Shown here: in pieces, positions 1 through 64,000 of the stretch | Numbering within the stretch: the stretch's first letter is position 1 | How the letters are laid out: each line of letters starts with the position of its first letter | From: an uncultured bacterium | GTDB lineage: Bacteria; Bacillota_I; Bacilli_A; RF39; UBA660 | Assembly: GCA_949292245.1 (NCBI GenBank) | Contig: CASEYV010000002.1 | Location: forward strand, 16,150-80,149 | Direction of reading: 5' to 3' | Length of the DNA: 64,000 nt | Made by a program: the position numbers and the translations under genes | Notes under the pieces: generated by a model | What the model saw: only the letters and a program-made list of their open reading frames with translations | The model's database searches: none | What the model was told of the DNA's origin: nothing

Positions 1-58
1 ACTCCCACCAAAATCAAAACATTTATATATAATAAAATAAAAATACATAATAAAAATT

Positions 59-78
59 TTTTTAGGCATACCTAAAAA
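59..78. promoter_or_regulatory. Palindrome TTTTTAGG-CATA-CCTAAAAA, DtxR/MntR-box-like operator
   Basis: Perfect 8-bp inverted repeat with 4-nt spacer downstream of a TATA-like TTTATATA (22-29); resembles the TTAGG-N-CCTAA core of DtxR-family sites. Confidence 0.4.
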
Positions 79-108
79 TCAATAAAAAAACACATTTTTT
101 AAACGGAA

Positions 109-559
109 TTTACTATAATTCTTTATAAATAAAATCAAAATTTTCACAAAAATTTACTATAACTCTTTATAAATAAAACTCCTATATAACACCGTTATAA
201 ACTACAATTCTTTATAAATAAAAATATATTTTTTAAACGATATATGTTACAATTCTTTATAAATAAAATTTTCATATAACACCGTTATAAACTATAACTC
301 TTTATAAATAAAACTCCTATATAACACCGTTATAAACTACAATTCTTTATAAATAAAAATTAAAATTTCCACAAAAAATTACTATAACTCTTTATAAATA
401 AAACTATATAAAAACGGTGTTCTAAAAAAAAATTTTCAACAAAAAATTACTATAACTCTTTATAAATAAAAATTTATTTTTTTTTAAAATTTACTACAAT
501 TCTTTATAAATAAAATATTATTTTTAAACGGTGTATATTACAACTCTTTATAAATAAAA
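109..559 (+). repeat. Array of 10 copies of (T)TACTAYAAYTCTTTATAAATAAAA, period about 44-46 bp (iteron/terminal-repeat-like)
   Basis: Copies near 109, 153, 201, 247, 291, 336, 379, 447, 491, 538; spacers ~20 nt, AT-rich and partly repeated. Confidence 0.9.
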
Positions 560-560
560 T

Positions 561-1748
561 TCAAAAATCAAACATATCCAAGAAACTATGCCCATCATCT
601 ACCTTAACCTCACAACCCTTCACATCATTCTCATACACTCCACCCAGGAACTCCCTATTAATATTATCTATTTCAAAATCAAACAACGGCACAGAATCAC
701 ACCTAATCTCCCCATCTAACCCACAATAACGGCAAACAATATCTCTAATAGCCTCGAACGGACTTTCATCAAAAACCCACTCTTCCCAACAACGACAAAC
801 TTCCCCAACAACACCCCAAACGAACTCATCAAACACACAACCCTCATTCTTATCAAACCCCCCCCTAACTTCACACCCATTAACCAAATACTCACCACCC
901 TCACCAACACCAAAAACTCCATAACCAAAACTCTCCAACACCCCAACCTCCCCCCTAAACTTCCCAACCTTCAACTTCTTATGACACAAGAACCTCACAT
1001 ACTTATCAAAAAAACTACAAAACACACTAACCAAAAACCCACTCCCAAACTTCCCAGCCACCTTCCTAACCCACGCCCTATCAACCCACCCCACCTCTCC
1101 AACAAACTCAACACTCCCATCACTCCCAATCCTAACACCACTCCCATCACCACTCCAACCCCCTTCTCCAACTCTCCCAACAACTCTCCTCACAACACCC
1201 TCATCAACCCCATACTCCTCCAAATCCCCCATCTTGATAAATTTCCTCTCCCCATCAACCCCAATCAACCTAACAAACCCCTCACCAACCCAATCAACCT
1301 CCCAAATACCACCAAACCCACCACACACAACCTCAAACAACTCAAAATCTCTTCCCAAATACTCATCAACCCTAACACCCACCTCACCAGTCCACTCCCC
1401 ACCAAACTTAACCCATTCACTACTCAACCCACCAATCCTCTCCCAAACCCACCTCAGCACAACCAACCCCCACCTATCAACCAACAACCTCAAAACCTTA
1501 CTCCTAACACCACCCATCTCAACAACCCCAACATCCCTCCTATCAACCAACTCACCAAAATCTTCACACCAAACTTCCTCACCCAGCTCACCCCAAAACC
1601 CATCATCACAATGCACAAACCACTCCTCCCCATCAATTTTAACCCCACCAAAAAACTTCTTACGACTAAAAACAACCCTAACTTCCCCCAACTTCTCCAA
1701 AACCAACACCCAATACCCCCTGTAAAACTGTCCTGCTCTAAAAATCAT
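561..1748 (-). CDS. Hypothetical protein, extremely G/V/W/E-rich due to strand skew
   Basis: 395 open codons; GAGGT RBS upstream of ATG on the minus strand. Confidence 0.7.
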   Translation of the reverse strand: MIFRAGQFYRGYWVLVLEKLGEVRVVFSRKKFFGGVKIDGEEWFVHCDDGFWGELGEEVWCEDFGELVDRRDVGVVEMGGVRSKVLRLLVDRWGLVVLRWVWERIGGLSSEWVKFGGEWTGEVGVRVDEYLGRDFELFEVVCGGFGGIWEVDWVGEGFVRLIGVDGERKFIKMGDLEEYGVDEGVVRRVVGRVGEGGWSGDGSGVRIGSDGSVEFVGEVGWVDRAWVRKVAGKFGSGFLVSVFCSFFDKYVRFLCHKKLKVGKFRGEVGVLESFGYGVFGVGEGGEYLVNGCEVRGGFDKNEGCVFDEFVWGVVGEVCRCWEEWVFDESPFEAIRDIVCRYCGLDGEIRCDSVPLFDFEIDNINREFLGGVYENDVKGCEVKVDDGHSFLDMFDF

Positions 1749-2056
1749 TTCAATACCTCACTAAAAAATCGATATGCAAATCATTACATACCGTAACATT
1801 TTCAACGTCCATTTTCCATATATCCTATTTACTTCCATCTCTATTTAAACGGTATACCAACAAAAAACTTATAAAAACCTATAACAAAAAAAACACAAAT
1901 AAAACGATATACAACAAAAAAACCCAAAAACCACCACCCCCATATATATCCCTAAACACATTTTCCTATTTTTTTATCTCACACACACAAAACGACGTAC
2001 AAAACAAACTTATATATATTCTACTAAACAAATACATCAACTAGGAGTGATAAAAA

Positions 2057-2407
2057 ATGTTAAAAGTATTCATAGCACAACCATTAAAAACAAGCCCACA
2101 AACCCAATCAAACCTAGAAACCCACCTAAAACCACTAGTAGACACCTACCTAAAAAATCAGCCATACACCTTCATCTCACCAGACCCAACAGATGCAATA
2201 TACAAACTACCAATAGACATCTTAGCAGACTACATATACTACATATCACAATCAAACTTAGTAATCTTCCCACTAAACTGGGAAGAATCCAAAGACACCA
2301 TGACCCAAAACATCATATGCAACCTATACAAAGTACCAAACGTAACCGAAGAGGCACTAACCATATCAAACATACTAAATAAAAACGATGTACCAAACCT
2401 AAAATAA
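2057..2407 (+). CDS. Degenerate DUF4406 / nucleoside 2-deoxyribosyltransferase-fold protein
   Basis: KVFIAQP start and SNLVIFPLNWEESK match the family pattern; GGAG RBS. Confidence 0.5.
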   Translation: MLKVFIAQPLKTSPQTQSNLETHLKPLVDTYLKNQPYTFISPDPTDAIYKLPIDILADYIYYISQSNLVIFPLNWEESKDTMTQNIICNLYKVPNVTEEALTISNILNKNDVPNLK

Positions 2408-2500
2408 CCCACCAACCAAAAACCTTATATACCATGAGCCACATATTAACCATTACAAATCAATGTGTGTCTACCAAGAACACATTAAAGGAGGATAATT

Positions 2501-2899
2501 ATGGTAAATATTAGCAAATTTTTTGACTCACACATCATAAACCTAAAAAAAGATAAATTTTGGGGATATGAAGAAAAAGATGACAGCGTCTTAGTAACAT
2601 TCTTCACCAAAAACCACGAACCTATAGACCTACATTTCAGCAAAGATGAATTCCAAAAACTCAAAACATCCATGAGAATAAAAGAACTAAAAGACATGCA
2701 AGAAAGTGGAACCATACCACAAAAAATAAACTACGAAATACTTAACGACGTAATCCTACTAAAACTAGGCAGCAACAACTTTATGGTTCCATTCGACGCA
2801 CTACTAAACCTAATCAAAGACCTACACTCCAAAGGAGAACTAAACATATCAGCACAAATAACAAACGAAGGAACATCAATCAATTTCAATAAAAAATAA
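2501..2899 (+). CDS. Hypothetical protein
   Basis: GGAGG RBS; TATA-like CTTATATA at about 2424-2431. Confidence 0.8.
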   Translation: MVNISKFFDSHIINLKKDKFWGYEEKDDSVLVTFFTKNHEPIDLHFSKDEFQKLKTSMRIKELKDMQESGTIPQKINYEILNDVILLKLGSNNFMVPFDALLNLIKDLHSKGELNISAQITNEGTSINFNKK

Positions 2900-4068
2900 A
2901 ACGATATATGGAGAAAAAAGTATGATAAGAGTATTTGAAGCGTTTGCGGGTTATGGTAGTCAAAGAATGGCATTGCGTAACATCGGAATTGAATTTGAGG
3001 TAGTTGGTATCTCAGAGATAGAGGGCGATGTTATTCAATCATATGCTGCGATTCATAGTGATTTTTTGGAAAAAAGGGAACATATTGATAGCTATGTGCC
3101 TGAAGACAAAGAAGAAATGATTTCTTATTTGGAAGAAATTAATGTTCCATTAGATTACAAAACTTTTGAAAACAAGGCTAAAAAGCTTAGACTGCCAAAA
3201 TTAAAAGATATGTACTTAGCAAACAAACTGATTAACAATTATGGAGATATACAAAGAATAAATCCTACAACTTTACCTGATTTTGATTTGTTCACATACT
3301 CATTCCCTTGTCAGGATATATCTGTAGCGGGATATCAGTGCGGATTAAATGAGGATTCTGGAACCAGGTCATCATTACTGTGGGAATGCTGTAAGATTAT
3401 TGAAACTAAAAGACCCAAATATCTGATGATGGAAAACGTTAAAAATCTTGTTGGGAAAAATCATAAAGATAATTTTTTGAAATTTTTAGATTATCTTGAA
3501 AGTTTAGGTTATAAAAACAGCTGGGCTGTTTTAAATGCCAGGGATTATGGTGTTCCTCAAAATAGGGAACGAGTTTTCTGTATCAGCGAGCTTGAAAGCA
3601 AAAGAGATTTTGTTTTTCCAGAACCGACAGAATTGAAATTCAAACTTGATGATATTCTTGAGAAAGATGTCGATGAAAGATATTATCTGAACAATGGTCA
3701 AGTTATGGATAAACCTATTAAGCAGGAGTATAGCTATTGTTTGGACTCCAATTACTGGAAAGGCACCACACTTCAAAGTTTTTTAAAAAAGCATAGAAGA
3801 CAGCTTGTAACTGACAGGGTCAATGAATCTGGGCAATATGTACCAAGAAGGCTTACTCCAAAAGAAACATGGAGGCTGATGGGTGTTAATGATGAAGATA
3901 TTGAAAAAGCAAGCCAGTTGGTAAGCAACACAAGTCTTTATAAACAATCTGGAAACAGTATTGTTGTTCCAGTTCTTGAAGCTATATTCAAACAATGGTT
4001 TATTGAGATGCATTATATGATGAATCTATAGATATTTTAAATGCTATTAAAAAATAAAACGATATATG
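2890..4068 (+). repeat. Perfect 21-bp direct repeat TAAAAAATAAAACGATATATG (2890-2910 and 4048-4068) flanking the first C5 methyltransferase
   Basis: Direct comparison of both copies. Confidence 0.9.
2922..4031 (+). CDS. dcm: DNA (cytosine-5) methyltransferase, orphan
   Basis: Motifs FAGYG, FPCQ, MENV, PQNRER, QSGNS. Confidence 0.95.
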   Translation: MIRVFEAFAGYGSQRMALRNIGIEFEVVGISEIEGDVIQSYAAIHSDFLEKREHIDSYVPEDKEEMISYLEEINVPLDYKTFENKAKKLRLPKLKDMYLANKLINNYGDIQRINPTTLPDFDLFTYSFPCQDISVAGYQCGLNEDSGTRSSLLWECCKIIETKRPKYLMMENVKNLVGKNHKDNFLKFLDYLESLGYKNSWAVLNARDYGVPQNRERVFCISELESKRDFVFPEPTELKFKLDDILEKDVDERYYLNNGQVMDKPIKQEYSYCLDSNYWKGTTLQSFLKKHRRQLVTDRVNESGQYVPRRLTPKETWRLMGVNDEDIEKASQLVSNTSLYKQSGNSIVVPVLEAIFKQWFIEMHYMMNL

Positions 4069-4083
4069 AAAAAAAGTGATACC

Positions 4084-4395
4084 ATGACTAACCTAACTCA
4101 ACTAATACTAATATTCGAGGAAAAGTACGATGCAGAATGGACCGACAACATACAATACAGCTACTCACACGAATCATCAGAAATAGACTTCATCATACCC
4201 ATAGAATCAATACCAAACCTACTAACAGACATCAGCAAAATCAAAACCACATCAATGTTCGAAATAAATAAAACAATAATAAAATGCATATACGAAGAAG
4301 AGGAATACTATATATCAATAGACATAAGTACAATAAAAAAACTCTTAAACGATATACAAAAACAAACCTTTATATGTGGAGGAAAAAATGACTAA
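4084..4395 (+). CDS. Hypothetical protein
   Basis: ORF in array; start after AGTGA RBS-like site. Confidence 0.7.
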   Translation: MTNLTQLILIFEEKYDAEWTDNIQYSYSHESSEIDFIIPIESIPNLLTDISKIKTTSMFEINKTIIKCIYEEEEYYISIDISTIKKLLNDIQKQTFICGGKND

Positions 4396-4564
4396 AACAA
4401 ACACCAACCACTTTTGGATTTACGAAAGAATAAAAGAAATAGATGAAGAAATAGCTCAAAAGAGGAAAGAAAAAGCATTCCTAGAATCTCTATTACAAAA
4501 AGATTCTCCATGCATATTCAAATCAAAAACTTCAGATACATTATTTTTTAACAAAAACTATTAA
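4388..4564 (+). CDS. Small hypothetical protein
   Basis: GGAGG RBS; overlaps upstream stop. Confidence 0.65.
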   Translation: MTKTNTNHFWIYERIKEIDEEIAQKRKEKAFLESLLQKDSPCIFKSKTSDTLFFNKNY

Positions 4565-4592
4565 ACGATATATAAGAAAGGAGAATAATAGA

Positions 4593-4907
4593 ATGGAAAA
4601 ATTAAACAATAAAAACGGACCACTTCAAGTCCGTAAAATAGTATTAACAGGAAAATACTTTCCTATGGATAAATCAGACTCCAAAGAATATATCTATATA
4701 TCCATAGATTCAAGCCAATCTTTAACAAAAGTGTTATCAAATAAATTAGAAGAAACATGGCAAGAATTAGGTGTAAACAAAAACCCAAAAGAAATTATAG
4801 AATCAGATGAGTTTATAAAAAAATTAGAAGAAAACAATATTTATTATATGGACAGCAAATATATGGATTTCCAAAAATTATATATATTTGCCTTATATAA
4901 AAAATAA
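4593..4907 (+). CDS. Hypothetical protein, paralog domain A
   Basis: YIYIS...EETWQELG...FIKKLEENNIYY matches the C-terminus of 4928..5443. Confidence 0.75.
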   Translation: MEKLNNKNGPLQVRKIVLTGKYFPMDKSDSKEYIYISIDSSQSLTKVLSNKLEETWQELGVNKNPKEIIESDEFIKKLEENNIYYMDSKYMDFQKLYIFALYKK

Positions 4908-4927
4908 ACGATATATGGAGAAAAAAA

Positions 4928-5443
4928 ATGGAAAAAATAGAAGAAAAAATAAATCAAAGTACAAAAATTTTAAACGATATTCATGGACAAATTCACACAT
5001 CACTACAAGATATATACAGAGAATTCCATACTTATAGCCCAAAAGGTTTAGATAAAGAAATATCTCGTATAAATGAATTAACAAAAGCATTAAAAGAAGA
5101 AGAATCTAACTTAAGAGAATTAGAAAAGAAAAACAAACAAATTCAAGCCTACACCATAACACTTGACTACGGAGGAGTCAATATGGCAAGTCCAAGCACA
5201 TTTATAGACTACCTTTACATATCAACCAATTCAGACCAAGACCTAGAAGAAGTATTATTTGAAGAAATAGAAGAAGTATGGAAGGAATTAGGCGAAGACA
5301 ACTCTATAACAACAGTTCTTCAATCATGTAACTTCATACAAAAATTAGAAGACAAAAATATTTACTATATAAACGATGAATACATAAACCTCAAAAAAAA
5401 GGGCATATACGGCAACATCACCTACAAAAATTATAAAAATTAA
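4928..5443 (+). CDS. Coiled-coil plus domain A protein
   Basis: Junction motif and GGAG RBS; paralogy with 4593. Confidence 0.75.
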   Translation: MEKIEEKINQSTKILNDIHGQIHTSLQDIYREFHTYSPKGLDKEISRINELTKALKEEESNLRELEKKNKQIQAYTITLDYGGVNMASPSTFIDYLYISTNSDQDLEEVLFEEIEEVWKELGEDNSITTVLQSCNFIQKLEDKNIYYINDEYINLKKKGIYGNITYKNYKN

Positions 5444-5465
5444 ACGATATACAGGAGCAAAAAAA

Positions 5466-6014
5466 ATGAACAGATTAATAATAAAACACCTACTCAATTC
5501 AATTTTAAAAGACAAACTAAACCAACCTACCAACGGACCAACTCCACAAACTAGAATAATTGATGATAAATATGTATTTATAGAAACAAAACAACCACTA
5601 ACAACGGAAGCAATATCCTGTATCCAAAAAGGCTTACTTCACTCACAATTTGTCGCATCAAATACAGACAACACCGTTGCAGTCTTCAAACTAACCGAAC
5701 CAGAATATTATGTGATACAACACATAAAACTAACAATAGACCTAATACAAAAAGAAACCAACACCCTAAACCCAGAACTCCCAAGAGTAGCTGGATACCT
5801 TCAAAACATTGGGTTCAAACTCAAATACTACTACAAAGGCGAGGAATACGAACCAACCATAGAAGTTTTAATACCCAAAGACACTCCAACAGAAGAAAAA
5901 AACTCAATGCACGAAACTCTCTTTAAAACAGTAGATGAATTCGCATCAAGATACAACATAAGCGAAGAATTTCTACAAAATCTACATATATTTTTAACAA
6001 GAGAAAAACAATAA
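5466..6014 (+). CDS. Hypothetical protein, domains B+C
   Basis: N half similar to 13104; C half similar to the 9402 C-terminus. Confidence 0.75.
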   Translation: MNRLIIKHLLNSILKDKLNQPTNGPTPQTRIIDDKYVFIETKQPLTTEAISCIQKGLLHSQFVASNTDNTVAVFKLTEPEYYVIQHIKLTIDLIQKETNTLNPELPRVAGYLQNIGFKLKYYYKGEEYEPTIEVLIPKDTPTEEKNSMHETLFKTVDEFASRYNISEEFLQNLHIFLTREKQ

Positions 6015-6035
6015 AACGATATATGGAGCCATAAA

Positions 6036-6332
6036 ATGATATATTCAATTAAATATACAAGAGGAATCGATGATTATTATCTTTATTTTTACCATCCATC
6101 TAACAATCACGAAGACTGTAAAAAAGCACTCAAAGATGTATGCCATCATATATGTGAAACCCAACAAATAAACAAAGAAACTCAAAACCCATACACATTC
6201 ATATCTGACAACACCAAACTTATAAAAAACGAAATGGCAAAAAGAGGATTCGAACCATTATCCGTAACAGAGATAGCCGAGTTCTCCGATGAGGACCCAC
6301 TATCCGAATCCTTCCAATACAATAATATATAA
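6036..6332 (+). CDS. Hypothetical protein, divergent domain A
   Basis: Junction motif and GGAG RBS. Confidence 0.7.
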   Translation: MIYSIKYTRGIDDYYLYFYHPSNNHEDCKKALKDVCHHICETQQINKETQNPYTFISDNTKLIKNEMAKRGFEPLSVTEIAEFSDEDPLSESFQYNNI

Positions 6333-8198
6333 AAACGATATATAGGTGAAAAATATGTCAAACTCATTAATAGAAGAATTGCCTAAAATTATAAGAAAAG
6401 GCAGGAAAGAAGCAAATAAAATATTAGAAGGTTTATCCGAAGATAGCAGATTAACTTTACAGACAAATGAACTAGTTTTGCCATCTAAAGATGAGGCAGG
6501 ATATTTTGTAAATTCAAATGAAAAAGTATTAGATAGTCAAAAAGCTAATAAATTGATTTATGGTGATAATTTATTTATTATGCAAACTTTATTAACAGGT
6601 GATGAAACAACTCCATCCATGAAAGGAAAAATTGATTTAATATATATTGACCCACCTTTTGATTCTAAAACAGATTATAAAATCAAAACTAAATTAAAAG
6701 ACACTACTATAGAACAATTTGCATATTCTGATACTTGGAAAAAAGGGACTATAAGCTATTTGGAAATGATGGTTCCACGTTTAATTTTAATGAAGGAATT
6801 GCTATCTGAAAATGGAACTATTTATGTTCATATTGATTGGCATGTAGGACACTATGTAAAAATTATGATGGATGAAATCTTTGGAAGAGATAACCTTATG
6901 AATGAAATTGTTTGGTGCTATAAATCAGGTGGAGCTTCTACAGCTAAAGGATTTGCAAAGAAGCATGATGTTATTTATGCATATAATAAGTCAAATAATT
7001 TTATTTTCAACAATATTAAAGAAAAATCTTATATGGGTATAGGATATACTACTGGAAACAAAAATGTTACATTATATGATGATAATGACGGCAAAGGCCC
7101 ATATACATTAGTGAATGTTAAAGATTGGTGGACAGATATTGGAATGATTGCAACATCTAAGGGAAGGCTTTATGCTACTCAAAAACCAAAAGAGCTTCTA
7201 GAAAGAATTATCTCAGTTTCATCAAATGAAAATTCAATAGTTGCAGACTTTTTCTGTGGTTCAGGTACAACTGGTGCTGTTGCTGAAAAATTAGGCAGAA
7301 GATGGATAATGTCTGATTTAGGAAAACCTGCCTGTATGGTTACTAAAAAAAGATTAATAGACCAAAAATCCATTCCTTTTCTATATCAATCAATTAGAAA
7401 TTATCAAAAGGAACAATTCAAACAATCAGAATTTAAAACCATCAGCGACTTATCTCATGCTGTTATGAATTTATATGGAGCCACACCATTTAATGATAAT
7501 GATAACTTAGGTTACATAAAAGATTCAAAAACTTTAGTTTATGTTGATTTTCTTTCTAAATTAACTAGTCATAATACATTAATTAAAGCACAAAAATTAA
7601 GAAATACATATAAAGGGGGGTGGAATAAAGTAGTTATATTGGGGTGGAATTTCGTTCAGGATATTAGTCAAATTATTATTGATTTAAATGATTCTAATCT
7701 TGAAGTTTTAGCTATACCACATAATTTATTAGAACAACTTAAAATAAAATCTAAAACTAATAAATTAATAAAATCTGGCAATTTAAGACTTTCATCTCTA
7801 CAACATCTAACTGTTAAAAAACCGACAATCGAAAATTATAATGAAGAATTAGAAACTTTAACAGTTGAATTAGATAATTATGTTTTATTATCTCCTGAAG
7901 CTTTACCATTAAATAAAAAAAATAAAGAGAAAATATCCGAAATAATAGATAACGACCCATTATCTTTAATTGAATATTGGAGTATTGACCCAGATTATGA
8001 TGGAAAAATATTCCGTAGCAGATGGCAAAATTATCGTGGAAACATTGCAAATGATAATCCTTATAAAGTTACTAAATATGTAAAAATTAATGTTCCTAAA
8101 CTCAATAGAAATAGAGTAATCTGTGTAAAAACAGTTGATATATTTGGGTTTGAAAATACTATTACAATAAAAATAAAATAAAAACGATATATAGGTGA
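6329..8198 (+). repeat. Perfect 21-bp direct repeat ATAAAAACGATATATAGGTGA (6329-6349 and 8178-8198) flanking the Mod-like methyltransferase
   Basis: Direct comparison of both copies. Confidence 0.9.
6355..8181 (+). CDS. mod: Type III Mod-like beta-class N6-adenine (or N4-cytosine) DNA methyltransferase; no Res partner seen
   Basis: LIYGDN, YIDPPF, TQKP, DFFCGSGTT; long C-terminal extension. Confidence 0.9.
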   Translation: MSNSLIEELPKIIRKGRKEANKILEGLSEDSRLTLQTNELVLPSKDEAGYFVNSNEKVLDSQKANKLIYGDNLFIMQTLLTGDETTPSMKGKIDLIYIDPPFDSKTDYKIKTKLKDTTIEQFAYSDTWKKGTISYLEMMVPRLILMKELLSENGTIYVHIDWHVGHYVKIMMDEIFGRDNLMNEIVWCYKSGGASTAKGFAKKHDVIYAYNKSNNFIFNNIKEKSYMGIGYTTGNKNVTLYDDNDGKGPYTLVNVKDWWTDIGMIATSKGRLYATQKPKELLERIISVSSNENSIVADFFCGSGTTGAVAEKLGRRWIMSDLGKPACMVTKKRLIDQKSIPFLYQSIRNYQKEQFKQSEFKTISDLSHAVMNLYGATPFNDNDNLGYIKDSKTLVYVDFLSKLTSHNTLIKAQKLRNTYKGGWNKVVILGWNFVQDISQIIIDLNDSNLEVLAIPHNLLEQLKIKSKTNKLIKSGNLRLSSLQHLTVKKPTIENYNEELETLTVELDNYVLLSPEALPLNKKNKEKISEIIDNDPLSLIEYWSIDPDYDGKIFRSRWQNYRGNIANDNPYKVTKYVKINVPKLNRNRVICVKTVDIFGFENTITIKIK

Positions 8199-8199
8199 T

Positions 8200-8970
8200 T
8201 TGATGATTAAAATGAACAACCATGAAGTTATCAACAGATTCAGGAAAGCAACAGAAAGAGAAATAGAAGCATTAGAAGAAGATTACCAAAACACAGAAGA
8301 CATAACAGAAAAAGAAAACCTTGCAAAGAATATTGCAAACTGTTATGCAAAACTACAACAATACAACGGAGTAGAGAAAAAAATTGGAGATGATTTCAGC
8401 TTAATTCCTGAAATACCTGAAGAAGTAATTGCAAGTATGGATAGAATTCAAAGTATGATTGACTATGCACTATTTATGTGTGAAAAATATAAAGATTCAG
8501 ACTGTAAACTTGACATAAGAGAATTTGATAAGAACTTATGCAAAATCTACAATAGCATAACATTACCTTATCATTTCGAATACAAAGCAATGATTCATTT
8601 ATTAAGTGAAGAAATGGGTCATTCAATATTCAATGACAAATATGCAGATTTAATGCATCAACCTGAATACCTTTTAACCTATGCATACTTAATAGATAAT
8701 GAATTATTTGATATTTCCTATGAGAGTATTGAAAATGAATTAGATAAGATTATTTATGTTCCTGATATGATATGCTTTATTACATATACATCACAATACA
8801 TCGGCACAGAATATGAAAATATATTTTGGAATAAGAAATTCGATGACCTATCAGATGAACAATGGATTGAACAGTTAATTAAGCAAGGAATTGTGTGGAC
8901 AAACGATGAAAATCTTGGTTATATTATTAACCAAGACTTTTTAGATTTGGAGGATGAAGATGATGTTTAA
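8200..8970 (+). CDS. Hypothetical acidic protein
   Basis: 256-aa ORF after junction motif with GGTGA RBS. Confidence 0.8.
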   Translation: MMIKMNNHEVINRFRKATEREIEALEEDYQNTEDITEKENLAKNIANCYAKLQQYNGVEKKIGDDFSLIPEIPEEVIASMDRIQSMIDYALFMCEKYKDSDCKLDIREFDKNLCKIYNSITLPYHFEYKAMIHLLSEEMGHSIFNDKYADLMHQPEYLLTYAYLIDNELFDISYESIENELDKIIYVPDMICFITYTSQYIGTEYENIFWNKKFDDLSDEQWIEQLIKQGIVWTNDENLGYIINQDFLDLEDEDDV

Positions 8971-9118
8971 AATTGAAGAAACTTTTAATGGATATGCGAT
9001 TATGTACGATGATGAAATAGTATTCAAACTTGAAGGAGTAATGAATACTAAGGCTACTGCCGATAGGATTGTGAAGAAACTTAATGAGGCGATTAAAGAT
9101 GATGAAGAAGTTTATTAA
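8963..9118 (+). CDS. Small hypothetical protein (51 aa)
   Basis: GGAGG RBS; MFKIEETFNGY...; overlaps upstream stop. Confidence 0.55.
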   Translation: MFKIEETFNGYAIMYDDEIVFKLEGVMNTKATADRIVKKLNEAIKDDEEVY

Positions 9119-9173
9119 ATTAATAATTTATAACTAATACCTCAATTACTTATTCACATAAACGATATATTAG

Positions 9174-9389
9174 GTGATAATTATGAACAAACATCAAGAA
9201 AAATTAGAAAATGCAAAAAAAGAAATAATAGATATGCTTAAAGATATTATAGAAAATCATTCAAGTTATAGTCATATAGCTATGCTGTCAAAATTAAATA
9301 CTCTAAATGAATACATAGATAAGCATTATAAAGAAACATATATTGACTATTTAATAGTTGAATCTCTTAATAAAGATTTAAATAAATAA
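9174..9389 (+). CDS. Hypothetical protein
   Basis: Junction motif plus GGTGA RBS. Confidence 0.7.
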   Translation: MIIMNKHQEKLENAKKEIIDMLKDIIENHSSYSHIAMLSKLNTLNEYIDKHYKETYIDYLIVESLNKDLNK

Positions 9390-9401
9390 GGAGCTATTAA
9401 T

Positions 9402-9947
9402 ATGTTTATATTGGAATTTTACGACTGGGATTTCATGTATAACTACTACATAGAATCAGAGAAACCTATAACAAAAATTGAATTTAAAGAAAAACTTCTA
9501 AAAGTATTCGAAGATATGACAGAAAATGATTCTGATGAAATATGGGAAGCTTTACCAGCTTATTTTCATTCTTCAGAAGAATGCAGTAAATTTAAAAAAG
9601 CCTTAAAAAAACAAGGACTATACCTATTAGATGATATAATAAAAGCAAGCATCCACGAATATACAACATTATCATCCTATAAAACAAAACTTAAAAACGA
9701 TATTATATTAGAAAAAATAACCAACGAACTTTCCAAACATGGCTATAACTCATCTTACAACTACAATAATTGTGATGAAATTAACTATCAAGAACCACAC
9801 CTATACATTTCAGTAGAAACCATAACAGACAAAAACCATTACAACGAAATAACAAACAAAGTAACAGACACCGTTTATAATTTTTGTCAAAAAGAAAATA
9901 TCATAGACTTTTTCGGCACATTAGAAATACACATAACCTTAAATTAA
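9402..9947 (+). CDS. Hypothetical protein, domains A+C
   Basis: Paralogy with the 12212 N-terminus and the 5466 C-terminus. Confidence 0.75.
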   Translation: MFILEFYDWDFMYNYYIESEKPITKIEFKEKLLKVFEDMTENDSDEIWEALPAYFHSSEECSKFKKALKKQGLYLLDDIIKASIHEYTTLSSYKTKLKNDIILEKITNELSKHGYNSSYNYNNCDEINYQEPHLYISVETITDKNHYNEITNKVTDTVYNFCQKENIIDFFGTLEIHITLN

Positions 9948-9970
9948 ACGATATATAGGAGGCATACAAT

Positions 9971-10363
9971 ATGATATTTAAATTTAGTATCTGTGATTAC
10001 GAAGGAAGCGACAATTTGTACTTCGACGTAGATAACAACCTAACAAGAGAAGAAATAATTGAAAAAATTCATGAAGCATTGAGAAATCATGTCAAAAACG
10101 AATTAGATGAGGATAGCAAAAGACCTATAGGAAAAAAAATTTATTGTACAGAAACAAAAGGTATTGAATCCTTTGGTGGTTCTAAAAAATTAAATAAAGA
10201 ATTTGAGAAAGTAGGATTAAAAAAAATTAAAATACCTACCTATAACATATGGTACGATGAAGATGCCTACACTCTCTTAGGAATAGATACAAAATGTAGA
10301 GGACCTGAAAACTGTCAAAAAGTATGGTGTGATAAGGTACACGAATGGAAAAAAAATAAATAA
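9971..10363 (+). CDS. Hypothetical protein, domain A with Cys-rich tail
   Basis: Junction motif plus GGAGG RBS. Confidence 0.75.
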   Translation: MIFKFSICDYEGSDNLYFDVDNNLTREEIIEKIHEALRNHVKNELDEDSKRPIGKKIYCTETKGIESFGGSKKLNKEFEKVGLKKIKIPTYNIWYDEDAYTLLGIDTKCRGPENCQKVWCDKVHEWKKNK

Positions 10364-10374
10364 GAGGTATAAAA

Positions 10375-10584
10375 ATGAAAATAGATGAAAAAGTATTAGA
10401 TGTAATTGCTATAGATATAAACCAAAGATACGAAGAAAACGAAACAAATCCCCCAGATAATATAAATGAGTATATCAATATAACAACTCGCCTTGAAGGA
10501 AGATTAGATATTATAGATTTTCTAAAAGGCATATTAAAAGATGATAAAGATATAATAAAATATTTAAATTCTATAATGGAATAG
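10375..10584 (+). CDS. Hypothetical protein
   Basis: GAGGT RBS. Confidence 0.7.
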   Translation: MKIDEKVLDVIAIDINQRYEENETNPPDNINEYINITTRLEGRLDIIDFLKGILKDDKDIIKYLNSIME

Positions 10585-10589
10585 ATATT

Positions 10590-10754
10590 ATGACAAAAGA
10601 TATTAAAATATTAGAGGACCATATTTACACACTTTTAACGGAATTATATAAAAATTTCTATAAAATGGAAACAGATGAAGCACACTATCTAATGAAAACA
10701 ATCGAATACCAAATGGATATACTCGAAAAAATAAAATATGGAGAATCAATATAA
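10590..10754 (+). CDS. Small hypothetical protein
   Basis: 54-codon ORF filling the gap in the operon. Confidence 0.5.
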   Translation: MTKDIKILEDHIYTLLTELYKNFYKMETDEAHYLMKTIEYQMDILEKIKYGESI

Positions 10755-10782
10755 TATTAAACGGTATATAGGAGATTCAAAA

Positions 10783-11223
10783 ATGAAAATAACAGGCGAA
10801 ATACTACAGAAAATAGAAAATAAGCTATGGGAGAAATTGAAAAATTTAAATAAAAATGAAAAACAATTAATAGAAGATAGAAGTATATCATATTTCAGTA
10901 TGAGTGAATTTGCTGATGCTTATGGATGTATCTACTGTATAAATTACTTACAAGAATTAAAGGAAATAATTAATGATAATGAAGGTTATATCAGACACTA
11001 TGGCTTAGAAGAGTTCAAAACAAAAAACAAAGCAGAAGTATACGGAACAAAAGAAGCAATAAAAACTCTTAAAGCTGAATATCAAAACAAATTAAATGAA
11101 TTACTCGCAGAATCTATACCTAACAACGGAGGATTATATGCAATAGAGTTATTCTCAACTGCACACTATCTTGAATCAGGAATAGACACTCTAAATGCCT
11201 TAGAAGAAAGATTAGAAGATTAA
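10783..11223 (+). CDS. Hypothetical protein
   Basis: Start after junction motif TAAACGGTATATAGGAG. Confidence 0.75.
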   Translation: MKITGEILQKIENKLWEKLKNLNKNEKQLIEDRSISYFSMSEFADAYGCIYCINYLQELKEIINDNEGYIRHYGLEEFKTKNKAEVYGTKEAIKTLKAEYQNKLNELLAESIPNNGGLYAIELFSTAHYLESGIDTLNALEERLED

Positions 11224-11252
11224 TAAAATAAAACGGTGTATAGGTAAAAATT

Positions 11253-12194
11253 ATGAATAATTCTTTAAAAAAACCTAAACTTAAATTAATGCCAGTTGGA
11301 GAAGTTAAATATAAACAAAAAGACTTTTTGAAATGTCCTTTTAATTATATTGGTGGAAAACATAAAATACTCCCCCAATTATTTACTGCATTTCCAGAAA
11401 ACAATGATATTTTCCTAGACATGTTTGGTGGAGGATTCAATGTTGGAATTAACAGCAATGCTTCTAAAATCATCTATAATGACCAATTAACTCCTTTAGT
11501 TGAATTATTTAAATATCTTCAAGACAATTCATGCGAGGATATTATAAATTATATTGAAACCACAATTAAAGATAACAATATTAGAAAAGATGAAAAAGAA
11601 GGGTTTCTTCAATTTAGGAATCAATACAATCAATCTGAAGAAAAATTCCCTTTAGATTTATACGTATTAGTTTCATTCTCATTTAATTATCAATTCAGAT
11701 TCAATAATAGTGGTGAATACAATAGTTCACATGGAACTAACCGTAGTTCTTTTACAAAGAACATGAAAGAACGATTAATACAATATATCAATATTATTCA
11801 TGAAAAAGATATAATATTTTTAAATAAAGATTTTACACAGTTAGATTATTCTATTTTAACTGAAGATAGCTTTGTTTATTGCGACCCTCCTTATTTGATA
11901 ACTACAGGTTCATATAATGATGGTAATAGAGGTTTCAAAAACTGGACCATAAAAGAAGAAAAAAATTTATTGAAATTATTATCAAAACTTGATAAAAAAG
12001 GAATTGATTTTGCATTATCTAATGTAACTATTCATGATGGAAAACAAAATGATTTATTACTTGATTGGATTGAAGCAAATGAATTTACTGCATTAGATAT
12101 TAATTCAGATTATAGCAACTCTAATTATCATAAAAAAAATAAAGATAAAGAAAAAAATACAGAAGTATTAGTAATTAATTATTCTTTTAAATGA
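11253..12194 (+). CDS. Dam/D12-class N6-adenine DNA methyltransferase, orphan
   Basis: PFNYIGGK, DMFGGG, YCDPPY, ALSN, EVLVINY. Confidence 0.92.
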   Translation: MNNSLKKPKLKLMPVGEVKYKQKDFLKCPFNYIGGKHKILPQLFTAFPENNDIFLDMFGGGFNVGINSNASKIIYNDQLTPLVELFKYLQDNSCEDIINYIETTIKDNNIRKDEKEGFLQFRNQYNQSEEKFPLDLYVLVSFSFNYQFRFNNSGEYNSSHGTNRSSFTKNMKERLIQYINIIHEKDIIFLNKDFTQLDYSILTEDSFVYCDPPYLITTGSYNDGNRGFKNWTIKEEKNLLKLLSKLDKKGIDFALSNVTIHDGKQNDLLLDWIEANEFTALDINSDYSNSNYHKKNKDKEKNTEVLVINYSFK

Positions 12195-12211
12195 TTTATT
12201 AAGGTGATTAA

Positions 12212-12787
12212 ATGATGTACGAATTAATACTTAAAGACTATAATGAATATGATGAGGAATCCTTTTTTTATGAGTCAGAGATAGAATATAATTCAGAAGA
12301 GTTTTTTAATATAATTTTAGAAGCAATTCATACTGTATCCGAAATAATGGAATCAAATAGTAAATCAATAACAGGTAAACCATATAACATATACAACATC
12401 GTTGTAAGTAAAGAATTCTCTGAAGAATTAAAAAAATACGATATACATATCATAAATTTTCAAACTCACGAATTAAACAATTCATTTGATTCAGTAGAAA
12501 AGGTTTTAAAAAAATACAAATATGTTAATAAAAAAGAAATCATTAAAACAATCACTAATTTATTTAAAAAAACAAAAAATGAACCACATATGGGCGGAAA
12601 ACTTATATCATCTAAAATCTTCGGCAACTACATTCTAATAGAAGCCGAAAAAACAATGGATACAAATATGATTAATACAATAAAAGAAACTTTAAATAAT
12701 ATAAACGATATAAATAAAGTTCACTTAACAGGTTCAAATAAAAATATGAGTTTGTTAATATACGAAATGGAATTTTATTATGAATAA
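12212..12787 (+). CDS. Hypothetical protein, domains A+B
   Basis: GGTGA RBS; paralogy with 9402 and 13104. Confidence 0.75.
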   Translation: MMYELILKDYNEYDEESFFYESEIEYNSEEFFNIILEAIHTVSEIMESNSKSITGKPYNIYNIVVSKEFSEELKKYDIHIINFQTHELNNSFDSVEKVLKKYKYVNKKEIIKTITNLFKKTKNEPHMGGKLISSKIFGNYILIEAEKTMDTNMINTIKETLNNINDINKVHLTGSNKNMSLLIYEMEFYYE

Positions 12788-13134
12788 AAATGAAATAGAA
12801 TTAAAAATTAATTGAATAAGTAGATGAATGAGGATTGATAAAATGGAAAAAGAAAATATACCATACATTATAGCAATATTTATTGTTATATTATTAGTTA
12901 TAATTATAGAATATTATTTATATTTATTTATATCACAGATGACTATTATTAACGATGCAACAGATTTTTATTTTGCCATGCAAAATTATGGTTTATTGTT
13001 ATTCCCAATGTTTATAGGGGCTGGGGTAATATGTTTTATTAGAAGGCTTATAGAAGAATAAGGTGAAATATGAACCTGTTAATATACAAAATGGAATTTT
13101 ATTATGAATAAAAATGGAATAGAATTTAAAATTA
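12742..13134 (+). repeat. 69-bp direct repeat (12742-12810 and 13066-13134; 6 mismatches) flanking a small membrane gene
   Basis: Direct alignment. Confidence 0.9.
12828..13061 (+). CDS. Small two-TM membrane protein
   Basis: Two hydrophobic stretches. Confidence 0.7.
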   Translation: MRIDKMEKENIPYIIAIFIVILLVIIIEYYLYLFISQMTIINDATDFYFAMQNYGLLLFPMFIGAGVICFIRRLIEE

Positions 13135-13355
13135 GAACGATATTTGAATTAGCAAATGGACAAGTAGGAATGGGCCAAGGACTCAAAGACATAAAATTCA
13201 TCAACAACGACTACATCTTAATAGAGTCAAATCATCCAATGAATGCAAGAATGATAACCCTCTTAATGAAAAACCTACACGAATCCATTAACGCAGATAT
13301 AATAACTAGCTTTCGAAAAAACACCGTTTTAATATTAAAATTAAACGATATATGA
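13104..13355 (+). CDS. Hypothetical protein, stand-alone domain B
   Basis: YILIES/YILIEA/YVFIET pattern shared with 12212 and 5466. Confidence 0.7.
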   Translation: MNKNGIEFKIRTIFELANGQVGMGQGLKDIKFINNDYILIESNHPMNARMITLLMKNLHESINADIITSFRKNTVLILKLNDI

Positions 13356-13363
13356 GGAAAAAA

Positions 13364-13972
13364 ATGACTGTAATATTAGCATCTAAAGATTTATCAAACG
13401 ATAGTATATATATAGGTTCAGACCTACTTAGCAGTACCGAATACAACGTCTACAAAAAAACTAAAATCATCAAAAAAGAAGATAAAGATGGAAACCTTAT
13501 AGTTTTTGCTGTAGCTGGATACACATGGCTAGTTGACTACATTAAAAATTATGACCTAAAAATAATAAACGATGTATCCCATTCCCCATACAACTATATC
13601 AAAAAAGTATTATTTTGTATGTACGATGATTTATTAGAAAATGCACTAATCCCAATCTATGATGAGGAAAAAGACACTTGCTCCAATATAATCATAATAT
13701 ATAAAAACAACATCTACAGTATACAAAGCAACTTTGCCATATTAGAAGAAGACAACTATGAAGTCATCGGAAGTGGATACCCAACAGCTACTGGAGCATT
13801 TTTAGCATCAAAAATGGCAGGGCTCTCCATCAAAAAATCAATAGAGTCAGCACTTAAAATAACCATAGACAACAACAAAAGCTGTGGATTAGGATACGAA
13901 ATCTACAAAATAAAAAATAACGAAATAAAACTAATAAAATCAAAAGAACAATACATGGGGGTAATAAATTGA
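13364..13972 (+). CDS. Ntn-hydrolase, HslV / proteasome beta-subunit-like peptidase
   Basis: N-terminal M-T-V, IGSD, AVAG and IGSG motifs. Confidence 0.75.
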   Translation: MTVILASKDLSNDSIYIGSDLLSSTEYNVYKKTKIIKKEDKDGNLIVFAVAGYTWLVDYIKNYDLKIINDVSHSPYNYIKKVLFCMYDDLLENALIPIYDEEKDTCSNIIIIYKNNIYSIQSNFAILEEDNYEVIGSGYPTATGAFLASKMAGLSIKKSIESALKITIDNNKSCGLGYEIYKIKNNEIKLIKSKEQYMGVIN

Positions 13973-14248
13973 ACGATATAAATAAAATTAAATAATAAGC
14001 TTCTTTTTTTTATCTTATACTAATTTTTTTTATTTTTATACTATACTTTTATATACTATAAATTATCAACATAATTATAGGTGATATTATTTTAATCAAG
14101 GAATATCGTTATAAAGGGACAGATGGAATTCTTTTAATTGATGAAGACATTACAACAGATGTTTTTCTATCATTAGAAGAAATTGATAAGATAGTAGATT
14201 TTTATTATGATATGAAAGCTAAAGAATTAAATAACAAAATAAACGATA

Positions 14249-14812
14249 TTGGGGAATGAAATGAGTTGGATTCAAGAGTCAAGAATAGTAAAACTTAAAA
14301 AAGATAAACCACTTAAAGATGGTAATGTATCATGTTATATTACTGCATCTACTCAATTATATGGTATAACCAAAGCATTTGCTGTAAATAAAAATAACGA
14401 AGTAATTTCTTTTAATGATAAAGTGTATTACGGAAGGCCTGAAGATATTCTAAAGACTTATACATTTAAAGAGCTTGGAGTAACAGAAAATTATTTCAAT
14501 AAACACTATATGGATAAAAAATTTTTATTTGTAATACCGTTTAATACTTATATTGAACCATATAAATTAGAGAAAAAAGTAAGGGGTACAAGAAAAATTG
14601 AAAAAGATGAACTACCTATATTAAAATTTTTGATAGTTGAAAATTATTGTCATGGGGAAAAAATTAATCCATTTGACATTCCTAATCATCTACATGAATT
14701 TTGTATGGAGTTAGATATTATTGATGCATTAACTTGGTATCAATCCCACAACAAAAGGGAAGGACTTTTAGATTATATTAATTATTTTGAAGACTTACGT
14801 AACAAAAGGTGA
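14249..14812 (+). CDS. Hypothetical protein
   Basis: 187-aa ORF. Confidence 0.75.
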   Translation: MGNEMSWIQESRIVKLKKDKPLKDGNVSCYITASTQLYGITKAFAVNKNNEVISFNDKVYYGRPEDILKTYTFKELGVTENYFNKHYMDKKFLFVIPFNTYIEPYKLEKKVRGTRKIEKDELPILKFLIVENYCHGEKINPFDIPNHLHEFCMELDIIDALTWYQSHNKREGLLDYINYFEDLRNKR

Positions 14813-15347
14813 TTATTTGTCAGATGTTGTAATATCATATAGCGATATGGCGGATTTTATTATGAAATGTGCTGATGAATTTACTGAATATTGTGATGAA
14901 AATAATATAGACACAATGGATTTTTATGGTAGTTTTGATAGATTATATGATAGGGCAGGAATGGTATCAGAATTAAGGGAATATGAAGATACACCGTTGT
15001 TTAATTATGTAGCAGTTGAAAATTTACATAATGCTATAGATAGATTAAGGTCTGCTATGAAAGGCTATGAATCTGAATTACCTGATTCTGAATGGGGTAA
15101 TAAAATCAGAGAATTAAATAGGATTAATCATAAATTGTCTAATAAATATAATGAATATAGACAACTTAGAATGGATTCTGAAGATTTTTATAGGGTATAC
15201 GGTTTCTATAGAGAGCTTGAAATCTTGTCAAAAGAATTAGATTATGCTCAATCATATATAAAAAGTACAAACTCTGCTCTAAAATTATTATTAAAACGAA
15301 GTATACCAGAATTAATTAAAATAAGTGCTAAATATAGTGATTTATAA
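14787..15347 (+). CDS. Hypothetical helical protein
   Basis: 186-aa ORF; likely TTG start after GGTGA. Confidence 0.75.
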   Translation: MKTYVTKGDYLSDVVISYSDMADFIMKCADEFTEYCDENNIDTMDFYGSFDRLYDRAGMVSELREYEDTPLFNYVAVENLHNAIDRLRSAMKGYESELPDSEWGNKIRELNRINHKLSNKYNEYRQLRMDSEDFYRVYGFYRELEILSKELDYAQSYIKSTNSALKLLLKRSIPELIKISAKYSDL

Positions 15348-15430
15348 TGAATATCATAGGATATATTGGTGGATTATATATTTTTTTAATTATTATTATA
15401 TTTTTCATCTACATAATAAGGAGGTATTAA

Positions 15431-15700
15431 ATGGATAATGAAATGAACATACATGATTACAAAGACATAATCAATAATAATTACGGTATACAGCTTGAAA
15501 TATTATTAGATAAGATAGATGACAACTTATTTTATGTTAAAAAAGAAATTGCTGTACATAAGATGAAAAAAGAGGAATTATCTCCTACATTAATTGAAGA
15601 GTTATATAACACTTTAAACGAAATAAAAGATGACTTAATAATTTATAGACAAACACTTCAGGACCATCATAATTTTCATGAAAACATTAAGGAGATTTAA
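15431..15700 (+). CDS. Hypothetical protein
   Basis: GGAGG RBS. Confidence 0.7.
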   Translation: MDNEMNIHDYKDIINNNYGIQLEILLDKIDDNLFYVKKEIAVHKMKKEELSPTLIEELYNTLNEIKDDLIIYRQTLQDHHNFHENIKEI

Positions 15701-15887
15701 TACTATGACTTTTAAAGATGATAGAAAGACAGCTCCTTTAAATATCAAGTTATATAATGATGAGAAAAAAGTTTACATACCATATTTAATATGGAATATG
15801 TTCGAAAAAACATGTTGGGATTGTGTTCCAGCACGTTTATCTGATAATTATTATTGGAATGCTCATAGGAGTTGGTTAATTGCTTGA
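15678..15887 (+). CDS. Hypothetical protein
   Basis: Overlapping operon ORF. Confidence 0.6.
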   Translation: MKTLRRFNTMTFKDDRKTAPLNIKLYNDEKKVYIPYLIWNMFEKTCWDCVPARLSDNYYWNAHRSWLIA

Positions 15888-16191
15888 AAGAGATATACAA
15901 ATGATAGCACAACATTTAACGATGTTAAATATAATGTATACTGATGAAGAAATAGCATATTTAAGAAAATTAAAAGAAGTATTACCACTATCAATATACG
16001 AAATAGTTGATACTATAGATTTACAGAACGATGGTTTTTTTGATGATATTACAGTAGTAATACAAATTCCATATCACTATGGAGAATATGCAAAAGCAAT
16101 ACTAAAAGATTACAACCCTATTATAAATTATGAAGATTATGGTATAGAATTTCATATTCCAATAATGAATATTAAAGGTGATACAGAGTGA
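15880..16191 (+). CDS. Hypothetical protein
   Basis: Overlapping operon ORF. Confidence 0.65.
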   Translation: MLERDIQMIAQHLTMLNIMYTDEEIAYLRKLKEVLPLSIYEIVDTIDLQNDGFFDDITVVIQIPYHYGEYAKAILKDYNPIINYEDYGIEFHIPIMNIKGDTE

Positions 16192-17234
16192 TAAATGGAA
16201 TTTCATTGTTTGCTAATGTTGGAATAGCTGAAACATACTTTAAAGAAAACGGCATCAATATCGTTGTAGCTAATGAATTATTGGTCGAAAGATGTAGAAT
16301 TTACAAACATATATATCCAAGTTGTGATATTATATGTGGTGATATATCTGAAAATACTATTTTTAATAAACTTGTTGAGTTATATAATTTAAACGAATGT
16401 GATTTTTTAATTGCAACTCCACCATGTCAGGGCATGAGCCAAGCTGGAAAAATGGACCCTGATGACCCAAGAAATTCATTAATAATTCATACAATAGAGT
16501 TCATTAAAAAAACACAACCATCAAACATCATAATAGAAAACGTTCCACAAATTCTCAAATTCTCAATAAAAATAAACGATGTTGAAAAAAAAATTTTAGA
16601 CTACATCGTTGAAGAATTAGAACCATTAGGATACAACATAAATTACGATGTATTAAATGCTGCCGACTACAACACTCCACAAAATAGAAAAAGAGCCATC
16701 TTTCTCATATCAAAAATTTCTAAATGGGAATTCCCAGAAAAACAACCTGAAATAACAGTAAGAGAAGCTATAGGAAACCTTCCATCATTAGAAAGCGGAG
16801 AGGTATCTAATATTCCACGTCATTATGCTAAAAACCATGCAAAAAGACATATAGTATGGATGAAATACACTCCAACTGGAAAAACTGCCTTCGATAACGA
16901 AATATATTATCCACAAAAAGATGGCAGAAAAATTAAAGGATATAGAACAACATATAAAAGAATGGAATGGGATAAACCAGCACCAACAATAACAATGTGT
17001 AATGGTTCAATCTCATCACAAAACAATGTACATCCTGGTTATAAATTAAATGATGGAACTTACTCAGATGCAAGAGTTCTATCAATATTAGAACTATTAA
17101 GACTAACAGGACTTCCAGATGACTGGAACTACCCAGAAAATATATCAGATAACTTATTAAGAAAAATCATCGGAGAAGGCTTTCCACCCCATTTCGCAGC
17201 ATCTTTATTAAAAACAATGCCAATAACCAATTAG
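16188..17234 (+). CDS. dcm: Second DNA (cytosine-5) methyltransferase, orphan
   Basis: SLFANVG, TPPCQ, IENV, PQNRKR, IGEGFPP. Confidence 0.93.
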   Translation: MINGISLFANVGIAETYFKENGINIVVANELLVERCRIYKHIYPSCDIICGDISENTIFNKLVELYNLNECDFLIATPPCQGMSQAGKMDPDDPRNSLIIHTIEFIKKTQPSNIIIENVPQILKFSIKINDVEKKILDYIVEELEPLGYNINYDVLNAADYNTPQNRKRAIFLISKISKWEFPEKQPEITVREAIGNLPSLESGEVSNIPRHYAKNHAKRHIVWMKYTPTGKTAFDNEIYYPQKDGRKIKGYRTTYKRMEWDKPAPTITMCNGSISSQNNVHPGYKLNDGTYSDARVLSILELLRLTGLPDDWNYPENISDNLLRKIIGEGFPPHFAASLLKTMPITN

Positions 17235-17245
17235 GTCGTGATAGA

Positions 17246-17542
17246 ATGACTAAATTATCATTTAAAGAAAAAGAAAAAATTCAAATCAAATTACAAAGAA
17301 TTAATAAACAATTAAACGATATTGTTGAAAATATTGAGGCTATGTACATTCTAATAAACCCAGAAGACCCACTTGAAACTTCAATATTAAATCCAGAACA
17401 TCCATTTTCTGGATGGTTAGAAAAGATAGTAAACGGCACATTAAAAGATGCCAAGAAACTTCAAAAGGAAACTAAAAAACTTCAAAAACAAGTTAAAGTT
17501 AAAAAAATTAAAAAAGATAAAAAAATAGAACAAGACATATAG
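17246..17542 (+). CDS. Hypothetical coiled-coil protein
   Basis: 98-aa ORF. Confidence 0.7.
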   Translation: MTKLSFKEKEKIQIKLQRINKQLNDIVENIEAMYILINPEDPLETSILNPEHPFSGWLEKIVNGTLKDAKKLQKETKKLQKQVKVKKIKKDKKIEQDI

Positions 17543-17753
17543 ATGAAGTTGGTGAGAAATATGAGTGAAGATAACTTATCTAAAATAATTAATATTATCT
17601 ATGATTATACATTAGACCTTCCATGTATAACAAAAATAGATGAAGATAAAATTAAGCAAACGGCTGGAAGAATTTACTCTATATTTATTGAAAAAAACAA
17701 TTAAAAAAGCAAACCGTAATATTTAAATATGATGACTTACAGAATAATTAATT

Positions 17754-18076
17754 GAATTGTAAATAATAATTATTATATACAATTCTTTTAATAAAGCCTT
17801 TAATTAGCCTCCTTAGAGATTTTATCTCTTTTTAATTAAAGTTGAAATCGTTTAATTTATTATGCGATAATAAGGGGTTCTAACCCCCTTATATCATAGG
17901 CATCTATAAGATATAAGGTATTTATTATTTTATTATAATAAATACCTGTCTATATAGTTTGACTATTGAAACAACTCTATATAAATAAAATTTGTTTAAT
18001 TAATGCTATTATAGTATATACTACTATAGCATACACACCTCCGACCCAACACGTGGAGTGATTTTATCACTCCCAC
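17754..18076. other. Non-coding block of about seven inverted repeats (candidate structured RNA or origin)
   Basis: Stems at 17754-17785, 17815-17829, 17871-17891, 17887-17918, 17916-17947, 18003-18032, 18055-18073. Confidence 0.6.
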
Positions 18077-18201
18077 CCTTTATTTTTGAAACTATTTTTT
18101 CACACATAATATTTTATATATAATAAAATTAAATATTTTAATATTTCCCTTTATTTACTGTAGAAGAACATTTTTTCTTATTTTCTTATGATACATAAAA
18201 C

Positions 18202-18216
18202 AAAAGTTTTATATAC
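18202..18216 (+). promoter_or_regulatory. BRE-TATA promoter AAAAGTTTTATATAC (identical copy at 24320-24334)
   Basis: Archaeal TATA consensus about 45-60 nt upstream of ATGs. Confidence 0.6.
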
Positions 18217-18262
18217 CTAATCTAATATATTATACCTTAACAAAAAAAAGTGAGGTAAATAT

Positions 18263-18697
18263 ATGAAATTAAAGAAAGATACTGCATCTACTAACATTAA
18301 AATAAGTAGAGATTTACAGCAGATACTTAAAGACAGTAAAAATAAGGGTGAAAATTATGATAACTGCATAAGAAGACTCATTAAAGGAACTGTAAAGAGA
18401 AATGGGGTTATTATTTCACAGGAAGATAGTGCGTTTGGTTTATCCGATATTTACTACAATGATGATTTTACTGATACCGTAGAAAAATTTAAAGAAATAT
18501 CATTTTCTATGCTAAAAGAGGCACAAGTCGGAGATATATTTAAACCAGAAGAACCAGAAGATATAGACTTAGAAAACAAGAGTAATGAGTCATTAGAAGT
18601 AGTATCAAAAACTGATAAAGCTTGTTATTGTGTTTTATATACACATAAAAACGATATTCTATCTGATACTGAAGCTATAACATTTACTTGGTTATGA
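18263..18697 (+). CDS. Protein with N-terminal ribbon-helix-helix-like DNA-binding domain
   Basis: TNIKISRDLQQILK...GENYDNCIRRLI pattern. Confidence 0.6.
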   Translation: MKLKKDTASTNIKISRDLQQILKDSKNKGENYDNCIRRLIKGTVKRNGVIISQEDSAFGLSDIYYNDDFTDTVEKFKEISFSMLKEAQVGDIFKPEEPEDIDLENKSNESLEVVSKTDKACYCVLYTHKNDILSDTEAITFTWL

Positions 18698-18786
18698 TAA
18701 GAATATTTATATAATTAATAAAACTAATAATAATTTTAGCTGAAAACTATTTCGTTTAATAAAAAAATTTTAGAGAGGTTTTATCA

Positions 18787-21540
18787 TTGTTTGAATATAT
18801 GAAAAGTGCTATAGAAAATGGAACCATTGTAGCTGTCCCAACAATGGGTGAAAATCAAAAAGGGACAACTACAAAATGGAAAGATTTGATAAGAACAAAT
18901 TTTAACGATATTAAAGATAAAAAATCAGTTTTAATAAAAATTCCTGAATATACGGACCCTAGTCTTTTTAAATTTGTGGTTATAGATGTTGATGGAAGAA
19001 AATTCTCACAGAAGAATACTGATTTTACTTTTGAAGTAGTTAATATTTTATTTAACAAACTTTATAATCATTTAATTAATTTAGGATGGGAAGAAGGTAA
19101 AGATTTTTTAACTGTTACAACAGCAAACGATAAAAAGCACTTTTATATAGCAGTAAAACCTGTAGAAGATGATAAAGAAGTTGTTTCAAAGCAAAATAAT
19201 CATTTACTTAAGAACTTTAGATATGGTAGTGGACCACTTGAGGGAGAAAAAATATCAAACGATATTGAATTATTTGGATACCATAGCCAATCATTAATTA
19301 TGGCTCCTGAAAGTCAATTCAGCTACGGAACATATAATGCAAATACTGAATTTAATTTAGAGTCTTTAGTTCCCAAAACCTATTCAACCATTATTAAAAC
19401 AATTAAAAATGCTTTTGAAGATTGGTATGATGATACAAATATAAACGATGTACAAGACAACCAACAAAATAATGATTTAAGTTTCCTAACATTCGATAAA
19501 AGCAAAAAATACGAAAGAAAAAAACTACAGGATTTTAATGTAGTTAAATTATCTGATTTACTTCTTGAAGCTTTTATGATTGAAGGAATGCCTAAACACG
19601 AATTTGAGATAGCAATTTGTGAATACTTAGGAAAATATTTATATCAAGACCAACTTAATGAAGTTAAAAAATTAATCCTAAAAAAAGCTCCAGAATCTCT
19701 TTTTAACGATATTATAAACTTCAACACTAATTGGATAGTTAATGATGATGTTGATAAAAAAACTGGATTAAAAACAGCATTACAATTAATTAATATCCAA
19801 AAAGGTGGAGATTATGCTCAAAGATGGCAAAATAGATTATCAATGGCAATGGAATATGCTTATTATATTCTACCAATAATTGATGATAAAAGAGCACGTT
19901 CTGGAAGTAAATTAAAAGGATTTTATGTATCACATCGTGGAATAGCTGAAGAAACATTTGAAGTTTGTAGCAAAGAAGGTGAAAAACCATTCCTTTTACA
20001 AACAGGTATTCGTGAAAATGTGTTCCACGATAATATGGTTATATCTATATCAGAATTCACGTCCGATATTCAAGTAACAGAAGACGAAAGAGTATTCTCT
20101 ATCATTGAAGAAGGTGGACGTAGTTACACTTATGTATTAAAAAGATTTAAAAATCAATATCAAGGATTTGAAAGATTTTTAGTATTAGCTGCAGCTAATG
20201 GATATATTGAAAAAGTTAATGCTCCAGCATATCCAGGGTTTTATTTAATGCCTGATAATACTATAAAAAAATACGATATATCTGAAACAAATCGTATGGA
20301 ATATATTGAACCAATTTGTCCGTTACGTGGAGATGTAAAAAATGCAATAGATTTATACTCTGATATAGCTGAAGCTATTGGTATAGAGGAAAAAATTGCT
20401 ATTGGTTCATTTATTGTAGGAACCGTTATACCATTTGGATACTTATTCCGCCAAGACTTAAAAAGATTAATGCCAACTTTAATTTTAGCTGGGGATGCAG
20501 GTACAGGTAAATCTGTTTTAGCAAAAAGTTTAGCAAATTTTTATCAAACTATCTTACCAAGAAAAATCACTTATGGACCTGGGGACGTAAGTACAGCATT
20601 TGGATTTGTTCATAACTGTATGGAATCAACTACATTCACTTGTGTTATTGATGAAGCAGATAAAGTTCTTACACCAAGTAGCGACCACTACAATATATTT
20701 AAAGATGCTGCTGAAAAAATTGATGTAAGAGAAACAACCTGGAATAAATCATATGCAAGGGTTATTCCAATTTTAACATTAAACCCACATATAGAACAAA
20801 ACGAAGAAACAGCCCCAATTTTACGTAGAAATGTTTGTTATAATTTATATGGAAATTCTATGTTTGACCCTGATACAATATCTAATAATCTTTCTAGAGT
20901 CATCGATAAAGATGGTATGTTTGGGGTAAGACTATCAGAATTGGGGGCAATTGGAGAATATATTTATTATTATCTACATGAATACTTCAAAACACCTCGT
21001 ACAGGTAATGTTCTTCAAATAGCTGAAGAAGCTGTTAAAAGTATGTTTGAGTATATAGGTGATACTGATAATAAAATATACAATTATATTACAAATAAAG
21101 AAAAACTCCCAGATGTATATCGTTTAGATGATGATAATTTTAATTTAATAGAAGAGTCTAAACAAAATACCTTAAGTATATTTTATACTATTTTAAGATT
21201 AGAATTTTTAAAATTTAGAAATAGTAATACATCTCAAAGGCCAGAATTTTTAGAAGCGTCTACTACAAGAGAATTATTCAAAACAAGGGTAATCAAAGGA
21301 TTACACCCATGGATTGAATATTATGCTTCAACAAGAACTGAAAAATACTATATTAAAGATGTTATTTTAACCCATATTTTATCAACTAATAAAATGATAA
21401 ATAAAAATAATAGTGTTATGGCAAAAAGAAGAATTATTAAAGATTGTCTTCAATTAAATAAAGGTGTATTACGTATTAACGGAAAAATCATTCGTGCTAC
21501 GGAAATAGATATAGATGATTTATTAGATAACATTCTTTAA
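18787..21540 (+). CDS. Primase-polymerase fused to P-loop helicase/ATPase
   Basis: VVIDVD and TANDKKHFY AEP/prim-pol motifs; Walker A GDAGTGKS, Walker B CVIDE. Confidence 0.8.
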   Translation: MFEYMKSAIENGTIVAVPTMGENQKGTTTKWKDLIRTNFNDIKDKKSVLIKIPEYTDPSLFKFVVIDVDGRKFSQKNTDFTFEVVNILFNKLYNHLINLGWEEGKDFLTVTTANDKKHFYIAVKPVEDDKEVVSKQNNHLLKNFRYGSGPLEGEKISNDIELFGYHSQSLIMAPESQFSYGTYNANTEFNLESLVPKTYSTIIKTIKNAFEDWYDDTNINDVQDNQQNNDLSFLTFDKSKKYERKKLQDFNVVKLSDLLLEAFMIEGMPKHEFEIAICEYLGKYLYQDQLNEVKKLILKKAPESLFNDIINFNTNWIVNDDVDKKTGLKTALQLINIQKGGDYAQRWQNRLSMAMEYAYYILPIIDDKRARSGSKLKGFYVSHRGIAEETFEVCSKEGEKPFLLQTGIRENVFHDNMVISISEFTSDIQVTEDERVFSIIEEGGRSYTYVLKRFKNQYQGFERFLVLAAANGYIEKVNAPAYPGFYLMPDNTIKKYDISETNRMEYIEPICPLRGDVKNAIDLYSDIAEAIGIEEKIAIGSFIVGTVIPFGYLFRQDLKRLMPTLILAGDAGTGKSVLAKSLANFYQTILPRKITYGPGDVSTAFGFVHNCMESTTFTCVIDEADKVLTPSSDHYNIFKDAAEKIDVRETTWNKSYARVIPILTLNPHIEQNEETAPILRRNVCYNLYGNSMFDPDTISNNLSRVIDKDGMFGVRLSELGAIGEYIYYYLHEYFKTPRTGNVLQIAEEAVKSMFEYIGDTDNKIYNYITNKEKLPDVYRLDDDNFNLIEESKQNTLSIFYTILRLEFLKFRNSNTSQRPEFLEASTTRELFKTRVIKGLHPWIEYYASTRTEKYYIKDVILTHILSTNKMINKNNSVMAKRRIIKDCLQLNKGVLRINGKIIRATEIDIDDLLDNIL

Positions 21541-22295
21541 ATCATTATATCTTTTATTAATATATTTTCTTTATAAAATTGTCCTAATAGATTATATATA
21601 AATATGTTATAAACTGGGAATATTACCAAGTAAATTGGAATCATCATAAAAATAGAAATATCTAACATATATAAACATATTTTAAATGTTGCATATATTA
21701 TCAATCCTGATGTTATTAACCATTTAAGAAAATCAAATTTCATTATTCTTATATCATTAATCATTTCAATAATATCTATAGCTTTTATTACTTTTTTTGT
21801 TTTTGCTAATCTAGCAACACCTATTGAGCAAAATATAGTTGAAATTGTTGAGAAAATCATCACAACAGGATGTATATTTTCTAAAGGAATAATGAATTCT
21901 GTTGAAAAACCTATTATACTTAATACAAATAACTCTATAAATCCATCTACATTTACAAATTTAACATGAAAAAAAGATAATATTATTATAAATACTCCGA
22001 ATGGTATAAAATAATATACACAATTAACAAGATAAACCTTTATCCCTTCAATAAACGATAATTTAATATTTATTTTAGGCATTTTTGTATTATGAAATAT
22101 ACCATCTCTTATAGTTTTCATAAAAAATCCAATTATTATTGTTCCAATTAAAGTGTAAGTAATAGAACTTATTGGACTTTCATAAAATTGAAAAAAAACA
22201 ACCAATAATAAACTTAATAAACCCAATCCTAATAGCATTGGAATATTTGAGAAGGTATATTGTAATGAATTTTTAACTGCATCTATATATCTCAT
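21537..22295 (-). CDS. DUF4013-like multi-pass membrane protein
   Basis: Hydrophobic helices; GFFMKTIR...MP...FIEGIKVY pattern. Confidence 0.7.
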   Translation of the reverse strand: MRYIDAVKNSLQYTFSNIPMLLGLGLLSLLLVVFFQFYESPISSITYTLIGTIIIGFFMKTIRDGIFHNTKMPKINIKLSFIEGIKVYLVNCVYYFIPFGVFIIILSFFHVKFVNVDGFIELFVLSIIGFSTEFIIPLENIHPVVMIFSTISTIFCSIGVARLAKTKKVIKAIDIIEMINDIRIMKFDFLKWLITSGLIIYATFKICLYMLDISIFMMIPIYLVIFPVYNIFIYNLLGQFYKENILIKDIMI

Positions 22296-22397
22296 GTGTT
22301 TTTTTATAAAAAAACAAATTTATAAATATTAATAATTTTTGTGTATTTATAGAAAAACTTATAAACAATAGATGATATAATAATAATAGGTGATAAA

Positions 22398-24305
22398 ATG
22401 AGTTTATTAGAATATTTTCCGTTTGAAGAACCAAGACCATATCAGCTTGATGCTGTTGAGAAAATAATTAAAGCTGTTGAAGATGGTCATAGAAATATTA
22501 TTTTGTCTGCTCCAACTGGAACAGGAAAGAGTGCTATTGCTATTACATTAGCTCATTATTACAAAACAGCATATATCTTAACAAGTACAAAACAGTTACA
22601 ACATCAATATGTAAACGAATTTGATGATGTTAAGACAATGAAAGGTAGAAATAACTTTTTATGTGAACAGTTTAGAGATATTGGTAGTATTACTTGTGAT
22701 AATGGACCTTGTGTTGTACAAAAAGTAACCTGTCCATATAGAGCCAAAAGAGATAGCGATAAAAATTTAATATTAAATCCAGACCTTGTTGTTTGTAATT
22801 ATTGGTATCAAAAAATTATAGGCCTTTTAAACGGTATAACTGTTGTTAATTATAAATATGCAACGGCTGATTTTTATGTAGAAGACTTTATTGAAAAAGA
22901 AATAGCTATTTTTGATGAAGCACATAGTATTGAATCAGAAGTATTGAGCTTTTGTGAAATATCGTTAAATAGAAAGTCTTTTAAAAGAAATATAGATATG
23001 GGAATCCCAAAATTTAAAAATATTAAAGAAGTTATCGAGTTTTTATCATTAGCAATCAGTAAACTAAACGATAAAATATCAATTGCAAGGGAAGCAAAGA
23101 TTGAAGCTTATCAAGACCAGAAAGATATTAAATCTATTTTAATTAACGATTATAATTTATCTCACGATGATATAATCAGTTGTATGGAATCAGCAATGAC
23201 AATGAAACAAATCGTTTTAAACAGCAATGATAAAAGAGAAATAATGTCTTTAATAAAACAATTAAACGATATTGAGAAAAAAATATCAAATCTACTTGAT
23301 AAAATATCAAAATTGGATAAAATATTAGAAAGTATTGAAAAAAAAATAGTATTTATAGAACAAAATCCAGATAATTGGGTTATTGATGATAGAGAAGCTA
23401 CAAGAGTAATTATAAAACCAATTGAAGTTAAACAAATTGCAAAACAATTATTAAATAACTTAGGTAATATTAATATTTTCTTATCTGGGTCATTACCAAA
23501 TCCAAAGAAGTTTGCTGAAAATCTTGGAATAACAGAATACTACACCATTAATATCCCAAGCATTATTGAACCAAAACAAAGACCTATTATTCAATCTTAT
23601 GTTGGGTCTATGTCATCAAGGAATATTGATAAAACAATGCCGTTTTTAATACAAAAAATAAACGATATTATGGAACAACATCCTGATGAAAAAGGTATTA
23701 TTCATACTTTTACTTATTCAATAGCAAACAGGATTTGCTCTGAAATAAAAAATCCAAGATTAATAACCCATAACTCATCAAATAAAGAAGAAGCCTTAGA
23801 TAATTTTAAATTTTCAAATAAAAACGATATATTAGTAAGTCCTGTAGTCCATACAGGTGTTGATTTCCCATATGATGAATGTAGGTTTCAGATTATTGTT
23901 AAAGACCCATTCCCAAATATAGGCGACCCACAGATTAAAGCAAGAATGAAAAGGGACCCAGAATATCTTTTAATGAAAAGATGTGAAACCCTATGCCAAG
24001 AATATGGTAGAGCAGTTAGGGCTTCTGATGATTATGCTGTAACATATATTTTAGATAAAAATATAGAAGAATTAGTTAAAAACAATGATTTTATTACTAA
24101 TTACTTCATTGAAGGATTAGGGCAAAATGATAATAGGAATCTTCCATTAAAAGTTAATAGAAATATCAATAAAGTAACTGAAGCTATTAACAATGGCTAT
24201 AATACCGTAGCTAAATTAAATTTATATATTCCTGATAATAAACAAACAGTTCATAATATGGTTAAAGACTTTTTAAGACAGAACATCGTTGAATATGACA
24301 TCTAA
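22398..24305 (+). CDS. XPD/Rad3/DinG-family SF2 helicase with Fe-S cysteines
   Basis: FPFEEPRPYQ, APTGTGKS, KGRNNFLC, DEAH, GVDF, QEYGRAVR. Confidence 0.92.
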   Translation: MSLLEYFPFEEPRPYQLDAVEKIIKAVEDGHRNIILSAPTGTGKSAIAITLAHYYKTAYILTSTKQLQHQYVNEFDDVKTMKGRNNFLCEQFRDIGSITCDNGPCVVQKVTCPYRAKRDSDKNLILNPDLVVCNYWYQKIIGLLNGITVVNYKYATADFYVEDFIEKEIAIFDEAHSIESEVLSFCEISLNRKSFKRNIDMGIPKFKNIKEVIEFLSLAISKLNDKISIAREAKIEAYQDQKDIKSILINDYNLSHDDIISCMESAMTMKQIVLNSNDKREIMSLIKQLNDIEKKISNLLDKISKLDKILESIEKKIVFIEQNPDNWVIDDREATRVIIKPIEVKQIAKQLLNNLGNINIFLSGSLPNPKKFAENLGITEYYTINIPSIIEPKQRPIIQSYVGSMSSRNIDKTMPFLIQKINDIMEQHPDEKGIIHTFTYSIANRICSEIKNPRLITHNSSNKEEALDNFKFSNKNDILVSPVVHTGVDFPYDECRFQIIVKDPFPNIGDPQIKARMKRDPEYLLMKRCETLCQEYGRAVRASDDYAVTYILDKNIEELVKNNDFITNYFIEGLGQNDNRNLPLKVNRNINKVTEAINNGYNTVAKLNLYIPDNKQTVHNMVKDFLRQNIVEYDI

Positions 24306-24383
24306 ATTAAGCACTAATGAAAAGTTTTATATACAATGACTGACATATTATGTATTACAAAAAATAAATAGGAGATTTTATTA

Positions 24384-24587
24384 ATGTTAAGCAAAAAAGA
24401 TAAGATTAAACTATCAGCTTACAGTTTGTATTCAGACTATCTAGAGCCACATCATTGTAAATCTGCAGAAGATTATTACGAAGCTCGTAAAATCTTAAAA
24501 GAATTAGTTGATGAACTTAAGGCCGAATATGATAAGAAAAAAGAATTTCACAAACAGCAGGTAGATTTTATTAATAATTTACTATAG
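24384..24587 (+). CDS. Hypothetical protein
   Basis: Own promoter and GGAG RBS. Confidence 0.7.
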   Translation: MLSKKDKIKLSAYSLYSDYLEPHHCKSAEDYYEARKILKELVDELKAEYDKKKEFHKQQVDFINNLL

Positions 24588-24719
24588 TGATAAATTTGAC
24601 CTTTTTAGATGACTATATTGAAGAAATAAATGAAGAATATATGTTACAATTAGTAGTAAATAATCCAGAATTAATTGAATTATTAGTTCCAGATATAGAT
24701 TTAGATAATACGTGATAAA

Positions 24720-25190
24720 ATGTTGGATGAAGTGTTAGATGATTATAATAAATTTACAGATAATCTTCCAATTATGGACATTATTGTAAATAAAAGTATA
24801 ATAAACATATCTATTATTAATGATGGAATTGACCAAAATATGTTAAAAGAGTTAGAAAAAAGAATTGGTGAATATCGTATTTATAGTGAGAATGATAAAC
24901 TTATTATTGCAACTAGCGATATTGATTTCTTTAAGAACTCATACCCTTATATTTATAAGGTCTTAGATAAAATCTTGGAACATATTTGTGATTGTCCTAT
25001 TGCTTCCTTTCAAATAGATTCATTATTTGTTAAAATTCCAATAACAAAAAATACAGTTTCTATTAGTGGAATGAAAAAATTATGTGATGATTTTAAACAA
25101 GATGGTGTTTTAGAAATGGGTGAAATACCGTATTTAAAATTTACTCTTCCAAATAAAATAATAAACGATGTTGAAGAGTTGCAAAAATAG
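24720..25190 (+). CDS. Hypothetical protein
   Basis: 156-aa ORF. Confidence 0.75.
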   Translation: MLDEVLDDYNKFTDNLPIMDIIVNKSIINISIINDGIDQNMLKELEKRIGEYRIYSENDKLIIATSDIDFFKNSYPYIYKVLDKILEHICDCPIASFQIDSLFVKIPITKNTVSISGMKKLCDDFKQDGVLEMGEIPYLKFTLPNKIINDVEELQK

Positions 25191-25200
25191 TTAAGTCAAA

Positions 25201-25225
25201 TATAGGTGTGGTAACCACACCTATA
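25201..25225. promoter_or_regulatory. Perfect 12-bp inverted repeat TATAGGTGTGGT-A-ACCACACCTATA
   Basis: Intergenic palindrome. Confidence 0.6.
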
Positions 25226-25301
25226 GGTGATGAAAATGTTTACACATAAAAATATGTTAAACATATTTATAAAGATTTGTATTTTTTTTGGAGAAATATA
25301 T

Positions 25302-26360
25302 ATGTCAAAAAAAAGACTTACTGATAAAAAATTAGATGATATAATAAAAATGATAGAAGCATATGAAAAATTTCAATATCCTGCATATACATATAATAAT
25401 GCTCTTCATAGGGATATTTTAAAATTAAACGGTATTCATACATTAAATTGTTTTGAAAAACCTGATTATGATATTCTTAAAAAAGCTGTGTTTGATTGTA
25501 AAAAAGATACATCATTAATTGATATACTTGATGTACTTAATTCATTTTTAGCAGATAAAGGATTTACTAAAAAATGTAAGAGCATGAAGTGTTGTAACGG
25601 TGATTGTCATGAGAAGTGTTTAAACGATGAATATACCGTTGATGTTTTTATTGATGAAGATGATATAGATGAAGTTGAATCTGATTATCCTAAAAAGAAA
25701 ACTGCTTCAAAAGCTCAAAACCATAAAGACCGCACTATGGAACAAGAATATTCAATGACTTTTGAAGATGTTGCATATAAAAATCTTAAAGACCGTATTA
25801 TGGACCAAGAATATTTAATGGTTATTGAAGTAGAGAATGGAAAATCAGATGGAGATAAAGATGTTGTATATTTAAAGGAATCTGATTTTAAATTTAATCC
25901 ACGTTTAGATTTAGATAATTTTAAAGTTATTATGGATTCTAAAATGAATATCCTTATTAATTCAAACGATATTAGTGATGTTATTATGTATATCAATTAT
26001 TTGTTTAATTTTTATTTTAGAGTCAAATCACCTTCTATATCTAAACAAGAAAGGGCTTTAAATGAAGATGGGTATAGAGTATTTATTAAACCTATATTAT
26101 CAAATATAATTGATACAATTACAAAAAAATATGAAGATTATGGAGAAACCAATTTAATTGATTCAGAAAAATTTGGTATAAAACCTAAAAACGGTATTTT
26201 ACTAAGGATTAATGATAAGATTAATAGAATTCATAATTTATTACGTCCTGAAAGAGTAGAAAATTTTGAATCAGTTGAAGATTCTTTTGAAGATGCTATT
26301 GGATACTGTTTCTTAATTATTGCATTAGGTGTTATGAATGAAGATAGCAGTAATTACTGA
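25302..26360 (+). CDS. Protein with C-terminal DUF1599 / nucleotide-modification-associated domain 1
   Basis: KKYEDYG, GILLRINDKINR, ESVEDSFEDAIGY; internal 63-bp tandem duplication at about 25717-25830. Confidence 0.7.
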   Translation: MSKKRLTDKKLDDIIKMIEAYEKFQYPAYTYNNALHRDILKLNGIHTLNCFEKPDYDILKKAVFDCKKDTSLIDILDVLNSFLADKGFTKKCKSMKCCNGDCHEKCLNDEYTVDVFIDEDDIDEVESDYPKKKTASKAQNHKDRTMEQEYSMTFEDVAYKNLKDRIMDQEYLMVIEVENGKSDGDKDVVYLKESDFKFNPRLDLDNFKVIMDSKMNILINSNDISDVIMYINYLFNFYFRVKSPSISKQERALNEDGYRVFIKPILSNIIDTITKKYEDYGETNLIDSEKFGIKPKNGILLRINDKINRIHNLLRPERVENFESVEDSFEDAIGYCFLIIALGVMNEDSSNY

Positions 26361-27561
26361 TATACATCTTGGATATAGACAGTATAAACTTGAAGAAAGA
26401 AAACAGGATTTCTATGATACATTTCAAAAAGCAATTGACCTTATTATAAAAAACGATGTTGATTTGGTTTTGAATTGTGGAGATACTTTTGATAAGGCAC
26501 ATGAAAGTGCTGAAACAATTGATGAATTTCGTAAAGGTTTAAAAAAACTGAAAGAACATAATATTAAGATGGTAGCTATATTAGGTAATCACGAAGTCAT
26601 TCAAAGAGATAGCTTCGTGCCTATCTTAAACCTTTACGAAGATGATTATGATATTGATATATTAGGATACAAAGGTAAAAAAGATTACATCACTATTGAC
26701 ACAGATATTGGTGAGCTTTTAGTATCTGGAATATCCTTTTTATCAGCATCACAATCTGATAGTTTAAAAAATAAGCTTCAATATTTAGATACCTTAAAGT
26801 CAGATTTTAAGATATTAATGTTGCATCAGGCTATTAAAGAAGATTTTCCATTTTCATACGAAATAGAGGAAAATGATTTACCAACATCGTTTAATTGTAT
26901 TTTATGTGGACACATTCATGAAGTGTGTGATTATGGAGTAAGATACTACCCAGGTAGTTTAAATCCTTGTAACATCAAAGAGGCAATGGACCCACATGGT
27001 GTTACTTTTATTACAATTGATAAACAAAAAAAATACGATATTGATTTTGTTGAGATTGAACAACCACGTAAAATGTTTTTTCAAAGAATGACTTATAATG
27101 ATGACTTTGTTAAAAATTTAAAAGATTTTGCAAAAAAAAACGGTCAAGGTAAGAATATTTTGCATCTTGAAGTAATGATAGATGAAAATCAAATTGTTGA
27201 TGCTAATGACTTTATATCAAGAGAGATTCAAAAAGAGTTTCTCAGAGTAACCACAAGGTTTAAATATAAAGAAGAACAAAAGAATAATTACAACTTTGAT
27301 ATGGGGAAGACAACTATAAAGGATATTCTCATGAAAAGGTTGGAGGATGAATCTAATGAAGTTAAGGAATTAACTATTAAAATATTAGAAGCATCAAAAG
27401 ACAATGACAGTCTTGAATTTATTCACGACAATTATAAAAATAATATTGAAAAATCCTATAAAAAAGATTTTAAGGATTTAGAGAATAAAATGAGGGCTGA
27501 AATAAAAGAATACGAAAATTTTTTCAATAAATTGGGAGAGGATAAATATGCCAGAAAATAA
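26338..27561 (+). CDS. mre11: Mre11/SbcD-family nuclease
   Basis: DIHLG, GDTFD, GNHE, LHQ, GHIH, YPGS. Confidence 0.9.
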   Translation: MKIAVITDIHLGYRQYKLEERKQDFYDTFQKAIDLIIKNDVDLVLNCGDTFDKAHESAETIDEFRKGLKKLKEHNIKMVAILGNHEVIQRDSFVPILNLYEDDYDIDILGYKGKKDYITIDTDIGELLVSGISFLSASQSDSLKNKLQYLDTLKSDFKILMLHQAIKEDFPFSYEIEENDLPTSFNCILCGHIHEVCDYGVRYYPGSLNPCNIKEAMDPHGVTFITIDKQKKYDIDFVEIEQPRKMFFQRMTYNDDFVKNLKDFAKKNGQGKNILHLEVMIDENQIVDANDFISREIQKEFLRVTTRFKYKEEQKNNYNFDMGKTTIKDILMKRLEDESNEVKELTIKILEASKDNDSLEFIHDNYKNNIEKSYKKDFKDLENKMRAEIKEYENFFNKLGEDKYARK

Positions 27562-28114
27562 AAGTGTAGCATTAGATTTAAGTGCATTGGGAGATACATT
27601 AGAACAACAAATTAGTGCTGTTCCAGGTGAGAAACCATTTTTAGAAAATCTTACTAAAGCAACTTTAAAAGAATTTGCATTAAACAGGCAATTAGACATC
27701 AGAGAAAACAGAGAAAAAGAGAACAACGTCGTTAAAAAATATTATGCTATAACCTTAAGATTAAAAGTTGAATATGAACACGAAGTTGATGGCGAAAAAC
27801 AAACTTATGTTTCATATGATAACTATGGTGGTCTTAGAGCATATCCTAAAGTTGATGAAAATAATGAGCCAGTTTTAGATGCAAATGGTAACCCAGTAAT
27901 CGAAAGATTTTGGGCAGGAAATCCTGATGGTAATTTTGCTTCTTATTTCTCATTATTGCTTAAAACTGCACAAGATTATGATTCTACCATTAGAACTTAC
28001 CAAGATTTCTTTAAATTCTTAGGTGAAGAAAGACAATGTTTAATTAAATCCGAAAAAACCAGTTTTGGTGGTAGAGGGGAAACAATTAAACAAGTTATTA
28101 AAGAATTTATTTAA
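27548..28114 (+). CDS. Hypothetical protein, possibly ssDNA-binding
   Basis: Beta-rich, aromatic, directly after mre11; function inferred from context only. Confidence 0.5.
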   Translation: MPENKSVALDLSALGDTLEQQISAVPGEKPFLENLTKATLKEFALNRQLDIRENREKENNVVKKYYAITLRLKVEYEHEVDGEKQTYVSYDNYGGLRAYPKVDENNEPVLDANGNPVIERFWAGNPDGNFASYFSLLLKTAQDYDSTIRTYQDFFKFLGEERQCLIKSEKTSFGGRGETIKQVIKEFI

Positions 28115-28258
28115 TTTGGTTAATATGTATATTTTAATGAGAAATGGTAAAAAGTTATATAACGAAATATATGAAACATCTGAAGAGGCATTAATCGCTT
28201 TAATGAAACTTCAAGAGCAAGGATATGTTGATGTTTATATAGCTGAAACAGATTAGTT

Positions 28259-28774
28259 ATGAATTTTGTTTGTTTAGAAGAGGCTTATAAGCCTCTTATT
28301 TATTCTATTTTTGATAATTTTAAAGAAGCGTCTGAAAATGACAGAGTTGATTTTATTTTTGGAAGACTTGATGAAAGATTATTACGATGTAAATCCACAG
28401 AGTTCACTAGATATGATACAATTCATAGAATCATGGAACTTCAAAAAACAAACGGGGTCTACTGTACCATATTGGAAATACCAAACAATTTTTTTCACAT
28501 TACGTCCCCAGCTAATTTTGAGAAAATATGCTCCATTTTCGACAAGACAATGTATAATATTGAGATACGGATGTTTTTTTTGGAAGAAGCTGGAAGGATG
28601 AAAAAATATTCAAAAGGCTTTTTAGTAGCCCATAAAAAAAAGAAATTTATCTTTAATACAACGAAATGGTTAAAACCATCAAAAACAAATACCGTTAAAT
28701 TAGATGATACAGATTTTGAAAATGAGATTATAGGTTATGTGTTTAATTTAATCAATAAAAAATTATTATCATAA
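28259..28774 (+). CDS. Degenerate C5-methyltransferase-like protein
   Basis: Spacing of motifs IV-VIII preserved but PC, ENV and QxRxR lost. Confidence 0.45.
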   Translation: MNFVCLEEAYKPLIYSIFDNFKEASENDRVDFIFGRLDERLLRCKSTEFTRYDTIHRIMELQKTNGVYCTILEIPNNFFHITSPANFEKICSIFDKTMYNIEIRMFFLEEAGRMKKYSKGFLVAHKKKKFIFNTTKWLKPSKTNTVKLDDTDFENEIIGYVFNLINKKLLS

Positions 28775-28794
28775 AATATAAAATATCTTATATT

Positions 28795-29184
28795 TTATAT
28801 TAATGCTAATAATTTAGCTATAAATGTTACCCCTGCTAACCCGAATACGCTGAAAAGTGCATATATAATTGACTTATATGTTTTGAAGATAGATGTGAGT
28901 TCAGTAATTGTAATATTTAATTCACTAATTTCAACTCTTAATGAAGCTAAATCACGTCTAAATTCAGTTGAATCTTTTTCTAATCTAGCTATTTCTTCGT
29001 GTTTTTTGTCTACTCTTTGTTCTAAGATTGCTAATCTTGCAGTATAATCTGTTCTATCTGTTAAAACATCATGTTCTAATGATTGTATTGTTCTTTCCAT
29101 TCTATTAGTTTTTTCTGATAGATTGTCAATTCTAACAGCATTTGATTCGGGGGAAGCCATAACAACCTCCCCATTTATGCACAA
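28795..29184 (-). CDS. Coiled-coil protein with C-terminal TM (lysis-associated?)
   Basis: Heptad repeats and hydrophobic tail next to a holin-like gene. Confidence 0.6.
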   Translation of the reverse strand: MCINGEVVMASPESNAVRIDNLSEKTNRMERTIQSLEHDVLTDRTDYTARLAILEQRVDKKHEEIARLEKDSTEFRRDLASLRVEISELNITITELTSIFKTYKSIIYALFSVFGLAGVTFIAKLLALI

Positions 29185-29432
29185 TCATCTTCATTATTGA
29201 TAATTGTATTCATTTTTTCAATATTTCCTACATTTGCATCTGTTTTGGTAAACCAAGTGGATACATATCTTTCAGATAAAACTTGTGCAACGATAAGCAC
29301 AACAAATGCAACAAGACCAATAACTAAATTTGATGTTGTTTCAGAAAACCCAAGTCCAACTAAAATTGGAAGTAAGTAAACTGTTAAAAAGCTCGTAATG
29401 TTTTCTTTTGTTAAACTATTCATTTTTATCAT
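29175..29432 (-). CDS. Holin-like two-TM protein
   Basis: Two TM helices, charged C-tail. Confidence 0.55.
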   Translation of the reverse strand: MIKMNSLTKENITSFLTVYLLPILVGLGFSETTSNLVIGLVAFVVLIVAQVLSERYVSTWFTKTDANVGNIEKMNTIINNEDDCA

Positions 29433-29542
29433 CTTTTTTAATTTCGTATCTATTTTTATCTATTCATCAAAAATTGAAAAGAGGTGTATTAAGATACCTA
29501 TTTTAATTTTATAAAAAAAACTTTAATAAATAATTATATATT

Positions 29543-29932
29543 TTAGATAAAATAATCTATAATTGCATAATTTAATTGATTTTGAACAGAAATATTTGTA
29601 TTGATTGATAATATTTTATGTTTTTCAGTTATCATAAACTCAATATAATCTTCTGCAAATTGAGCTGATATTTCATCAATTCCATCAAAATCAATTAAAA
29701 TAACTGCTTTATCTATTTCAACATCTAATAGTTCTTTAATTTTTTGTATAAAGTTAGGACATATTAAAGATGTTACACCTAAATCATTGATTTTAAAATA
29801 ATATGCTTCCACATTTTCTGGTTCTGATAATCTATAAGCATCTTCTAATATTTTATTTTTTTTTGTTTCAAACATACTATCAAGACTAAATAAATTTGTT
29901 GTATTCGCTAATAAAGTTACTCCTTTAAGCAT
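29543..29932 (-). CDS. STAS-like (DUF4325-type) protein
   Basis: VILIDFDGIDEISAQFAEDY. Confidence 0.55.
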   Translation of the reverse strand: MLKGVTLLANTTNLFSLDSMFETKKNKILEDAYRLSEPENVEAYYFKINDLGVTSLICPNFIQKIKELLDVEIDKAVILIDFDGIDEISAQFAEDYIEFMITEKHKILSINTNISVQNQLNYAIIDYFI

Positions 29933-30683
29933 CGCTTATATCTCCTATAAAAGTAATATTAACTTCTGGATAATTTTTCTTAGGTCTTAAATTATTTAAC
30001 GATATTTTACATCCAATTATAGCTTCTTTATCATCTTCTTCAGAGCTATGTAAAAATTCCGTTGAAAAACTACTATAATAACCATTTTCACTAGGAGTTA
30101 CGATAACTGTTGGTGTTTTATAAAATTTAAAGATGTTGTCATCTTCATCTACAAAATTAATTATAATTTCTTTATCCATTTCAACGTTGTTTGTAATTAT
30201 AATTGTATTAGATATATCTAATCCATTAAAATAGATATTAAATTTTTCTAAGTTTTCTTCCGTAAATTTAAGTGTTTCCCCAGGTGGTCTTTTATCAATT
30301 TGTGATAATAATGAGGATTTATAAGTATTATCAACAGCATCATAATATAAATTAGAAGTAATTTTTAATGTTTTTCCAGCAAAACTGCTCATTTCATATG
30401 CATCTAATGAGTCTATTTTTGCTTTAATTTCTTTATACTTAGCATCAGATTTTGCAGCATCATTATTTTCAATGAAATTAACTAATTCATCAATAATATC
30501 ATTTTTAGCACCGATTACTCTTAATGGATTAGGATTAAATTGTGTTAAATTTAGAATAATAGATTCCCCATCACAAAGCTCTTCTTGTTCTACATCATCA
30601 ATAGAAACAAGATATGTGGGAGTTGTTTCATCATCTATCCCATATTCCGTTGTAATTGCTTTAAAAAATTTTTTATCAATCAT
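29925..30683 (-). CDS. Hypothetical protein
   Basis: 252-aa ORF. Confidence 0.75.
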   Translation of the reverse strand: MIDKKFFKAITTEYGIDDETTPTYLVSIDDVEQEELCDGESIILNLTQFNPNPLRVIGAKNDIIDELVNFIENNDAAKSDAKYKEIKAKIDSLDAYEMSSFAGKTLKITSNLYYDAVDNTYKSSLLSQIDKRPPGETLKFTEENLEKFNIYFNGLDISNTIIITNNVEMDKEIIINFVDEDDNIFKFYKTPTVIVTPSENGYYSSFSTEFLHSSEEDDKEAIIGCKISLNNLRPKKNYPEVNITFIGDISDA

Positions 30684-30743
30684 ATTAAACCCTTATAAAA
30701 TTAATATTTAGATTATATCGTTTGATATTTATAAAAAGTTATA

Positions 30744-31280
30744 TTAATCTCTGATAATATCTTCTTTATCTAATTGAGTATTAGCAATTACTTGTGTTAA
30801 AGTGTTATTAAATGATACAGATAATTTATCTCCTTCTTTAATTTGATTTAATATTTTACTAATATTGGTGATGGAATTAATACATGCTTGTGTATCTTGT
30901 TCTAATCCTAATCCTAATTCTTGCTCGTATTCTATACCCTGTTTTAATCTAACAGTTTCAATTGCAACCAACTGTTTTAAAACATCTTCAGGACTTGCAT
31001 CAGTTTTAGCAATACCAATTGCTGCTTCTTGAATATCTGGTGGAGCGCCTTGTAGTGCTATATCTAAATAACCATATTTTCCCATATCTGGAAAGTATTC
31101 TTCATTTTTCTCTAATGGAACCATATATTCTTCTTCATATTTGTTTTTGAAGTCATTCATATCATATGAAGAATCTATATTTTCTTGTTTAAAGATTTCA
31201 TCATCACTTAAATATGGGTATTTTTCAGCTATTCTTTGTTTTTCTTCTTGCGATAAATTCGCATATCGCATTCTTATCAC
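30744..31280 (-). CDS. Hypothetical protein, possibly terminase small subunit
   Basis: Helical core and C-terminal strand; weak resemblance only. Confidence 0.45.
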   Translation of the reverse strand: MIRMRYANLSQEEKQRIAEKYPYLSDDEIFKQENIDSSYDMNDFKNKYEEEYMVPLEKNEEYFPDMGKYGYLDIALQGAPPDIQEAAIGIAKTDASPEDVLKQLVAIETVRLKQGIEYEQELGLGLEQDTQACINSITNISKILNQIKEGDKLSVSFNNTLTQVIANTQLDKEDIIRD

Positions 31281-31325
31281 CTATTAAACGGTATATGAAA
31301 AATAAATTTATAAAATGTTATAAAT

Positions 31326-31589
31326 TTATTCTTTTTTATCTTTTTCGTTTACAGCATCAAACATGAATCTTATCAAAACTTCGTTAAATTGTTTATTATC
31401 AATCTGCTTGATGATACCTCTCACACATCCAGCTAAAAAGATTACAGCTGCTTTATAATCAATTTCATATTCTTCAAACAATTTTTCTAATTCTGGGGCA
31501 ATATTTTCTTTAATAAGAGTTAATTGCTTAGTAATTTCATCTTTTTCATTTTGTTTATTTTTGTCTGTCATATAAATACTTATATACAT
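31326..31589 (-). CDS. Hypothetical protein
   Basis: 87-aa ORF. Confidence 0.65.
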   Translation of the reverse strand: MYISIYMTDKNKQNEKDEITKQLTLIKENIAPELEKLFEEYEIDYKAAVIFLAGCVRGIIKQIDNKQFNEVLIRFMFDAVNEKDKKE

Positions 31590-31644
31590 AGTTATATATA
31601 TATTTTTTTATATATAATTAATATTAAAAATTTTGAGGAATAGA

Positions 31645-32835
31645 ATGACTGAAGAAAATATAAGTAAAAGTGATGCTGTTCCAACAGAAAGTGGACAAAC
31701 TACTGGTAGTGATGACACAGAAACAGATGCTACTGGTGATTTAAAAGAACAATTAACGGAATTGGAAGGAAAACAAACAGTATCTACTGGAGAAAAATCT
31801 CCATTACTTTCTGGGGAGCAAACCTTTGAAGACCTTATTGCTACGATTTGTGATGGAACAGATTTGCTTTTTTTACCAAAAAGAGGTAATATTATAATTA
31901 CTGATGTTGAATCTGTTATTTCAGAAGCTTATTGGTTAAGAAAAAATCATTCAGACGTAGTTGGAGCAGAAGATGTAAAATTACACACAATTGCTGATGG
32001 AGAATATGAATTGGCTATTGATTCATATGGTTTCTACAATACCGTTATAGTTAAGTATAAGGGGGGAACAGTTAAAGAAAGTTATAATGATTTAGTTAGA
32101 GCTTTTGATGAAGTTCCTTTTGAAGTTGAATATAATACGGCATCAAAAGAAGCAGCACAAATGAAGGCTAAAGCTATATTGGCAGCACAATTAAGAGAAC
32201 ATCAAATGTCAGTTACAGGTAGGATATTATATGATGGTGATTTAGATGTTGGGGATATATTAACATTTGAAAACCCCTTAACACTTAAAGACCAAATTCA
32301 TATAGCTAATGGTGAAGAACCTGAATATATGTTTTTATTAGGATATTCAGTTAGTTGGACTGCTGATAGTTATATTGAGGCTGATGTTGAATTATACTAT
32401 GCACCACAAAGTCCATCACCATTAGGGGTTCCAGATTACGGAACTGGTTATGCACAAGGAGATGTTCAAAAGGCTATCGAAGAAATTGGAGCTGTTGTAT
32501 CAACTTTTTCATACTCAAGTGCATGTCAAACTCATGATTGTATACAGGAACAGAAAACTGGTGATTGTTTTGGATTAAGTGATTATATTGCTGTTGAATT
32601 TGCTAAAAGAGGTATTCGTGCAGTTATTTATGAATACCCAACTTCAGTAGCAAGACATCATCAAGTTAAATACGAATCAAACGGTCAATTAATCGAGTTT
32701 CCATATTCTCAATATGTTAAGGAGCATGTTTTCTATTCTGAGTCCATTCCAAGCGATGCTTCAATATACAAGGAATATGGACCAGGTAATTTAACTGGAA
32801 CGGAAACAAATAATACAACTACTGATACAAATTAA
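31645..32835 (+). CDS. Baseplate hub (GpD/gp27-like) C-half plus transglutaminase-like cysteine peptidase domain
   Basis: FYNTVIVKY, KAKAILA, LDVGDILTF; GDCFGLS...HHQV...IEFPY. Confidence 0.65.
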   Translation: MTEENISKSDAVPTESGQTTGSDDTETDATGDLKEQLTELEGKQTVSTGEKSPLLSGEQTFEDLIATICDGTDLLFLPKRGNIIITDVESVISEAYWLRKNHSDVVGAEDVKLHTIADGEYELAIDSYGFYNTVIVKYKGGTVKESYNDLVRAFDEVPFEVEYNTASKEAAQMKAKAILAAQLREHQMSVTGRILYDGDLDVGDILTFENPLTLKDQIHIANGEEPEYMFLLGYSVSWTADSYIEADVELYYAPQSPSPLGVPDYGTGYAQGDVQKAIEEIGAVVSTFSYSSACQTHDCIQEQKTGDCFGLSDYIAVEFAKRGIRAVIYEYPTSVARHHQVKYESNGQLIEFPYSQYVKEHVFYSESIPSDASIYKEYGPGNLTGTETNNTTTDTN

Positions 32836-32849
32836 ACGAGGTATGAAAA

Positions 32850-34403
32850 ATGGTAAGATATGCAGTTGGTATTGATAAAGGGTCAGCAGGATTACCTGAC
32901 CAACAAATATTAGATGGGGTTGCTAGTGCAATCCAACAAGCATGTGGAGCAGAAGTTAAAAAAATAGGTATTGGTTCTAATGCTGTACCTGCTTTTGGTA
33001 TGACATCTGGGGCTAGTGGGTATACTGCTGTTTATATTACAAATGGTCGTGGTTTGCAGACACCAGAGGATTTTGAAGTTGGTATTGGCAGATATTATAA
33101 TTATGATTTTTGTATATTTGTTTGGGCAGGTGAATTAGTTGGAAATCCATATTTAACTGTTGAATATAATGATAAATATCCAGTACCACCAGAACACGAT
33201 TGGAATAGAGATGCAAGTTTTGGACCAGGAACTATGTATGCAAAGGATTTCTTTAACAAAAAAAGTAATATCTCTCTTGTTATTGCCCAAAGTTTTGAAG
33301 AAATTGGTAAAGGTGTTTGTGCAGGTGGTAATTATGCTGGAAGTGGCCCATCAACAGCAGGAGGGCAACAACAGGAATCACAGAAATCTGAATTACTTTC
33401 TGGTGAATGGACCTTTGAAGAATTGATTGCTTATATTTGTGATGGTGTTGATATTCAATTTATACCTAAAAAAACAAATATCGTTGTAACTGATTTTGAA
33501 AGTCTATTTGCTGAAGCAAAATGGCTTAGAGATAAGCATGCTGATTCAGTTGAAGGAGAAAATCTTCATTTTTGGCAACTTGAAGATGGAAGTTATGAGG
33601 AACAAATTAATCAATTTGGTTTTTATAATTCCGTTAAAGTAAATTATAAAAATGGTTCAGTTGTTGAAGAGTATGATGATTTAGTTAGAAACTTAGGTCA
33701 AATTCAAATTACATATGACCATAAAAATTTAGATAAAACATCAGCTATTATTAAAGCTAAGGCATATTTAGCAGCTCATGTTAGAGAATTTGAGTTAAAA
33801 TTAAATTCAACGATATTAGCTTCACCTGAAATAGATATAGGTGATATAGTTACTTTTAACAATCCATTTACTATGCGGGATTCATATAAAGCTGACCCAG
33901 AATATTTATTTGTGAGTGGTTACTCAATAGAATGGGAAGATGGAGGAGCAATTAAACAAGGTTTAGAATTATCATATGGACCTATTCAGGCTAGTCCACC
34001 AGAAGTTCCTACAACTGGTAGTAATGGAGCTGATGTTGAAGCTGAATCAATATCTGAAGAAGCAAAAGCTGCATTTGAAGAACTAAAAACACAGTTAGGT
34101 GAAGTATCTTATGATACATCTTGCAGTTCAGCATCATGTTTAGAATCCAATAAAAAAGGAGATTCTAAAGCTTTATCTGAATATATTGCTAATTTTCTTA
34201 ATGGAAAAAATATTCAAAATAAAATTGTACAGTATGAAAAAAATGATAAACCATTTTATTCCGTTGTATATGTAGATGGTAATTCATGGAAGAATGTTCC
34301 TTATTCAGAGATAGTAAGTGATACTAATTTCTTAGCAACATCTGCAGCATTAGAGCAAGTACAAGAAAGTCAAACAAATGAAAGTGGTGATACTAATGGT
34401 TAA
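32850..34403 (+). CDS. Paralogous hub C-half with N-terminal putative wall-hydrolase domain and inactive peptidase domain
   Basis: Central region clearly paralogous to 31645; GDSKALS lacks the Cys. Confidence 0.65.
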   Translation: MVRYAVGIDKGSAGLPDQQILDGVASAIQQACGAEVKKIGIGSNAVPAFGMTSGASGYTAVYITNGRGLQTPEDFEVGIGRYYNYDFCIFVWAGELVGNPYLTVEYNDKYPVPPEHDWNRDASFGPGTMYAKDFFNKKSNISLVIAQSFEEIGKGVCAGGNYAGSGPSTAGGQQQESQKSELLSGEWTFEELIAYICDGVDIQFIPKKTNIVVTDFESLFAEAKWLRDKHADSVEGENLHFWQLEDGSYEEQINQFGFYNSVKVNYKNGSVVEEYDDLVRNLGQIQITYDHKNLDKTSAIIKAKAYLAAHVREFELKLNSTILASPEIDIGDIVTFNNPFTMRDSYKADPEYLFVSGYSIEWEDGGAIKQGLELSYGPIQASPPEVPTTGSNGADVEAESISEEAKAAFEELKTQLGEVSYDTSCSSASCLESNKKGDSKALSEYIANFLNGKNIQNKIVQYEKNDKPFYSVVYVDGNSWKNVPYSEIVSDTNFLATSAALEQVQESQTNESGDTNG

Positions 34404-35601
34404 TCAAAATTCAATAGCTTCAACAAGTGGAGAGAATTCTAATATTATATCAAGACAAGTTAATCAATATTATGATTCTACAACTACAGAGGCTTATAAA
34501 CAAATTATGAAAAATAAAAACAACGATGTAAGGCTTGGTGGAAATTTAAAACAATCAAAAGATAATGTATATAAAAGTTCAGTTAGTGTTTATACACCGT
34601 ATGATGGACAATATCATACTTACTGGACTAGTATGAGTATTGATGTAAATGTAACAGATTTCTTACAAACATGTGAGCTTACAGCTCCATATTCTCCAGA
34701 CTTAATGGAGTATTGGACACCAATTACAGCATATTGTCGTGTTTATGGTAGAAATAAAGGTGAAGAAAAACTTTTATTTATCGGAAGGGTAAGAGAACTT
34801 TATCAATCTGGTTATGAGTTTAGAATGGTTTTACAATCAGCTACATGGAAATTAAAACAAAATGCAACAACAAGTTTTGTAGAAGATAATGTAAAGGGTA
34901 AAGATGGATATGTTATTATTAAATTGATTTTAGAAGCTTTAAAATTTGATTCATATTATATATCTCCAAATGCTGAAAAAATACTCCGTACAGTTGGTAT
35001 TGATGAAAATGGGGAATTAGTAAAGGCTGGGGAAGTAGTTGAAGAAGCTCCTGATTTATTAGAATATTTAAAAAGTTCTGACCCAATGGGAAGTATTACT
35101 AAAGATACATTAAGTAATAAATTAAAAGAAAGTAAAGTTGGAAATGAAGAAAACATTAACTATACATTAAAATATGAAGAACCAACTGAAGTTATGAAAC
35201 AAATCGCTGCTACATCTGTTCCAGTACAAACAGCAAATCCAGTATCAGGTGGTGGTACTGGTGGTGGTGGAGGTGGTGGTGCTGGTGGTGTTAGTGGAGG
35301 TGGAGGTTCTTCAACATCATCAACTAAGAAGAAACAAACAAAAGACCAACAATTTAATGCTAAATGTCATGCAACAAGTAAAAGTATACAATTAGTATTA
35401 AGACTCGCTTATGGTAGTATTAAAGCGAAAAAGAATGTAGATGCTAGTGTAGGGGTAAAATTAACTAATTATAGAAAATTACAGACAAAAAATAATAAAA
35501 CACATGCAACTAATTATTGGACCAAAGATGGATTAACCAATTGTATTAATTGGTTGAAAGAATATGCACGCGACCAAAAAGTTAGATTTACAGGAATTTA
35601 A
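34396..35601 (+). CDS. Baseplate hub N-half-like tail protein with Gly-rich linker
   Basis: LFIGRVREL...FRMVLQSATWKLKQ...IIKLIL; poly-Gly at about 35247-35310. Confidence 0.5.
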   Translation: MVNQNSIASTSGENSNIISRQVNQYYDSTTTEAYKQIMKNKNNDVRLGGNLKQSKDNVYKSSVSVYTPYDGQYHTYWTSMSIDVNVTDFLQTCELTAPYSPDLMEYWTPITAYCRVYGRNKGEEKLLFIGRVRELYQSGYEFRMVLQSATWKLKQNATTSFVEDNVKGKDGYVIIKLILEALKFDSYYISPNAEKILRTVGIDENGELVKAGEVVEEAPDLLEYLKSSDPMGSITKDTLSNKLKESKVGNEENINYTLKYEEPTEVMKQIAATSVPVQTANPVSGGGTGGGGGGGAGGVSGGGGSSTSSTKKKQTKDQQFNAKCHATSKSIQLVLRLAYGSIKAKKNVDASVGVKLTNYRKLQTKNNKTHATNYWTKDGLTNCINWLKEYARDQKVRFTGI

Positions 35602-35783
35602 TAAACGGTATTATTAAATATATAAAAAGTTATAACTATTTATATATATGATTAAGTATATTATTATTCAAATTTAATCATGAGGTTTGAGAATGAAAAA
35701 AAAATTTGAAAATGGAACACCAAAAATTAAAATTAGAAATATAATTGTAAAGGAAAAAGATAAAGAAGATAAGGAGAGGTATA

Positions 35784-36227
35784 ATGAAGAGTAATCAATT
35801 AATTTTTACTAAAGGAAAAGAAAAAGCTTTAAAAACTCTTTTTAGTCAGGATAATTTTGGATATTTAGCTATTGGGTATCAAGATGAAACTCAAGATACT
35901 AATGGATTTGAAAATCCTGTTACTGATGCTGATGATGATGGATTTAACGAAATTAATGTACAAACATTTCCATCTTATGCAAGGATTCCATTAGTAGCAC
36001 AAGATGAAGTAAATGTAGATTATGATACTGAAACTGTATATATGAAATTTACTGCTGATTTGGATATTGATAATATTATTGAAATTACACCTATAAATCA
36101 ATTTGCTATTGTAGATAGTTCAGATAGTACAGACCCAAATACCGTTATATATGCGGCAGCAACTTTTCCAGAATTTGTTAAATCAGAAAAAATAGCTATT
36201 ACTTTTGTTATTGATATAGGTTTATAA
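35784..36227 (+). CDS. Putative tail/baseplate structural protein
   Basis: YLAIG, YARIP, INQFAIVD, FPEFVK pattern typical of tail-collar-like proteins. Confidence 0.55.
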   Translation: MKSNQLIFTKGKEKALKTLFSQDNFGYLAIGYQDETQDTNGFENPVTDADDDGFNEINVQTFPSYARIPLVAQDEVNVDYDTETVYMKFTADLDIDNIIEITPINQFAIVDSSDSTDPNTVIYAAATFPEFVKSEKIAITFVIDIGL

Positions 36228-36237
36228 GGGGGTTTAT

Positions 36238-39200
36238 ATGACTAGTTATTATAATAGGGTTTATGGAAATCTTTATCCTGGTCGTATTGCTAAATCTGAA
36301 GATATTAATTTAATTCAAACTAATATTGAAGATGCAATTAAAGCCGTTATTAATGATTTACATGAACAAACTTCATATATTTTAGGAAATGAAGAAGATG
36401 CCTTCTTATTATCTCCAGCTCCTAAACGTGCAGGTAGATATATTGATACTATGAATTTAGTATCTGAATCAAAAGAAAAATGGCTCAACATTAATAAATA
36501 TGGATATAAACAAGGTATTAAAAAATCTAAAACAAGTTTATACAGTATTATTGTTAAATTAAGAAATTTATATAATAGAACTGTTACCGTTAAGTTTGAG
36601 TTACAAGATGATAGGGGAACTGTTTTAAAAACATCAAGTGTAAAGGTTCCTGCTAATACAACTTCTTCTGAATTTGAAGTTGTTTTTGCACAAGATTATG
36701 TTCCTACAATATTAGGTAGAAGCAATTCAGATATTGAAGAAGATAATAACTTTTTAATGTCTAACAGACCTAATGAGGAATATATTCATGAAGGAAATAC
36801 CGTTTATGATAATCAAGATGATAAAAATTCTAGTGTAGGAGCTACACAATTATATCTCGTTGTTAAACCATTAAATATGTCTGCAACAGACTTATTTGTT
36901 AATGGAGATGAAGATGTTGGTGTTATTGATAATGAAACCTTTATGATTTGTGCTGATTCAGAAGGTAAATATGGAAAATTATTACAACAAACTGGTAACT
37001 CTGGTCTTTATTATGAGGATACTATTTATGATTTGTATTTCAAAGATGTTTATTCTACAAAAAATACATATCTTTGTAATGGAGGAGCAGCTGTAATTGA
37101 TGGAACACCAGTACAATGTATCGATACACATGTTACTGTTGATGGAGCTTCTTCTTTTGGAGATGTAAAATCTTTTGTTTATATGGATTTAGATGGTCAT
37201 TTAAGGTCAGAAAATTCAGTTGCTACTGAAGGCTCTTTAAACGATGTATTAACTCCATTACCTGCTGGTAGATTACCTATAGCAGAAATAACATTCTATA
37301 AGGATGGTACAAAATCACCAGAAGTATATCAAGAAGATACTGAATTAATTACAAGACCACGTTCTCATCACGAAAGACTTCGTAGATTAGAAAAAGAAAT
37401 GGCTTATCAAAGAGATATTACTATACCACCTCGTTTAAAATATACTTTATCTGGTAGTGATATTATTGAGGATAATCCTCAAAAGATTACTGCAAAAGGA
37501 GATGAAGATGGTACTGCTGGTGCTAATGAATTAGAATCTGGTACAGATTTCTTTTTAACAACCGATGCAAATGGTAATTTCGTTGTAAAAACAATAAATG
37601 CAGAAGTTTTAAATATTCCTATAACTTTTGATGAGGAAGAGGACGCTAAAGAAACTGATGTTAATATTAAAGAAGGTAAATTGTATCCTACTAAGGTTAA
37701 TGTAGATGTAAAAAATAAAAGCCTTACATTAAAACAACTTAATACTGAAGCTGGAGTAGGAATGGATGATGAAACAGCTAAAGAAACCATTTTTAATGTA
37801 TGGGATGATGATGCAGCTAATAGACCTGTAAATGAAGATATTACTCCTACTGAAAGAGAATTTACTGTTCATAAAGGTAAAAGTGGTAAAAATGATTGGT
37901 CATCTGAATATCCAGCTATGACTTTTTATACTGACTCTGATTTTCAAGTTAGTGGTATTAATATTCCTATTACTAAATTTAAGAATTGTGAATCAGTTTG
38001 TTTCTATATATGGAAAAGACAAGGTCCTAATAATAAAACAAATAAAGTATGGATTGAGCTACCACATATCTACAAATCAAAATCTTTCAGCTTAGCTAAT
38101 GCTAAAGAAAAAGATGGTTATCAAATTGTTGAAGGTGGATTCAATATCGTTGTAGGTAAGGATAAAAGTACAACTTCAAGTGATACAACTGGTACAAGCA
38201 GTACAGATTCTGGTGATGCAACCCAATCTAATGAGCAAACTGAATATACAGATACTGGTTTACATCTTCCTAAAGGTCAGTATATTATTATGGCTTTACC
38301 AACACCTAAATCTGGGTCTGGTAGTGTATATGTAGAAACATATAAACCAGCTGATTCAAAAGATTTCTTAATACGTTATTATGGTGCTGCTGATGCATCT
38401 CACTTTTATTTAAAAGATAGGTACTTTGAAATTTGGTATAACTCTGCTACATTTACTGGTACAAGTGGTAAATATGCTCAAACTGGATATATTGAATCTG
38501 GAACATTAAAATGGACACAAGTTGAACCTGTTGAAACTGTTACTGTTCAAGCAAATGTTGAAAATCCAGAAGGTTGTTCATATAATATTTATGCTGATAC
38601 TGGTGGTGGATATAAGCAGTTAAAAATGAATGAGCCAACAAAAATTACTGGTCAAGGATATGCATTTAGATGGAAAATATCAATGACTGGTACTGGTAAA
38701 GACACACCAAGATTCTTCTATTCGGATGAGAATGGATACGCCGTTAAATTTATATTAACAAGAAAAACCCCTGAAGTCGGTGCCTATGATGATAAAAATG
38801 CTTGTATCACAACTAAAACGATATATGCAAATGATATATTAAGAAAATATGTTGGTGATGACAATATGTCATTAACTGATAATAGGTTTTCTAATTATGA
38901 ATTTTGTAGGTTATGGGGACAAGATTCAACAGATACTGATTTGTTAATTGATATTGCAGCTTCTGATTTAAAGGCTAAAATTGATACTCCTGAAATTACT
39001 ACAGCTACTGATACTATTCCAGCACAGACTAATGAATTTGATATATTTTCATTATATTTCGTTGATTTAGATTTAGATGATTTCTGTGATGGTTCTGTTG
39101 ATTATGATAATTATGAACCAGATATGGAATATGATGAGCATAATATGCGTTTTAAATTAGATACAGATAATGCATATAATGATGATGATATTGCTGTGTT

Positions 39201-41607
39201 TAATATGAGTGATTTCGAGTATAGTATTGATGATACTCCAATGAGTGCTATTAAGCATACAAAAACTACTGTATCAATTGATGATGATTCTGAAGCGACA
39301 GAAGAAGTTGATACTATTAGTTTTGCTGCAAATACCGTTATTGATTCAGATAAAAATATATTAATTGGTCGTTATCAAAATAAATCTTCATATATGGATT
39401 TAACTAAATATTCTGGTATGAAATTGAATATTGATTTGGATACTGTTTCAACTGATAATGTTTCTACAAGTGCTAATGTAGCTATCAAAGGTTTAGCTTT
39501 ATATGTAAGCTCTGCTTTAGAAGAGGATGTTCCTACTCGTGTAAATCAAGAATTAGAAAATAAAATGGTTGTAGCAGATATTGAAGCATTACCACCTACA
39601 TTAGATGATATTACCGAAGAAACACTTATTGATTTCTATACTAATAAGGTTATTCATGCTATAAAAACAGTAAACGGTGTTAATTATGATACATATTGGC
39701 AATATATTAAAAATAATGAAGGCTCATATGTATTACAAAGAGTATATGACTTAAAACCTTATAGTATATTTGAAATTGTTGATTTAGCTGCTGGAGATGA
39801 CCAAGAGATTTATGTATCTATTGATGAAGATAATGAGAATTTTAAATATGCAAAAGAAATTGGTATCATTGCTTTAGTTGATGAAGATATATTTAAGATT
39901 GAAACAAGTTGTATCTTAACATTAAAGAAAATTAGAGCAGTAGCTCAAGGATATTATACATTGTTTGATGGAACAGATACATTATTACCTGCTGACCCTG
40001 GTGAAAGAGGAGAAGATAATTTATATATTATCAATACTCATACTGATAAGAATGGTACAAGGTCTTGTCAATTGAAAATGTATTATAATAGATATAAAGA
40101 AGTTGGTAAAAGAATTGCTTATTGGAATAATGAATCAATAACTCGTGATTTCAACTTTATTGGTTGTCAAGTTGCTGTAAATAGTTGGATTCCTAAAAAC
40201 AGTTTAATTATGAATTTATGTAGAGATGAAAATGGGGTAGACCCAGTTGTTAGTATGAACTTCCCTACTATAAATTATATTCATTATGAAGCTGCTTCTG
40301 ATAGTATTAAAGAAATTCCATTAACAGGAACAAAAGTTGATTTAACAGTTGAACCAGATAATGAAGATGTTAGTGATTCAGAAACTGATGAAGGTGCTTC
40401 AGCTGATTTAGAATTAAAAGATAATGTATTTGATGATTGTATTATTCAAACTGGTGATTTATATAAATCCGAAGGTACATCTGATAATTATACCGTTAAA
40501 ATTTTAACAACAAAGAAAGAACCTGTGAAAGGTGCTGATGTTAATTTCAAATTAAACGGTGTTTCATACAAAAAAACTACTAATGATAGTGGTGAAGCTT
40601 CTGTAGCTGTTAATTTAGAAGAAGGTACATATACTATTTCAACGGAATATAAAGCACATACCGTTAAAAATAATATTTATATTGGAACAAACAACATTAA
40701 CCAAAATAAGGTTAAATTTACTGCAACAATAACTATGTTAGATGAAGATGAAGAGGTTCCAGAAGGTATTATTCAAATTCTATGTGATGGTAATGTTGTT
40801 CGTTCTGAAGAAGTTAATTTTGCAACTTCTGATGTTGATAGGACTACTAAAACAGTTACATTTGAATCATACCGTTTAGAATATGGTGTTCATGAAATTA
40901 AGGCTGAATATTATCCTACAATTGATTATATGGATAAAGAAGAGTCTAAAAAGTATAAAAACAGTTCCTCTTCAACTGTAAAAGTTAATGTTATTTGGCA
41001 GACAAAAGAAATTACAAGCACTTCCTCTTCCAAAGAAGATGAAGAAGAGGATAAAAAAGAAGAAGATAGTGGTACTGAAAAATCATCATCTAAATCAAGC
41101 TCTTCATCAAGTTCAAGTGGCGATAGCGACAAAGATAAAGATGAAAATAAAGATGAAGATAAAGAAGAAGAAAAAGAAGAAACTATTGAACAAAAGTATT
41201 TATATCTTGATGAAGACTCTATTAGTATAGTTGAAGATAGTGAAATTGAAAACAATGAAAAGCTTCAACAAGCAATTCCAGACTTTGTTGTAGTTGAAGA
41301 TGGTATTGTAAACTTCAGTCAAGTATATAGAAAACTTAATACTGATGAAACAATTAAATCTATTTCACTTGAAACAACAGAGAAATTTAGAGATTTCATG
41401 AAAACCATTCATGGTGAGGTTGAAGAACCTGAGGATATGAAAAAGACTTTAAATGTATATATTAAAAATATTATGTTATATGAAGCTGAAACTATGCCTA
41501 TTTTCCATCCAAACATTCGTATGAAAATATATAATAAACCTCGTGGTGAAGAAACACTTGACTCTCCTGGTGTTAGGAAAATTGGTGCAGTTTTAACATA
41601 TAGATAA
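36238..41607 (+). CDS. Giant (1789 aa) virion tail/adhesin protein with Ig-like domains
   Basis: PVKGADVNFKLNGVSYKKTTNDSGEA Ig-like repeat typical of Methanobrevibacter adhesins; S/D/E/K low-complexity insert. Confidence 0.65.
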   Translation: MTSYYNRVYGNLYPGRIAKSEDINLIQTNIEDAIKAVINDLHEQTSYILGNEEDAFLLSPAPKRAGRYIDTMNLVSESKEKWLNINKYGYKQGIKKSKTSLYSIIVKLRNLYNRTVTVKFELQDDRGTVLKTSSVKVPANTTSSEFEVVFAQDYVPTILGRSNSDIEEDNNFLMSNRPNEEYIHEGNTVYDNQDDKNSSVGATQLYLVVKPLNMSATDLFVNGDEDVGVIDNETFMICADSEGKYGKLLQQTGNSGLYYEDTIYDLYFKDVYSTKNTYLCNGGAAVIDGTPVQCIDTHVTVDGASSFGDVKSFVYMDLDGHLRSENSVATEGSLNDVLTPLPAGRLPIAEITFYKDGTKSPEVYQEDTELITRPRSHHERLRRLEKEMAYQRDITIPPRLKYTLSGSDIIEDNPQKITAKGDEDGTAGANELESGTDFFLTTDANGNFVVKTINAEVLNIPITFDEEEDAKETDVNIKEGKLYPTKVNVDVKNKSLTLKQLNTEAGVGMDDETAKETIFNVWDDDAANRPVNEDITPTEREFTVHKGKSGKNDWSSEYPAMTFYTDSDFQVSGINIPITKFKNCESVCFYIWKRQGPNNKTNKVWIELPHIYKSKSFSLANAKEKDGYQIVEGGFNIVVGKDKSTTSSDTTGTSSTDSGDATQSNEQTEYTDTGLHLPKGQYIIMALPTPKSGSGSVYVETYKPADSKDFLIRYYGAADASHFYLKDRYFEIWYNSATFTGTSGKYAQTGYIESGTLKWTQVEPVETVTVQANVENPEGCSYNIYADTGGGYKQLKMNEPTKITGQGYAFRWKISMTGTGKDTPRFFYSDENGYAVKFILTRKTPEVGAYDDKNACITTKTIYANDILRKYVGDDNMSLTDNRFSNYEFCRLWGQDSTDTDLLIDIAASDLKAKIDTPEITTATDTIPAQTNEFDIFSLYFVDLDLDDFCDGSVDYDNYEPDMEYDEHNMRFKLDTDNAYNDDDIAVFNMSDFEYSIDDTPMSAIKHTKTTVSIDDDSEATEEVDTISFAANTVIDSDKNILIGRYQNKSSYMDLTKYSGMKLNIDLDTVSTDNVSTSANVAIKGLALYVSSALEEDVPTRVNQELENKMVVADIEALPPTLDDITEETLIDFYTNKVIHAIKTVNGVNYDTYWQYIKNNEGSYVLQRVYDLKPYSIFEIVDLAAGDDQEIYVSIDEDNENFKYAKEIGIIALVDEDIFKIETSCILTLKKIRAVAQGYYTLFDGTDTLLPADPGERGEDNLYIINTHTDKNGTRSCQLKMYYNRYKEVGKRIAYWNNESITRDFNFIGCQVAVNSWIPKNSLIMNLCRDENGVDPVVSMNFPTINYIHYEAASDSIKEIPLTGTKVDLTVEPDNEDVSDSETDEGASADLELKDNVFDDCIIQTGDLYKSEGTSDNYTVKILTTKKEPVKGADVNFKLNGVSYKKTTNDSGEASVAVNLEEGTYTISTEYKAHTVKNNIYIGTNNINQNKVKFTATITMLDEDEEVPEGIIQILCDGNVVRSEEVNFATSDVDRTTKTVTFESYRLEYGVHEIKAEYYPTIDYMDKEESKKYKNSSSSTVKVNVIWQTKEITSTSSSKEDEEEDKKEEDSGTEKSSSKSSSSSSSSGDSDKDKDENKDEDKEEEKEETIEQKYLYLDEDSISIVEDSEIENNEKLQQAIPDFVVVEDGIVNFSQVYRKLNTDETIKSISLETTEKFRDFMKTIHGEVEEPEDMKKTLNVYIKNIMLYEAETMPIFHPNIRMKIYNKPRGEETLDSPGVRKIGAVLTYR

Positions 41608-41640
41608 GCGATATATTTTATATATATCGTTTATTTTTTT
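41606..41640 (+). terminator. Hairpin plus T-tract
   Basis: AAGCGATATAT...ATATATCGTTT followed by a T run. Confidence 0.55.
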
Positions 41641-41836
41641 GGTGATAAATATGACAAAAGGTGAATTAACACAAGAAGAAATAATTGAGGTATTTGAAAC
41701 ATTAGAAATTTCTAAATATAAAAAATATCTTGATAATACTTTTGAGGTTTGGGAAGTTCCCCCTATAAGAAAAGGTATGCAAATTTATTTTGAATCTCAC
41801 TAGTAAAAATAATATAATTAAATCTTAGGTGATAAT

Positions 41837-42241
41837 ATGGGAGAAAAAATTGAAGCACAAAGTCATGCTGAAGTTGATAATCTTAGGCATAAAGATATGT
41901 TAGCAAGGACTATTCCTGCTACTAATTCTACTATGAAAAATGTTGAACGCATGATTAAAGTTAATATTGATGACCAAGTTAATTTAAACGATATTCATAG
42001 CCGAATCAATGATGCTGTAGATAGTATGAGTGAAATTATGAATAAACAAGATAAATATGAAAATATAGCAACAATCAATACTATTGAAGATATTGTTGTT
42101 AAGAATTTAGATGAACAACAAGATATTGATACTATTGATAAAAAAATTGATAATCTTGAAAAAATTATATCAGAACTTTTAGAAGAAAATAAAAAAGTTA
42201 ATAAAGAATTAGTTGAGATTAAAAAGACATTAAAGCAATAG
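41837..42241 (+). CDS. Coiled-coil hypothetical protein
   Basis: GGTGA RBS. Confidence 0.75.
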   Translation: MGEKIEAQSHAEVDNLRHKDMLARTIPATNSTMKNVERMIKVNIDDQVNLNDIHSRINDAVDSMSEIMNKQDKYENIATINTIEDIVVKNLDEQQDIDTIDKKIDNLEKIISELLEENKKVNKELVEIKKTLKQ

Positions 42242-42274
42242 TAAATTACTATTGTTTCTATTTTTTTTTATTTT
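42236..42274 (+). terminator. Hairpin plus T-tract
   Basis: GCAATAGTAA-A-TTACTATTGT followed by a T run. Confidence 0.6.
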
Positions 42275-42414
42275 ACATATATCGTTAATTAATTTAAATA
42301 TATGTGTTGTTTTGATTGTATTTTTTGTATAGTTTGATATATATGTAACTATATCTGTATGGTATATTTCGTTAATATAGAAAACTATAAATACTATTTT
42401 TATCTAATATTTAC

Positions 42415-43134
42415 TTGGAGGTTGGTATAATAATCATTAAAGAGTTTGATATTTTTAAGAAAATTATTACATATTCATCTGTTATTGCGGATGAGTGTAT
42501 TATTTTATTCAATAAAAACGGTGTTTTTTTAACTCCTGCTACAAGAGGCGGGACTATTTTAGTTAATTGTTCATTGAAAAGTAATATGTTCGATGATTTA
42601 CCAGAAGAAGATGTACTTATTGCAATCAATATGGTTAAATTAAGTGATATATTAAAATCTTTCAAAGGAAAGGATATTGAGATGGATGTTAGCGAGAATA
42701 ATATCGTTATTAAAAATGGGGGTAAAGAATTTACCGTTAAAGCTTTGTATGATGAATATCTTCCTCAACAAAGGGTAATACCACCAGAGTTTTATGAAGT
42801 TGATAAATTTTGTATTGATACATCTTTTATAGTAGAATCTGTATCTGATATATCAAAATTTACTGATTCTCTTTTTGTTGGATTAAAAGATAATGTTTTT
42901 TTTATTCAACAAAGAGGTTCTGATGATATGGATTATATTAATAAAGAAGAAGTAGGCGAGTATAATGATTTTAAGAAAATATTTGCAGTTAATGTTATGA
43001 ATAACGTATTAAAATTTATTAAACTTAATAATAATGTTGATGTTATCCAAATAGAAGAAAATCCGTTTTTATTAAAAATGGATGATGATAATATGAAATT
43101 GATTATAGCTATCGCACATATGGTAGAAACATGA
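42415..43134 (+). CDS. pcn: PCNA sliding clamp
   Basis: About 240 aa; FKKII...ADECIILFNKNGVFL, LSDILK, PFLLKM...LIIAIAH. Confidence 0.8.
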   Translation: MEVGIIIIKEFDIFKKIITYSSVIADECIILFNKNGVFLTPATRGGTILVNCSLKSNMFDDLPEEDVLIAINMVKLSDILKSFKGKDIEMDVSENNIVIKNGGKEFTVKALYDEYLPQQRVIPPEFYEVDKFCIDTSFIVESVSDISKFTDSLFVGLKDNVFFIQQRGSDDMDYINKEEVGEYNDFKKIFAVNVMNNVLKFIKLNNNVDVIQIEENPFLLKMDDDNMKLIIAIAHMVET

Positions 43135-43143
43135 GGTGTTATT

Positions 43144-43416
43144 ATGAAAAAAGAGGCGATTATTCAGGAAATTGAATCCAGTCATGGTTCTGTTGATAAA
43201 TTTTTAATGAAGAAAAAAGATTATTATGACATTCCATCTGTTATTGTGGAAATTAATGATATTAAGTTTTCTGGCATAAATTTAGTATTTAATATGGATT
43301 TTAGTGAGTGTTTTGTGTTTTTCAATCATAGAGTTTATGGTTTACATCAAATAGGATATTTTAAATCCGATAATATTAAAGCTTTTAAAATCCATGATTT
43401 AAAAACTAATAAATAG
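43144..43416 (+). CDS. Hypothetical protein
   Basis: GAGGT RBS. Confidence 0.7.
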   Translation: MKKEAIIQEIESSHGSVDKFLMKKKDYYDIPSVIVEINDIKFSGINLVFNMDFSECFVFFNHRVYGLHQIGYFKSDNIKAFKIHDLKTNK

Positions 43417-43531
43417 TGTTGTTTTTGCACTATTTTTTCTACTTTTTTTTATAACTATAATTTTTTATAAGTGTTTTTATATGAAAAAACTTATATAGTT
43501 TAAAGACTTATATTAATTATAGTGATTTTTT

Positions 43532-44275
43532 ATGATTTTAGATAATAATGCTATGTATGCTAAATACAAGGATATTATTCCTGAAGATAATTTTGAAGAT
43601 GTAGGAATTTCTTTGACTGTAGGTAAGGTTAAAGAGTTCGTATATAAGAAAAATGATTATGTTTGTGGAAATGATGAAGTTTCTGAAGTTTGTACAAAAG
43701 AATTAACTCCAGAAACTGATAATAATGGAAAAAAATTTTTTATTTTACAACCATCACTTCAATATATCGTTGTAGTTAAAGAACATTTACCTGTGGTTGA
43801 TGGTATCGTTAGGATAATTAATTCTTTAAACGATATATCCAAAGTGGGTTTAAATGTTATACCTCAAGTTACTGATTCAAGTATTGATACACCCGTTGAA
43901 GTTATTGTTGAAAATAAGACACCCGCTCCAATATTTTTAGAAGCAGGTTCAAGATTTTGTAAATTAGTGGAAACACAAACTGAAGAACCAATTTCTAACA
44001 TCGTTTTTTTAATTGGTGGAGAGGATAATTTACCTCTTGAAGGTGCTACTGTTAAGTTGAAAAATACAGTAACTGATAAAGAGTATTTATCTACTGAATC
44101 TGATGCATATGGTTTAGCAAAAATAAACGGTATTCTTTATGGTGATTATAAAATGACAATTCATCACGAAGATGAAGAATATGATAATGGTGTTATAACA
44201 GTTGCTGAACCATTAATGACAACAATTTATATTCCAAATATAATGATGATTGGTAATAATGAGATGATAGAATGA
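43532..44275 (+). CDS. Degenerate dCTP deaminase/dUTPase-fold domain fused to a prealbumin/Ig-like domain
   Basis: GISLTVG, LQP...VKEHLPV, ENKTPAPIFLEAGSRFCKLV; C-terminal PLEGATVKL...SDAYGLAKINGILYGDYKMTI. Confidence 0.6.
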   Translation: MILDNNAMYAKYKDIIPEDNFEDVGISLTVGKVKEFVYKKNDYVCGNDEVSEVCTKELTPETDNNGKKFFILQPSLQYIVVVKEHLPVVDGIVRIINSLNDISKVGLNVIPQVTDSSIDTPVEVIVENKTPAPIFLEAGSRFCKLVETQTEEPISNIVFLIGGEDNLPLEGATVKLKNTVTDKEYLSTESDAYGLAKINGILYGDYKMTIHHEDEEYDNGVITVAEPLMTTIYIPNIMMIGNNEMIE

Positions 44276-46305
44276 ATAGAATAAAAGTATTACACACTAA
44301 TGGAGAAATTGAAGATTTTAAACCTCGTTTAATAGGACAAACAATTATTAAAGAAACTGGAATTAGCGAAGAAAAAGCTAATAAAATTCAAGGAAGAATT
44401 ATTAGTAAAATTCGTAATTTAAAGAAAGATGGGTTAGATGAAATTTCTACTAATGCTATTAGAGCAGAAGTATCCTCTCAATTGTTGAAAGAGAAAGAAT
44501 TTGAGGCTGAAGAAGATAATAGAAGCTTAGGTATGTCTAGAGCAGAGATTTATGATTTGATAAAGAACCCAGATAGGTCTAATGCAAATCAATCACCATC
44601 TTCTGAATCAGTTTTAAAATATAGTAATGATAAAGTATTTAAACAAATAGCATTAATGGAAGTCCCTAAGGATTTAAGAGAAGCTCATTTGAATAAATTT
44701 ATTAAAATTCATGATTTAGAAGGTTTAGGTGCAAATATAAGACCACATAATTGTTTTATTTTTGATTTGGATTGGTTTAAAAGAAATGGGTTAATTATAG
44801 ACCCTAATGATGTTAATGCTGCAAGGGCACATCCAGCTAAACATTTATCTGTATTATTAAACCATGCTTTACAAGCATTACAAGTTAATTCTCAACAAAC
44901 AACTGGGGGAAGTGGGTTTGCTGATTTCTCAGTTAAAATTGCTCCATTTGTTAAAGATATGCCATACTCTGAAATCAAACAAAATATGCAAAACTTCTTT
45001 TATAATTCATCAATGATACTTATCAGTAAAGCACAAGTTGTTTTCTCAAGTATTGGTGTTGATATAGCTATTCCAGATTATATGAAAGAGATGGACGCTA
45101 TTGGACCAGGTGGTATTGTTGTTGGAAAATATAAAGACTTTGAGAAAGAAAATGATGCAGTTGTTCAAGCTATTCTCGAAGTTATGGAAGAAGGATGGGG
45201 AGAAAAAGCTAATCCTACTCCGTTTTTATTCCCAAATGTTATTTTTAACTTAAATAAAGAAGTAGTCAATAATCCTGACAAACAAGATGTATTACTCCGC
45301 ATACATAAGTACATTGCTAAATATTGGACACCATATATCTGCAATATTGATATAGAAGGCTCTAATGGTGCCTCTGCTGTAATGGGGTGCAGATCTAGGC
45401 TTAATAACAATTTAAAGACAGTAGAGGACTCTATTTACAATTGTGGGAACTTAGCTTATTATACTATAAACTTGCCTAAATTAGGTTATTTAGCCAAAAG
45501 CAAAGATGATTTCTTTTCTTTACTTGATAAATACCTTAAAATTGTAGATGAAGGATTATTATACCGTAGAGATATGGTTAAAAAAGCATTAGATGAAGGA
45601 TTGATGGATTTCCATAAACAAAAAGATAAAAAAACTGGTAGACAATTATACGAGATTGAAAGACAAACATTAACATTTGGTCTTGTTGGTATTAATGAGT
45701 GTTTATTAAATCTTTATGGATATGGTGTTAAAGGACATATTGAAGATGCTGAAGAGATATTACAATACATATCTAATCATGCGAAAGAATTTGCTAAAGA
45801 GAATAATGTTAGAACATCAGTTATTATGTCCCCTTGTGAATCAACAAGTTCTGAATTTGCTGATTTTGATAAAGAAAAATATCCAGATATAATCGTGAAT
45901 GGTAAAAAAGGAGCTTATTATTATACTAATGGACATGATATTCCAATTGATGATGAGATTGATTTTACTGAACACTTAGAAAATGCTTGTAGATTACAAA
46001 AATATGCAACAGGTGGAGATATAGCTCATATTTGGAGTTCTGGTCAATGCGACCCAGAAGCTTTATTAAAAACAACAAAAATGGCTATTGAAAATGGTAT
46101 AGGATTTTTAAGTTATTCTGGAGCATTTACTGTTTGTAAGAACTGTGGTGCTACTTATAGTGGAAAGCTTGAGCAATGTGAAACCTGTGGAAATGATAAT
46201 TTAGTTGTATATGAAAAAATATGTGGTTATATGGTTCCATTAACAAAATGGTGTGATGGTAGACTTCAACAAGAACAAGATAGATATTTACAACAAATAA
46301 AATAA
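44272..46305 (+). CDS. nrdD: Anaerobic (class III) ribonucleotide reductase with ATP-cone
   Basis: IHDL, HNC, MGCRS, GNL, PCEST, YYTN, CxxC...CxxC, KICGY glycyl-radical motif. Confidence 0.95.
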   Translation: MNRIKVLHTNGEIEDFKPRLIGQTIIKETGISEEKANKIQGRIISKIRNLKKDGLDEISTNAIRAEVSSQLLKEKEFEAEEDNRSLGMSRAEIYDLIKNPDRSNANQSPSSESVLKYSNDKVFKQIALMEVPKDLREAHLNKFIKIHDLEGLGANIRPHNCFIFDLDWFKRNGLIIDPNDVNAARAHPAKHLSVLLNHALQALQVNSQQTTGGSGFADFSVKIAPFVKDMPYSEIKQNMQNFFYNSSMILISKAQVVFSSIGVDIAIPDYMKEMDAIGPGGIVVGKYKDFEKENDAVVQAILEVMEEGWGEKANPTPFLFPNVIFNLNKEVVNNPDKQDVLLRIHKYIAKYWTPYICNIDIEGSNGASAVMGCRSRLNNNLKTVEDSIYNCGNLAYYTINLPKLGYLAKSKDDFFSLLDKYLKIVDEGLLYRRDMVKKALDEGLMDFHKQKDKKTGRQLYEIERQTLTFGLVGINECLLNLYGYGVKGHIEDAEEILQYISNHAKEFAKENNVRTSVIMSPCESTSSEFADFDKEKYPDIIVNGKKGAYYYTNGHDIPIDDEIDFTEHLENACRLQKYATGGDIAHIWSSGQCDPEALLKTTKMAIENGIGFLSYSGAFTVCKNCGATYSGKLEQCETCGNDNLVVYEKICGYMVPLTKWCDGRLQQEQDRYLQQIK

Positions 46306-46953
46306 GTGATAAAAATGGATTATAGTATATATGAAACTTCATTAGTTGATTATGATGGTGAAATATGTTTATGTTTAAACACAGGACAATGTAGTAATAA
46401 TTGCTTTTATTGTTATAATAACCCAAATGATATTCCTATTATGGAATTTGATACGGCGAAATCTATAATCAATAAGAAAAAACAATTTGTTACTGCTGTT
46501 TCACTTACTGGTGGAGAACCTTTACTAAATCCATCTTTATCTAAAATTTTAGAATATGCAAAAAAACAAAACTTAAAAACAAAAATTGATACATCTTTAT
46601 GTTGTGATATAAATGATAATGTATTAAAAAATATAGATTTTATTAATATTTCTATAAAAAATTACAAATATCTATTAAAAATACTACCAAAAATTATTTA
46701 TATAACAAAATACCAAAATATTGTTGTAAATTTAAATATAGTTTATCATCCAGAGTATATTTCGTTTTATGAAATAAAAAAAATAAACAACAAATTAAAA
46801 CAGTTAAATAAAATTGTTTTAGTTGTTACTGCTATGGACATATCTAATACAAAATATGACAAAGAGGTTACAAAAAAAGATTTATTAAAATTAAAAGAAG
46901 TATTAGATATTAACTATATTTTTTATACAAAAGAAGATGGTAAATTTAGATGA
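46306..46953 (+). CDS. nrdG: RNR-activating radical SAM enzyme
   Basis: SLVDY, CSNNCFYC, TGGEP; adjacent to nrdD. Confidence 0.9.
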   Translation: MIKMDYSIYETSLVDYDGEICLCLNTGQCSNNCFYCYNNPNDIPIMEFDTAKSIINKKKQFVTAVSLTGGEPLLNPSLSKILEYAKKQNLKTKIDTSLCCDINDNVLKNIDFINISIKNYKYLLKILPKIIYITKYQNIVVNLNIVYHPEYISFYEIKKINNKLKQLNKIVLVVTAMDISNTKYDKEVTKKDLLKLKEVLDINYIFYTKEDGKFR

Positions 46954-47449
46954 TATTATGAAAAATAAAAAAACAAAGTATGGTAGAGTTGGGATTTCTC
47001 CCGATGGATATTATATTGTTACTTCAGTAAAAGAAGGGAATTGTCAAAAGCTTTTGCATAGATTAATATATGAAGAAGAATTTGGCAAAATTCCCGATGG
47101 GTATCATATTCATCATAAAGATGGGAATAAATTGAATAATAATATTGATAACTTAGAATGTTTATCTCCATCAAATCATGGTAAAACCCATAAACATAGT
47201 ATAGAAACACGTCATAATCTTAGTAAAATGAAGACTGGAACATCACGTCCTACTAATTCAACTGGATATTATAGAGTTTTTACAGAAAAAGATAAAAAAT
47301 ACAAACAAGGATTTTGTTATGTTTATGAGGTTGATACATCTAGACTAGATGGAAAAAGAAAAAAAAAGAAAATCAGAAGAGTTAATTTATCTGATTTAGA
47401 GAAAGCTGTTAAAGAAGCAGGATATGAGTGGAAAAAGATTGATGAATAA
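46937..47449 (+). mobile_element. HNH homing endonuclease with C-terminal AP2-like module
   Basis: LHRLIY, IHHKDGNKLNNNIDNLECL, H. Confidence 0.85.
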
Positions 47450-47545
47450 TTAAACATTGAAGCTTATGCTTCGTCTTTTTTTTTATTTTTTAGAGCCTCA
47501 AACAAAAAGTTTAAATAGTATAACAGCCATATTATACTATGGTGT

Positions 47546-48709
47546 TTGAAAATGTTTGAGAATGAAATAAATGGAGTAAGTGGTGATAATATAATTTTTA
47601 TTAGAAATAAAGATTATATTGGGCCAGTTACTATAAAAGATTTTTATAATAATTACGATATAAAAGACTACCAAACTATATATTTTGATTTTGATGAAAG
47701 AAAATATATGTGGTCAAGTATAGAAGATGTAGTGAAATTTGAAGAATTAGATACAGTAAACATTGTTTGTCATAGAGGATATTCTATTACTTGCAGTCCT
47801 AATTTTAATTTTTATGATTATAAAACAAAAGACCGTAAAAAATCACCATATGGATTAATTTCAGCTTCTGATTTGGAACAAAAAAGTAGAATAATTAATC
47901 ATAAAAATATTCGTGTTTTAGATAATGTTTATAATGAAAATAGATTTGGAACTTTAATTGGGGTTTTATTATTATCTACTACTAAGATTATAAATCTTAA
48001 TGGATATATTTATATTGAAGTTGGTTTTAAAAACGATGAAGATGCGGTTTATTTTAAAAATATTTTAGATGATTTAGATATGAAATATGCAGAAAAAGAA
48101 AAATCTGCATCTTTTGATTATTATATTGGAGATAATACCGTTAATAAAGAAGAAGATAGAAATAGTTTTTATATTGGCTTAGATAATATTGGAAATAAAT
48201 ATTATGATATTTTGAATGAACATATAGAAGATAATAATATAAACGATATAATTCCATTTTGTTATCAAGAAGATTTATTATTAGGCGTATTTTCTGGATT
48301 ATTAAATATTGGTGGAACAATGCCGTTTATTAAGAAAGAAAAGAAGATTAATATTAGATTTAATTTTTATGATGAAGACGTTTTATCATTATTTTATAAT
48401 ATATCTTTTTTATTAGGATTTAATCCAAGTACATATAATTATAATAAAGGTGTTGGCTCACTAAAAACAATATCTTTTCCTCCTGGTAGAGTATACCATA
48501 TTTTAGATAAAATTAATTTAAAAAAATCATTTAGAGAAAAGATTGAAGAAAATGAATTTAAGGATTATAGAAAACAATCTATTAATGGATTATGCACAGT
48601 AAAAGAGATATTTAATAGTAAAAAACAACCTGTGTATAAAATAAAAATTGAAAATGACTCTAATAATTGTATTGTAAATAACATACTTGTGGATTGGGGA
48701 TTTAAATGA
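47546..48709 (+). CDS. Free-standing intein-derived protein (Hint + LAGLIDADG) with catalytic residues lost
   Basis: Blocks A, B, C, E, F, G recognisable but degenerate; no extein. Confidence 0.7.
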   Translation: MKMFENEINGVSGDNIIFIRNKDYIGPVTIKDFYNNYDIKDYQTIYFDFDERKYMWSSIEDVVKFEELDTVNIVCHRGYSITCSPNFNFYDYKTKDRKKSPYGLISASDLEQKSRIINHKNIRVLDNVYNENRFGTLIGVLLLSTTKIINLNGYIYIEVGFKNDEDAVYFKNILDDLDMKYAEKEKSASFDYYIGDNTVNKEEDRNSFYIGLDNIGNKYYDILNEHIEDNNINDIIPFCYQEDLLLGVFSGLLNIGGTMPFIKKEKKINIRFNFYDEDVLSLFYNISFLLGFNPSTYNYNKGVGSLKTISFPPGRVYHILDKINLKKSFREKIEENEFKDYRKQSINGLCTVKEIFNSKKQPVYKIKIENDSNNCIVNNILVDWGFK

Positions 48710-49806
48710 ATATAGAAGATGTACCTATTGATAATGTAAAAAATATTTTATTAATTGAACCAAATTATCCAACTAGTGAAGAGAATAAATATATACCTAT
48801 TGGTTTATTAAAAATCGCTTCATATTTTAGGTCTAAATCAAAAAATGTTTTTTTTACGAAATTTAATAAAAAGATTAATAATAAAGGTTATAATCCCGAT
48901 TTAATATGTTTATCATCTTACTTCACTTATAGAGCAGCATATACAAAAGAAACTGTTGATTATTGTAGAAAATATTTTCCAAATGCAAAAATTGTTGTTG
49001 GTGGAATATATGCTATACTTTTACCAGAACATTGTAAGGAATATACACAATGTGATTATGTAATCACAGAAACATCAAAAGAAGCTGAAGAATTAACTCC
49101 AGCATATGATTTGGTTCATACTAACCATCAAGTTTTATTTACAACAAGAGGATGTGTTAGAAGATGTGATTTTTGTTCAGCATATAAAATAGAACCAAAA
49201 TGGACATGTAAAAAAACAATAAAAAACGAAATATTATTTAAAAATGTTTTATTTTATGATAATAATTTATTAGCAAATCCATATATAGAAGATATATTGA
49301 ATGAATTAATTGAACTTAAAAAACAAAGAAAAATAAAATACGTTAGAGCACAAAGTGGACTTGATGCTAGAATATTAAGTAAAAAACCTCATCTTGGTAA
49401 ATTATTAAAAAAAGCAGGTTTTAAAGGTATTACTTTATCTTGGGATGGTGATTTTGAAGACTTAAAGTACATTAAAAAAGCAGTAAATATATTAACTGAA
49501 AGCAAATATAAATCAAAAAACATAAGTATTTTTATGTTATTTAATTATTATAATATGAACTATGAAGATATTGAGAGAAAAAGACTTGAATGTGCTAAAC
49601 TTGGAGTTAAAGCAATAGCATTAAGATACGTTCCAATGGATTGGACAAGTGAGGATATATATATTTCTCCAAATTGGACTGATAAAGAAATCAGAAAAAC
49701 AATGGCAAATCGTACAATGCATAATAGATGTATTAATTACGATATAACAGAACATGGTATTCCATATATGCATGATACATGGAAATTATATGAATTTCAT
49801 GAATAG
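48706..49806 (+). CDS. Cobalamin-binding radical SAM protein
   Basis: PIGLLKIAS, IVVGGIYA, TRGCVRRCDFC, DNN, GLDAR. Confidence 0.88.
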   Translation: MNIEDVPIDNVKNILLIEPNYPTSEENKYIPIGLLKIASYFRSKSKNVFFTKFNKKINNKGYNPDLICLSSYFTYRAAYTKETVDYCRKYFPNAKIVVGGIYAILLPEHCKEYTQCDYVITETSKEAEELTPAYDLVHTNHQVLFTTRGCVRRCDFCSAYKIEPKWTCKKTIKNEILFKNVLFYDNNLLANPYIEDILNELIELKKQRKIKYVRAQSGLDARILSKKPHLGKLLKKAGFKGITLSWDGDFEDLKYIKKAVNILTESKYKSKNISIFMLFNYYNMNYEDIERKRLECAKLGVKAIALRYVPMDWTSEDIYISPNWTDKEIRKTMANRTMHNRCINYDITEHGIPYMHDTWKLYEFHE

Positions 49807-50457
49807 GTGATGTTAATGTTTAGAGTTGTTAATGGAAAAAATTTAACTGATGAAGAATATCAAATATTTGTTTCAAAATACAATAATAATACAAAAGTTA
49901 AAGATATAATAAAAGAAATGGATTTAACTTATAACCAATATAGAAAATTATTAAAAATGGGTGTTGAAAATAAAGATGTAATAAAAAGAAAACATAGTAA
50001 TAAGAAAAGAAGAGGCGAAAATACTAATGCTAAATATTATTACTATAATAAAGCAAGTAATAGATATGTCGTAAAAAATCCTATAACAAGATGTACTAAA
50101 AGTTTTCTTAACGAAATAGATGCAAAAAATTATGTAGAAAAAATTAGAGAAAATAATTGGAAGGACATCGGACCTATCAGAAGAAATGTTCCATATAATA
50201 GCCCAAATGCTTTCTTAATAGAAGTAGAAATAGAATATAATAAAAATAATACAGGATATTTTAGAGTTAAAGATTCTATATATCCATATAACAAACAAAA
50301 ATGTTATGAATATAGGTATCGTGATAAATCTAAAAAATATCATAAACTATTTGCTATGACTATTGAAGATTTAAAAGAAAAAGTTTTATCAAATAACCTT
50401 CCATGGATGTCTAGAAGTGAAATGAAAGATTATTTAGATAAAGAAAAAAAATTATAA
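49807..50457 (+). CDS. Basic putative DNA-binding protein with AP2-like modules
   Basis: HTH-like N-terminus; NNTGYFRV...IEDLKEKV...LPW shared with the HNH gene. Confidence 0.6.
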   Translation: MMLMFRVVNGKNLTDEEYQIFVSKYNNNTKVKDIIKEMDLTYNQYRKLLKMGVENKDVIKRKHSNKKRRGENTNAKYYYYNKASNRYVVKNPITRCTKSFLNEIDAKNYVEKIRENNWKDIGPIRRNVPYNSPNAFLIEVEIEYNKNNTGYFRVKDSIYPYNKQKCYEYRYRDKSKKYHKLFAMTIEDLKEKVLSNNLPWMSRSEMKDYLDKEKKL

Positions 50458-53400
50458 AATATTTTTTAATTTTTTTATTCTAAGATTTTCTATTTTTCCA
50501 ACTCCTTTATTTAATCTTAACATTAAAAATGGATTTTCAATATTTTCATTTACATAAGGTAAATGTTTAAAGTTATCTTTTAGATTTGTACTATTTATAT
50601 TAAAAGCCAAACACGCTTTTTCATTCATTAAATTATCATGTTCTTCTTTTAATAATTCATAATCCATTAACGGTGTATTATAATGTTTGATTAAATAATA
50701 GTCATTATCTGAAGGAGAACTTAATTTTATTGAGAACCAATATTTTTCACCAGGAGTTAGATTATCTACATATATATCATACTTAACCATATTACTGTTT
50801 TTTGTTAAATTTTTATCTACCCATCCAACTCCATGGATTTCTTTAATGATAGCACCAGGAATTGTTTTATTATTTCTATGGATAGCTATAGTTAAGTTTT
50901 CATCAGGAACACCAACAAAACCATTTGTAAATAATTCAATTGATGTTATATTATCTTTTTCAGCAGTAAATGATTGATATAATGTATCTTTTAATTCAAA
51001 TCCTTTATTATAACTACCATCTAAATTAGTTTGAGAAACTTGTTCTTGAACAACTGTAGGAATTTCGTTAAATATTAAACCTTGAATCAAAGGATTATCA
51101 ATCTCATCTCCTGTAATAGCTAAACCTTTCGTATCTTGATGATAGGATATAACATCTGATTCTGTATTCTTATATGTAATATTTAAATTAATAGCAAATA
51201 TTTTAATATATTCCCCCATTAATAAATCTTCAAATTGCATATTAATTAATAAACCATATTTATAATCAATTGCACGACTTTTATCTTCTAATACAGGAAC
51301 ATTATAAACTTGTTTTTTGTATATATCAAAATTATATGGGTTTAAATATACATTATCTACTTCGTTTTGTTTTTTACTAAAAGTAACTACAATTCTTGTA
51401 TCATATATTTCAATTAAATCATTTAATTGATTAAATCTATAATTAAGACTTAAAGTATCAGTTCTAAATACCGTTTTAAATGGTAATTGTATTTTTTTAT
51501 AGAAGAAACCAGTTTCAATTTCTGTTGTGTTCATATCAGCATAAACTAATTCGCTTGAAAGCTGACTAAACATTTTAACATTACTACCATGATTATATCC
51601 TTTAATTATAAATTCAACATATTCAACTTCAGTAAATGGGTATGCTTGGTAACTAAATTCAGATAATGTAGTCCAATATGGTTTCCTAATTTTATAAACG
51701 GTATTATCATCATAAATATAATCTAAATTAGGATTTATTCTTTCATTGAAATCCATAGTATCTCTAAATTGTTGCATAATTTCTTCTGTCGGACTATTTG
51801 TTGAAGATGCTATACTTAATTTATCAATTAAATCAATACTTGATAATCCATTAATTTTATGATTCTCAATAAATTCTGGGGTATATATAACTTTCCTTTC
51901 AATATCGTTTATGTTTATAGTATTATTTTTGTTCCTTTGATGGCTAACTTTAGCACTTTTTCTGATATTTGTTTCAGCAGATAATTCTATATCAATATTT
52001 TCAATAACGGCATTATCTGGAATATCTAATTCACTTACATAAAGATTTAAATCTGGTACTTCAACTAATTCTTTATCAATATTGGAAATTAAAGTATATG
52101 AAGAATTATTTTCATCAATTCTATGTAAATTAATCCATGAATTATCATTTGTTAAAATTTCATATTTAACATTTTCATTATATTCTTCATGAATTGGTGT
52201 ATTAATTGTAGCTTTTCTATTTGCATTATATGAACATCTTAAAACATTTGAAGCTAATAGGTTTGATTGAATAACAAAATTAACATCGTTTTGATTTTTA
52301 ATGTTTGAATAATAATCAGTAATTCTTTTATTTCTTATAAAGTATTTAATTTGATTATTATTATCAATTATTTCATGATGAATATATTGTAGTTTTCCAT
52401 TATGTTGAATATATACAGTAACAAGGTCTTTACTTTCATTAATTGGTTCAACATCAATAGATAATCCTTCAACGGTTGCATACCCATCTTTACATTCAAC
52501 GATATTGCTTCTTGTATTTTTTGTAACACTTATATAATGTTTTCCATAATAACTGTTATATGTTGCAGAAATAACAAAATCATAATTTTCAGTTTGAAGT
52601 GCTAATCCAGTTTCAATATCATCTTCTTTAAATATTAATGTTGTTCTAACAGCATCAATATTCATACCATCATCTACAATAGTATAATTTGTATCAGAGT
52701 TTTTAACAACATCTTTTTTAATTATCCATGGTACATCTTGAACAATACTTTCCCAATATGTAGAAATTGGTTCAATTTCATATGTAGGTTCACTTGGTTG
52801 TGATAATTCAGGATAAGTAAATTCTTCTGAATCTGGAATATTTTTTTCATATGAAAATGAATTAAAGTTATCAGAATATATAATACTTTTAATAGTTGAG
52901 CTTAATGATAAATCATTAATAACTTCTGTTTCATAAACGGTATGGGATAAAATATTATCTATCATGAAAGCTAAATTATTTCTATGACTATATTCTAATA
53001 ATGGTTTTATATCAATAACATCTAAACTAGGATTATGTATAAAATCTTCTTTATTATTAGTATTATATCCAGAGTTTTCAAATATAAGATTTCCATCATC
53101 ATCAATACCATACTGGTAGGAACGAATATCGTATAATATTTTTAAGATTTCTCCAGCCTTTAATTGGGTATATGGTTTAAATACTTGATTAAATCTAAAT
53201 GTTGGATAATGGGTAAATTCTTCAGAAACGATATATCTAATTAATCCTTTCATACCATATGGCTTTGTTTTATTCATTAAAACTTCTATTTCATCATTAT
53301 CTAATATAAAGAAGTTTGATGGAATATCTTCTAATGGTAAATCCATATAAAAAACACCAGAATCAAGATAAACATCTTTAATTACATATGAATATCCTTC

Positions 53401-54510
53401 CAATCCTTCATTAGAATTATACATTTCGTTTTTTCTAATAAATTCTTCAGCTAATTCCCTTGTTTCAAAATATGCCATTTGATTTTTTGTATGAATTTCT
53501 TCCTCATCATTATCATAATATTCATAAACCCAACATCCATCTCCTGCCCAATATTTTGAAGACCAGTCAAAACTATTGATTTTTGGGAAAAATCTATCAA
53601 TTTGTTCCTGTGTTGGTGCCCATCTAAATAAATATTTTCCCATATTTTCAAATGTAGGAATAACGCCAGTATGATGAAATATTTCTGAACGAAGTAATCC
53701 AAACCTATTAATAAATCCATCTGGATATAATCTAAACAAATCATTATCTAATTCATTAGAACCTACCCTTAATAAATCTATATTAATGTAATCAGATTTT
53801 TCATTAATTTCGTTTATTAATTCTCTTAAATTTTTACCAGTAAAGGATTCAACTTTATCAACAATACCTAATTCTCTTCCTAAATATCTTGTTGGTAACT
53901 CATCAACATTTTTTTGTCTATCAATTTGTCTAATGATTTCTTCTGTTTCATTACCATCTATTATCATAGGAAATGGTTGCAATCCTTTATCAAATGGTTT
54001 TTTCTGATATTTCGTTAATTGTGTTACATTTTTATTATAATAGTGTGTTTTTTGTGTGTAATGTTGTTCATATTCATCAAATTTATAAAGTCCAATTCTA
54101 TGAATAGTCTCCTTTTGGGTTTTATCAAATCCAGATTCAATAGTTTTAGAAACATTAAACATACCAGTATTTTTCCCATAACAGCAGAAATGAACAGTAA
54201 AGCTACCAATAGTGGTAACTCTTGCTGCTATTTGAAGATATTTAACATCTCCATTTTTCATATCACCTATTCTCTGAATTCTTTCAAAAACTTCACTACT
54301 ATTAACTTCTTCAAAAATAATATCTGAAGGAGCTATAATATCAATATGGACATTCTCCACATCTACACCTGATACATTCTTAACATAAACATCATATATA
54401 TATTCATTATTTGGTAATGTAGCATCTGTAGACTGAGAAACTTCAAATATTAATTGTTTCTTTTGATTAATAATTTCGGATTTTAAATCAATTTTTTTAA
54501 ATGATGCCAT
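50452..54510 (-). CDS. Large virion/baseplate protein with DUF11/CARDB-like N-terminus
   Basis: YVKNVSGVDVENV...IGDMKNGD; MNKTKPYG baseplate-like motif. Confidence 0.6.
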   Translation of the reverse strand: MASFKKIDLKSEIINQKKQLIFEVSQSTDATLPNNEYIYDVYVKNVSGVDVENVHIDIIAPSDIIFEEVNSSEVFERIQRIGDMKNGDVKYLQIAARVTTIGSFTVHFCCYGKNTGMFNVSKTIESGFDKTQKETIHRIGLYKFDEYEQHYTQKTHYYNKNVTQLTKYQKKPFDKGLQPFPMIIDGNETEEIIRQIDRQKNVDELPTRYLGRELGIVDKVESFTGKNLRELINEINEKSDYINIDLLRVGSNELDNDLFRLYPDGFINRFGLLRSEIFHHTGVIPTFENMGKYLFRWAPTQEQIDRFFPKINSFDWSSKYWAGDGCWVYEYYDNDEEEIHTKNQMAYFETRELAEEFIRKNEMYNSNEGLEGYSYVIKDVYLDSGVFYMDLPLEDIPSNFFILDNDEIEVLMNKTKPYGMKGLIRYIVSEEFTHYPTFRFNQVFKPYTQLKAGEILKILYDIRSYQYGIDDDGNLIFENSGYNTNNKEDFIHNPSLDVIDIKPLLEYSHRNNLAFMIDNILSHTVYETEVINDLSLSSTIKSIIYSDNFNSFSYEKNIPDSEEFTYPELSQPSEPTYEIEPISTYWESIVQDVPWIIKKDVVKNSDTNYTIVDDGMNIDAVRTTLIFKEDDIETGLALQTENYDFVISATYNSYYGKHYISVTKNTRSNIVECKDGYATVEGLSIDVEPINESKDLVTVYIQHNGKLQYIHHEIIDNNNQIKYFIRNKRITDYYSNIKNQNDVNFVIQSNLLASNVLRCSYNANRKATINTPIHEEYNENVKYEILTNDNSWINLHRIDENNSSYTLISNIDKELVEVPDLNLYVSELDIPDNAVIENIDIELSAETNIRKSAKVSHQRNKNNTININDIERKVIYTPEFIENHKINGLSSIDLIDKLSIASSTNSPTEEIMQQFRDTMDFNERINPNLDYIYDDNTVYKIRKPYWTTLSEFSYQAYPFTEVEYVEFIIKGYNHGSNVKMFSQLSSELVYADMNTTEIETGFFYKKIQLPFKTVFRTDTLSLNYRFNQLNDLIEIYDTRIVVTFSKKQNEVDNVYLNPYNFDIYKKQVYNVPVLEDKSRAIDYKYGLLINMQFEDLLMGEYIKIFAINLNITYKNTESDVISYHQDTKGLAITGDEIDNPLIQGLIFNEIPTVVQEQVSQTNLDGSYNKGFELKDTLYQSFTAEKDNITSIELFTNGFVGVPDENLTIAIHRNNKTIPGAIIKEIHGVGWVDKNLTKNSNMVKYDIYVDNLTPGEKYWFSIKLSSPSDNDYYLIKHYNTPLMDYELLKEEHDNLMNEKACLAFNINSTNLKDNFKHLPYVNENIENPFLMLRLNKGVGKIENLRIKKLKNIL

Positions 54511-57500
54511 TATGGCTCCTCCTTGTGCATATAATCATATCCTTCAACAGTTACTATAGATTCTCCTAATTCTCTTGATTTCACTTTGATAATTATCCTA
54601 TCTTCAGTATAAGAATCCATTTCATCAATTATATAATATAAAACATTATTATTGACGTCAATACCATAATCTCCACTTTGGGTGGTAATATCAATAAACT
54701 CATATGCTCCAGTACATTTCTCATCTCCATCATACTCACCTAACGATATTACAATTTTAACATCTTTATTTGGTTTTAAACCATTTTTAACAGTAACATA
54801 TATGAAATTAAAGTTATTTTGTTCAATAATTTTATCAACAATAACGGCATATAATTCCATTTCGGTATCTATACCACAGTAAATATTTTTAGATATTTCA
54901 TTTTTAACGAGATTTATATCATCAGTTTTAAATGTAGTTTTGTATATATCGTTTAAACATTTATTAGCAGAGTCTTTTTTGCATATTCTATAAGAGATTG
55001 TTACTTCATCTTTTCTATCACTTAAATCAGATATAAATTGTATTTTTGATTTAGCAACAGATAATTTTGATTCTATATCTAAATAAAATGTTACAACATC
55101 ACCAGGTCCATATCTTCTATATGTATTTTGATATTTTAATTCAACTTTATCTTTTGTTGCGGGTTGAGATGAAATAAAGTATCCAATTTGAGCACTATTA
55201 TAAAATGCTGAACCATTGTATGTAATATTTAAATAATTATTAACAAACATTGTTTTATCAATATCAACATCAGGTATAATTGTAAACATAAAGTTAGAAT
55301 CATTGTTTATTGTTGTTGTTATCCTATCTCCTAATCTAATTGATTGATTATCCTCATTAAGATAATAGATTTTTAAATATTCATCATTAATAAAATCATC
55401 TATATCATTCTTTAGACTACCATATATCTTATATTTTTTACCCTTAGTTAATTCTGAAACAGAAGAGTTAGTTTCTATATCTACAATATCGTTTATTTTT
55501 ATTTGAACATCTTTTTTAACGATATTAGCACCAACACTTGCATATCCAAAATCAATGGTTTCTTCTGACTCAAATATAAAGAATTTATTCATTAATTGTT
55601 CCATTGTGTATTCAGAACCTAAATCAGCTGGAAGTGTAAAGTTATAGACAATTCTACCATCATTTTGACTTCTAACAGTATCTTTAACTATTTCGTTATT
55701 ATTTATATAATAGACATTAATGAGTTTTTTTGAAACAGGAAGTGTTTTGGTTTCTATATTTTTTATAAACAATAATGGACCAGTTTCTCCAGTATCTTGG
55801 TTAATAGAGTTACCATCAGCAGTAAATTCATAATTTTCATTATGATAAGTATATTTATAAGGATTCATTTCTATTGAATTTTCAATAGCTAATTGGACTG
55901 ATGATAATAAATCGATAGTGTCTATATTTTCTATTTTATATGTTAAATCCGTAAAGTAACAGCAATTAACCGCTTCATTTAAATCAGTTTCTCCTGTAAT
56001 ATCTAATTTAACTAAACAACTATCAACAGTTCGGAGTGTAATGTGGTCTTTTAATTCAACTTCATCTATATCACAAGAATCTAAAGTTCTAAACTTAATA
56101 GGATTTTCAAATGTTAAAAACTCTAAATCAACAGTCTTTTCAAACCTACATTCAAACGGTATTAATATATCCATTTGTTCATTAGCGAACAAAGTATTAA
56201 TATATAAATATACATTTTCTTCATCAATAATATCATCATCTTCAGTTAAATTCCTTACTTCAACGGAGTTTTCTAAATAAGGATTTAAAATGTAAAACTT
56301 ATCATAAAAACCATAGAACATACCATCTTTATCTATAAATTCTGAAGCAGCATTTTTTCTTTCACCATCTTCTTCTATGATAGGATTTAATTCAATTTTA
56401 ATTCCTTTCATATCATAATCTTTTGTGTTTTTTAGTCTTAATGTTGCATATCCTAATGTAGACAAAGATGTATAAGCATCATCAGAACAAACTCTTAAGT
56501 CATCTAATGAACTTATTAATTCAATATTATCAGCTTTGATTGGATATGGGATATTATCTCCTTCCCAAACAGCTAAATAATCATTTTTAACAGAGGTACC
56601 ATCTTCTACTCTAACAAACAACTCATCATAATATTGTCTGTGTTGTGGGGTAATGTTTAATGTATAAGTTATTTTATTTTGTCTACATTGTGTAGGAACA
56701 GACACCTGTAACTGAAAAGTCCCACCATAATATAAATCTATTTCGTGTTCAATATATCCTTTTTTAGCAATATCGTTGTAAGTTGTTTCAACTGGATGAT
56801 TTTCTTCTGGTTTCAAACTTCTACTTTCATCTTTAACAACAACGGTATAATCATCACCTTTATATGTTGTATAAACGGGAAGTATTTTGATTTTTTGGTA
56901 TCTATCTTGTTTATTTTGTTTTAAACCAGAAGGTACAATTAATGATAATGTGAAACTATGAGAATCAATAGTAACTCTTTTCTCTTGTGTTTTAACCCCA
57001 TCTACAACGAAATATAATGTATGATTTCCACAAGTAAGAGATACCATTTTTTCATAAAATGCTTTATTAAAATTATCTGAACTTGTTTCCGTACTCTTTC
57101 TCGTATAGGTAAATTTATCATTATCTTGTGTTATTCCATCTATATAAATTTCAACTGTTCTATAACAGCCAGATAAAAGAGTAATATATGCTTTATCTGG
57201 ATTAAATTCTTTAACACTTCCGTTTGGATAATCCTTCACATATCGTTGAACTATATCAAACATAGCAGGGTCTGGAAGTTTAGATTTAAAATTGGCACGA
57301 CAAGAAGTTTTGTTTTTAATTTCATAAGTAATAGATTTATCTCCAACAATACCACTTTTATCAGTAATCTCAAATATAACTTGCCTGTTTGTATAATCAA
57401 TTTTTTTCTTCTTTACAACGATATTATCTGGAATAACACTTGCTTCTATTTGTTCTAAGTATTCATTGACCAATCCAATATCAATTTGTTCATCAGATGG

Positions 57501-58328
57501 TTTTGTATTCAATATAGGACCTTCTATAGCATTATCTGGATTAATCATTTCCAGCTTTATTATTTGCTCTAATGTTGTTCTACATGGAGAGTCTTCTCCA
57601 TCTTGAGTTATAATTTCGTTGTTTTTTGAAACATCAAAAATAACTGGTTCTAATGCTGGTTCATATTCAATTTCAATAAATATGTTCCTTAATCTGATAA
57701 AACCAGGGTTAGTATTTTCATTTGGCCCGTATCTAACCCTAAGACTAAAATCTGATTTTCTAACATTTTCTTCAGTTAAATCTGGGTCTACAAACATTGT
57801 GTTTCTTGTAATCCAACCAGCTGCGGCTTTAGGTCCATCAAGATGATTGTCTTGTGTTAATCTATTATTTTTAGTTGAAAAATATAATTCTACAAGTCTA
57901 AACTTAGGCCCCCAATTATTATAGATTTTTCCATTTGAAACATCAACACCACGTTGGTCTTGTTCAATATTAGCTCTAATATTTTGAATTTTGATACCCT
58001 TTTCAAGTTTAGAAAAATCAAAATAAAATTCTAATTCAGCTGGTTTATTGTAAGTACCACAAACACCAGCTATAGGACATGTATTACGGAATCCCTTAAT
58101 GTCATAAAAGGTTTTATAGTTACATTGTTTTGTTGCTGGATACCCACATTGTGCATACTCTCCATTCTTATTTTCGCCTATAAGATTTTCTAAATTAAAA
58201 TACCCATGATGACGCGGATTTGCACTACCAAATCTACACCAGCTTTGGTCTACTTCGCCAGGAGCTAATCTTGTACCAACTTGTGGTTCTTCAACCCTAA
58301 CTGGATAGAATCTCATCGTTTTAGTCAT
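54510..58328 (-). CDS. Large virion protein with Ig/DUF11-like domains
   Basis: Beta-rich; in structural operon. Confidence 0.6.
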   Translation of the reverse strand: MTKTMRFYPVRVEEPQVGTRLAPGEVDQSWCRFGSANPRHHGYFNLENLIGENKNGEYAQCGYPATKQCNYKTFYDIKGFRNTCPIAGVCGTYNKPAELEFYFDFSKLEKGIKIQNIRANIEQDQRGVDVSNGKIYNNWGPKFRLVELYFSTKNNRLTQDNHLDGPKAAAGWITRNTMFVDPDLTEENVRKSDFSLRVRYGPNENTNPGFIRLRNIFIEIEYEPALEPVIFDVSKNNEIITQDGEDSPCRTTLEQIIKLEMINPDNAIEGPILNTKPSDEQIDIGLVNEYLEQIEASVIPDNIVVKKKKIDYTNRQVIFEITDKSGIVGDKSITYEIKNKTSCRANFKSKLPDPAMFDIVQRYVKDYPNGSVKEFNPDKAYITLLSGCYRTVEIYIDGITQDNDKFTYTRKSTETSSDNFNKAFYEKMVSLTCGNHTLYFVVDGVKTQEKRVTIDSHSFTLSLIVPSGLKQNKQDRYQKIKILPVYTTYKGDDYTVVVKDESRSLKPEENHPVETTYNDIAKKGYIEHEIDLYYGGTFQLQVSVPTQCRQNKITYTLNITPQHRQYYDELFVRVEDGTSVKNDYLAVWEGDNIPYPIKADNIELISSLDDLRVCSDDAYTSLSTLGYATLRLKNTKDYDMKGIKIELNPIIEEDGERKNAASEFIDKDGMFYGFYDKFYILNPYLENSVEVRNLTEDDDIIDEENVYLYINTLFANEQMDILIPFECRFEKTVDLEFLTFENPIKFRTLDSCDIDEVELKDHITLRTVDSCLVKLDITGETDLNEAVNCCYFTDLTYKIENIDTIDLLSSVQLAIENSIEMNPYKYTYHNENYEFTADGNSINQDTGETGPLLFIKNIETKTLPVSKKLINVYYINNNEIVKDTVRSQNDGRIVYNFTLPADLGSEYTMEQLMNKFFIFESEETIDFGYASVGANIVKKDVQIKINDIVDIETNSSVSELTKGKKYKIYGSLKNDIDDFINDEYLKIYYLNEDNQSIRLGDRITTTINNDSNFMFTIIPDVDIDKTMFVNNYLNITYNGSAFYNSAQIGYFISSQPATKDKVELKYQNTYRRYGPGDVVTFYLDIESKLSVAKSKIQFISDLSDRKDEVTISYRICKKDSANKCLNDIYKTTFKTDDINLVKNEISKNIYCGIDTEMELYAVIVDKIIEQNNFNFIYVTVKNGLKPNKDVKIVISLGEYDGDEKCTGAYEFIDITTQSGDYGIDVNNNVLYYIIDEMDSYTEDRIIIKVKSRELGESIVTVEGYDYMHKEEP

Positions 58329-59137
58329 ACTGATACCTCTACTAATTGCTTCATAATATTATCAATCCTAAATAAATCATTAATTTCGTTTTTAAGAATT
58401 TCATATACTTTATTAATATTAATAATCTTTATTTTAATATTTTTATTAATTAATTCTTTTAATAAATCATAAAAATTAGATTTGTATATCTTTGTTTTGT
58501 TATAATTTTCTTGTTTTTCGTATTGAAAACCATTATTTACTTTGGCAATGTTCTTTACACCACATTCATTACAATTAGTTTTCAATAACATAGCTATTCT
58601 ATCAGAAAAAAGTAAGGTTTTTTTATATTTATCCATATCCCATATATTAAATTTATACCCATCTTTATTAATTTTTCTCTCTAGCTCATCAATAGTTGTT
58701 GCATTTTTGGTATAATTTTTAACTACAAAACGGAATCTATATCCACTTTTATATGTATTTGACTTAATCACACTTACATGTTCAATTCCAGTTTTATTTT
58801 TCCCCTCAATACATGATATAGATAATTTATCAAAATTTATATTTTGTCCACCAGATGTCAAATTATACCCGTATTGATTATTATTTGATTGAAAAATATC
58901 AATATACCGTTTTTCTAATGAATCTAACAAATAATAAGGAATATTTTTTTTAATAATTTTAAAAACGAAATTATCTTCACCATATTTATTAAAACTATTT
59001 TGTAAATGTAAATTATGATGTGTTTTATTTTTTAGCTTATTTAGATGTTCTTTCTTTCTTCTCTCTAAATCAGATGTTTGCCCTATATAAATCTTTCCAT
59101 TAACTTGGTTTTCTATCATGTATATTCCAGACGTCAT
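58325..59137 (-). mobile_element. GIY-YIG homing endonuclease
   Basis: SGIYMI...KIYIGQ...R...H, LQNSFNKYG, E, GYN. Confidence 0.9.
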
Positions 59138-59233
59138 ATAATACCTCTTTGTTCAGAAAAAAATTAAAATATTATAACTATTTTTAATTTTAATAAGATA
59201 TTATATAAAAAGTTATGCAAAAAATAAAAAAAA

Positions 59234-60259
59234 TTATATGGTTGGGTCTTCCCATTCACTTAATAAATATTGGTCATTTTCTTCAATATACAAATCATCA
59301 TTAAAATATTTAAGAGTCATATCATATCGTTTATTAATAGTATGTGGATTTGTTAATCCTTTATCATTATAAACAGTATATGTTTCGGATAATTGAGTTT
59401 TATTTTTATTTTCATCCCAATATTGCTGTGGAATAGTTGAATAATTTGTTTCATCTGGAAGAACATCGTTTATTTTGTCTGGATTCATTGCTATTAATGC
59501 TGCTCTATCTTCATCAGCTATATTTGTTTTATCTTTAATTCCGATATAATGTTCTATGTTATTAGAACAAGATTCATTATATGTATATCCAGAGGCAATT
59601 TCAATAGATGGAAGAGTCTTAATCGCTCCTAATGGATAATCATATTCAACGAAGTTATCTTTATAATCTTCCATTACCCATCCATTTTCATCTTTTTTAT
59701 GATACATACCGTTTTGTTTTTTAAATTTAGAGAAATTTTTATAAGTATCTCTACCTCTCCTTATGACATAAGATTCATCTTCTTCCATCATATATGTTGC
59801 ATTCACTCTATCATATGGTTCTTCGGTATAATTATCTCTTGTATAATATGTTGTATTTGGTTTTAATTCATATGTAAAATCATTATAATCTTCTTTTAAC
59901 AATAATAATTGATTCATTGTGTAATAGTTTTTAGGAAAAACATGAATTGCTATTTTGCTTACATATTCATCAAGTCTAATAAAAAACATTCCCTTGTAAT
60001 ACTCATATTTAAAAACGGTATTAAAATCATCTGCTTTTGTAAATACTAAATTAGAGAATTCATCTGTGAAATAATTATCGCTCCATTGTTCAGATATAGC
60101 ATCAAAACCTAATCCATCACCATATAAATTATCTAAATGAATTTTTAAATTAATAAATCCAACTGGTTCTTTATCTTCTGGCTTTAAAACGTCCATATAA
60201 AAATATGGATGAAAATATTCCAATTCTTCTTTAATATCTGATTCGTTTAAATATTTCAT
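59234..60259 (-). CDS. Hypothetical structural-operon protein
   Basis: GAGGT RBS; operon context. Confidence 0.7.
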   Translation of the reverse strand: MKYLNESDIKEELEYFHPYFYMDVLKPEDKEPVGFINLKIHLDNLYGDGLGFDAISEQWSDNYFTDEFSNLVFTKADDFNTVFKYEYYKGMFFIRLDEYVSKIAIHVFPKNYYTMNQLLLLKEDYNDFTYELKPNTTYYTRDNYTEEPYDRVNATYMMEEDESYVIRRGRDTYKNFSKFKKQNGMYHKKDENGWVMEDYKDNFVEYDYPLGAIKTLPSIEIASGYTYNESCSNNIEHYIGIKDKTNIADEDRAALIAMNPDKINDVLPDETNYSTIPQQYWDENKNKTQLSETYTVYNDKGLTNPHTINKRYDMTLKYFNDDLYIEENDQYLLSEWEDPTI

Positions 60260-60268
60260 TTTGATACC

Positions 60269-62560
60269 TCATTTTGTAGTAACTGTTATTTGATTTTTAT
60301 AACTCTTTTCACCAACAAAAACAATAACTTCATATATACCAGTTGATAGACAAGTAGGATTATTTTCTAATTCTAAATATCCATCTACATCCATAGCTAC
60401 CTTGTTATCATACATTACTTGATTTTCGTTATAATAGTTTTGTAAGAATACCCAATATTTATTTTTATCTTCTTCTTTTATCTCATCTTCTTCCATATCA
60501 GATTCATTAGGAATTTCACCAACTGTAACGGTTTCTCCAACATCTAAAGAGAAAGACCAAGAGTTTTTAATATTTCCCTGATTATCAACAGGTTGTATTT
60601 CTGTTGGCGATGCGATATATATATCTCTATCACTAACTGGAACTTCGCCTACATTAGTTATTTGTATTCTAATTCTTGTTTTATCACCTTTTGTGATTTG
60701 CTTTTTATCAACAACGATATTCACATCAAATTTTTCTTCATATTTATAATAATAAATATTATAATAAATATTTTTAATATCTAATTTCGTTGTTAAATAG
60801 TTGTTTTCAGATTTAAAACATAATTCTAATTCGCATCCTTGTTCAAGATTTTCTCTTGTTAATAATGATTCATCTAATCCTAATGAATCACCATTTCCAC
60901 CTATGGTATAAGTTCTCAATCCTTGTTTCCACTCTTCATTTATATTTTCTAATGGAAGTTTTTCATATTTTATTTCATTACCAAACTTAATAGGAATTTT
61001 AAGATAACTTTTATCTAAATGTATTTCGTTTGAATAAACATCTATAAAAGCTTCAATTTTCAATCCGATTCCTGTAATTTTAATATTTTCTGGTAAATCA
61101 ATTTTTTTAGGATAGCCTAAATATAATTTTTTTGAAATATAAGTTTTGTCATTAATATTATTTTTATAGTAAGGAAGTAATGTTGTCTTACAATATCGTT
61201 TTGTTTTTGTTAATAAATGTTCTGGATTCTTCCATTCAACTCCTTCACTTGTTTTATCCTGATATGATGAAATTGGTAATATATCTCCTGTTTCTTCATT
61301 ATAATCAGGTGTAGCTGGGATAGATTCCGTATATAAATATGTATCTTCAATAAATGGATTTTTGATAGATACAATACCAATATTATTAAGATTACTATCC
61401 TTTATAAAAACATGGTCTTCTTTATCAAAATTCTTCTGATATTCATTAGCCATTCTTTGTTCATAATAATAATCCTGCTCAATATCGTAATTATAAAATC
61501 TTGGGTATGTAGTTTCTTCTTCTTCAATGGTAATATCTGGTCTATAGTATCTACGTGGAAGACCATATATAATACCCCAATAATCTAATACGGTATTAGG
61601 TGCAAATGCTTTATCAGTTGAATTTTCATCAACTGGAAAACCTCTTTCAATAGGTTTTTTCATTCCCTTAAAGAAAACTTTAACCTTAAATATTTCTACA
61701 TCAAATTGTTTTGTAAATCTATCATAAACTGTTGTTTCTGATATATTATTATAATCTTTTTCATATAACAATTGCCAACCTTGTTTTGGATTAAATTCAT
61801 GACAATAATGACCATAGAGCTCTACTCTTTCAATAGGAAGCATAGAAACACTTGCTAATCTAACATGTTGTTCAACGACATATGTTGGTTCTATTACCTC
61901 TATAAATACTTTAAATGCTAAATTAGTATTTGATGTTGTAATTGAAAATTTGGTTTCTTTATTTTCATTAGTAATAGGTATAGCAGCTAATTCTTTTGGG
62001 TCTAATGTTTTTGCTTCCCCATATATTCTATGTATTTTTCCTTCGTGATTTGTATAATTAACTTTATCTATTAAAACTTGACCATCAGAGAAAATATCAA
62101 TTGTTGATTGATTATCAATATCGTTTATTTTTAATGTTTGTGAAGCATTTTTTATTTCAATCCAATTAATTGGTGATACAAAATCTCCTATTGTTTTAGA
62201 AAATGAAATTCTTATTCTAAACCTCGCAGGTCTTTTCATATTTGGAAGATAAAATACGAATTTATCATTTGGTTCAGTAAATCTTAATTCTGGACCAACT
62301 TTATCTCCCGCATTAGGATGTTTTAAAACGACATTCTCATCAAAATCTTTATATTCTCTAACATAATTGTATTCAACTGGAATATCTTTCCATACCTGTA
62401 CTGGTTGAATTAATCCTAAATGCTTTAAAAATTCATTTACTATATCAGCTTCAAATTCTTCTGTGTATTTCTCAACTACATCAAGAAATACATCATTTTT
62501 CATCCATTCTGGAAGATTTTCTTTAATTGATAAGTTATAATCTTGATATTTTCCAGCCAT
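60269..62560 (-). CDS. Baseplate wedge / tail protein I-like protein with CARDB-like C-terminus
   Basis: LDYWGIIYGLPR motif; ITNVGEVPV. Confidence 0.6.
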   Translation of the reverse strand: MAGKYQDYNLSIKENLPEWMKNDVFLDVVEKYTEEFEADIVNEFLKHLGLIQPVQVWKDIPVEYNYVREYKDFDENVVLKHPNAGDKVGPELRFTEPNDKFVFYLPNMKRPARFRIRISFSKTIGDFVSPINWIEIKNASQTLKINDIDNQSTIDIFSDGQVLIDKVNYTNHEGKIHRIYGEAKTLDPKELAAIPITNENKETKFSITTSNTNLAFKVFIEVIEPTYVVEQHVRLASVSMLPIERVELYGHYCHEFNPKQGWQLLYEKDYNNISETTVYDRFTKQFDVEIFKVKVFFKGMKKPIERGFPVDENSTDKAFAPNTVLDYWGIIYGLPRRYYRPDITIEEEETTYPRFYNYDIEQDYYYEQRMANEYQKNFDKEDHVFIKDSNLNNIGIVSIKNPFIEDTYLYTESIPATPDYNEETGDILPISSYQDKTSEGVEWKNPEHLLTKTKRYCKTTLLPYYKNNINDKTYISKKLYLGYPKKIDLPENIKITGIGLKIEAFIDVYSNEIHLDKSYLKIPIKFGNEIKYEKLPLENINEEWKQGLRTYTIGGNGDSLGLDESLLTRENLEQGCELELCFKSENNYLTTKLDIKNIYYNIYYYKYEEKFDVNIVVDKKQITKGDKTRIRIQITNVGEVPVSDRDIYIASPTEIQPVDNQGNIKNSWSFSLDVGETVTVGEIPNESDMEEDEIKEEDKNKYWVFLQNYYNENQVMYDNKVAMDVDGYLELENNPTCLSTGIYEVIVFVGEKSYKNQITVTTK

Positions 62561-62569
62561 TTTTAAACC

Positions 62570-63007
62570 TCATATATATAATGTTCTTGTAAATCTACCA
62601 TATATAGAATTAACAGTTAATGTTATTTTCATTTTATCTCCTCTCTTCATACCGTTGAATGTTGGATTAGAGATTTTAATTTCATCAAAAGAATATACTC
62701 TGTTTTGATATTGTGAAATAGTATCTTTAATATATACTTTTGCTAATTCAGCTATATGGTAATTCATGTTTACCCCTCTAAGTTCTAATAATCTAGAACC
62801 AAACCTTTCCATTCCAACACCATTTACTGCTCCAAGTGGTGTTCTTAATACATTACAAATACTTGACCAAAGAGCTTCTGCATCTTGGTCATAACTAATA
62901 TCATCATCTATAATAAGAATTTCTTCATTAAAACTAATAGAGCCATCATTAAATGTTTCAACATTTTGTTGTGATTTTAAATTTTGTATTCTATTTTGAT
63001 ACTCCAT
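62570..63007 (-). CDS. gp25/GpW-like baseplate wedge protein
   Basis: SICNVLRTPLG...FGSRLLEL. Confidence 0.8.
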   Translation of the reverse strand: MEYQNRIQNLKSQQNVETFNDGSISFNEEILIIDDDISYDQDAEALWSSICNVLRTPLGAVNGVGMERFGSRLLELRGVNMNYHIAELAKVYIKDTISQYQNRVYSFDEIKISNPTFNGMKRGDKMKITLTVNSIYGRFTRTLYI

Positions 63008-63017
63008 TTTTATTACC

Positions 63018-63998
63018 TCATTCTAAATTATATTCAAATACCGTTGATACTTTATTTGCTTGTATTCTTTGATATGGTTTTACTTCAAATTTACCATTTT
63101 GTGGATTTACTGTAAGGTCTTCATTAGGTAATATATCTACATCTAATTCATATATCTCAAAACCAGCATCTACTACATAATTTAAGATATAAGCCTCTAA
63201 TCTTTTTACTGATAATCCTTGTCCAATATAACAATAGTTTCCTATAAATATCTCTATAGCTGTTATAATATGATTTTCAAGTGTTTCTTTATCATATTCA
63301 TTATAAAGATTTTCTCCAGTTAATTTAAGGCTAATATCCATATCAACAGGTATTTTTTCAACCTGTGTATAGCTATATTTTACACCAGGTATTTTAGGAT
63401 TATCTATTTGTCTTATAATATCTTTAAATTCTTCATCACTAGCTATATCTATTACAATTAATAAAGTTCCATATCCATCAAAATATTCAACGATATTATA
63501 ATCATAAAATCCAACACCTAATTCTACTAATCTATTTCCTATATCAGCTATACTACCATCACGTGCATATCTAAAGTTTTCTATTCTATTACGTGCATCA
63601 AATGCACTCTCTTCATCTCTTCCACCAAAGGCAGCATTTGGATTAGTTACTCCAATGTCTGCAAAAGTAGAGTCTTCAAAGAATGTTAATGTATTTGCTG
63701 AAACATTTTGATTTGCGCCCATATCAACGGAGTATGCTGGAATTTTAACCCTATAACTATCTTTCCATAAAATTCTACTCTCTGCTGTTCTGAATACAAT
63801 AGGGTTATTTCCTTCTGTAGTTACTTCAAAATTTGTAGGAATAAGTATATCATTAGCATTATCAGATTCATCTCTTCTATAAAACTCAAGAATAACCTTT
63901 GCAACTCTAGCTTGTCTTTTAGTAACAAAAGGTTTTATTAATATTTCTAATAGTGCTTCATCTGTTGTATTAAATATATCTAATTCCTTTAAATATTG
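63018..63998 (-). CDS. Baseplate J-like protein, 5'-truncated by window end
   Basis: Frame open to the edge; ILIPTNFEVTT, VTNPNAAFGGRDEES...ARNRI. Confidence 0.85.
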   Translation of the reverse strand, partial: QYLKELDIFNTTDEALLEILIKPFVTKRQARVAKVILEFYRRDESDNANDILIPTNFEVTTEGNNPIVFRTAESRILWKDSYRVKIPAYSVDMGANQNVSANTLTFFEDSTFADIGVTNPNAAFGGRDEESAFDARNRIENFRYARDGSIADIGNRLVELGVGFYDYNIVEYFDGYGTLLIVIDIASDEEFKDIIRQIDNPKIPGVKYSYTQVEKIPVDMDISLKLTGENLYNEYDKETLENHIITAIEIFIGNYCYIGQGLSVKRLEAYILNYVVDAGFEIYELDVDILPNEDLTVNPQNGKFEVKPYQRIQANKVSTVFEYNLE

Positions 63999-64000
63999 TG

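Follow-up and report, generated by a model that had tools for sequence, protein, structure and literature searches.

A two-letter strand asymmetry beside a repeat array in the early-gene region of a large Methanobrevibacter virus

Bacterial chromosomes and plasmids show a leading/lagging skew, the strand more frequently exposed as single-stranded DNA having an excess of keto bases. In T7 and T5, the first-entering DNA is poor in recognition sites, and immunoglobulin switch regions belong, together with CpG-island promoters, to the R-loop-prone GC-skewed regions. Strong GC skew downstream of promoters has been linked to R-loops in human genes (PMC3787257). The mitochondrial H strand, as described in the relevant passages of PMC3269014, becomes GT-rich through deamination of A and C while it is single-stranded.

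Here, we describe a region of viral DNA that resembles animal mitochondrial DNA as portrayed in the same passages (PMC3269014). A+C predominates on one strand and G+T on the other, most strongly at synonymous sites; Gly, Val, Phe, Cys, and Glu become more frequent in proteins encoded on the keto strand, and Thr, Pro, Ile, and Lys in those encoded on the amino strand; and the lone opposite-strand gene, nad6 in mitochondria and ORF395 here, shows the mirror-image composition. The region is found at the start of the stretch of 64,000 nucleotides that we analyzed (the window; 64 kb). In contrast to mitochondrial DNA, the skew is local, covering about 14 kb of a genome of at least 119 kb rather than the whole genome; it varies gene by gene; its carrier is a tailed archaeal virus with double-stranded DNA; and at its peak it leaves 0/46 G and 0/46 T at four-fold sites. 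The virus is not known to replicate by strand displacement. The likeness to the bacterial leading/lagging skew would lie in a keto excess on the more often single-stranded strand, but the skew of the virus is far larger (GC skew of -0.91 over 1001..2000), is confined to a single region, and does not change sign across the adjacent repeat array in the visible DNA.

The + strand of 1021..1680 carries exactly 8 G (at 1057, 1075, 1236, 1390, 1457, 1586, 1613, and 1664), the original prediction having put the figure at about 8 in these 660 nt. No other part of the 64 kb approaches this depletion: the number of G per 300 nt over the whole window has a mean of 42.2 (sd 12.4, minimum 1), and all 300-nt segments with 12 or fewer G in the 64 kb scanned fall inside 1..2048. 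Over the whole of ORF395 (561..1748), the + strand has A428 C515 G28 T217. The feature is wider than a G deficit; it is an asymmetry of amino (A+C) versus keto (G+T) bases, in which + strand T at free sites is depleted as strongly as G. By sliding window, GC skew and AT skew share one polarity, that of an A+C-rich + strand, and the extreme is confined to the start of the window, with most of the sequence beyond 6 kb lying within about ±0.3 in GC skew. A+C makes up 0.78 to 0.85 of the + strand over 751..1750, against a mean of 0.508 (sd 0.048, maximum 0.66) beyond 9 kb.

The four-fold sites of the + strand are nearly all A or C independent of gene direction, as judged from the one minus-strand gene in the domain (ORF395) together with non-coding DNA. 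On its own coding strand, ORF395 has a four-fold composition of A6 C0 G38 T56 (n = 144), and ordinary genes have about A42 C6 G4 T48 (A35-62 C4-10 G1-5 T29-60 across 12 genes); these sites agree with the prediction of a minus strand on which C>T and A>G look saturated. The divergent intergenic region at 1749..2056 is skewed in the same sense (A45 C24 G4 T26 %), intergenic DNA beyond 14 kb being A41 C10 G11 T38 %. The effect is strongest at four-fold sites, followed by intergenic DNA and last by codon positions 1 and 2, which is the order expected of a pressure opposed by constraint alone. The amino acid shifts are mirror images and agree with those known from mitochondrial strand asymmetry (PMC3269014): the keto strand favors G/V/F/C/W/E, the amino strand T/P/I/K/N/Q. 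Translational codon selection was rejected as a cause, since the two strands show complementary effects and non-coding DNA is affected as well.

Considering these data, we tentatively favor a long-standing, strand-specific mutation pressure that turns amino into keto bases on the minus strand, similar to that of the mitochondrial heavy strand; it is our leading explanation, held with a little less than even confidence. In this scenario, mutation rather than selection would be the cause: C>T and A>G changes on the minus strand, read on the + strand as G>A and T>C, would have driven that strand to, and held it at, a mutational equilibrium that removes amino bases, the source being deamination of a minus strand that we infer to be repeatedly single-stranded. 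Purifying selection would keep the genes open and working, while the free sites (four-fold sites, two-fold sites, and tolerant amino acid positions) would go to completion. The keto-strand gene ORF395 would accumulate G, V, W, E, R, and F; in the + genes, which lie on the amino strand, Gly and Arg would disappear and P, T, Q, and N would become more common; and recently arrived genes, such as a host-derived C5 methyltransferase, would so far have escaped reshaping.

The skew peaks in ORF395 (561..1748, minus strand), which encodes a conserved orphan protein. The prediction that this gene stays open, has a ribosome-binding site, and encodes a G/V/W/E/R-rich product was borne out in each part. 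The chance of 395 open codons at the strand's own composition is 5e-13, and a Shine-Dalgarno-like site, GTGAGGT, lies 6 nt upstream of the ATG. The coding strand is G43 T36 A18 C2 %, and the acidic product (pI 4.6; 13 Cys) consists of G17 V16 E11 F9 D8 R7 W4 C3 %, with K5 N1 I3 % where ordinary genes of the window have K7-11 N7-12 I7-12 %. Eight codons made only of G and T (for F, L, C, W, V, and G) supply 55% of its residues, and A/P/T/H/Q account for 11/395 (2.8%). C persists where the protein needs it: 13 of the 28 C are obligatory, standing in codons for A, P, T, H, or Q, and the C-requiring residues A5, Q7, H256, P330, and A333 are invariant in 5/5 ORF395 sequences. Because the gene is kept open and conservation along it is uneven (12 to 30 invariant residues per 40), we regard ORF395 as a selected protein and not as a by-product.

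That conclusion bears on a scenario in which selection acts on + strand RNA. Transcripts would be kept G-poor, U-poor at free sites, and non-folding, in favor of early translation or RNase escape, and ORF395 would be a lineage-specific antisense gene, perhaps born there, whose composition is complementary by necessity. Such an origin would suit a protein whose residues come so largely from G/T-only codons and whose relatives are confined to its own clade (among 1.84 billion representatives, a single cluster with 50% identity), and that has no match in Pfam, PHROGs, NCBIfam, or PDB profile searches, no usable match and a low recognition score in the protein atlas, and a poor AlphaFold2 model (mean pLDDT of 36.5). 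Selection at the transcript level would also permit the skew to vary gene by gene, and + oriented early-gene motifs stand in the repeat array, upstream of the antisense of ORF395 (exact at 235, 412, and 526; AAACG at 101). We nevertheless consider selection on + strand RNA improbable. Non-transcribed or regulatory intergenic DNA is skewed as well, ORF395 itself is a selected protein, and the + strand ORF of 271 codons within 981..1796 has no ribosome-binding site and is of about chance length for a G-less strand, where only TAA can stop an ORF. Three + oriented AAACGRYRT motifs (1847, 1902, and 1990) are found in 1749..2056 as well, and on the minus strand there, a hairpin of 10 pairs with a T-run after it (1793 to 1770) lies just upstream of the ORF395 ribosome-binding site.

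C/A-ending codons continue in the + genes, as had been foreseen, with (A+C) at position 3 of up to 0.92. The 116-aa orphan gene (2057..2407, +) has four-fold sites of A80 C20 G0 T0 (n = 46), no Gly or Arg, and P9 T9 Q5 N9 I10 %; its T amounts to 3% at position 3 and to 20% and 32% at positions 1 and 2, like ordinary genes there, and the AlphaFold2 model of its product is poor (mean pLDDT of 47.5). It is followed by a 132-aa orphan gene (2501..2899, +; A74 C18 G0 T8, n = 39). Five to six small orphan genes at 4066..6332 (+), among them the paralogous pair 4593..4907 and 4928..5443, are of intermediate skew, with four-fold sites of A54-70 C17-29 G0-4 T7-24 in the five genes of at least 98 aa and A53 C7 G7 T33 (n = 15) in a doubtful 62-aa ORF (4376..4564, +). 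In the tail of the skewed domain (9402..13972, +), most small genes have 0.60-0.73 (A+C) at position 3.

Taken in order, the + genes have + strand (A+C) at position 3 of 0.92, 0.83, 0.43 (the C5 methyltransferase), 0.83, 0.69, 0.70, 0.75, 0.81, 0.70, and 0.50 (again an unskewed gene), and later genes out to 13972 have 0.56-0.73, with unskewed genes interspersed. Beyond 14.2 kb, most genes have about 0.36-0.56, and two at 16188..17542 have 0.65-0.66. The fade over several kb that had been predicted is present, in that within 14-17 kb the envelope drops from 0.92 to a level of about 0.5. It takes the form of a mosaic rather than a smooth gradient, being interrupted by the unskewed genes at 6346..8181 and 9174..9389, a D12-class adenine methyltransferase (11253..12194, +; 0.50), and a 77-aa ORF (12828..13061, +; 0.47). 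This mosaic speaks against mutation pressure, as recent arrival is established for one unskewed gene only; the other unskewed genes are of ordinary viral composition and would need to have moved in.

The + genes also weigh on explanations based on transcription. Transcription-associated mutagenesis was rejected, its polarity being wrong for them. A selected R-loop or G-quadruplex zone would have the G-rich ORF395 RNA hybridize to the C-rich + strand by the array, for example to prime replication, and would resemble ColE1 or the mitochondrial control region. The non-template strand of ORF395, with 43% G and 2% C downstream of a promoter, is like that of the R-loop-prone GC-skewed regions, and transcription of ORF395 heads towards the array. 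However, the + genes are transcribed in the opposite direction and yet have the same DNA-strand skew, so that an R-loop, one of the sources originally proposed, fails for them if made by ORF395's own transcript, their non-template strand being C-rich. In addition, the synonymous A-to-G shift reaches many kb past any one transcript, and G clustering is not above expectation (59 runs of three or more G versus 54.5-58.1 expected; 1 canonical G4 motif versus 1.4-1.8 expected). We therefore judge a selected zone of this kind to be very unlikely.

The C5 cytosine DNA methyltransferase (2922..4031, +) forms an unskewed island within the domain. Across 98% of its length, it shows 100% identity with a protein labeled Methanobrevibacter woesei; its identity to copies that carry the name M. 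smithii, or that lie on contigs of up to 1.79 Mb, is 93-95%. At four-fold sites it has 13% G, which is out of keeping even with this virus. The complete identity points to Methanobrevibacter as the host and to a recent capture from it, of a gene that may not yet have been reshaped. In a polarized nucleotide alignment with the only Methanobrevibacter DNA copy retrieved (L026, 1 of 33 loci), which is frameshifted and 86.6% identical, the methyltransferase lineage shows A>G 12, T>C 11, G>A 3, and C>T 2 (35 polarized sites of 147 differences). The captured lineage is without sign of the domain's G>A drift, a point against mutation pressure, in a test of little power because the capture appears very recent.

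The first 14 kb or so are the early-gene region of a large, tailed, previously undescribed Methanobrevibacter virus. No polymerase was identified in the window, the 917-aa and 763-aa proteins of the virus have no match among phages, and blastn of 1..8000 returned methyltransferase segments only, plus two short array-region matches at 466..538. The first 50 of the 53.2 kb of BK063677, a distant Methanobacteriales virus, contain no such domain, with A+C per 500 nt of 0.354-0.648. In the open-access literature searched, no phage or archaeal virus was described as having a domain of this kind, and a look-up of terms in PMC13465236 likewise gave nothing on one.

The composition is shared by nine independent protein clusters from two public sources, one of them on a 119-kb contig. 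Four are relatives of ORF395 (58-91% identity) and five are relatives of the 116-aa gene (74-94% identity; all Gly-free clusters), and the ORF395 reading frame is intact in 5/5 sequences. The original prediction had entertained a targeted hypermutation process, and had named homologs of the same composition as a finding that would speak against its reading. The relatives of both genes do share the composition, which is therefore an inherited state maintained in a virus lineage and not the product of a recent or targeted hypermutation of this genome. They make an artefact or one-off origin, be it an assembly error, chemical conversion, or a single hypermutation, scarcely credible. Bisulfite-like conversion in particular was rejected because the GC content rises in the skewed region, unlike what C-to-T conversion would give; on the other side, most of the relatives lie on short contigs of 0.7-10.9 kb, a hint of hard assembly near the array. 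We also rejected a diversity-generating retroelement or other templated hypermutation: there is no template repeat (no repeat of 561..1748 elsewhere in the window) and no reverse transcriptase (no such domain in the ORFs scanned), and the composition is common to the relatives.

With regard to the direction of change, the ORF395 substitutions were polarized on proteins, with codons inferred, taking the 58% relative as the outgroup and leaving out 10 multi-step columns. Among 36 single-step columns, A>G outnumbers G>A by 15 to 5, so that the predicted directionality is favored, at the level of codons inferred from proteins only. Three pairs of paralogs within the window included none useful for polarizing, tblastn of ORF395 against phages and plasmids found no match, and its alignment against genome contigs gave 189 pattern matches, of which 0 were confirmed.

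Just to the left of the skew peak lies a direct-repeat array (1..560), with 10 exact copies of a 14-nt core spaced at 44-45 bp and one gap of 68. The core is absent from the rest of the window, and the 12 nt preceding it have 7 variable columns (3 C/T, 3 A/T, and 1 A/G). The spacing of the cores was compared with that of an iteron-type origin, and the adjacent ORF395 has no recognizable initiator domain in profile searches. On the + strand, the array is AT-rich and G-poor (A48 C13 G3 T36 %), its 15 remaining G standing mostly in CG-containing motifs of the AAACG(G/A) or CACCGT type. The array thus bears only half of the signature, G being down but T at 36% and C at 13%, and this counts against mutation pressure, which would require strong constraint or homogenization of the repeats here. 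No Rfam match was found in 1..9000 and no tRNAs were found; a sigma-70 promoter scan gave 4 sites versus 8.6 in shuffles.

Under strand-specific mutation pressure, the 3' end of the exposed strand faces the array and the peak is immediately to the right of it, which would fit two ways in which the strand may come to be exposed. It could be the lagging-strand-template gap that trails a fork as it moves leftwards into the array, or it could be a 3' tail from resection at an end or break by the array. The polarity of the skew would argue against a rightward fork starting at the array. A further point against mutation pressure comes from the host: archaeal polymerases of families B and D are reported to stall where the template contains uracil, those of family B also where it contains hypoxanthine (PMC2794169, PMC3627576). 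Fixing the deaminations would need a replicase without that check.

The strongest rival is that the two-letter state is itself selected. A/C and G/T strands cannot hold palindromes or hairpins and contain few recognition words; early-infection DNA of this kind would be nearly invisible to restriction and structure-specific nucleases until protective functions have been made, and the proteins would pay in their composition. Kept to two letters per strand, the early region would be a generic cloak against host defenses or, alternatively, since each strand would be free of structure once unwound, an ideal single-strand substrate. We hold such selection to be rather unlikely, although several observations suit it. 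Palindromes in ORF395 number 10.9 four-base and 2.5 six-base per kb, compared with about 70-90 and 16-26 elsewhere; at least four DNA methyltransferases, several of them just downstream, are encoded near the domain, which lies in the early-gene region; the skewed + genes are all co-oriented, and the effect weakens with distance; and the state is kept in relatives down to 58% identity. The site-poor first-entering DNA of T7 and T5 offers a precedent, in that an early region with few recognition sites stands ahead of or among anti-restriction functions.

In T7 and T5, however, particular sites are missing, whereas here the whole alphabet is reduced, and palindromes are depleted no more beyond composition than in ordinary genes. 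In synonymous shuffles, ORF395 has 13 palindromes versus 19.3 expected (P = 0.02), which is matched by the helicase gene (130 versus 154.6; P = 0.000) and the adenine methyltransferase (133 versus 148.3; P = 0.034), and the 116-aa gene has no depletion at all (18 versus 20.1). The surviving G still give palindromes in 561..2900 (TGCA 5, ACGT 4, CTAG 4, CATG 4, TCGA 3, GTAC 3, and AGCT 1), and little stealth would be gained by + genes that retain 18-20% T and 51 four-base palindromes per kb. Bringing about 100% of synonymous sites to this state needs effective selection at each single site, and the first 40 nt of the window, at the end that would have to enter first, already resemble part of another skewed gene.

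A methyltransferase identical to a host-labeled one connects this large and so far undescribed virus lineage with Methanobrevibacter. If the cause is selection, the domain would represent a new kind of anti-defense strategy, acting via the DNA alphabet itself. If it is mutational, as we favor, the skew would be a sign, legible in sequence only, of a tailed archaeal virus that exposes one strand of a defined region for long, through asymmetric or arrested replication or end processing beside a repeat array. It would then raise the question of how deaminated bases are fixed in a host with polymerases reported to stall at them, and it would provide a natural experiment on the extent to which mutation pressure can rewrite proteins that are still functional. 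With either cause, the ORF395 family is a rare natural case of conserved proteins almost free of five amino acids, of interest for protein evolution and for work on reduced alphabets.

Between 1021 and 1680, the + strand carries exactly 8 G, as the original prediction had put it approximately. Over the whole window, G per 300 nt averages 42.2 (standard deviation, 12.4), and every 300-nt stretch with 12 G or fewer lies inside 1..2048. The GC skew is -0.77 over 1..1000 and -0.91 over 1001..2000, and it stays mostly within about ±0.3 beyond 6 kb. The peak coincides with ORF395, a minus-strand orphan gene (561..1748) where the + strand reads A428 C515 G28 T217, and analysis by codon position revealed that T at free sites of this strand is depleted as fully as G. 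While four-fold degenerate sites of ordinary genes contain about A35-62 C4-10 G1-5 T29-60 on their own coding strand, those of ORF395 contain A6 C0 G38 T56 (n = 144), which on the + strand reads A56 C38 G0 T6. The + genes that follow have A80 C20 G0 T0 (2057..2407; n = 46), A74 C18 G0 T8 (2501..2899; n = 39), and A54-70 C17-29 G0-4 T7-24 (genes of at least 98 aa within 4066..6332). Thus, unconstrained sites use amino bases alone (A and C) on the + strand and keto bases alone (G and T) on the minus strand. Noncoding DNA is skewed in the same direction (1749..2056, A45 C24 G4 T26; 2408..2500, A42 C25 G11 T23; intergenic DNA beyond 14 kb, A41 C10 G11 T38), and the direct-repeat array at 1..560 (A48 C13 G3 T36) shows the loss of G only. 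The 28 G remaining on the + strand of 1..560 plus 1749..2056 belong mostly to a recurrent CG-containing motif, a hairpin, or ribosome-binding sites.

The proteins are affected as well. ORF395 stays open for 395 codons with a GTGAGGT site 6 nt upstream of its ATG, confirming the predicted open gene with a ribosome-binding site, even though its own-strand composition would give one stop per ~14 codons (probability of 395 open codons, 5e-13). Its codon choices follow the bias for Leu (TTG 20 versus TTA 1), Arg (AGG 21 versus AGA 5), Lys (AAG 16 versus AAA 2), Glu (GAG 33 versus GAA 10), and Ser (AGT 14 versus TCN 1), and GGC, GTC, and GAC are absent. Eight G/T-only codons supply 55% of the residues (F, L, C, W, V, and G), residues whose codons require C (A, P, T, H, and Q) number 11 of 395 (2.8%), and K+N+I amounts to 8.9%, with R+D+V at 30.9%. 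The 116-aa product of the + gene 2057..2407 has no Gly or Arg and is enriched in P, T, Q, N, and I. Immediately upstream of the ORF395 ribosome-binding site, a 10-pair hairpin followed by ATTTTTT (1770..1793, minus) takes up three of the scarce + strand G and may act as an attenuator or terminator.

When 1.84 billion representatives were scanned in full with HMMER, ORF395 matched one cluster, and a word-indexed search found four, from two public sources, at 91, 82, 79, and 58% identity. All share its composition, with A/P/T/H/Q at 2.0 to 3.4% and residues of G/T-only codons at 52.7 to 57.0%, and their reading frames are unbroken, with all indels in frame. In the alignment, 211 of 414 columns are invariant, unevenly so (12 to 30 invariant residues per 40), and the C-requiring residues A5, Q7, H256, P330, and A333 are among those conserved. 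Five clusters are related to the 116-aa protein (74 to 94% identity), one on a 119-kb contig, and Gly is absent from all. Since the relatives of both proteins have the same composition, an assembly artifact and a single hypermutation event are excluded, and a recent event is contradicted by the very observation that the original prediction had named as its refutation, homologs elsewhere with the same composition. Targeted hypermutation, which had also been proposed, fails on the same grounds, and we found no template repeat for ORF395 within the window. Eight of the nine related clusters (P0001-P0009) lie on contigs of 0.7 to 10.9 kb; assemblies seem to break near the skewed region, with the repeat array or a genome end as possible break points.

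To delimit the domain, we used (A+C) at codon position 3, read on the + strand gene by gene. The values are 0.91 for ORF395; 0.92 and 0.83 for the two + genes before the C5 methyltransferase (2922..4031), itself 0.43; 0.83, 0.69, 0.70, 0.75, 0.81, and 0.70 up to the N6/N4 methyltransferase (6346..8181), 0.50; 0.56, 0.51, 0.70, 0.63, 0.62, and 0.65 up to the D12 adenine methyltransferase (11253..12194), 0.50; and 0.60, 0.47, 0.73, and 0.73 for the next four genes. Past 14.2 kb they fall to about 0.36 to 0.56, except for 0.65 to 0.66 at 16.2 to 17.5 kb. The anticipated fade over several kilobases is therefore real and spans about 14 to 17 kb, but it takes the form of a mosaic. Because the first 40 nt are already C rich and G poor, the domain probably extends leftward, with no evident genome end at the start of the window.

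Over 98% of its length, the C5 methyltransferase matches a protein named Methanobrevibacter woesei at 100% identity; its identity to copies that bear the name M. smithii or sit on contigs as long as 1.79 Mb is 93 to 95%. Gut-bacterial copies, spread across Firmicutes, Veillonella, Melainabacteria, and others, reach 66 to 84%. With 13% G at four-fold sites, the gene is out of keeping even with the other viral genes, and from these sequence comparisons we conclude that it was exchanged with the Methanobrevibacter host very recently. The polarized changes on its lineage (A>G 12, T>C 11, G>A 3, and C>T 2; 35 sites among 147 differences) show no G>A drift, a result that says little given so recent a capture. 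The sole Methanobrevibacter genomic copy retrieved (4001..5086 of its locus, L026) is frameshifted. Besides this gene, the early region holds the N6/N4 and D12 methyltransferases and a second C5 enzyme (16188..17234), which is 36% identical to the first over 125 residues.

The most economical reading, held tentatively, is a long-standing strand-specific mutation pressure, since the effect is strongest at four-fold sites, then in intergenic DNA, then at replacement sites; C is kept only where the protein requires it; gene orientation is irrelevant; and the freshly captured gene is immune. Polarized protein changes in ORF395, with codons inferred, include 15 A>G and 5 G>A among 36 single-step columns. 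Under the usual deamination model, the minus strand would be the exposed one, with its 3' end toward the array, either as the gap in the lagging-strand template that trails a fork moving left into the array or as a 3' tail produced at an end or break located there; a fork departing rightward from the array would not fit this polarity. Mutation pressure must contend with the mosaic of skewed and unskewed genes, with the normal T and C content of the array, and with reports that archaeal polymerases of families B and D stall when the template carries deaminated bases (PMC2794169 and PMC3627576). Alternatively, selection may have favored a two-letter domain unable to pair with itself, which we consider unlikely if it acted on DNA and more doubtful still if it acted on RNA. 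Palindromes are seven-fold rarer in ORF395 than in the genome; beyond composition, however, its deficit is no greater than that of ordinary genes, the 116-aa gene has none, and G-runs and G-quadruplex motifs match composition without excess.

A 14-nt core occurs in 10 identical copies in the array, 44 to 45 bp apart, and is absent elsewhere in the window. The core includes the palindromic TTTATAAA, which we take to resemble an archaeal TATA box, and the array may serve as an origin, as a terminus or barrier, as a partition site, or as clustered binding sites for factors. A second motif, AAACGRYRT (mostly AAACGATAT), occurs 81 times in the window versus 2.4 expected (e.g., at 2899, 4057, 4563, 4906, 5442, 6014, 6333, and 8182), mostly in gene orientation. 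Among early-region genes, nearly all have the motif ending a few base pairs upstream of the ribosome-binding site, and a promoter-proximal or leader function in early genes is likely; no exact copy precedes ORF395.

The window encodes a baseplate protein, a DinG-type helicase, an SbcD-like nuclease, a clamp-like protein, and at least four DNA methyltransferases. A dCTP-deaminase/dUTPase-like gene (43532..44275) adjoining NrdD (44272..46305), a small activase-like radical-SAM protein (46306..46953), an HNH endonuclease (46937..47449), and a B12-binding radical-SAM protein (48706..49806) resemble one module, which looks like it reshapes the nucleotide pool or possibly modifies DNA. A GIY-YIG homing-endonuclease-like gene (58325..59137) is inserted between 54510..58328 (1,272 aa) and 59234..60259 (341 aa), neither of which matches a family, as is the case for most large proteins of the window. 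Tandem paralogs occur at 31633..32835 and 32850..34403 (38% identity over 325 residues) and at 4593..4907 and 4928..5443 (36% over 101). In the phage collection, the helicase best matches a Methanobacteriales virus (31% identity), and nothing there matches the 917-aa or the 763-aa protein. Judging from gene content and similarity, we conclude that the element is a large tailed virus of Methanobrevibacter. A 53-kb Methanobacteriales virus, from the same host order, has no comparable skewed domain in its first 50 kb.

In the open-access papers searched, we found no description of a local domain this strong, in an archaeal double-stranded DNA virus, that reshapes a conserved protein family. Strand asymmetry as such is an already known kind of feature, and the same pattern is described for mitochondrial DNA (PMC3269014).

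Follow-up and report, generated by a model that had tools for sequence, protein, structure and literature searches.

Integrons possess attI and attC sites together with IntI, with attC being an imperfect inverted repeat that folds. Phages carry orphan DNA methyltransferases as counter-defence, and dispersed, co-oriented words located before genes are typical of viral promoters. In T4-like phages, promoter-early stem-loop (PeSL) cassettes have been described by Arbiol et al. (2010, PMC2839356) and Comeau et al. (2014, PMC4122927), in the sections of these reports drawn on here. For methanogens, the corresponding sections of Qi et al. [quoted passage not shown]

The window, i.e. the whole stretch of 64,000 nucleotides analysed here, belongs to contig CASEYV010000002.1, which contains 107,674 bp and is non-bacterial, being an approximately 107-kb piece of an approximately 120-kb tailed virus of Methanobrevibacter. 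The lysin tail shares 58–60% identity with pseudomurein endoisopeptidases of Methanobrevibacter viruses, all eight records matched in the lysin search are viruses of Methanobacteriales, and there are profile matches on the contig to archaeal PCNA, Mre11 and Hef models, so both a pseudomurein endoisopeptidase lysin and archaeal replication and repair genes mark it as a virus of Methanobacteriales. Its binning with a bacterium (a 1.69-Mb assembly) is a mistake; the rest of the bin is bacterial, and the search for recombinases in the remaining genome suggested by the initial annotation is moot because that bacterium is not the viral host. Recombination genes carried by the virus itself code for Mre11, an ERCC4/Hef nuclease and a DinG/Rad3-type helicase. 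Since contigs of relatives reach 119–128 kb, part of the viral genome, about 12–20 kb, is missing from the assembly.

The left part of the window is occupied by an accessory operon of about 12 kb, in which the word AAACGRTRTAT recurs between the stop codon of one gene and the RBS of the next. The features are as follows (window positions; junction words are motif matches unless indicated otherwise).

100..560, no strand: control region of ten tandem units of 44–45 bp (one of 68)
561..1748, reverse strand: conserved 395-aa gene, divergent from the operon; coding strand with 28 C in 1188 nt
1848..2001, forward strand: three copies of the word, at 1848, at 1903 and (looser match) at 1990, within the common upstream region of two divergent promoters
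2010..2018, forward strand: TATA-like box, putative operon promoter, 24 nt before the first RBS
2057..13972, forward strand: accessory operon, 23 ORFs, with the word immediately 5′ of the RBS at 13 of 22 internal junctions
2899..2909, forward strand: junction word before Dcm
2922..4031, forward strand: C5-cytosine methyltransferase (Dcm), by profile match and host DNA homology
4010..4047, forward strand: non-host 38-nt segment 3′ of the Dcm host homology, by alignment to host genomes
4057..4067, forward strand: junction word
4563..4573, forward strand: junction word
4906..4916, forward strand: junction word; the ORFs on either side are paralogous (36% identity)
5442..5452, forward strand: junction word with last letter C (near match)
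6014..6024, forward strand: junction word
6333..6343, forward strand: junction word before the N6/N4 methylase
6355..8181, forward strand: N6/N4 (Mod-type) DNA methyltransferase, by host homology
8182..8192, forward strand: junction word
9160..9170, forward strand: junction word
9946..9956, forward strand: junction word
10759..10769, forward strand: junction word
11231..11241, forward strand: junction word before Dam
11253..12194, forward strand: D12-class adenine methyltransferase (Dam), by host homology
13343..13353, forward strand: junction word, upstream ORF reads through
13364..13972, forward strand: HslV-family peptidase-like gene, the final gene of the operon
14004..14031, forward strand: two T8 runs, putative archaeal terminator of the operon
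14241..14250, forward strand: variant word in the following transcription unit (TATA-like box at 14047)

The 14 motif copies listed in the initial annotation and its variant at 13970 are all present, and 12 of the 14 fit AAACGRTRTAT exactly, the copy at 5441 having a final C and that at 14240 deviating in the last two letters. In the logo of the 14 copies AAA-C-G-x-T-x-T is invariant (14/14), with A/G alternation at two positions, and the upstream flank from −13 to −4 consists of A or T in 133 of 140 letters. The RBS begins 0–2 nt past the word in most copies, with ATG found 10–14 nt past it at 11 of the 13 operon junctions, although, with only about 25 nt between genes, such closeness to the RBS is in part unavoidable. 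The motif had been said usually to start at the upstream stop codon; counting only real upstream ORFs of at least 71 codons, the stop lies in or at the word for nine of the 14 copies and not for the remaining ones.

The window contains 24 matches, 21 of them on the + strand, whereas 100 dinucleotide shuffles gave 0.18 on average and never more than 2, and 31 of the 40 matches in the whole 1.69-Mb assembly are located on this single 107,674-bp contig. The word is not confined to 2890–14254, as had been supposed: further copies lie at 235, 526, 1848 and 1903, with a looser one at 1990, and the contig outside the operon harbors 16 further copies versus 0.3 expected, some of them intragenic, the density in the operon being 8-fold above that elsewhere. 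Three other Methanobrevibacter viruses (143 kb in total) lack the word, and 314 Methanobacteriaceae genomes contain 0–14 copies per strand, which is similar to the reversed control, at dispersed positions; the word is thus virus-specific. All 13 copies at operon junctions point with the genes, and intragenic copies elsewhere are sense in 11 of 13 cases. The polarity of the 31 contig copies is minus at 0–12 kb, plus at 16–70 kb and minus at 71–107 kb (29/31), which fits a replication-type pattern and transcription equally well. The word is an 11-nt non-palindromic string within unstructured sequence, with all ten junction RNAs folded having minimum free energies of 0 to −5 kcal/mol and no common hairpin. 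Its core is invariant in the 14 copies despite unrelated flanking genes, only one paralogous pair having been found within the array. This invariance, as well as persistence in relatives even when the word is translated, would argue for selection acting on the word itself.

In the control region, each tandem unit combines a constant segment, which contains a palindromic TATA-like box, with about 20 variable nt after it, and the core AACGRTRT is found in six of the ten unit spacers, three per orientation. The operon genes had been described as promoterless, which agrees with the lack of a canonical promoter behind the word: nothing is conserved at junction positions −24 to −16, where the two canonical promoters of the region have their TATA box. 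The T8 runs (14004 and 14024) occur only after 13972, and one promoter (the TATA-like box at 2010) and one terminator (the T8 runs) probably serve the whole operon.

Near-identical relatives, judged on protein ends, retain the word yet have different genes behind it, and a related N6/N4 methylase occupies a different junction in relatives, so the array appears to be a hyperplastic region of word-bounded gene units. In relatives that are 85–99% protein-identical (P0001, P0034, P0036, P0064, P0073, P0083, P0120, P0122, P0123, P0258 and P0311) the word is still there when the upstream stop has disappeared, in which case it is translated as Asn-Asp-Ile. The N6/N4 methylase of relatives (86% identity) ends in the word, and the sequences that follow differ from those of the window; in P0123 the tail after this methylase is the tail following homologues of ORF 13104–13355 in four relatives. 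Exchange at the word is suggested by these protein ends. The sizes of 90%-identity clusters, which are only a proxy for gene presence or absence, are 49, 4, 28, 7, 5, 7, 4, 9, 31, 4, 2, 3, 26, 11, 13, 12, 33, (Dam, mixed cluster), 5, 2, 25 and 48 along the array, and 24–66 for core genes. Among the near-identical relatives, individual units thus differ in their genes while the seams retain the word; cluster sizes jump also at the word-less junctions 9389/9402 and 12194/12212.

The three orphan methylases of the operon, two of which the initial annotation had taken for captured genes, are foreign: they are close to Methanobrevibacter restriction-modification methylases (72–90% DNA identity to host genes) and are copies of them, with no partner nuclease in the virus; presumably they guard viral DNA. 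Dcm is 87–90% identical to two Methanobrevibacter genomes over window positions 2909–4009. The N6/N4 methylase shares 72–78% identity with Methanobrevibacter genes, one of which adjoins a type III Res (ResIII) gene, and Dam shares 86–88% identity with three Methanobrevibacter genomes from codon 2 to 6–9 nt past the stop. The contrast in codon usage and composition that had been noted is true of Dcm (G 0.21 versus 0.12 in its neighbours), but for the second methylase it holds only against the genes upstream of it.

Among the four placeable ends of host–virus homology the word is abutted by one only, the left end of Dcm, which falls in an 11-nt microhomology across the RBS; the remaining three are found within genes or immediately past a stop codon, with no word. 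Dam is joined to a resident viral start codon with the loss of 11 host codons, and has no word on its 3′ side. At the right of Dcm, 38 non-host nt (4010–4047) separate the host homology from the right-hand 21-bp repeat and, read out of frame, supply the viral Dcm with its own 7-residue tail; with 16 open codons ending at the TAA of the word, they are possibly the 3′ stump of a displaced gene. Both reported 21-bp junction identities (2890–2910/4048–4068 and 6329–6349/8178–8198) are exact and the two flanking pairs are in the top three for similarity among 171 pairs. Such identities are not special to methylases, as the non-bracketing pair 2897/4905 also shares 21 bp and another shares 19 bp; moreover, the two extend unequally around the core (12+9 versus 7+14 nt).

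The integron-like gene-capture system that had been proposed is therefore unsupported, given the lack of a recombinase, the lack of a hairpin and the three of four homology ends outside the word. An integrase, which had been noted as not visible in the window, is not seen elsewhere on the contig either: ORFs of 80–90 aa or more across the 107 kb, about 12–20 kb of the genome being unassembled, gave no Pfam match to integrase or recombinase families, and no IntI-type tyrosine recombinase was found beside the array. None of the ten folded junctions has an attC-type hairpin with imperfect inverted repeats. Even so, the word seems to mark seams where accessory genes, including host-derived methylases, come and go.

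We consider it about an even chance that the word is a virus-specific cis-acting expression signal whose repeats double as recombination seams, which is the best reading. The region 2057–13972 would form a single long accessory (“early-type”) operon in which three orphan DNA methylases accompany small and largely unknown genes, with AAACGRTRTAT and its 13-nt A/T flank acting as the signal just 5′ of the RBS of each unit. Most likely a virus-encoded protein would read the word on the polycistronic RNA, in the direction of transcription, and the word may be a processing site freeing each RBS or an operator for translational control. As about 20–25 nt (word and RBS) recur 13 times in the same orientation, the junctions could serve as passive seams for ordinary short-homology recombination between co-infecting relatives, at which whole units would be swapped, duplicated or moved. 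Host genes would first be captured by illegitimate, microhomology-level recombination, with selection for a working junction afterwards.

Reading at the RNA level is favored by the strand-specific placement (13/13 junction and 11/13 intragenic copies sense), the unstructured junction RNA and the precedent of the methanogen processing sites 5′ of the RBS. Against it are words in apparently untranscribed DNA, namely three before the divergent promoters and six in tandem spacers in both orientations, which argue for a DNA-binding reader. The next best, though tentative, reading is an operator in double-stranded DNA to which a viral regulator or an origin-binding protein binds, at the control region and at every junction, causing, for instance, operon shut-off by roadblock or silencing, with the seams as a by-product. 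Words at 235, 526, 1848 and 1990 lie 9–11 nt before TATA-like boxes, the excess outside the operon (16 versus 0.3) includes intragenic copies, and the conserved 395-aa gene adjoining the tandem array encodes Cys pairs. However, a symmetric duplex reader needs neither the 11:2 sense bias of intragenic copies nor the co-orientation of all gene-adjacent ones, a site before each cistron would have no obvious function, and the structure model of the neighbour protein (mean pLDDT 32.5) is too poor for use. A polar DNA word for replication, recombination or packaging (Chi- or KOPS-like), with the operon density secondary, would account for the three-block polarity of 29/31 copies, switching near the tandem array (about 13–16 kb of the contig) and at about 70 kb, and would suit a virus with Mre11 and other recombination genes; it is very unlikely, as the polarity is inseparable from gene orientation and the stop–RBS placement at 13 junctions and the 8-fold operon density are left unexplained.

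That the word is a promoter or part of one (BRE/TATA-like, for the host or a virus-modified polymerase), with each unit its own transcription unit, is very unlikely, even though its purine run and the alternating TA string after it resemble BRE plus TATA, with an A/T tract upstream, and PeSLs, in the sections of PMC2839356 used here, contain promoters. The two canonical promoters of the region place TATA 24 nt before the RBS, but the word touches the RBS, so a start about 23 nt past it would fall 10–14 nt inside the ORF, and the N-termini of Dcm and the HslV-like protein fix the start codons. Furthermore, ORFs of 40 aa or more contain no two-barrel polymerase motif, and no match to a T7-type polymerase was obtained. 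Just as improbable is dedicated capture by a site-specific recombinase, encoded in the unassembled 12–20 kb or by the host, for which the word would be the site where promoterless ORF cassettes are put in and taken out. Word-bracketed units, content varying unit by unit, the top-ranking 21-bp identities flanking two methylases, the relocated N6/N4 methylase and the unseen part of the genome speak for it; they are opposed by the lack of matched recombinase families, inverted repeats and hairpins, the homology ends outside the word, the word-less 3′ side of Dam, the 38-nt filler, the unequal extents of the identities with an equally long non-bracketing pair, and words within genes and in the promoter region.

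Beyond passive seams, the word might be the crossover point of a genuine gene-shuffling device of an archaeal virus, in which units are excised, moved between junctions and traded between co-infecting genomes at a high rate by viral recombination proteins or an unseen recombinase, each newcomer being already coupled to the expression signal. We regard this as rather unlikely; if true, Archaea would gain their first described PeSL- or integron-type cassette system, which would serve to keep pace with host restriction systems.

Among known systems, phage orphan methyltransferases are matched by three methylases lacking a partner nuclease and 72–90% identical to host genes, the only unusual points here being that each lies within a word-bounded array and that Dam is fused to a viral start codon. 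Integron arrays are similar in having one-directional promoterless ORFs behind one promoter (putative here), a repeated bounding site and variable content; they differ in that no integrase was found here, the site is an 11-nt non-palindromic unstructured word instead of a folding attC, most breakpoints of captured host genes are outside it, and it is located 5′ of each gene at the RBS and also within genes. The methanogen processing sites, as far as presented in the sections of PMC5499594 considered, are likewise A/U-rich, single-stranded and just 5′ of the RBS in leaders and intergenic regions of polycistronic mRNAs. Their published motif does not match the word, being loose (a uridine ruler) and host-wide, whereas here there is an exact 11-mer with an invariant CG which is not above chance in host genomes and is a candidate cleavage site.

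Elsewhere on the contig lies a second cassette (L010, 3.8–8.2 kb) that bears a hairpin and looks more PeSL-like. PeSLs, according to the same sections of the reports cited above, combine a sigma-70 promoter with a stem-loop terminator, whereas the junctions here have neither a stem-loop nor host-type promoter geometry and the host is archaeal. In both cases short conserved intergenic cassettes (at 13/22 junctions here) are concentrated in hyperplastic regions whose genes are small, dispensable and for the most part unknown; they run from the stop codon of the preceding gene, within A/T-rich sequence, to the RBS and start of the following one, and the virus carries its own recombination genes. 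Close relatives differ by insertions, deletions and replacements at PeSLs, and the protein ends suggest the like for the word; PeSLs also give rise to mini-circles when neighbouring cassettes recombine. The array may best be read as the archaeal counterpart of PeSL cassettes in T4-like phages.

Contig C2, the whole 107,674-bp contig to which the window belongs, is part of a ~120-kb Methanobrevibacter virus that was binned with a bacterium, as follows from the kinship of its lysin, its archaeal genes, the bacterial bin and the length of its relatives' contigs. The last 267 residues of the lysin are 58–60% identical to the pseudomurein endoisopeptidases of two viruses, Methanobrevibacter smithii tailed virus 1 and a human-gut Methanobacteriales virus, and all eight phage records matched by the lysin belong to Methanobacteriales viruses. 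C2 encodes an archaeal-type PCNA, Mre11 and a Hef/XPF nuclease, along with tail, baseplate and tape-measure proteins, NrdD/NrdG, HNH and GIY-YIG endonucleases and a DnaE-type polymerase with a PHP subunit. The assembly bears bacterial ribosomal protein L20, neither archaeal S8e nor MCR was found in it, and C2 has only housekeeping-type homologues in common with the rest of the bin (24–38% identity). Public assemblies contain near-identical proteins (85–100%) on contigs as long as 128 kb, and about 12–20 kb of the viral genome is absent from C2.

No DNA of the relatives was found in IMG/VR (searched with three proteins and one alignment), in JGI metagenomes or in GTDB species genomes, and the phage collection (blastn) and 60 genomes around the bacterial bin gave matches to methylase pieces only. 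Of the 20 sequencing runs listed, three, described simply as “metagenome”, contain half or more of the sampled words; in runs with a bird-gut or chicken-gut label the share is small.

Several other features of the virus were recorded. It pairs a bacterial-type DnaE polymerase and PHP subunit with an archaeal sliding clamp, and a tRNA-Thr(UGU) gene lies beside an HTH (Cro/C1-type) gene on C2 (L010, a stretch of C2, 12526–12599, − strand). Free-standing genes for two HNH proteins (36% mutual identity) and a GIY-YIG protein, at window 46937–47449 and 58325–59137 and at 480–1118 of the C2 stretch L012, are probably homing endonucleases, one of them directly 3′ of the nrdD/nrdG pair. The relatives' contigs reach 119–128 kb, with one NrdD cluster member on a 142-kb contig. 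Three large ORFs compared with solved structures gave none at E ≤ 0.1, the single listed match having E 0.84.

In the 64-kb window the 11-nt word AAACGRTRTAT has 24 copies, 21 of them on the + strand; 100 dinucleotide-preserving shuffles gave 0.18 on average and 2 at most. The word is present at all 14 places where the initial annotation had put a junction motif, with an exact fit at 12; copy 5441 ends in C and the last letters of copy 14240 deviate. In the logo of these 14 copies AAA, C, G and two T are invariant, A and G alternate at two positions, A or T accounts for 133 of the 140 letters at −13 to −4 (background A+T 0.72), and no conservation is seen farther upstream. In most copies a ribosome-binding site follows 0–2 nt behind (GGAG, AGGTGA, AGGAGG or GAGG, all registers of the anti-SD complement). 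RNA folding of 10 junctions gave 0 to −5 kcal/mol without a common stem, an Rfam search returned one match, below threshold, and a literature search with the 10-mer brought only primers among the matches listed.

The whole 1.69-Mb assembly holds 40 copies of the word, 31 of them on C2, and there are none in 143 kb of sequence from three other Methanobrevibacter viruses. When IMG/VR was scanned for a 14-nt word, isolated chance matches turned up, and the other loci retrieved contained at most two copies each. A host-wide signal was dropped, as 314 Methanobacteriaceae genomes carry 0–14 copies per strand, the same as the reversed control, and the richest of them has 24 copies dispersed over 2.9 Mb. 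On C2 without the control region and operon, 16 copies were counted in 93.3 kb versus 0.3 (largest 3) in 200 shuffles; 13 of the 16 are intragenic, nine of these in the Asn-Asp-Ile frame. Even outside the operon the enrichment on C2 is thus ~50-fold, and 29 of the 31 copies follow one pattern, lying on the − strand at 0–12 kb, on the + strand at 16–70 kb and on the − strand again at 71–107 kb.

Features of the control region and predicted accessory operon (window coordinates; values in brackets are matches of the viral DNA in Methanobrevibacter genomes)
100–560: tandem array of ten units of 44–45 bp (one of 68), word core in 6 of 10 spacers
561–1748, − strand: gene for a 395-aa protein
2010: TATA-like box 24 nt before the ribosome-binding site, predicted canonical promoter
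2057–13972: predicted accessory operon
2922–4031, + strand: Dcm (2909–4009 matched, 87–90% DNA identity, 2 genomes)
6355–8181, + strand: N6/N4 methylase (6345–8175 matched, 72–78% DNA identity, 3 genomes)
11253–12194, + strand: Dam (11255–12200 matched, 86–88% DNA identity, 3 genomes)
13364–13972, + strand: HslV-like gene
14004 and 14024: T8 runs just past the last operon gene, the only ones in the region
14047: TATA-like box 24 nt before the ribosome-binding site, predicted canonical promoter
16189–17221: match of a second Dcm (72–73% DNA identity, 2 genomes)

The 23 ORFs at 2057–13972 probably form a single transcription unit, since there are two canonical promoters, T8 runs stand only at the end, and the junction logo has nothing conserved at the TATA distance of those promoters. 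The word directly precedes the ribosome-binding site at 13 of the 22 internal junctions, with 10–14 nt between word and ATG at 11 of the 13; at eight junctions without the word the two genes overlap or are closely coupled, and at the first junction a variant word precedes a 93-nt spacer. Tandem gene duplication was dropped as the source of the repeats because the array contains only one paralogous pair. This pair, the neighbouring ORFs 4593–4907 and 4928–5443 (36% over 101 residues) with a junction word between them, is what unequal exchange between words would produce.

In the control region, the units of the tandem array consist of a fixed 24-nt part with a palindromic TATA-like box and ~20 variable nt, and the word cores in the spacers lie three in each orientation. 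Possible roles of the array are those of an iteron-bearing origin, a group of small promoters or a set of decoy sites. The word is found three times more at 1750–2056, between two divergent promoters, and several control-region copies stand 9–11 nt ahead of a TATA-like box.

The same region has an unusual composition. The + strand of window 1–2000 is nearly without G (1–5% per 400 nt), with a weaker skew to ~6300, and the 395-aa gene has only 28 C in 1188 coding letters, Ala, Pro, Thr, His and Gln making up 11 of its 395 residues versus 114 of 635 in the helicase. Both biases are kept in relatives at 86–91% identity (44-member cluster). A G-free strand allows no palindromic site containing G:C and gives RNA without G-C pairs; one possibility is that the stretch is a leading region proof against restriction or free of structure. 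Immediately left of the window (L010 13900–14900) lies ~1 kb whose + strand is nearly without C, with G/T-rich short repeats and no long ORF, and this compositional switch adjoins the tandem array. The 395-aa protein had no usable match in the Atlas, and its AlphaFold model (mean pLDDT 32.5) was discarded.

When viral DNA 1–18000 was searched against 103 Methanobrevibacter genomes, 12 had a match, in all cases to methylase genes save for one 60-nt A/T-rich match at 20–79. In one of the host chromosomes a ResIII protein is encoded after the N6/N4 homologue, which therefore belongs to a type III system, and the Dam homologue is preceded by a second D12 methylase. At the protein level, a relative of the N6/N4 methylase on a 1.38-Mb contig is 79% identical and named Methanobrevibacter relatives are 60–61% identical; for Dam, relatives at 97% occur on contigs as long as 319 kb. 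As judged from these sequences, the viral methylases are orphan copies of host restriction-modification methylases, and context and composition suggest transfer from host to virus. Orphan methylase copies are a usual means of counter-defence. A Methanobrevibacter chromosome piece, L237 (G071:C1:1788000–1807900), carries homologues of two viral methylases 6 kb apart, with a phage capsid-like gene and a lysin of 39% identity to that of the virus close by, and is therefore taken as a defence island beside a provirus.

The ends of the host-virus homology were located for Dcm and Dam, and only one of the four abuts the word. At the left end of Dcm the agreement reaches an 11-nt stretch over the ribosome-binding site (2909–2919), directly after the word, which is also present at 4905, a native junction of the virus; the crossover therefore took place at some point within this microhomology. 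At its right end the homology stops at 4009/4010, 12 codons short of the host stop, and the last seven residues of the viral Dcm are peculiar to it, being read from a 38-nt non-host stretch (4010–4047), past which the right-hand 21-bp duplicate begins. This stretch is open for 16 codons in the frame ending at the word's TAA, which is not significant in itself, and may be the stump of a displaced viral gene. In Dam, the homology starts from codon 2, directly behind the viral ATG (host Dam genes and some viral relatives have 11 extra N-terminal codons), and runs to 6–9 nt past the stop, with no word next to it. The capture events thus look like illegitimate recombination at the level of microhomology.

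The perfect 21-bp duplications that the initial annotation had described around two methylases are both exact, but one pair that brackets no methylase (2897/4905) is equally 21 nt long. Among 171 ranked junction pairs these three share the top and the fourth has 19 nt; the odds of both named pairs falling in the top three are ~2 in 10,000, for pairs picked after the fact. The identities extend unequally around the core (12+9 vs 7+14 nt), and the A/T constraint yields part of them, three junctions ending in Lys-Lys-stop. Recent junction-to-junction events fit better than a fixed crossover site.

Relatives were compared through a protein collection, by 90%-identity clusters and protein ends. The array clusters have, in gene order, 49, 4, 28, 7, 5, 7, 4, 9, 31, 4 and 2 members in the first half and 3, 26, 11, 13, 12, 33, (Dam, mixed cluster), 5, 2, 25 and 48 in the remainder, so that common and rare genes alternate at single-unit scale; the core-gene clusters have 47 (helicase), 57 (Mre11), 24 (NrdD) and 66 members (dCTP-deaminase-like gene). 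Jumps in cluster size also occur at two junctions without the word. Since loss of the upstream stop lets an ORF read through, protein ends report on junction DNA, and in all read-through relatives (P0001, P0034, P0036, P0064, P0073, P0083, P0120–P0123, P0258, P0311 and others) the word is intact, translated as Asn-Asp-Ile or Thr-Ile-Tyr. The relatives' N6/N4 methylase (86% identical) has tails behind the word that are unlike the window's. The tail of P0123 is the one found behind homologues of ORF 13104–13355 in four other relatives, and these tails all differ from the start of the HslV-like gene, which comes next in the window; in P0083 the ORF preceding the window's methylase has other sequence behind it. 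Units therefore sit at different junctions in different lineages with the word marking each seam, although the seams do not prove exchange within the word itself, because it is present at most junctions anyway. In most relatives ORF 6036–6332 ends by reading the word (…Tyr-Asn-Asp-Ile-stop); at window 6320–6343 there are 13 extra letters resembling a decayed word copy, which supply a separate stop.

Being invariant among unrelated neighbours, kept whether translated or not, and absent from hosts and other viruses, the word is under selection for itself. It is co-directional with the genes at all 13 operon junctions and in 11 of the 13 intragenic copies. Together with its position and an unstructured, A/U-rich context, this orientation favours a signal that is read along the transcript. 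A virus-specific, high-affinity processing site or translational operator read on RNA would be the first choice. In a methanogen, mRNA processing sites just upstream of ribosome-binding sites are described in leaders and intergenic regions, with processing raising stability and translation (PMC5499594). A reader of duplex DNA ranks second; it is favoured by the copies in the promoter region and the tandem array, where the word points either way and keeps a set spacing from TATA-like boxes. A promoter role does not fit the geometry, as transcription beginning ~23 nt behind the word's TA-rich part would initiate within the ORFs. The ORF starts are anchored by Dcm motif I and, in the HslV-like protein, by an N-terminal Met-Thr that 31 of 32 relatives retain. 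A polar Chi- or KOPS-like word would suit the orientation of 29 of the 31 copies, but would not account for the placement at junctions.

Other ways of reading the word were rejected. The host-genus 16S rRNA has the usual anti-SD at its 3′ end, the letters next to it do not pair with the word, and the best internal match (11 of 12, wobble allowed) is no better than expected by chance. The idea that the virus encodes an RNA polymerase which reads the word was dropped, there being no DxDGD motif in any ORF of at least 40 aa.

Gut-methanogen viruses are barely known, and the C2 virus is large, with signals that differ from those of the three Methanobrevibacter viruses in the comparison. Its exact 11-nt word, ~50–100-fold enriched and retained at the seams between genes, offers a handle on the control of a long accessory operon in an archaeal virus and on the uptake and reshuffling of host methylases against restriction. 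As an RNA signal, the word would give a defined site for work on mRNA processing or translational control in methanogens; as a recombination seam, it would extend to Archaea the modular shuffling via regulatory cassettes known in T4-like phages.

The initial annotation proposed integron-like capture of genes at these sites; its observation of the word was sound, and its mechanism is mostly unsupported and of low probability, with membership among integrons failing on the recombinase, for which no family was matched among C2 ORFs of at least 80–90 aa, on site structure and on breakpoints. The nearest described system is the PeSL cassettes of T4-like phages, conserved intergenic units which extend between the stop codon of one gene, set in an A/T-rich stretch, and the ribosome-binding site and start of the next (PMC2839356) and are concentrated among small accessory genes, with insertions, deletions and replacements through inter-cassette recombination (PMC2839356; PMC4122927). 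A second repeated intergenic cassette on C2 (L010 3800–8200, at least six copies between small + strand ORFs, some of them paralogous, with pairs at 47% and 39%) has a stop codon, a 10–12-bp stem-loop, an A/T box and then the ribosome-binding site, a build closer to PeSLs than that of the word junctions. The word junctions have layout and setting in common with PeSLs but lack their defining parts, promoter and stem-loop, and the host here is an archaeon.

Follow-up and report, generated by a model that had tools for sequence, protein, structure and literature searches.

Inteins are usually seen as pure parasites, which either keep homing or decay and are deleted. The locus described here raises the question of whether there is another course. 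In a 64,000-nucleotide stretch of DNA (hereafter the window), a gene that reads as an intein stands on its own, close behind the genes for anaerobic ribonucleotide reductase. An initial annotation, made from the sequence alone, had called it a fully disarmed intein, repurposed either as a DNA-binding regulator or as a shield against homing and splicing. We therefore asked what the gene descends from, whether it is kept or decaying, and what its product might do.

Genomic setting

The gene and its surroundings comprise the following features (window positions, strand).

44272..46305, + strand: nrdD, anaerobic ribonucleotide reductase, 677 aa, intein-less (Pfam NRDD, E 5.6e-119)
46306..46953, + strand: nrdG-like activating enzyme, radical SAM (Pfam Radical_SAM and Fer4_12)
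46937..47449, + strand: free-standing HNH homing endonuclease gene (Pfam HNH_3, E 7.7e-19; PHROG HNH families; PADLOC HEase)
47458..47481, + strand: terminator-like hairpin followed by a T-run, ahead of the intein-derived gene
47510..47538, + strand: weak sigma-70-like match, TTTAAA-17-TATACT, 9/12 positions
47552..48709, + strand: intein-derived gene, free-standing, 385 aa (P0001; from the open reading frame list and its translation)
48695..48700, + strand: TGGGGA in the last codons of that gene, possible ribosome-binding site of the radical SAM gene
48706..49806, + strand: B12-binding radical SAM gene (Pfam B12-binding, E 3e-9, and Radical_SAM; phrog_9298, E 5.1e-31)
58325-59137: GIY-YIG homing endonuclease gene

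The gene thus lies 1.25 kb downstream of nrdD, with the HNH gene between it and nrdG, on a phage-like contig of 107.7 kb whose genome bin is bacterial and not archaeal. An archaeal host was rejected on eight sigma-70 region 2 matches in the genome and on the absence of archaeal L31e from it. The initial annotation had given the gene its own TATA box, heading an operon with the B12-radical SAM gene. Because the genome is bacterial, a TATA box in the archaeal sense is inapplicable; the sequence in question is the weak sigma-70-like match listed above, a kind of match no commoner in the region than in shuffles (63 found, 68.5 expected). The other half of the proposal fares better. The intein-derived gene ends and the radical SAM gene begins in one overlapping ATGA, which makes co-expression of the two plausible, and TGGGGA stands 5 nt before the ATG of the latter. 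Neither Rfam families nor tRNAs were found in the window.

Origin from NrdD inteins

The frame opens with ATG at 47552, as in all homologues (MFE...), with an alternative TTG at 47546, and closes with TGA at 48709. It is free-standing and intact, as first described, with a separate start and stop and no NrdD-like flanks; tblastn of the NrdD flanks against 46950-51000, in search of exteins, gave nothing better than E 0.09.

By conventional annotation the product would pass unnoticed. It has no match among Pfam, PHROG, NCBIfam and PADLOC families, none in the PDB by sequence, either as a single protein or as a profile, and none by tblastn in 50,697 phage records. An exhaustive phmmer (HMMER) search, by contrast, aligned it over its full length, at E 6.5e-59 and 35–38% identity, with LAGLIDADG inteins located at the NrdD glycyl-radical site, so that the closest active inteins and their host gene could be named. 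Among 1.84 billion representatives there were six matches, namely one free-standing homologue and five NrdDs in which the intein was the matched part, and the longer matches were without exception (13/13) NrdDs with Pfam Intein_splicing and LAGLIDADG_3 domains. In the tree, the free-standing forms make up a single clade (100/100) on a long stem of 2.05 changes per column, and this clade groups with the active NrdD-site inteins (85/96).

The predicted structure agrees. The AlphaFold model (AF2) reached pLDDT 82.7 and pTM 0.86, whereas prediction from the single sequence was unusable (pLDDT 38). Its best Foldseek match in the PDB is PI-PfuI (E 2.7e-15), followed at the top by the TliVMA and PhoVMA inteins and PI-SceI, and then by mini-inteins, I-DmoI, WhiA and the bI3 maturase; I-Tsp061I is also among the matches. 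The model contains two LAGLIDADG helices (residues 131-142 and 240-254) in the double alpha-beta-beta-alpha-beta-beta-alpha arrangement of this fold, so the Hint and LAGLIDADG folds that the initial annotation had read from motifs are both present in the model. The protein divides into three parts.

47573..47926, + strand: Hint N-terminal part, residues 8-125 (alignment columns; pLDDT about 90)
47927..48556, + strand: double LAGLIDADG domain, residues 126-335 (alignment columns; Foldseek matches to I-DmoI, WhiA and bI3 maturase)
48557..48691, + strand: Hint C-terminal part, residues 336-380, blocks F and G (alignment columns)

Judged by sequence and modelled fold, the gene is a whole LAGLIDADG intein, Hint and endonuclease domain together, descended from the inteins of the NrdD glycyl-radical site. 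It shares with these (P0003, P0004, P0005, P0012 and relatives) homology over the full length and the same Hint plus double-LAGLIDADG layout. They, however, are in-frame inserts of the form ..YDR/C...N/CTGYY (the slash marking the junction) that retain Cys1, the His of block B, both Asp and the terminal Asn, none of which the window protein has.

Other proteins of this general kind turned up in structure collections. Of the best 50 matches of a BFVD fold search, 49 were at least 489 aa long (inteins inside host proteins) and one was 358 aa. The ESM Atlas holds several viral clusters of 300–456 aa with LAGLIDADG_3 and sometimes Intein_splicing; going by these clusters, free-standing intein-like proteins may be commoner than thought.

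Loss of splicing and cleavage residues

Motif columns of 29 free-standing variants were compared with those of the 10 closest active inteins (11 for Cys1). The Hint N-terminal part holds the altered blocks A (G8) and B (S82..F85). At the Cys1 position all 29 variants have G8, whereas all 11 active site-matched inteins start with C[FV][AGS]GDT. Block B reads S82-P-N-F85 in place of T-P-N-H, with Phe in 29/29 variants and His in 10/10 active inteins. Both LAGLIDADG helices have lost their terminal acid: the first ends in S142 and the second in G254 in every variant, against Asp in 10/10 active inteins at either place. The block-F His, found in 9/10 active inteins, is replaced at position 371 by N or D (Asn in the window copy). 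Finally, the terminal Asn is absent from all 29 variants, which after NNIL(V/T) run into the stop through VDWGFK, VDWGFE, VDWGF, VDWEI, VNWEI, VN or TCLNNA(V/I)RIEDILGY. As the nearest active relatives end in ...AEN/C, the change at the C-terminus is EN to DW; the HN to DW of the initial annotation was right about the lost Asn and wrong about the preceding residue. We had entertained the tail 'GF' as a relic of the extein 'GY', an idea dropped because other variants end in WEI or VN and because these codons hold the possible ribosome-binding site of the radical SAM gene.

Given the known roles of these motifs, the loss of Cys1, the block-B and block-F His, the terminal Asn and both Asp implies neither splicing nor DNA cleavage. 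The protein is thus predicted to be disarmed for both, as was first claimed, and the distribution of the substitutions indicates that the losses predate the divergence of the known variants. That it is still an enzyme, cutting DNA or processing protein with non-canonical residues, is very improbable. An intact modelled fold and a gene under selection would suit such an activity, but in all 29 variants both LAGLIDADG helix ends lack a carboxylate, and position 1 and the C-terminus lack a nucleophile.

Evidence for purifying selection

An element that has lost its activities might be expected to erode, and the variants bear on this directly. The 29 distinct sequences are 77–99% identical to the window copy and are all full length (376–385 aa). 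The clusters of P0001, P0011, P0009, P0002 and P0010 comprise 37 known member sequences. Among the 29 variants, 129 of the 361 ungapped columns vary, with at least 173 amino-acid replacements in total and zero stops; since stops make up 8.9% of protein-altering single-base changes, this would happen under neutrality with P about 1e-7. Moreover, the replacements are conservative, with a mean BLOSUM62 of +0.53 against −0.34 (sd 0.14) for random ones, and 0/5000 random draws reached as high; the corresponding figures are 0.53 for NrdD, 0.70 for the radical SAM gene and 0.16 for HNH. Fragments of 30–210 aa were absent among 5.8 billion clusters, a collection of gene calls in which broken copies are possibly under-represented. 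Open frames with zero stops and conservative replacements point to a gene held by purifying selection rather than decaying. The earlier description of the gene as kept is borne out to this extent, and there are no frameshifted relatives among these variants.

As a separate unit downstream of an intein-less nrdD-nrdG pair and HNH, the gene belongs to a phage lineage of about 100 kb from gut and manure bacteria. Its intact retention across so many phage variants probably means that it has taken on a new job. Relatives at the DNA level were sought in viral, metagenome and genome contigs and in 200 genomes of the family, with none found in either; 400 genomes of the order gave only two weak partial matches. 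Separately, sequence-word matches occurred in 20 sequencing runs from nine studies (animal gut, manure, bioreactor), one of them an RNA run with 9% of the words; we read nothing about habitat or expression from these matches.

Selection is not the only way to read an open frame. The gene could be a spent selfish element: a free-standing homing gene like WHO, which once cut neighbouring intein-less nrdD alleles, became fixed and inactive, and is now a functionless passenger. Its open frame would then be owed to nothing but its youth or the need of the overlapping radical SAM gene for its translation. Yeast offers a precedent, in that WHO genes are reported to be intein-like genes lying just downstream of their target gene (PMC7282813). 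The distance of 1.25 kb from the ancestral target site fits this view, in a region rich in homing endonuclease genes (HNH, GIY-YIG), as do the ATGA overlap, a C-terminal tail that is free to vary, and divergence as fast as that of the HNH gene. On contigs paired by length the intein-derived gene stands at 94.8 against 94.3 and 94.1 for the radical SAM and HNH genes, and at 84.9 against 86.3. At the protein level it evolves 5–10 times faster than NrdD, a rate that counts against our own explanation below. In the P0011 type, for example, the intein-derived protein is 77% identical and NrdD 98%.

Several facts make this reading unlikely nevertheless. First, translational coupling would select against stops but leave missense changes unchecked, whereas the replacements seen here match those of NrdD in how conservative they are. 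Second, the disarming substitutions, together with two basic patches considered below, are invariant in 29/29 variants. Third, the intein-derived gene stays intact in the P0011 type, although its junction with the radical SAM gene has been remodelled there; among 15 listed of the 16 members of the radical SAM 90% cluster, none is on a P0011-type contig. Fourth, no nrdD 3' relics lie beside the gene (tblastn, 46950-51000), unlike in WHO clusters.

The nrdD homing site

If the protein still recognizes DNA, the site from which its ancestors came is a candidate, and the initial annotation had suggested a shield. The window NrdD is 37–41% identical to the exteins of intein-bearing NrdDs (long HSPs), and the counterpart of the insertion site can be placed in it.

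46216..46221, + strand: codons K649/I650 of nrdD, counterpart of the active inteins' insertion site (BLASTP ends)

Thus, 21 BLASTP alignments to 15 of 16 intein-bearing NrdDs stop at residue 649 (651 for P0005), directly before the C-G-Y glycyl-radical motif; P0007 has its intein at a different site, and there the alignment runs to 676. Related lineages show both occupied and empty alleles (P0003 against L004), the empty site reading ..YDR/CTGYY in L004 and L005, so that homing at the NrdD site appears to be ongoing somewhere.

A dead endonuclease might accordingly occupy the glycyl-radical site of nrdD, or another homing site, and protect the intein-less allele from the inteins of co-infecting phages. 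In favour of such a guard, no intein occupies the cognate site in the phage's nrdD, both allele types exist in related NrdDs, and the scaffold and its basic patches are retained. The details of the site are less favourable. Around it, by eye, only about 9 or 10 of 24 nt agree with the empty allele that the nearest active intein uses (TAT GAA AAA/ATA TGT GGT TAT ATG in the window, TAT GAC CGT/TGC ACA GGC TAC TAT in the empty allele), a difference so strong that this intein probably would not cut the window's nrdD. Further, the window NrdD has Ile opposite the +1 nucleophile, and the closest active intein is just 35–38% identical. Nor is a threat visible in the phage population, as the 15 listed of the 24 members of the NrdD cluster are all 677 aa long and intein-less. 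Within the bin, no active intein was found at the NrdD glycyl site; the host-like NrdD on contig C5 is intein-less, and the NrdD on C1 has an intein at another site. We give the guard only a small chance of being the answer.

Proposed function

What the variants hold constant suggests a non-cleaving nucleic-acid binder. Two basic patches are unchanged in 29/29 variants: the stretch YDYKTKDRKKSPY (residues 88-100) in the Hint N-terminal part and the hairpin IKKEKKINIRFN (residues 260-271) in LAGLIDADG subdomain 2, the latter being more basic in the alignment than its counterpart in active inteins. The Hint domain of PI-SceI contributes much of that protein's DNA binding. We propose, tentatively and with a probability of roughly 45%, that the gene encodes a domesticated, disarmed NrdD-type intein under purifying selection that is now a non-cleaving, sequence-specific nucleic-acid binder. 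The folded Hint-LAGLIDADG scaffold would bind most likely DNA, making contacts through the Hint basic stretch and the basic hairpin; it would be produced together with the downstream B12-radical SAM protein, and its role would be in phage gene regulation or site occupancy.

Two properties sit uneasily with this proposal. Most variants are acidic, with pI 5.3–6.1 (8.4 for one active relative), which is unusual for a DNA binder. In addition, variability is greatest (0.55 changes per site, against 0.27 in Hint-N, the lowest) in LAGLIDADG subdomain 1, which makes up half of the usual DNA saddle and contains a variable acidic loop that a 19–20 aa deletion has removed in one lineage, the P0011 type.

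The same properties could be taken to favour a function away from DNA, in which Hint would bind a protein or play a structural part, with the radical SAM enzyme or NrdD/NrdG as possible partners, and LAGLIDADG would be a spacer. The low variability of Hint-N, the overall acidity and the translational link to the radical SAM gene would all be compatible with it. However, LAGLIDADG subdomain 2 is conserved too, with its invariant basic hairpin, remodelling of the radical SAM junction has not cost the P0011 type the gene, and we are aware of no whole intein put to such a use. Such a function is, in our estimate, quite improbable, and we retain the nucleic-acid binder as the preferred reading.

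Comparison with known systems

A LAGLIDADG scaffold devoid of catalytic acids is also found in WhiA/DUF199 and in the bI3 maturase, where it is kept for nucleic-acid binding, and both are structural matches of the model (8dy9, E 2.6e-5, and 2ab5, E 2.8e-5, by Foldseek). Neither has a Hint domain, which the window protein has. WhiA has a helix-turn-helix domain in addition, and the substrate of bI3 is a group I intron. The remainder of the window protein is Hint, not helix-turn-helix, and it has no Pfam WhiA match. A maturase role was rejected as well, there being no group I intron in the window and, bin-wide, one match only, on contig C27 and below the cut-off.

Yeast HO and WHO are closer in organization: intein-derived genes that stand alone without need of splicing, WHO genes lying just downstream of their target as the window gene lies downstream of nrdD, its putative target (PMC7282813). 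The window protein differs in lacking the C-terminal zinc-finger domain, or anything beyond the intein (its 385 aa are intein end to end, with no Pfam domain), in the loss of both catalytic Asp, in belonging to a phage and in having no nrdD relics adjacent. The PhoVMA intein (PDB 7qst; structural match E 4.6e-11 by Foldseek) is reported to have an intein fold with an inactive endonuclease (PMC8966425). Inteins with such degenerate endonucleases still splice from a host protein, whereas the window protein has neither splicing nor host.

Within phages, free-standing homing endonuclease genes such as mobE lie beside nrd genes (PMC3653736), and are likewise mobile-element-derived genes between those for nucleotide metabolism. 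They are HNH or GIY-YIG, however, and presumed active. The same paper remarks of Lactococcus phage 949 that hypothetical proteins between its RNR genes 'show traces of inteins' (data not shown there). Our literature searches found no phage or prokaryote with a stand-alone intein disarmed in full, and this passing remark was the nearest to one (PMC3653736).

Implications

In this virus we see an apparent third outcome for an intein: the whole element moved out of its host gene, gave up its two enzymatic activities and has been conserved since. There is also a warning for annotation in this, as a protein with no Pfam, PHROG, NCBIfam or PDB sequence match ends up labelled 'hypothetical'. 

By analogy, the case may be comparable to HO/WHO and WhiA. 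The fullest form of the idea, which we consider doubtful, is that the phage domesticated the entire intein as a programmable-looking, non-cutting DNA-site binder, either immunising a homing site against the inteins and endonucleases of competitors or controlling genes of nucleotide metabolism; if true, a prokaryotic virus would offer a counterpart to what happened in HO/WHO and WhiA, and the case would be, to our knowledge, the first with the scaffold kept entire and both activities of the intein lost. If the protein is a DNA binder, it would represent a natural LAGLIDADG/Hint scaffold turned into a non-cutting site reader, and would bear on how hosts recruit homing endonucleases (HO, WhiA, maturases) and on conflicts between co-infecting phages.

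Intein homology, fold and loss of the active sites

The initial annotation had read the ORF at 47552..48709 (+) as a free-standing, disarmed intein kept as its own gene, and this is confirmed by homology, by fold and by the replacement of key residues in 29/29 variants. Searches of Pfam, PHROGs, NCBIfam, PADLOC and the PDB sequences gave no match to the 385-aa product, P0001. Six proteins came out of an exhaustive phmmer search against 1.84 billion representatives: one stand-alone homologue (384 aa, 84% identical) and five anaerobic ribonucleotide reductases (NrdDs), each matched over an insert with Pfam Intein_splicing and LAGLIDADG_3 domains. Four of the five (P0003–P0006) carry the insert at a common site, ...YDR|C...(A.N)|(C)TGY, immediately ahead of the glycyl-radical Gly-Tyr. 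The NrdD-intein match covers P0001 residues 10–380 at 35–36% identity (E 6.5e-59 and 7.6e-49), and inteins at this glycyl-radical site are the closest active relatives. In a word-indexed search, the hits of near length were five stand-alone homologues plus a single NrdD fragment, the longer hits were NrdDs with intein domains in 13/13 cases, and shorter proteins gave no P0001 relatives or fragments.

The expected combination of Hint and LAGLIDADG folds was found by structure prediction. In Foldseek, an AlphaFold model built from an 18-row alignment (pLDDT 82.7, pTM 0.86) was closest to PI-PfuI (E 2.7e-15), to the inteins TliVMA and PhoVMA and to PI-SceI. Lower in the ranking, its Hint part matched mini-inteins, and its LAGLIDADG part matched I-DmoI, WhiA and the bI3 maturase. 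Of the best 50 viral matches in a BFVD fold search, 49 were inteins within host proteins, at least 489 aa long.

Key positions in the free-standing proteins and in active NrdD-site inteins
Position 8 (Cys1): Gly in 29/29 free-standing; Cys in active inteins, 11/11 beginning C[FV][AGS]GDT
Position 85 (block-B His): Phe in 29/29; His in 10/10 active
Position 142 (end of LAGLIDADG helix 1): Ser in 29/29; Asp in 10/10 active
Position 254 (end of LAGLIDADG helix 2): Gly in 29/29; Asp in 10/10 active
Position 371 (block-F His): Asn or Asp; His in 9/10 active
C-terminus: variable tail without terminal Asn; ...AEN then Cys in active

A protein without these residues is capable of neither splicing nor DNA cleavage; by such established motif chemistry, P0001 is predicted to do neither. 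The alignment columns thus bear out the residue replacements first read from the motifs (29/29), except that the ancestral C-terminus, taken then as HN, was probably EN. Beyond NNIL(V/T), the variant tails read VDWGFK, VDWGFE, VDWGF, VDWEI, VNWEI, VN or TCLNNA(V/I)RIEDILGY.

Genomic setting

The window is AT-rich (GC 0.23–0.35). Its contig, C2 (107,674 bp, GC 0.277), looks like a large tailed phage and encodes several DNA methyltransferases, a helicase, an SbcD-like nuclease, a GIY-YIG homing endonuclease and a baseplate wedge protein. The bin (1.69 Mb, 108 contigs) is classed by its gene families as bacterial: sigma-70 region 2, positive among controls in ten bacterial ones only, has eight matches, and archaeal ribosomal protein L31e, positive among controls in four archaeal ones only, is absent.

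Features around the intein-derived gene
43532-44275, dCTP deaminase-like gene
44272-46305, nrdD
46306-46953, nrdG-like gene
46937-47449, free-standing HNH endonuclease gene
47458-47481, terminator-like hairpin and T-run
47552-48709 (+), intein-derived ORF (P0001)
48706-49806, B12-binding radical SAM gene, its ATG overlapping the TGA of the P0001 ORF
49807-50457, 216-aa ORF

Several neighbours have features of their own. The dCTP deaminase/dUTPase-like protein ends in a prealbumin-like (CarboxypepD_reg/SpaA) stretch with weak Pfam matches, an unusual fusion. The C-terminal stretch of the HNH endonuclease resembles that of the 216-aa ORF, which has no nuclease domain match (..STGYYRV..KKYKQGFCYVYEV.. 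vs ..NTGYFRV..NKQKCYEYRYR..); the two may share a DNA-binding module of homing endonucleases. Within the structural region, the GIY-YIG gene (58325-59137, minus strand; phrog_7168, E 1e-28) is wedged behind two very long ORFs of 1272 and 1352 aa, and four DNA methyltransferase genes lie inside 15 kb (2922-4031, 6346-8181, 11253-12194 and 16188-17234).

Origin from an NrdD intein

A maximum-likelihood tree of six stand-alone forms and 11 active inteins from the matching site was rooted with one intein from another site, omitting six near-duplicate or fragmentary NrdD rows and later-obtained variants. All stand-alone forms fell into one clade (100/100), whose stem is long (2.05 changes per column) and which joined P0004 and the P0003-like active inteins (85/96) and left P0005 and P0006 outside; the root is uncertain because of long branches.

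The window NrdD shares 37–41% identity (long HSPs) with the exteins of intein-bearing NrdDs. Its alignments stop at residue 649 for 15/16 of these; that to P0005 stops at 651, and that to P0007, with its intein at another site, reaches 676. The cognate position is therefore K649|I650-C-G-Y (46216-46221), and it is empty. Remnants of NrdD were sought beside the stand-alone gene and not found, the best E being 0.09. A phage contig from IMG/VR (L004) has an empty allele, ..VTYDR|CTGYYLP.., of the NrdD type that carries an active intein elsewhere, and the site is therefore polymorphic for intein presence in that lineage. On the sequence evidence, the P0001 gene is derived from an NrdD intein, with an intein-less nrdD nearby. 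The L004 NrdD (5055-8096 of 139 kb), empty at the C-terminal intein site, is also broken by ~1 kb at the equivalent of window NrdD residue 375, which may be a further intein or an intron.

Other inteins occur in the bin. On contig C1 (283 kb), which may be a second large phage, a minus-strand locus (108533-111775) shows a 'fractured gene' arrangement: one ORF closes with the N-terminal half of an intein (..HGCADYNTII.. ..LTGNHLVW..), next comes a 293-aa ORF of its own, and a third ORF opens with a C-terminal half (..YNHNFFANDILVHNS..). The locus resembles a split intein whose halves enclose a free-standing gene, a type reportedly described before (PMC2677866). At C1:135763-139200, ORF 358-2031 (-) encodes a radical SAM/SPASM-like protein with a mini-intein (Intein_splicing, 44 bits) in its Cys-rich cluster motif (..NLHCCYC|VSGDT.....ILVHN|CHQLG..). 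The third NrdD of the bin (C1:146000-152500, ORF 1324-4512 (+), 1062 aa) has a LAGLIDADG intein at another, internal site (CFSGDQ...GIITHN|C) and an empty glycyl-radical site; a host-like NrdD on contig C5 (794 aa) is intein-less.

Retention of the gene

Selection tests were made at the protein level, without dS. The stand-alone proteins form 90%-identity clusters of 23 (P0001 type) and 11 (P0011 type, 376 aa) with three singletons, and 29 of the 37 sequences were compared. All 29 are distinct (376–385 aa), with at least 173 replacements in 129 of 361 ungapped columns. Stop-creating changes make up 8.9% of protein-altering single-base changes (window codons; 7.5% at equal rates), giving a probability of ~1e-7 for zero stops, and all length differences are in frame. 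The replacements average +0.53 in BLOSUM62, a value that 0/5000 draws of random single-base changes reach (mean −0.34, sd 0.14); the means elsewhere are 0.53 (NrdD), 0.70 (radical SAM gene) and 0.16 (HNH gene). The variants are gene calls and broken copies may be under-represented, yet the search gave zero fragments. That the gene is kept, not decaying, is therefore supported at the protein level.

Percent identity to the window's copy, for proteins whose longest contig has equal size (same-contig placement inferred)
Contig 124784: intein-derived gene 94.8; NrdD 99.6; HNH 94.1; radical SAM 94.3
Contig 125444: intein-derived gene 91.1; NrdD 98.7; HNH 92.4; radical SAM -
Contig 87451: intein-derived gene 84.9; NrdD -; HNH -; radical SAM 86.3
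Contig 95531 (P0011 type): intein-derived gene 77.0; NrdD 98.2; HNH -; radical SAM -

In these pairs, the intein-derived gene diverges at about the rate of the radical SAM and HNH genes and much faster than NrdD. We read the variants as pointing to real purifying selection of moderate strength, and to a disarming that predates their last common ancestor.

Candidate function

The N-terminal Hint part is the most conserved (0.27 changes per site) and LAGLIDADG subdomain 1 the least (0.55), its acidic loop being of low model confidence and lost from the P0011 type. All 29 variants carry two basic stretches without any change: YDYKTKDRKKSPY (residues 88–100, Hint domain) and IKKEKKINIRFN (260–271, first hairpin of LAGLIDADG subdomain 2), the latter more basic than its counterpart in active inteins. 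These would fit nucleic-acid binding; the overall acidity (pI 5.3–6.1 in 5/6 variants vs 8.4 in an active relative) would not. Our favoured but tentative hypothesis is that P0001 is a non-cleaving nucleic-acid-binding protein; the other functions considered are hypotheses too.

A maturase role is unlikely: the window has no Rfam family and no group I intron was found on C2. The protein might instead guard the homing site in nrdD, but several observations weaken this idea: around that site, most DNA positions disagree with the empty site that the nearest active intein uses, Ile aligns with the +1 nucleophile, and 15/15 listed NrdDs from the same phage group are intein-less. As to the radical SAM enzyme, the P0011 type keeps the intein-derived gene, and its 3' end runs into the former radical SAM start. 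P0011 and P0081–P0090 end in ..NNILTCLNNA(V/I)RIEDILGY, resembling the radical SAM start MNIEDVP.., and the junction seems remodelled. None of the 15 listed members (of 16) of the radical SAM 90% cluster lies on P0011-type contigs. Since the gene persists despite the changed junction, its role is probably independent of that enzyme.

Comparison with known systems

By analogy, P0001 appears most like the domesticated relatives of homing endonucleases (HO/WHO, WhiA, bI3 maturase). HO and the WHO elements, the latter adjoining their target, are also free-standing and intein-derived; unlike P0001, they are active and fused to a zinc finger (PMC7282813). WhiA and the bI3 maturase share the dead LAGLIDADG part but lack the Hint part that P0001 retains. 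Judged by these features, P0001 belongs to none of these families, and the definition of an intein does not fit it any more. Literature searches covering inteins called free-standing, stand-alone, orphan, degenerate or domesticated, as well as inactive phage LAGLIDADG proteins, gave no comparable case. The nearest parallel found is a remark on Lactococcus phage 949, whose hypothetical proteins between RNR genes are said to show 'traces of inteins' (PMC3653736; data unshown).

The ESM Atlas holds viral clusters near P0001 in size, with LAGLIDADG and with or without intein domains; stand-alone intein-like proteins may therefore extend beyond the P0001 family. The case should interest those who study inteins, homing endonucleases or conflicts between phages.
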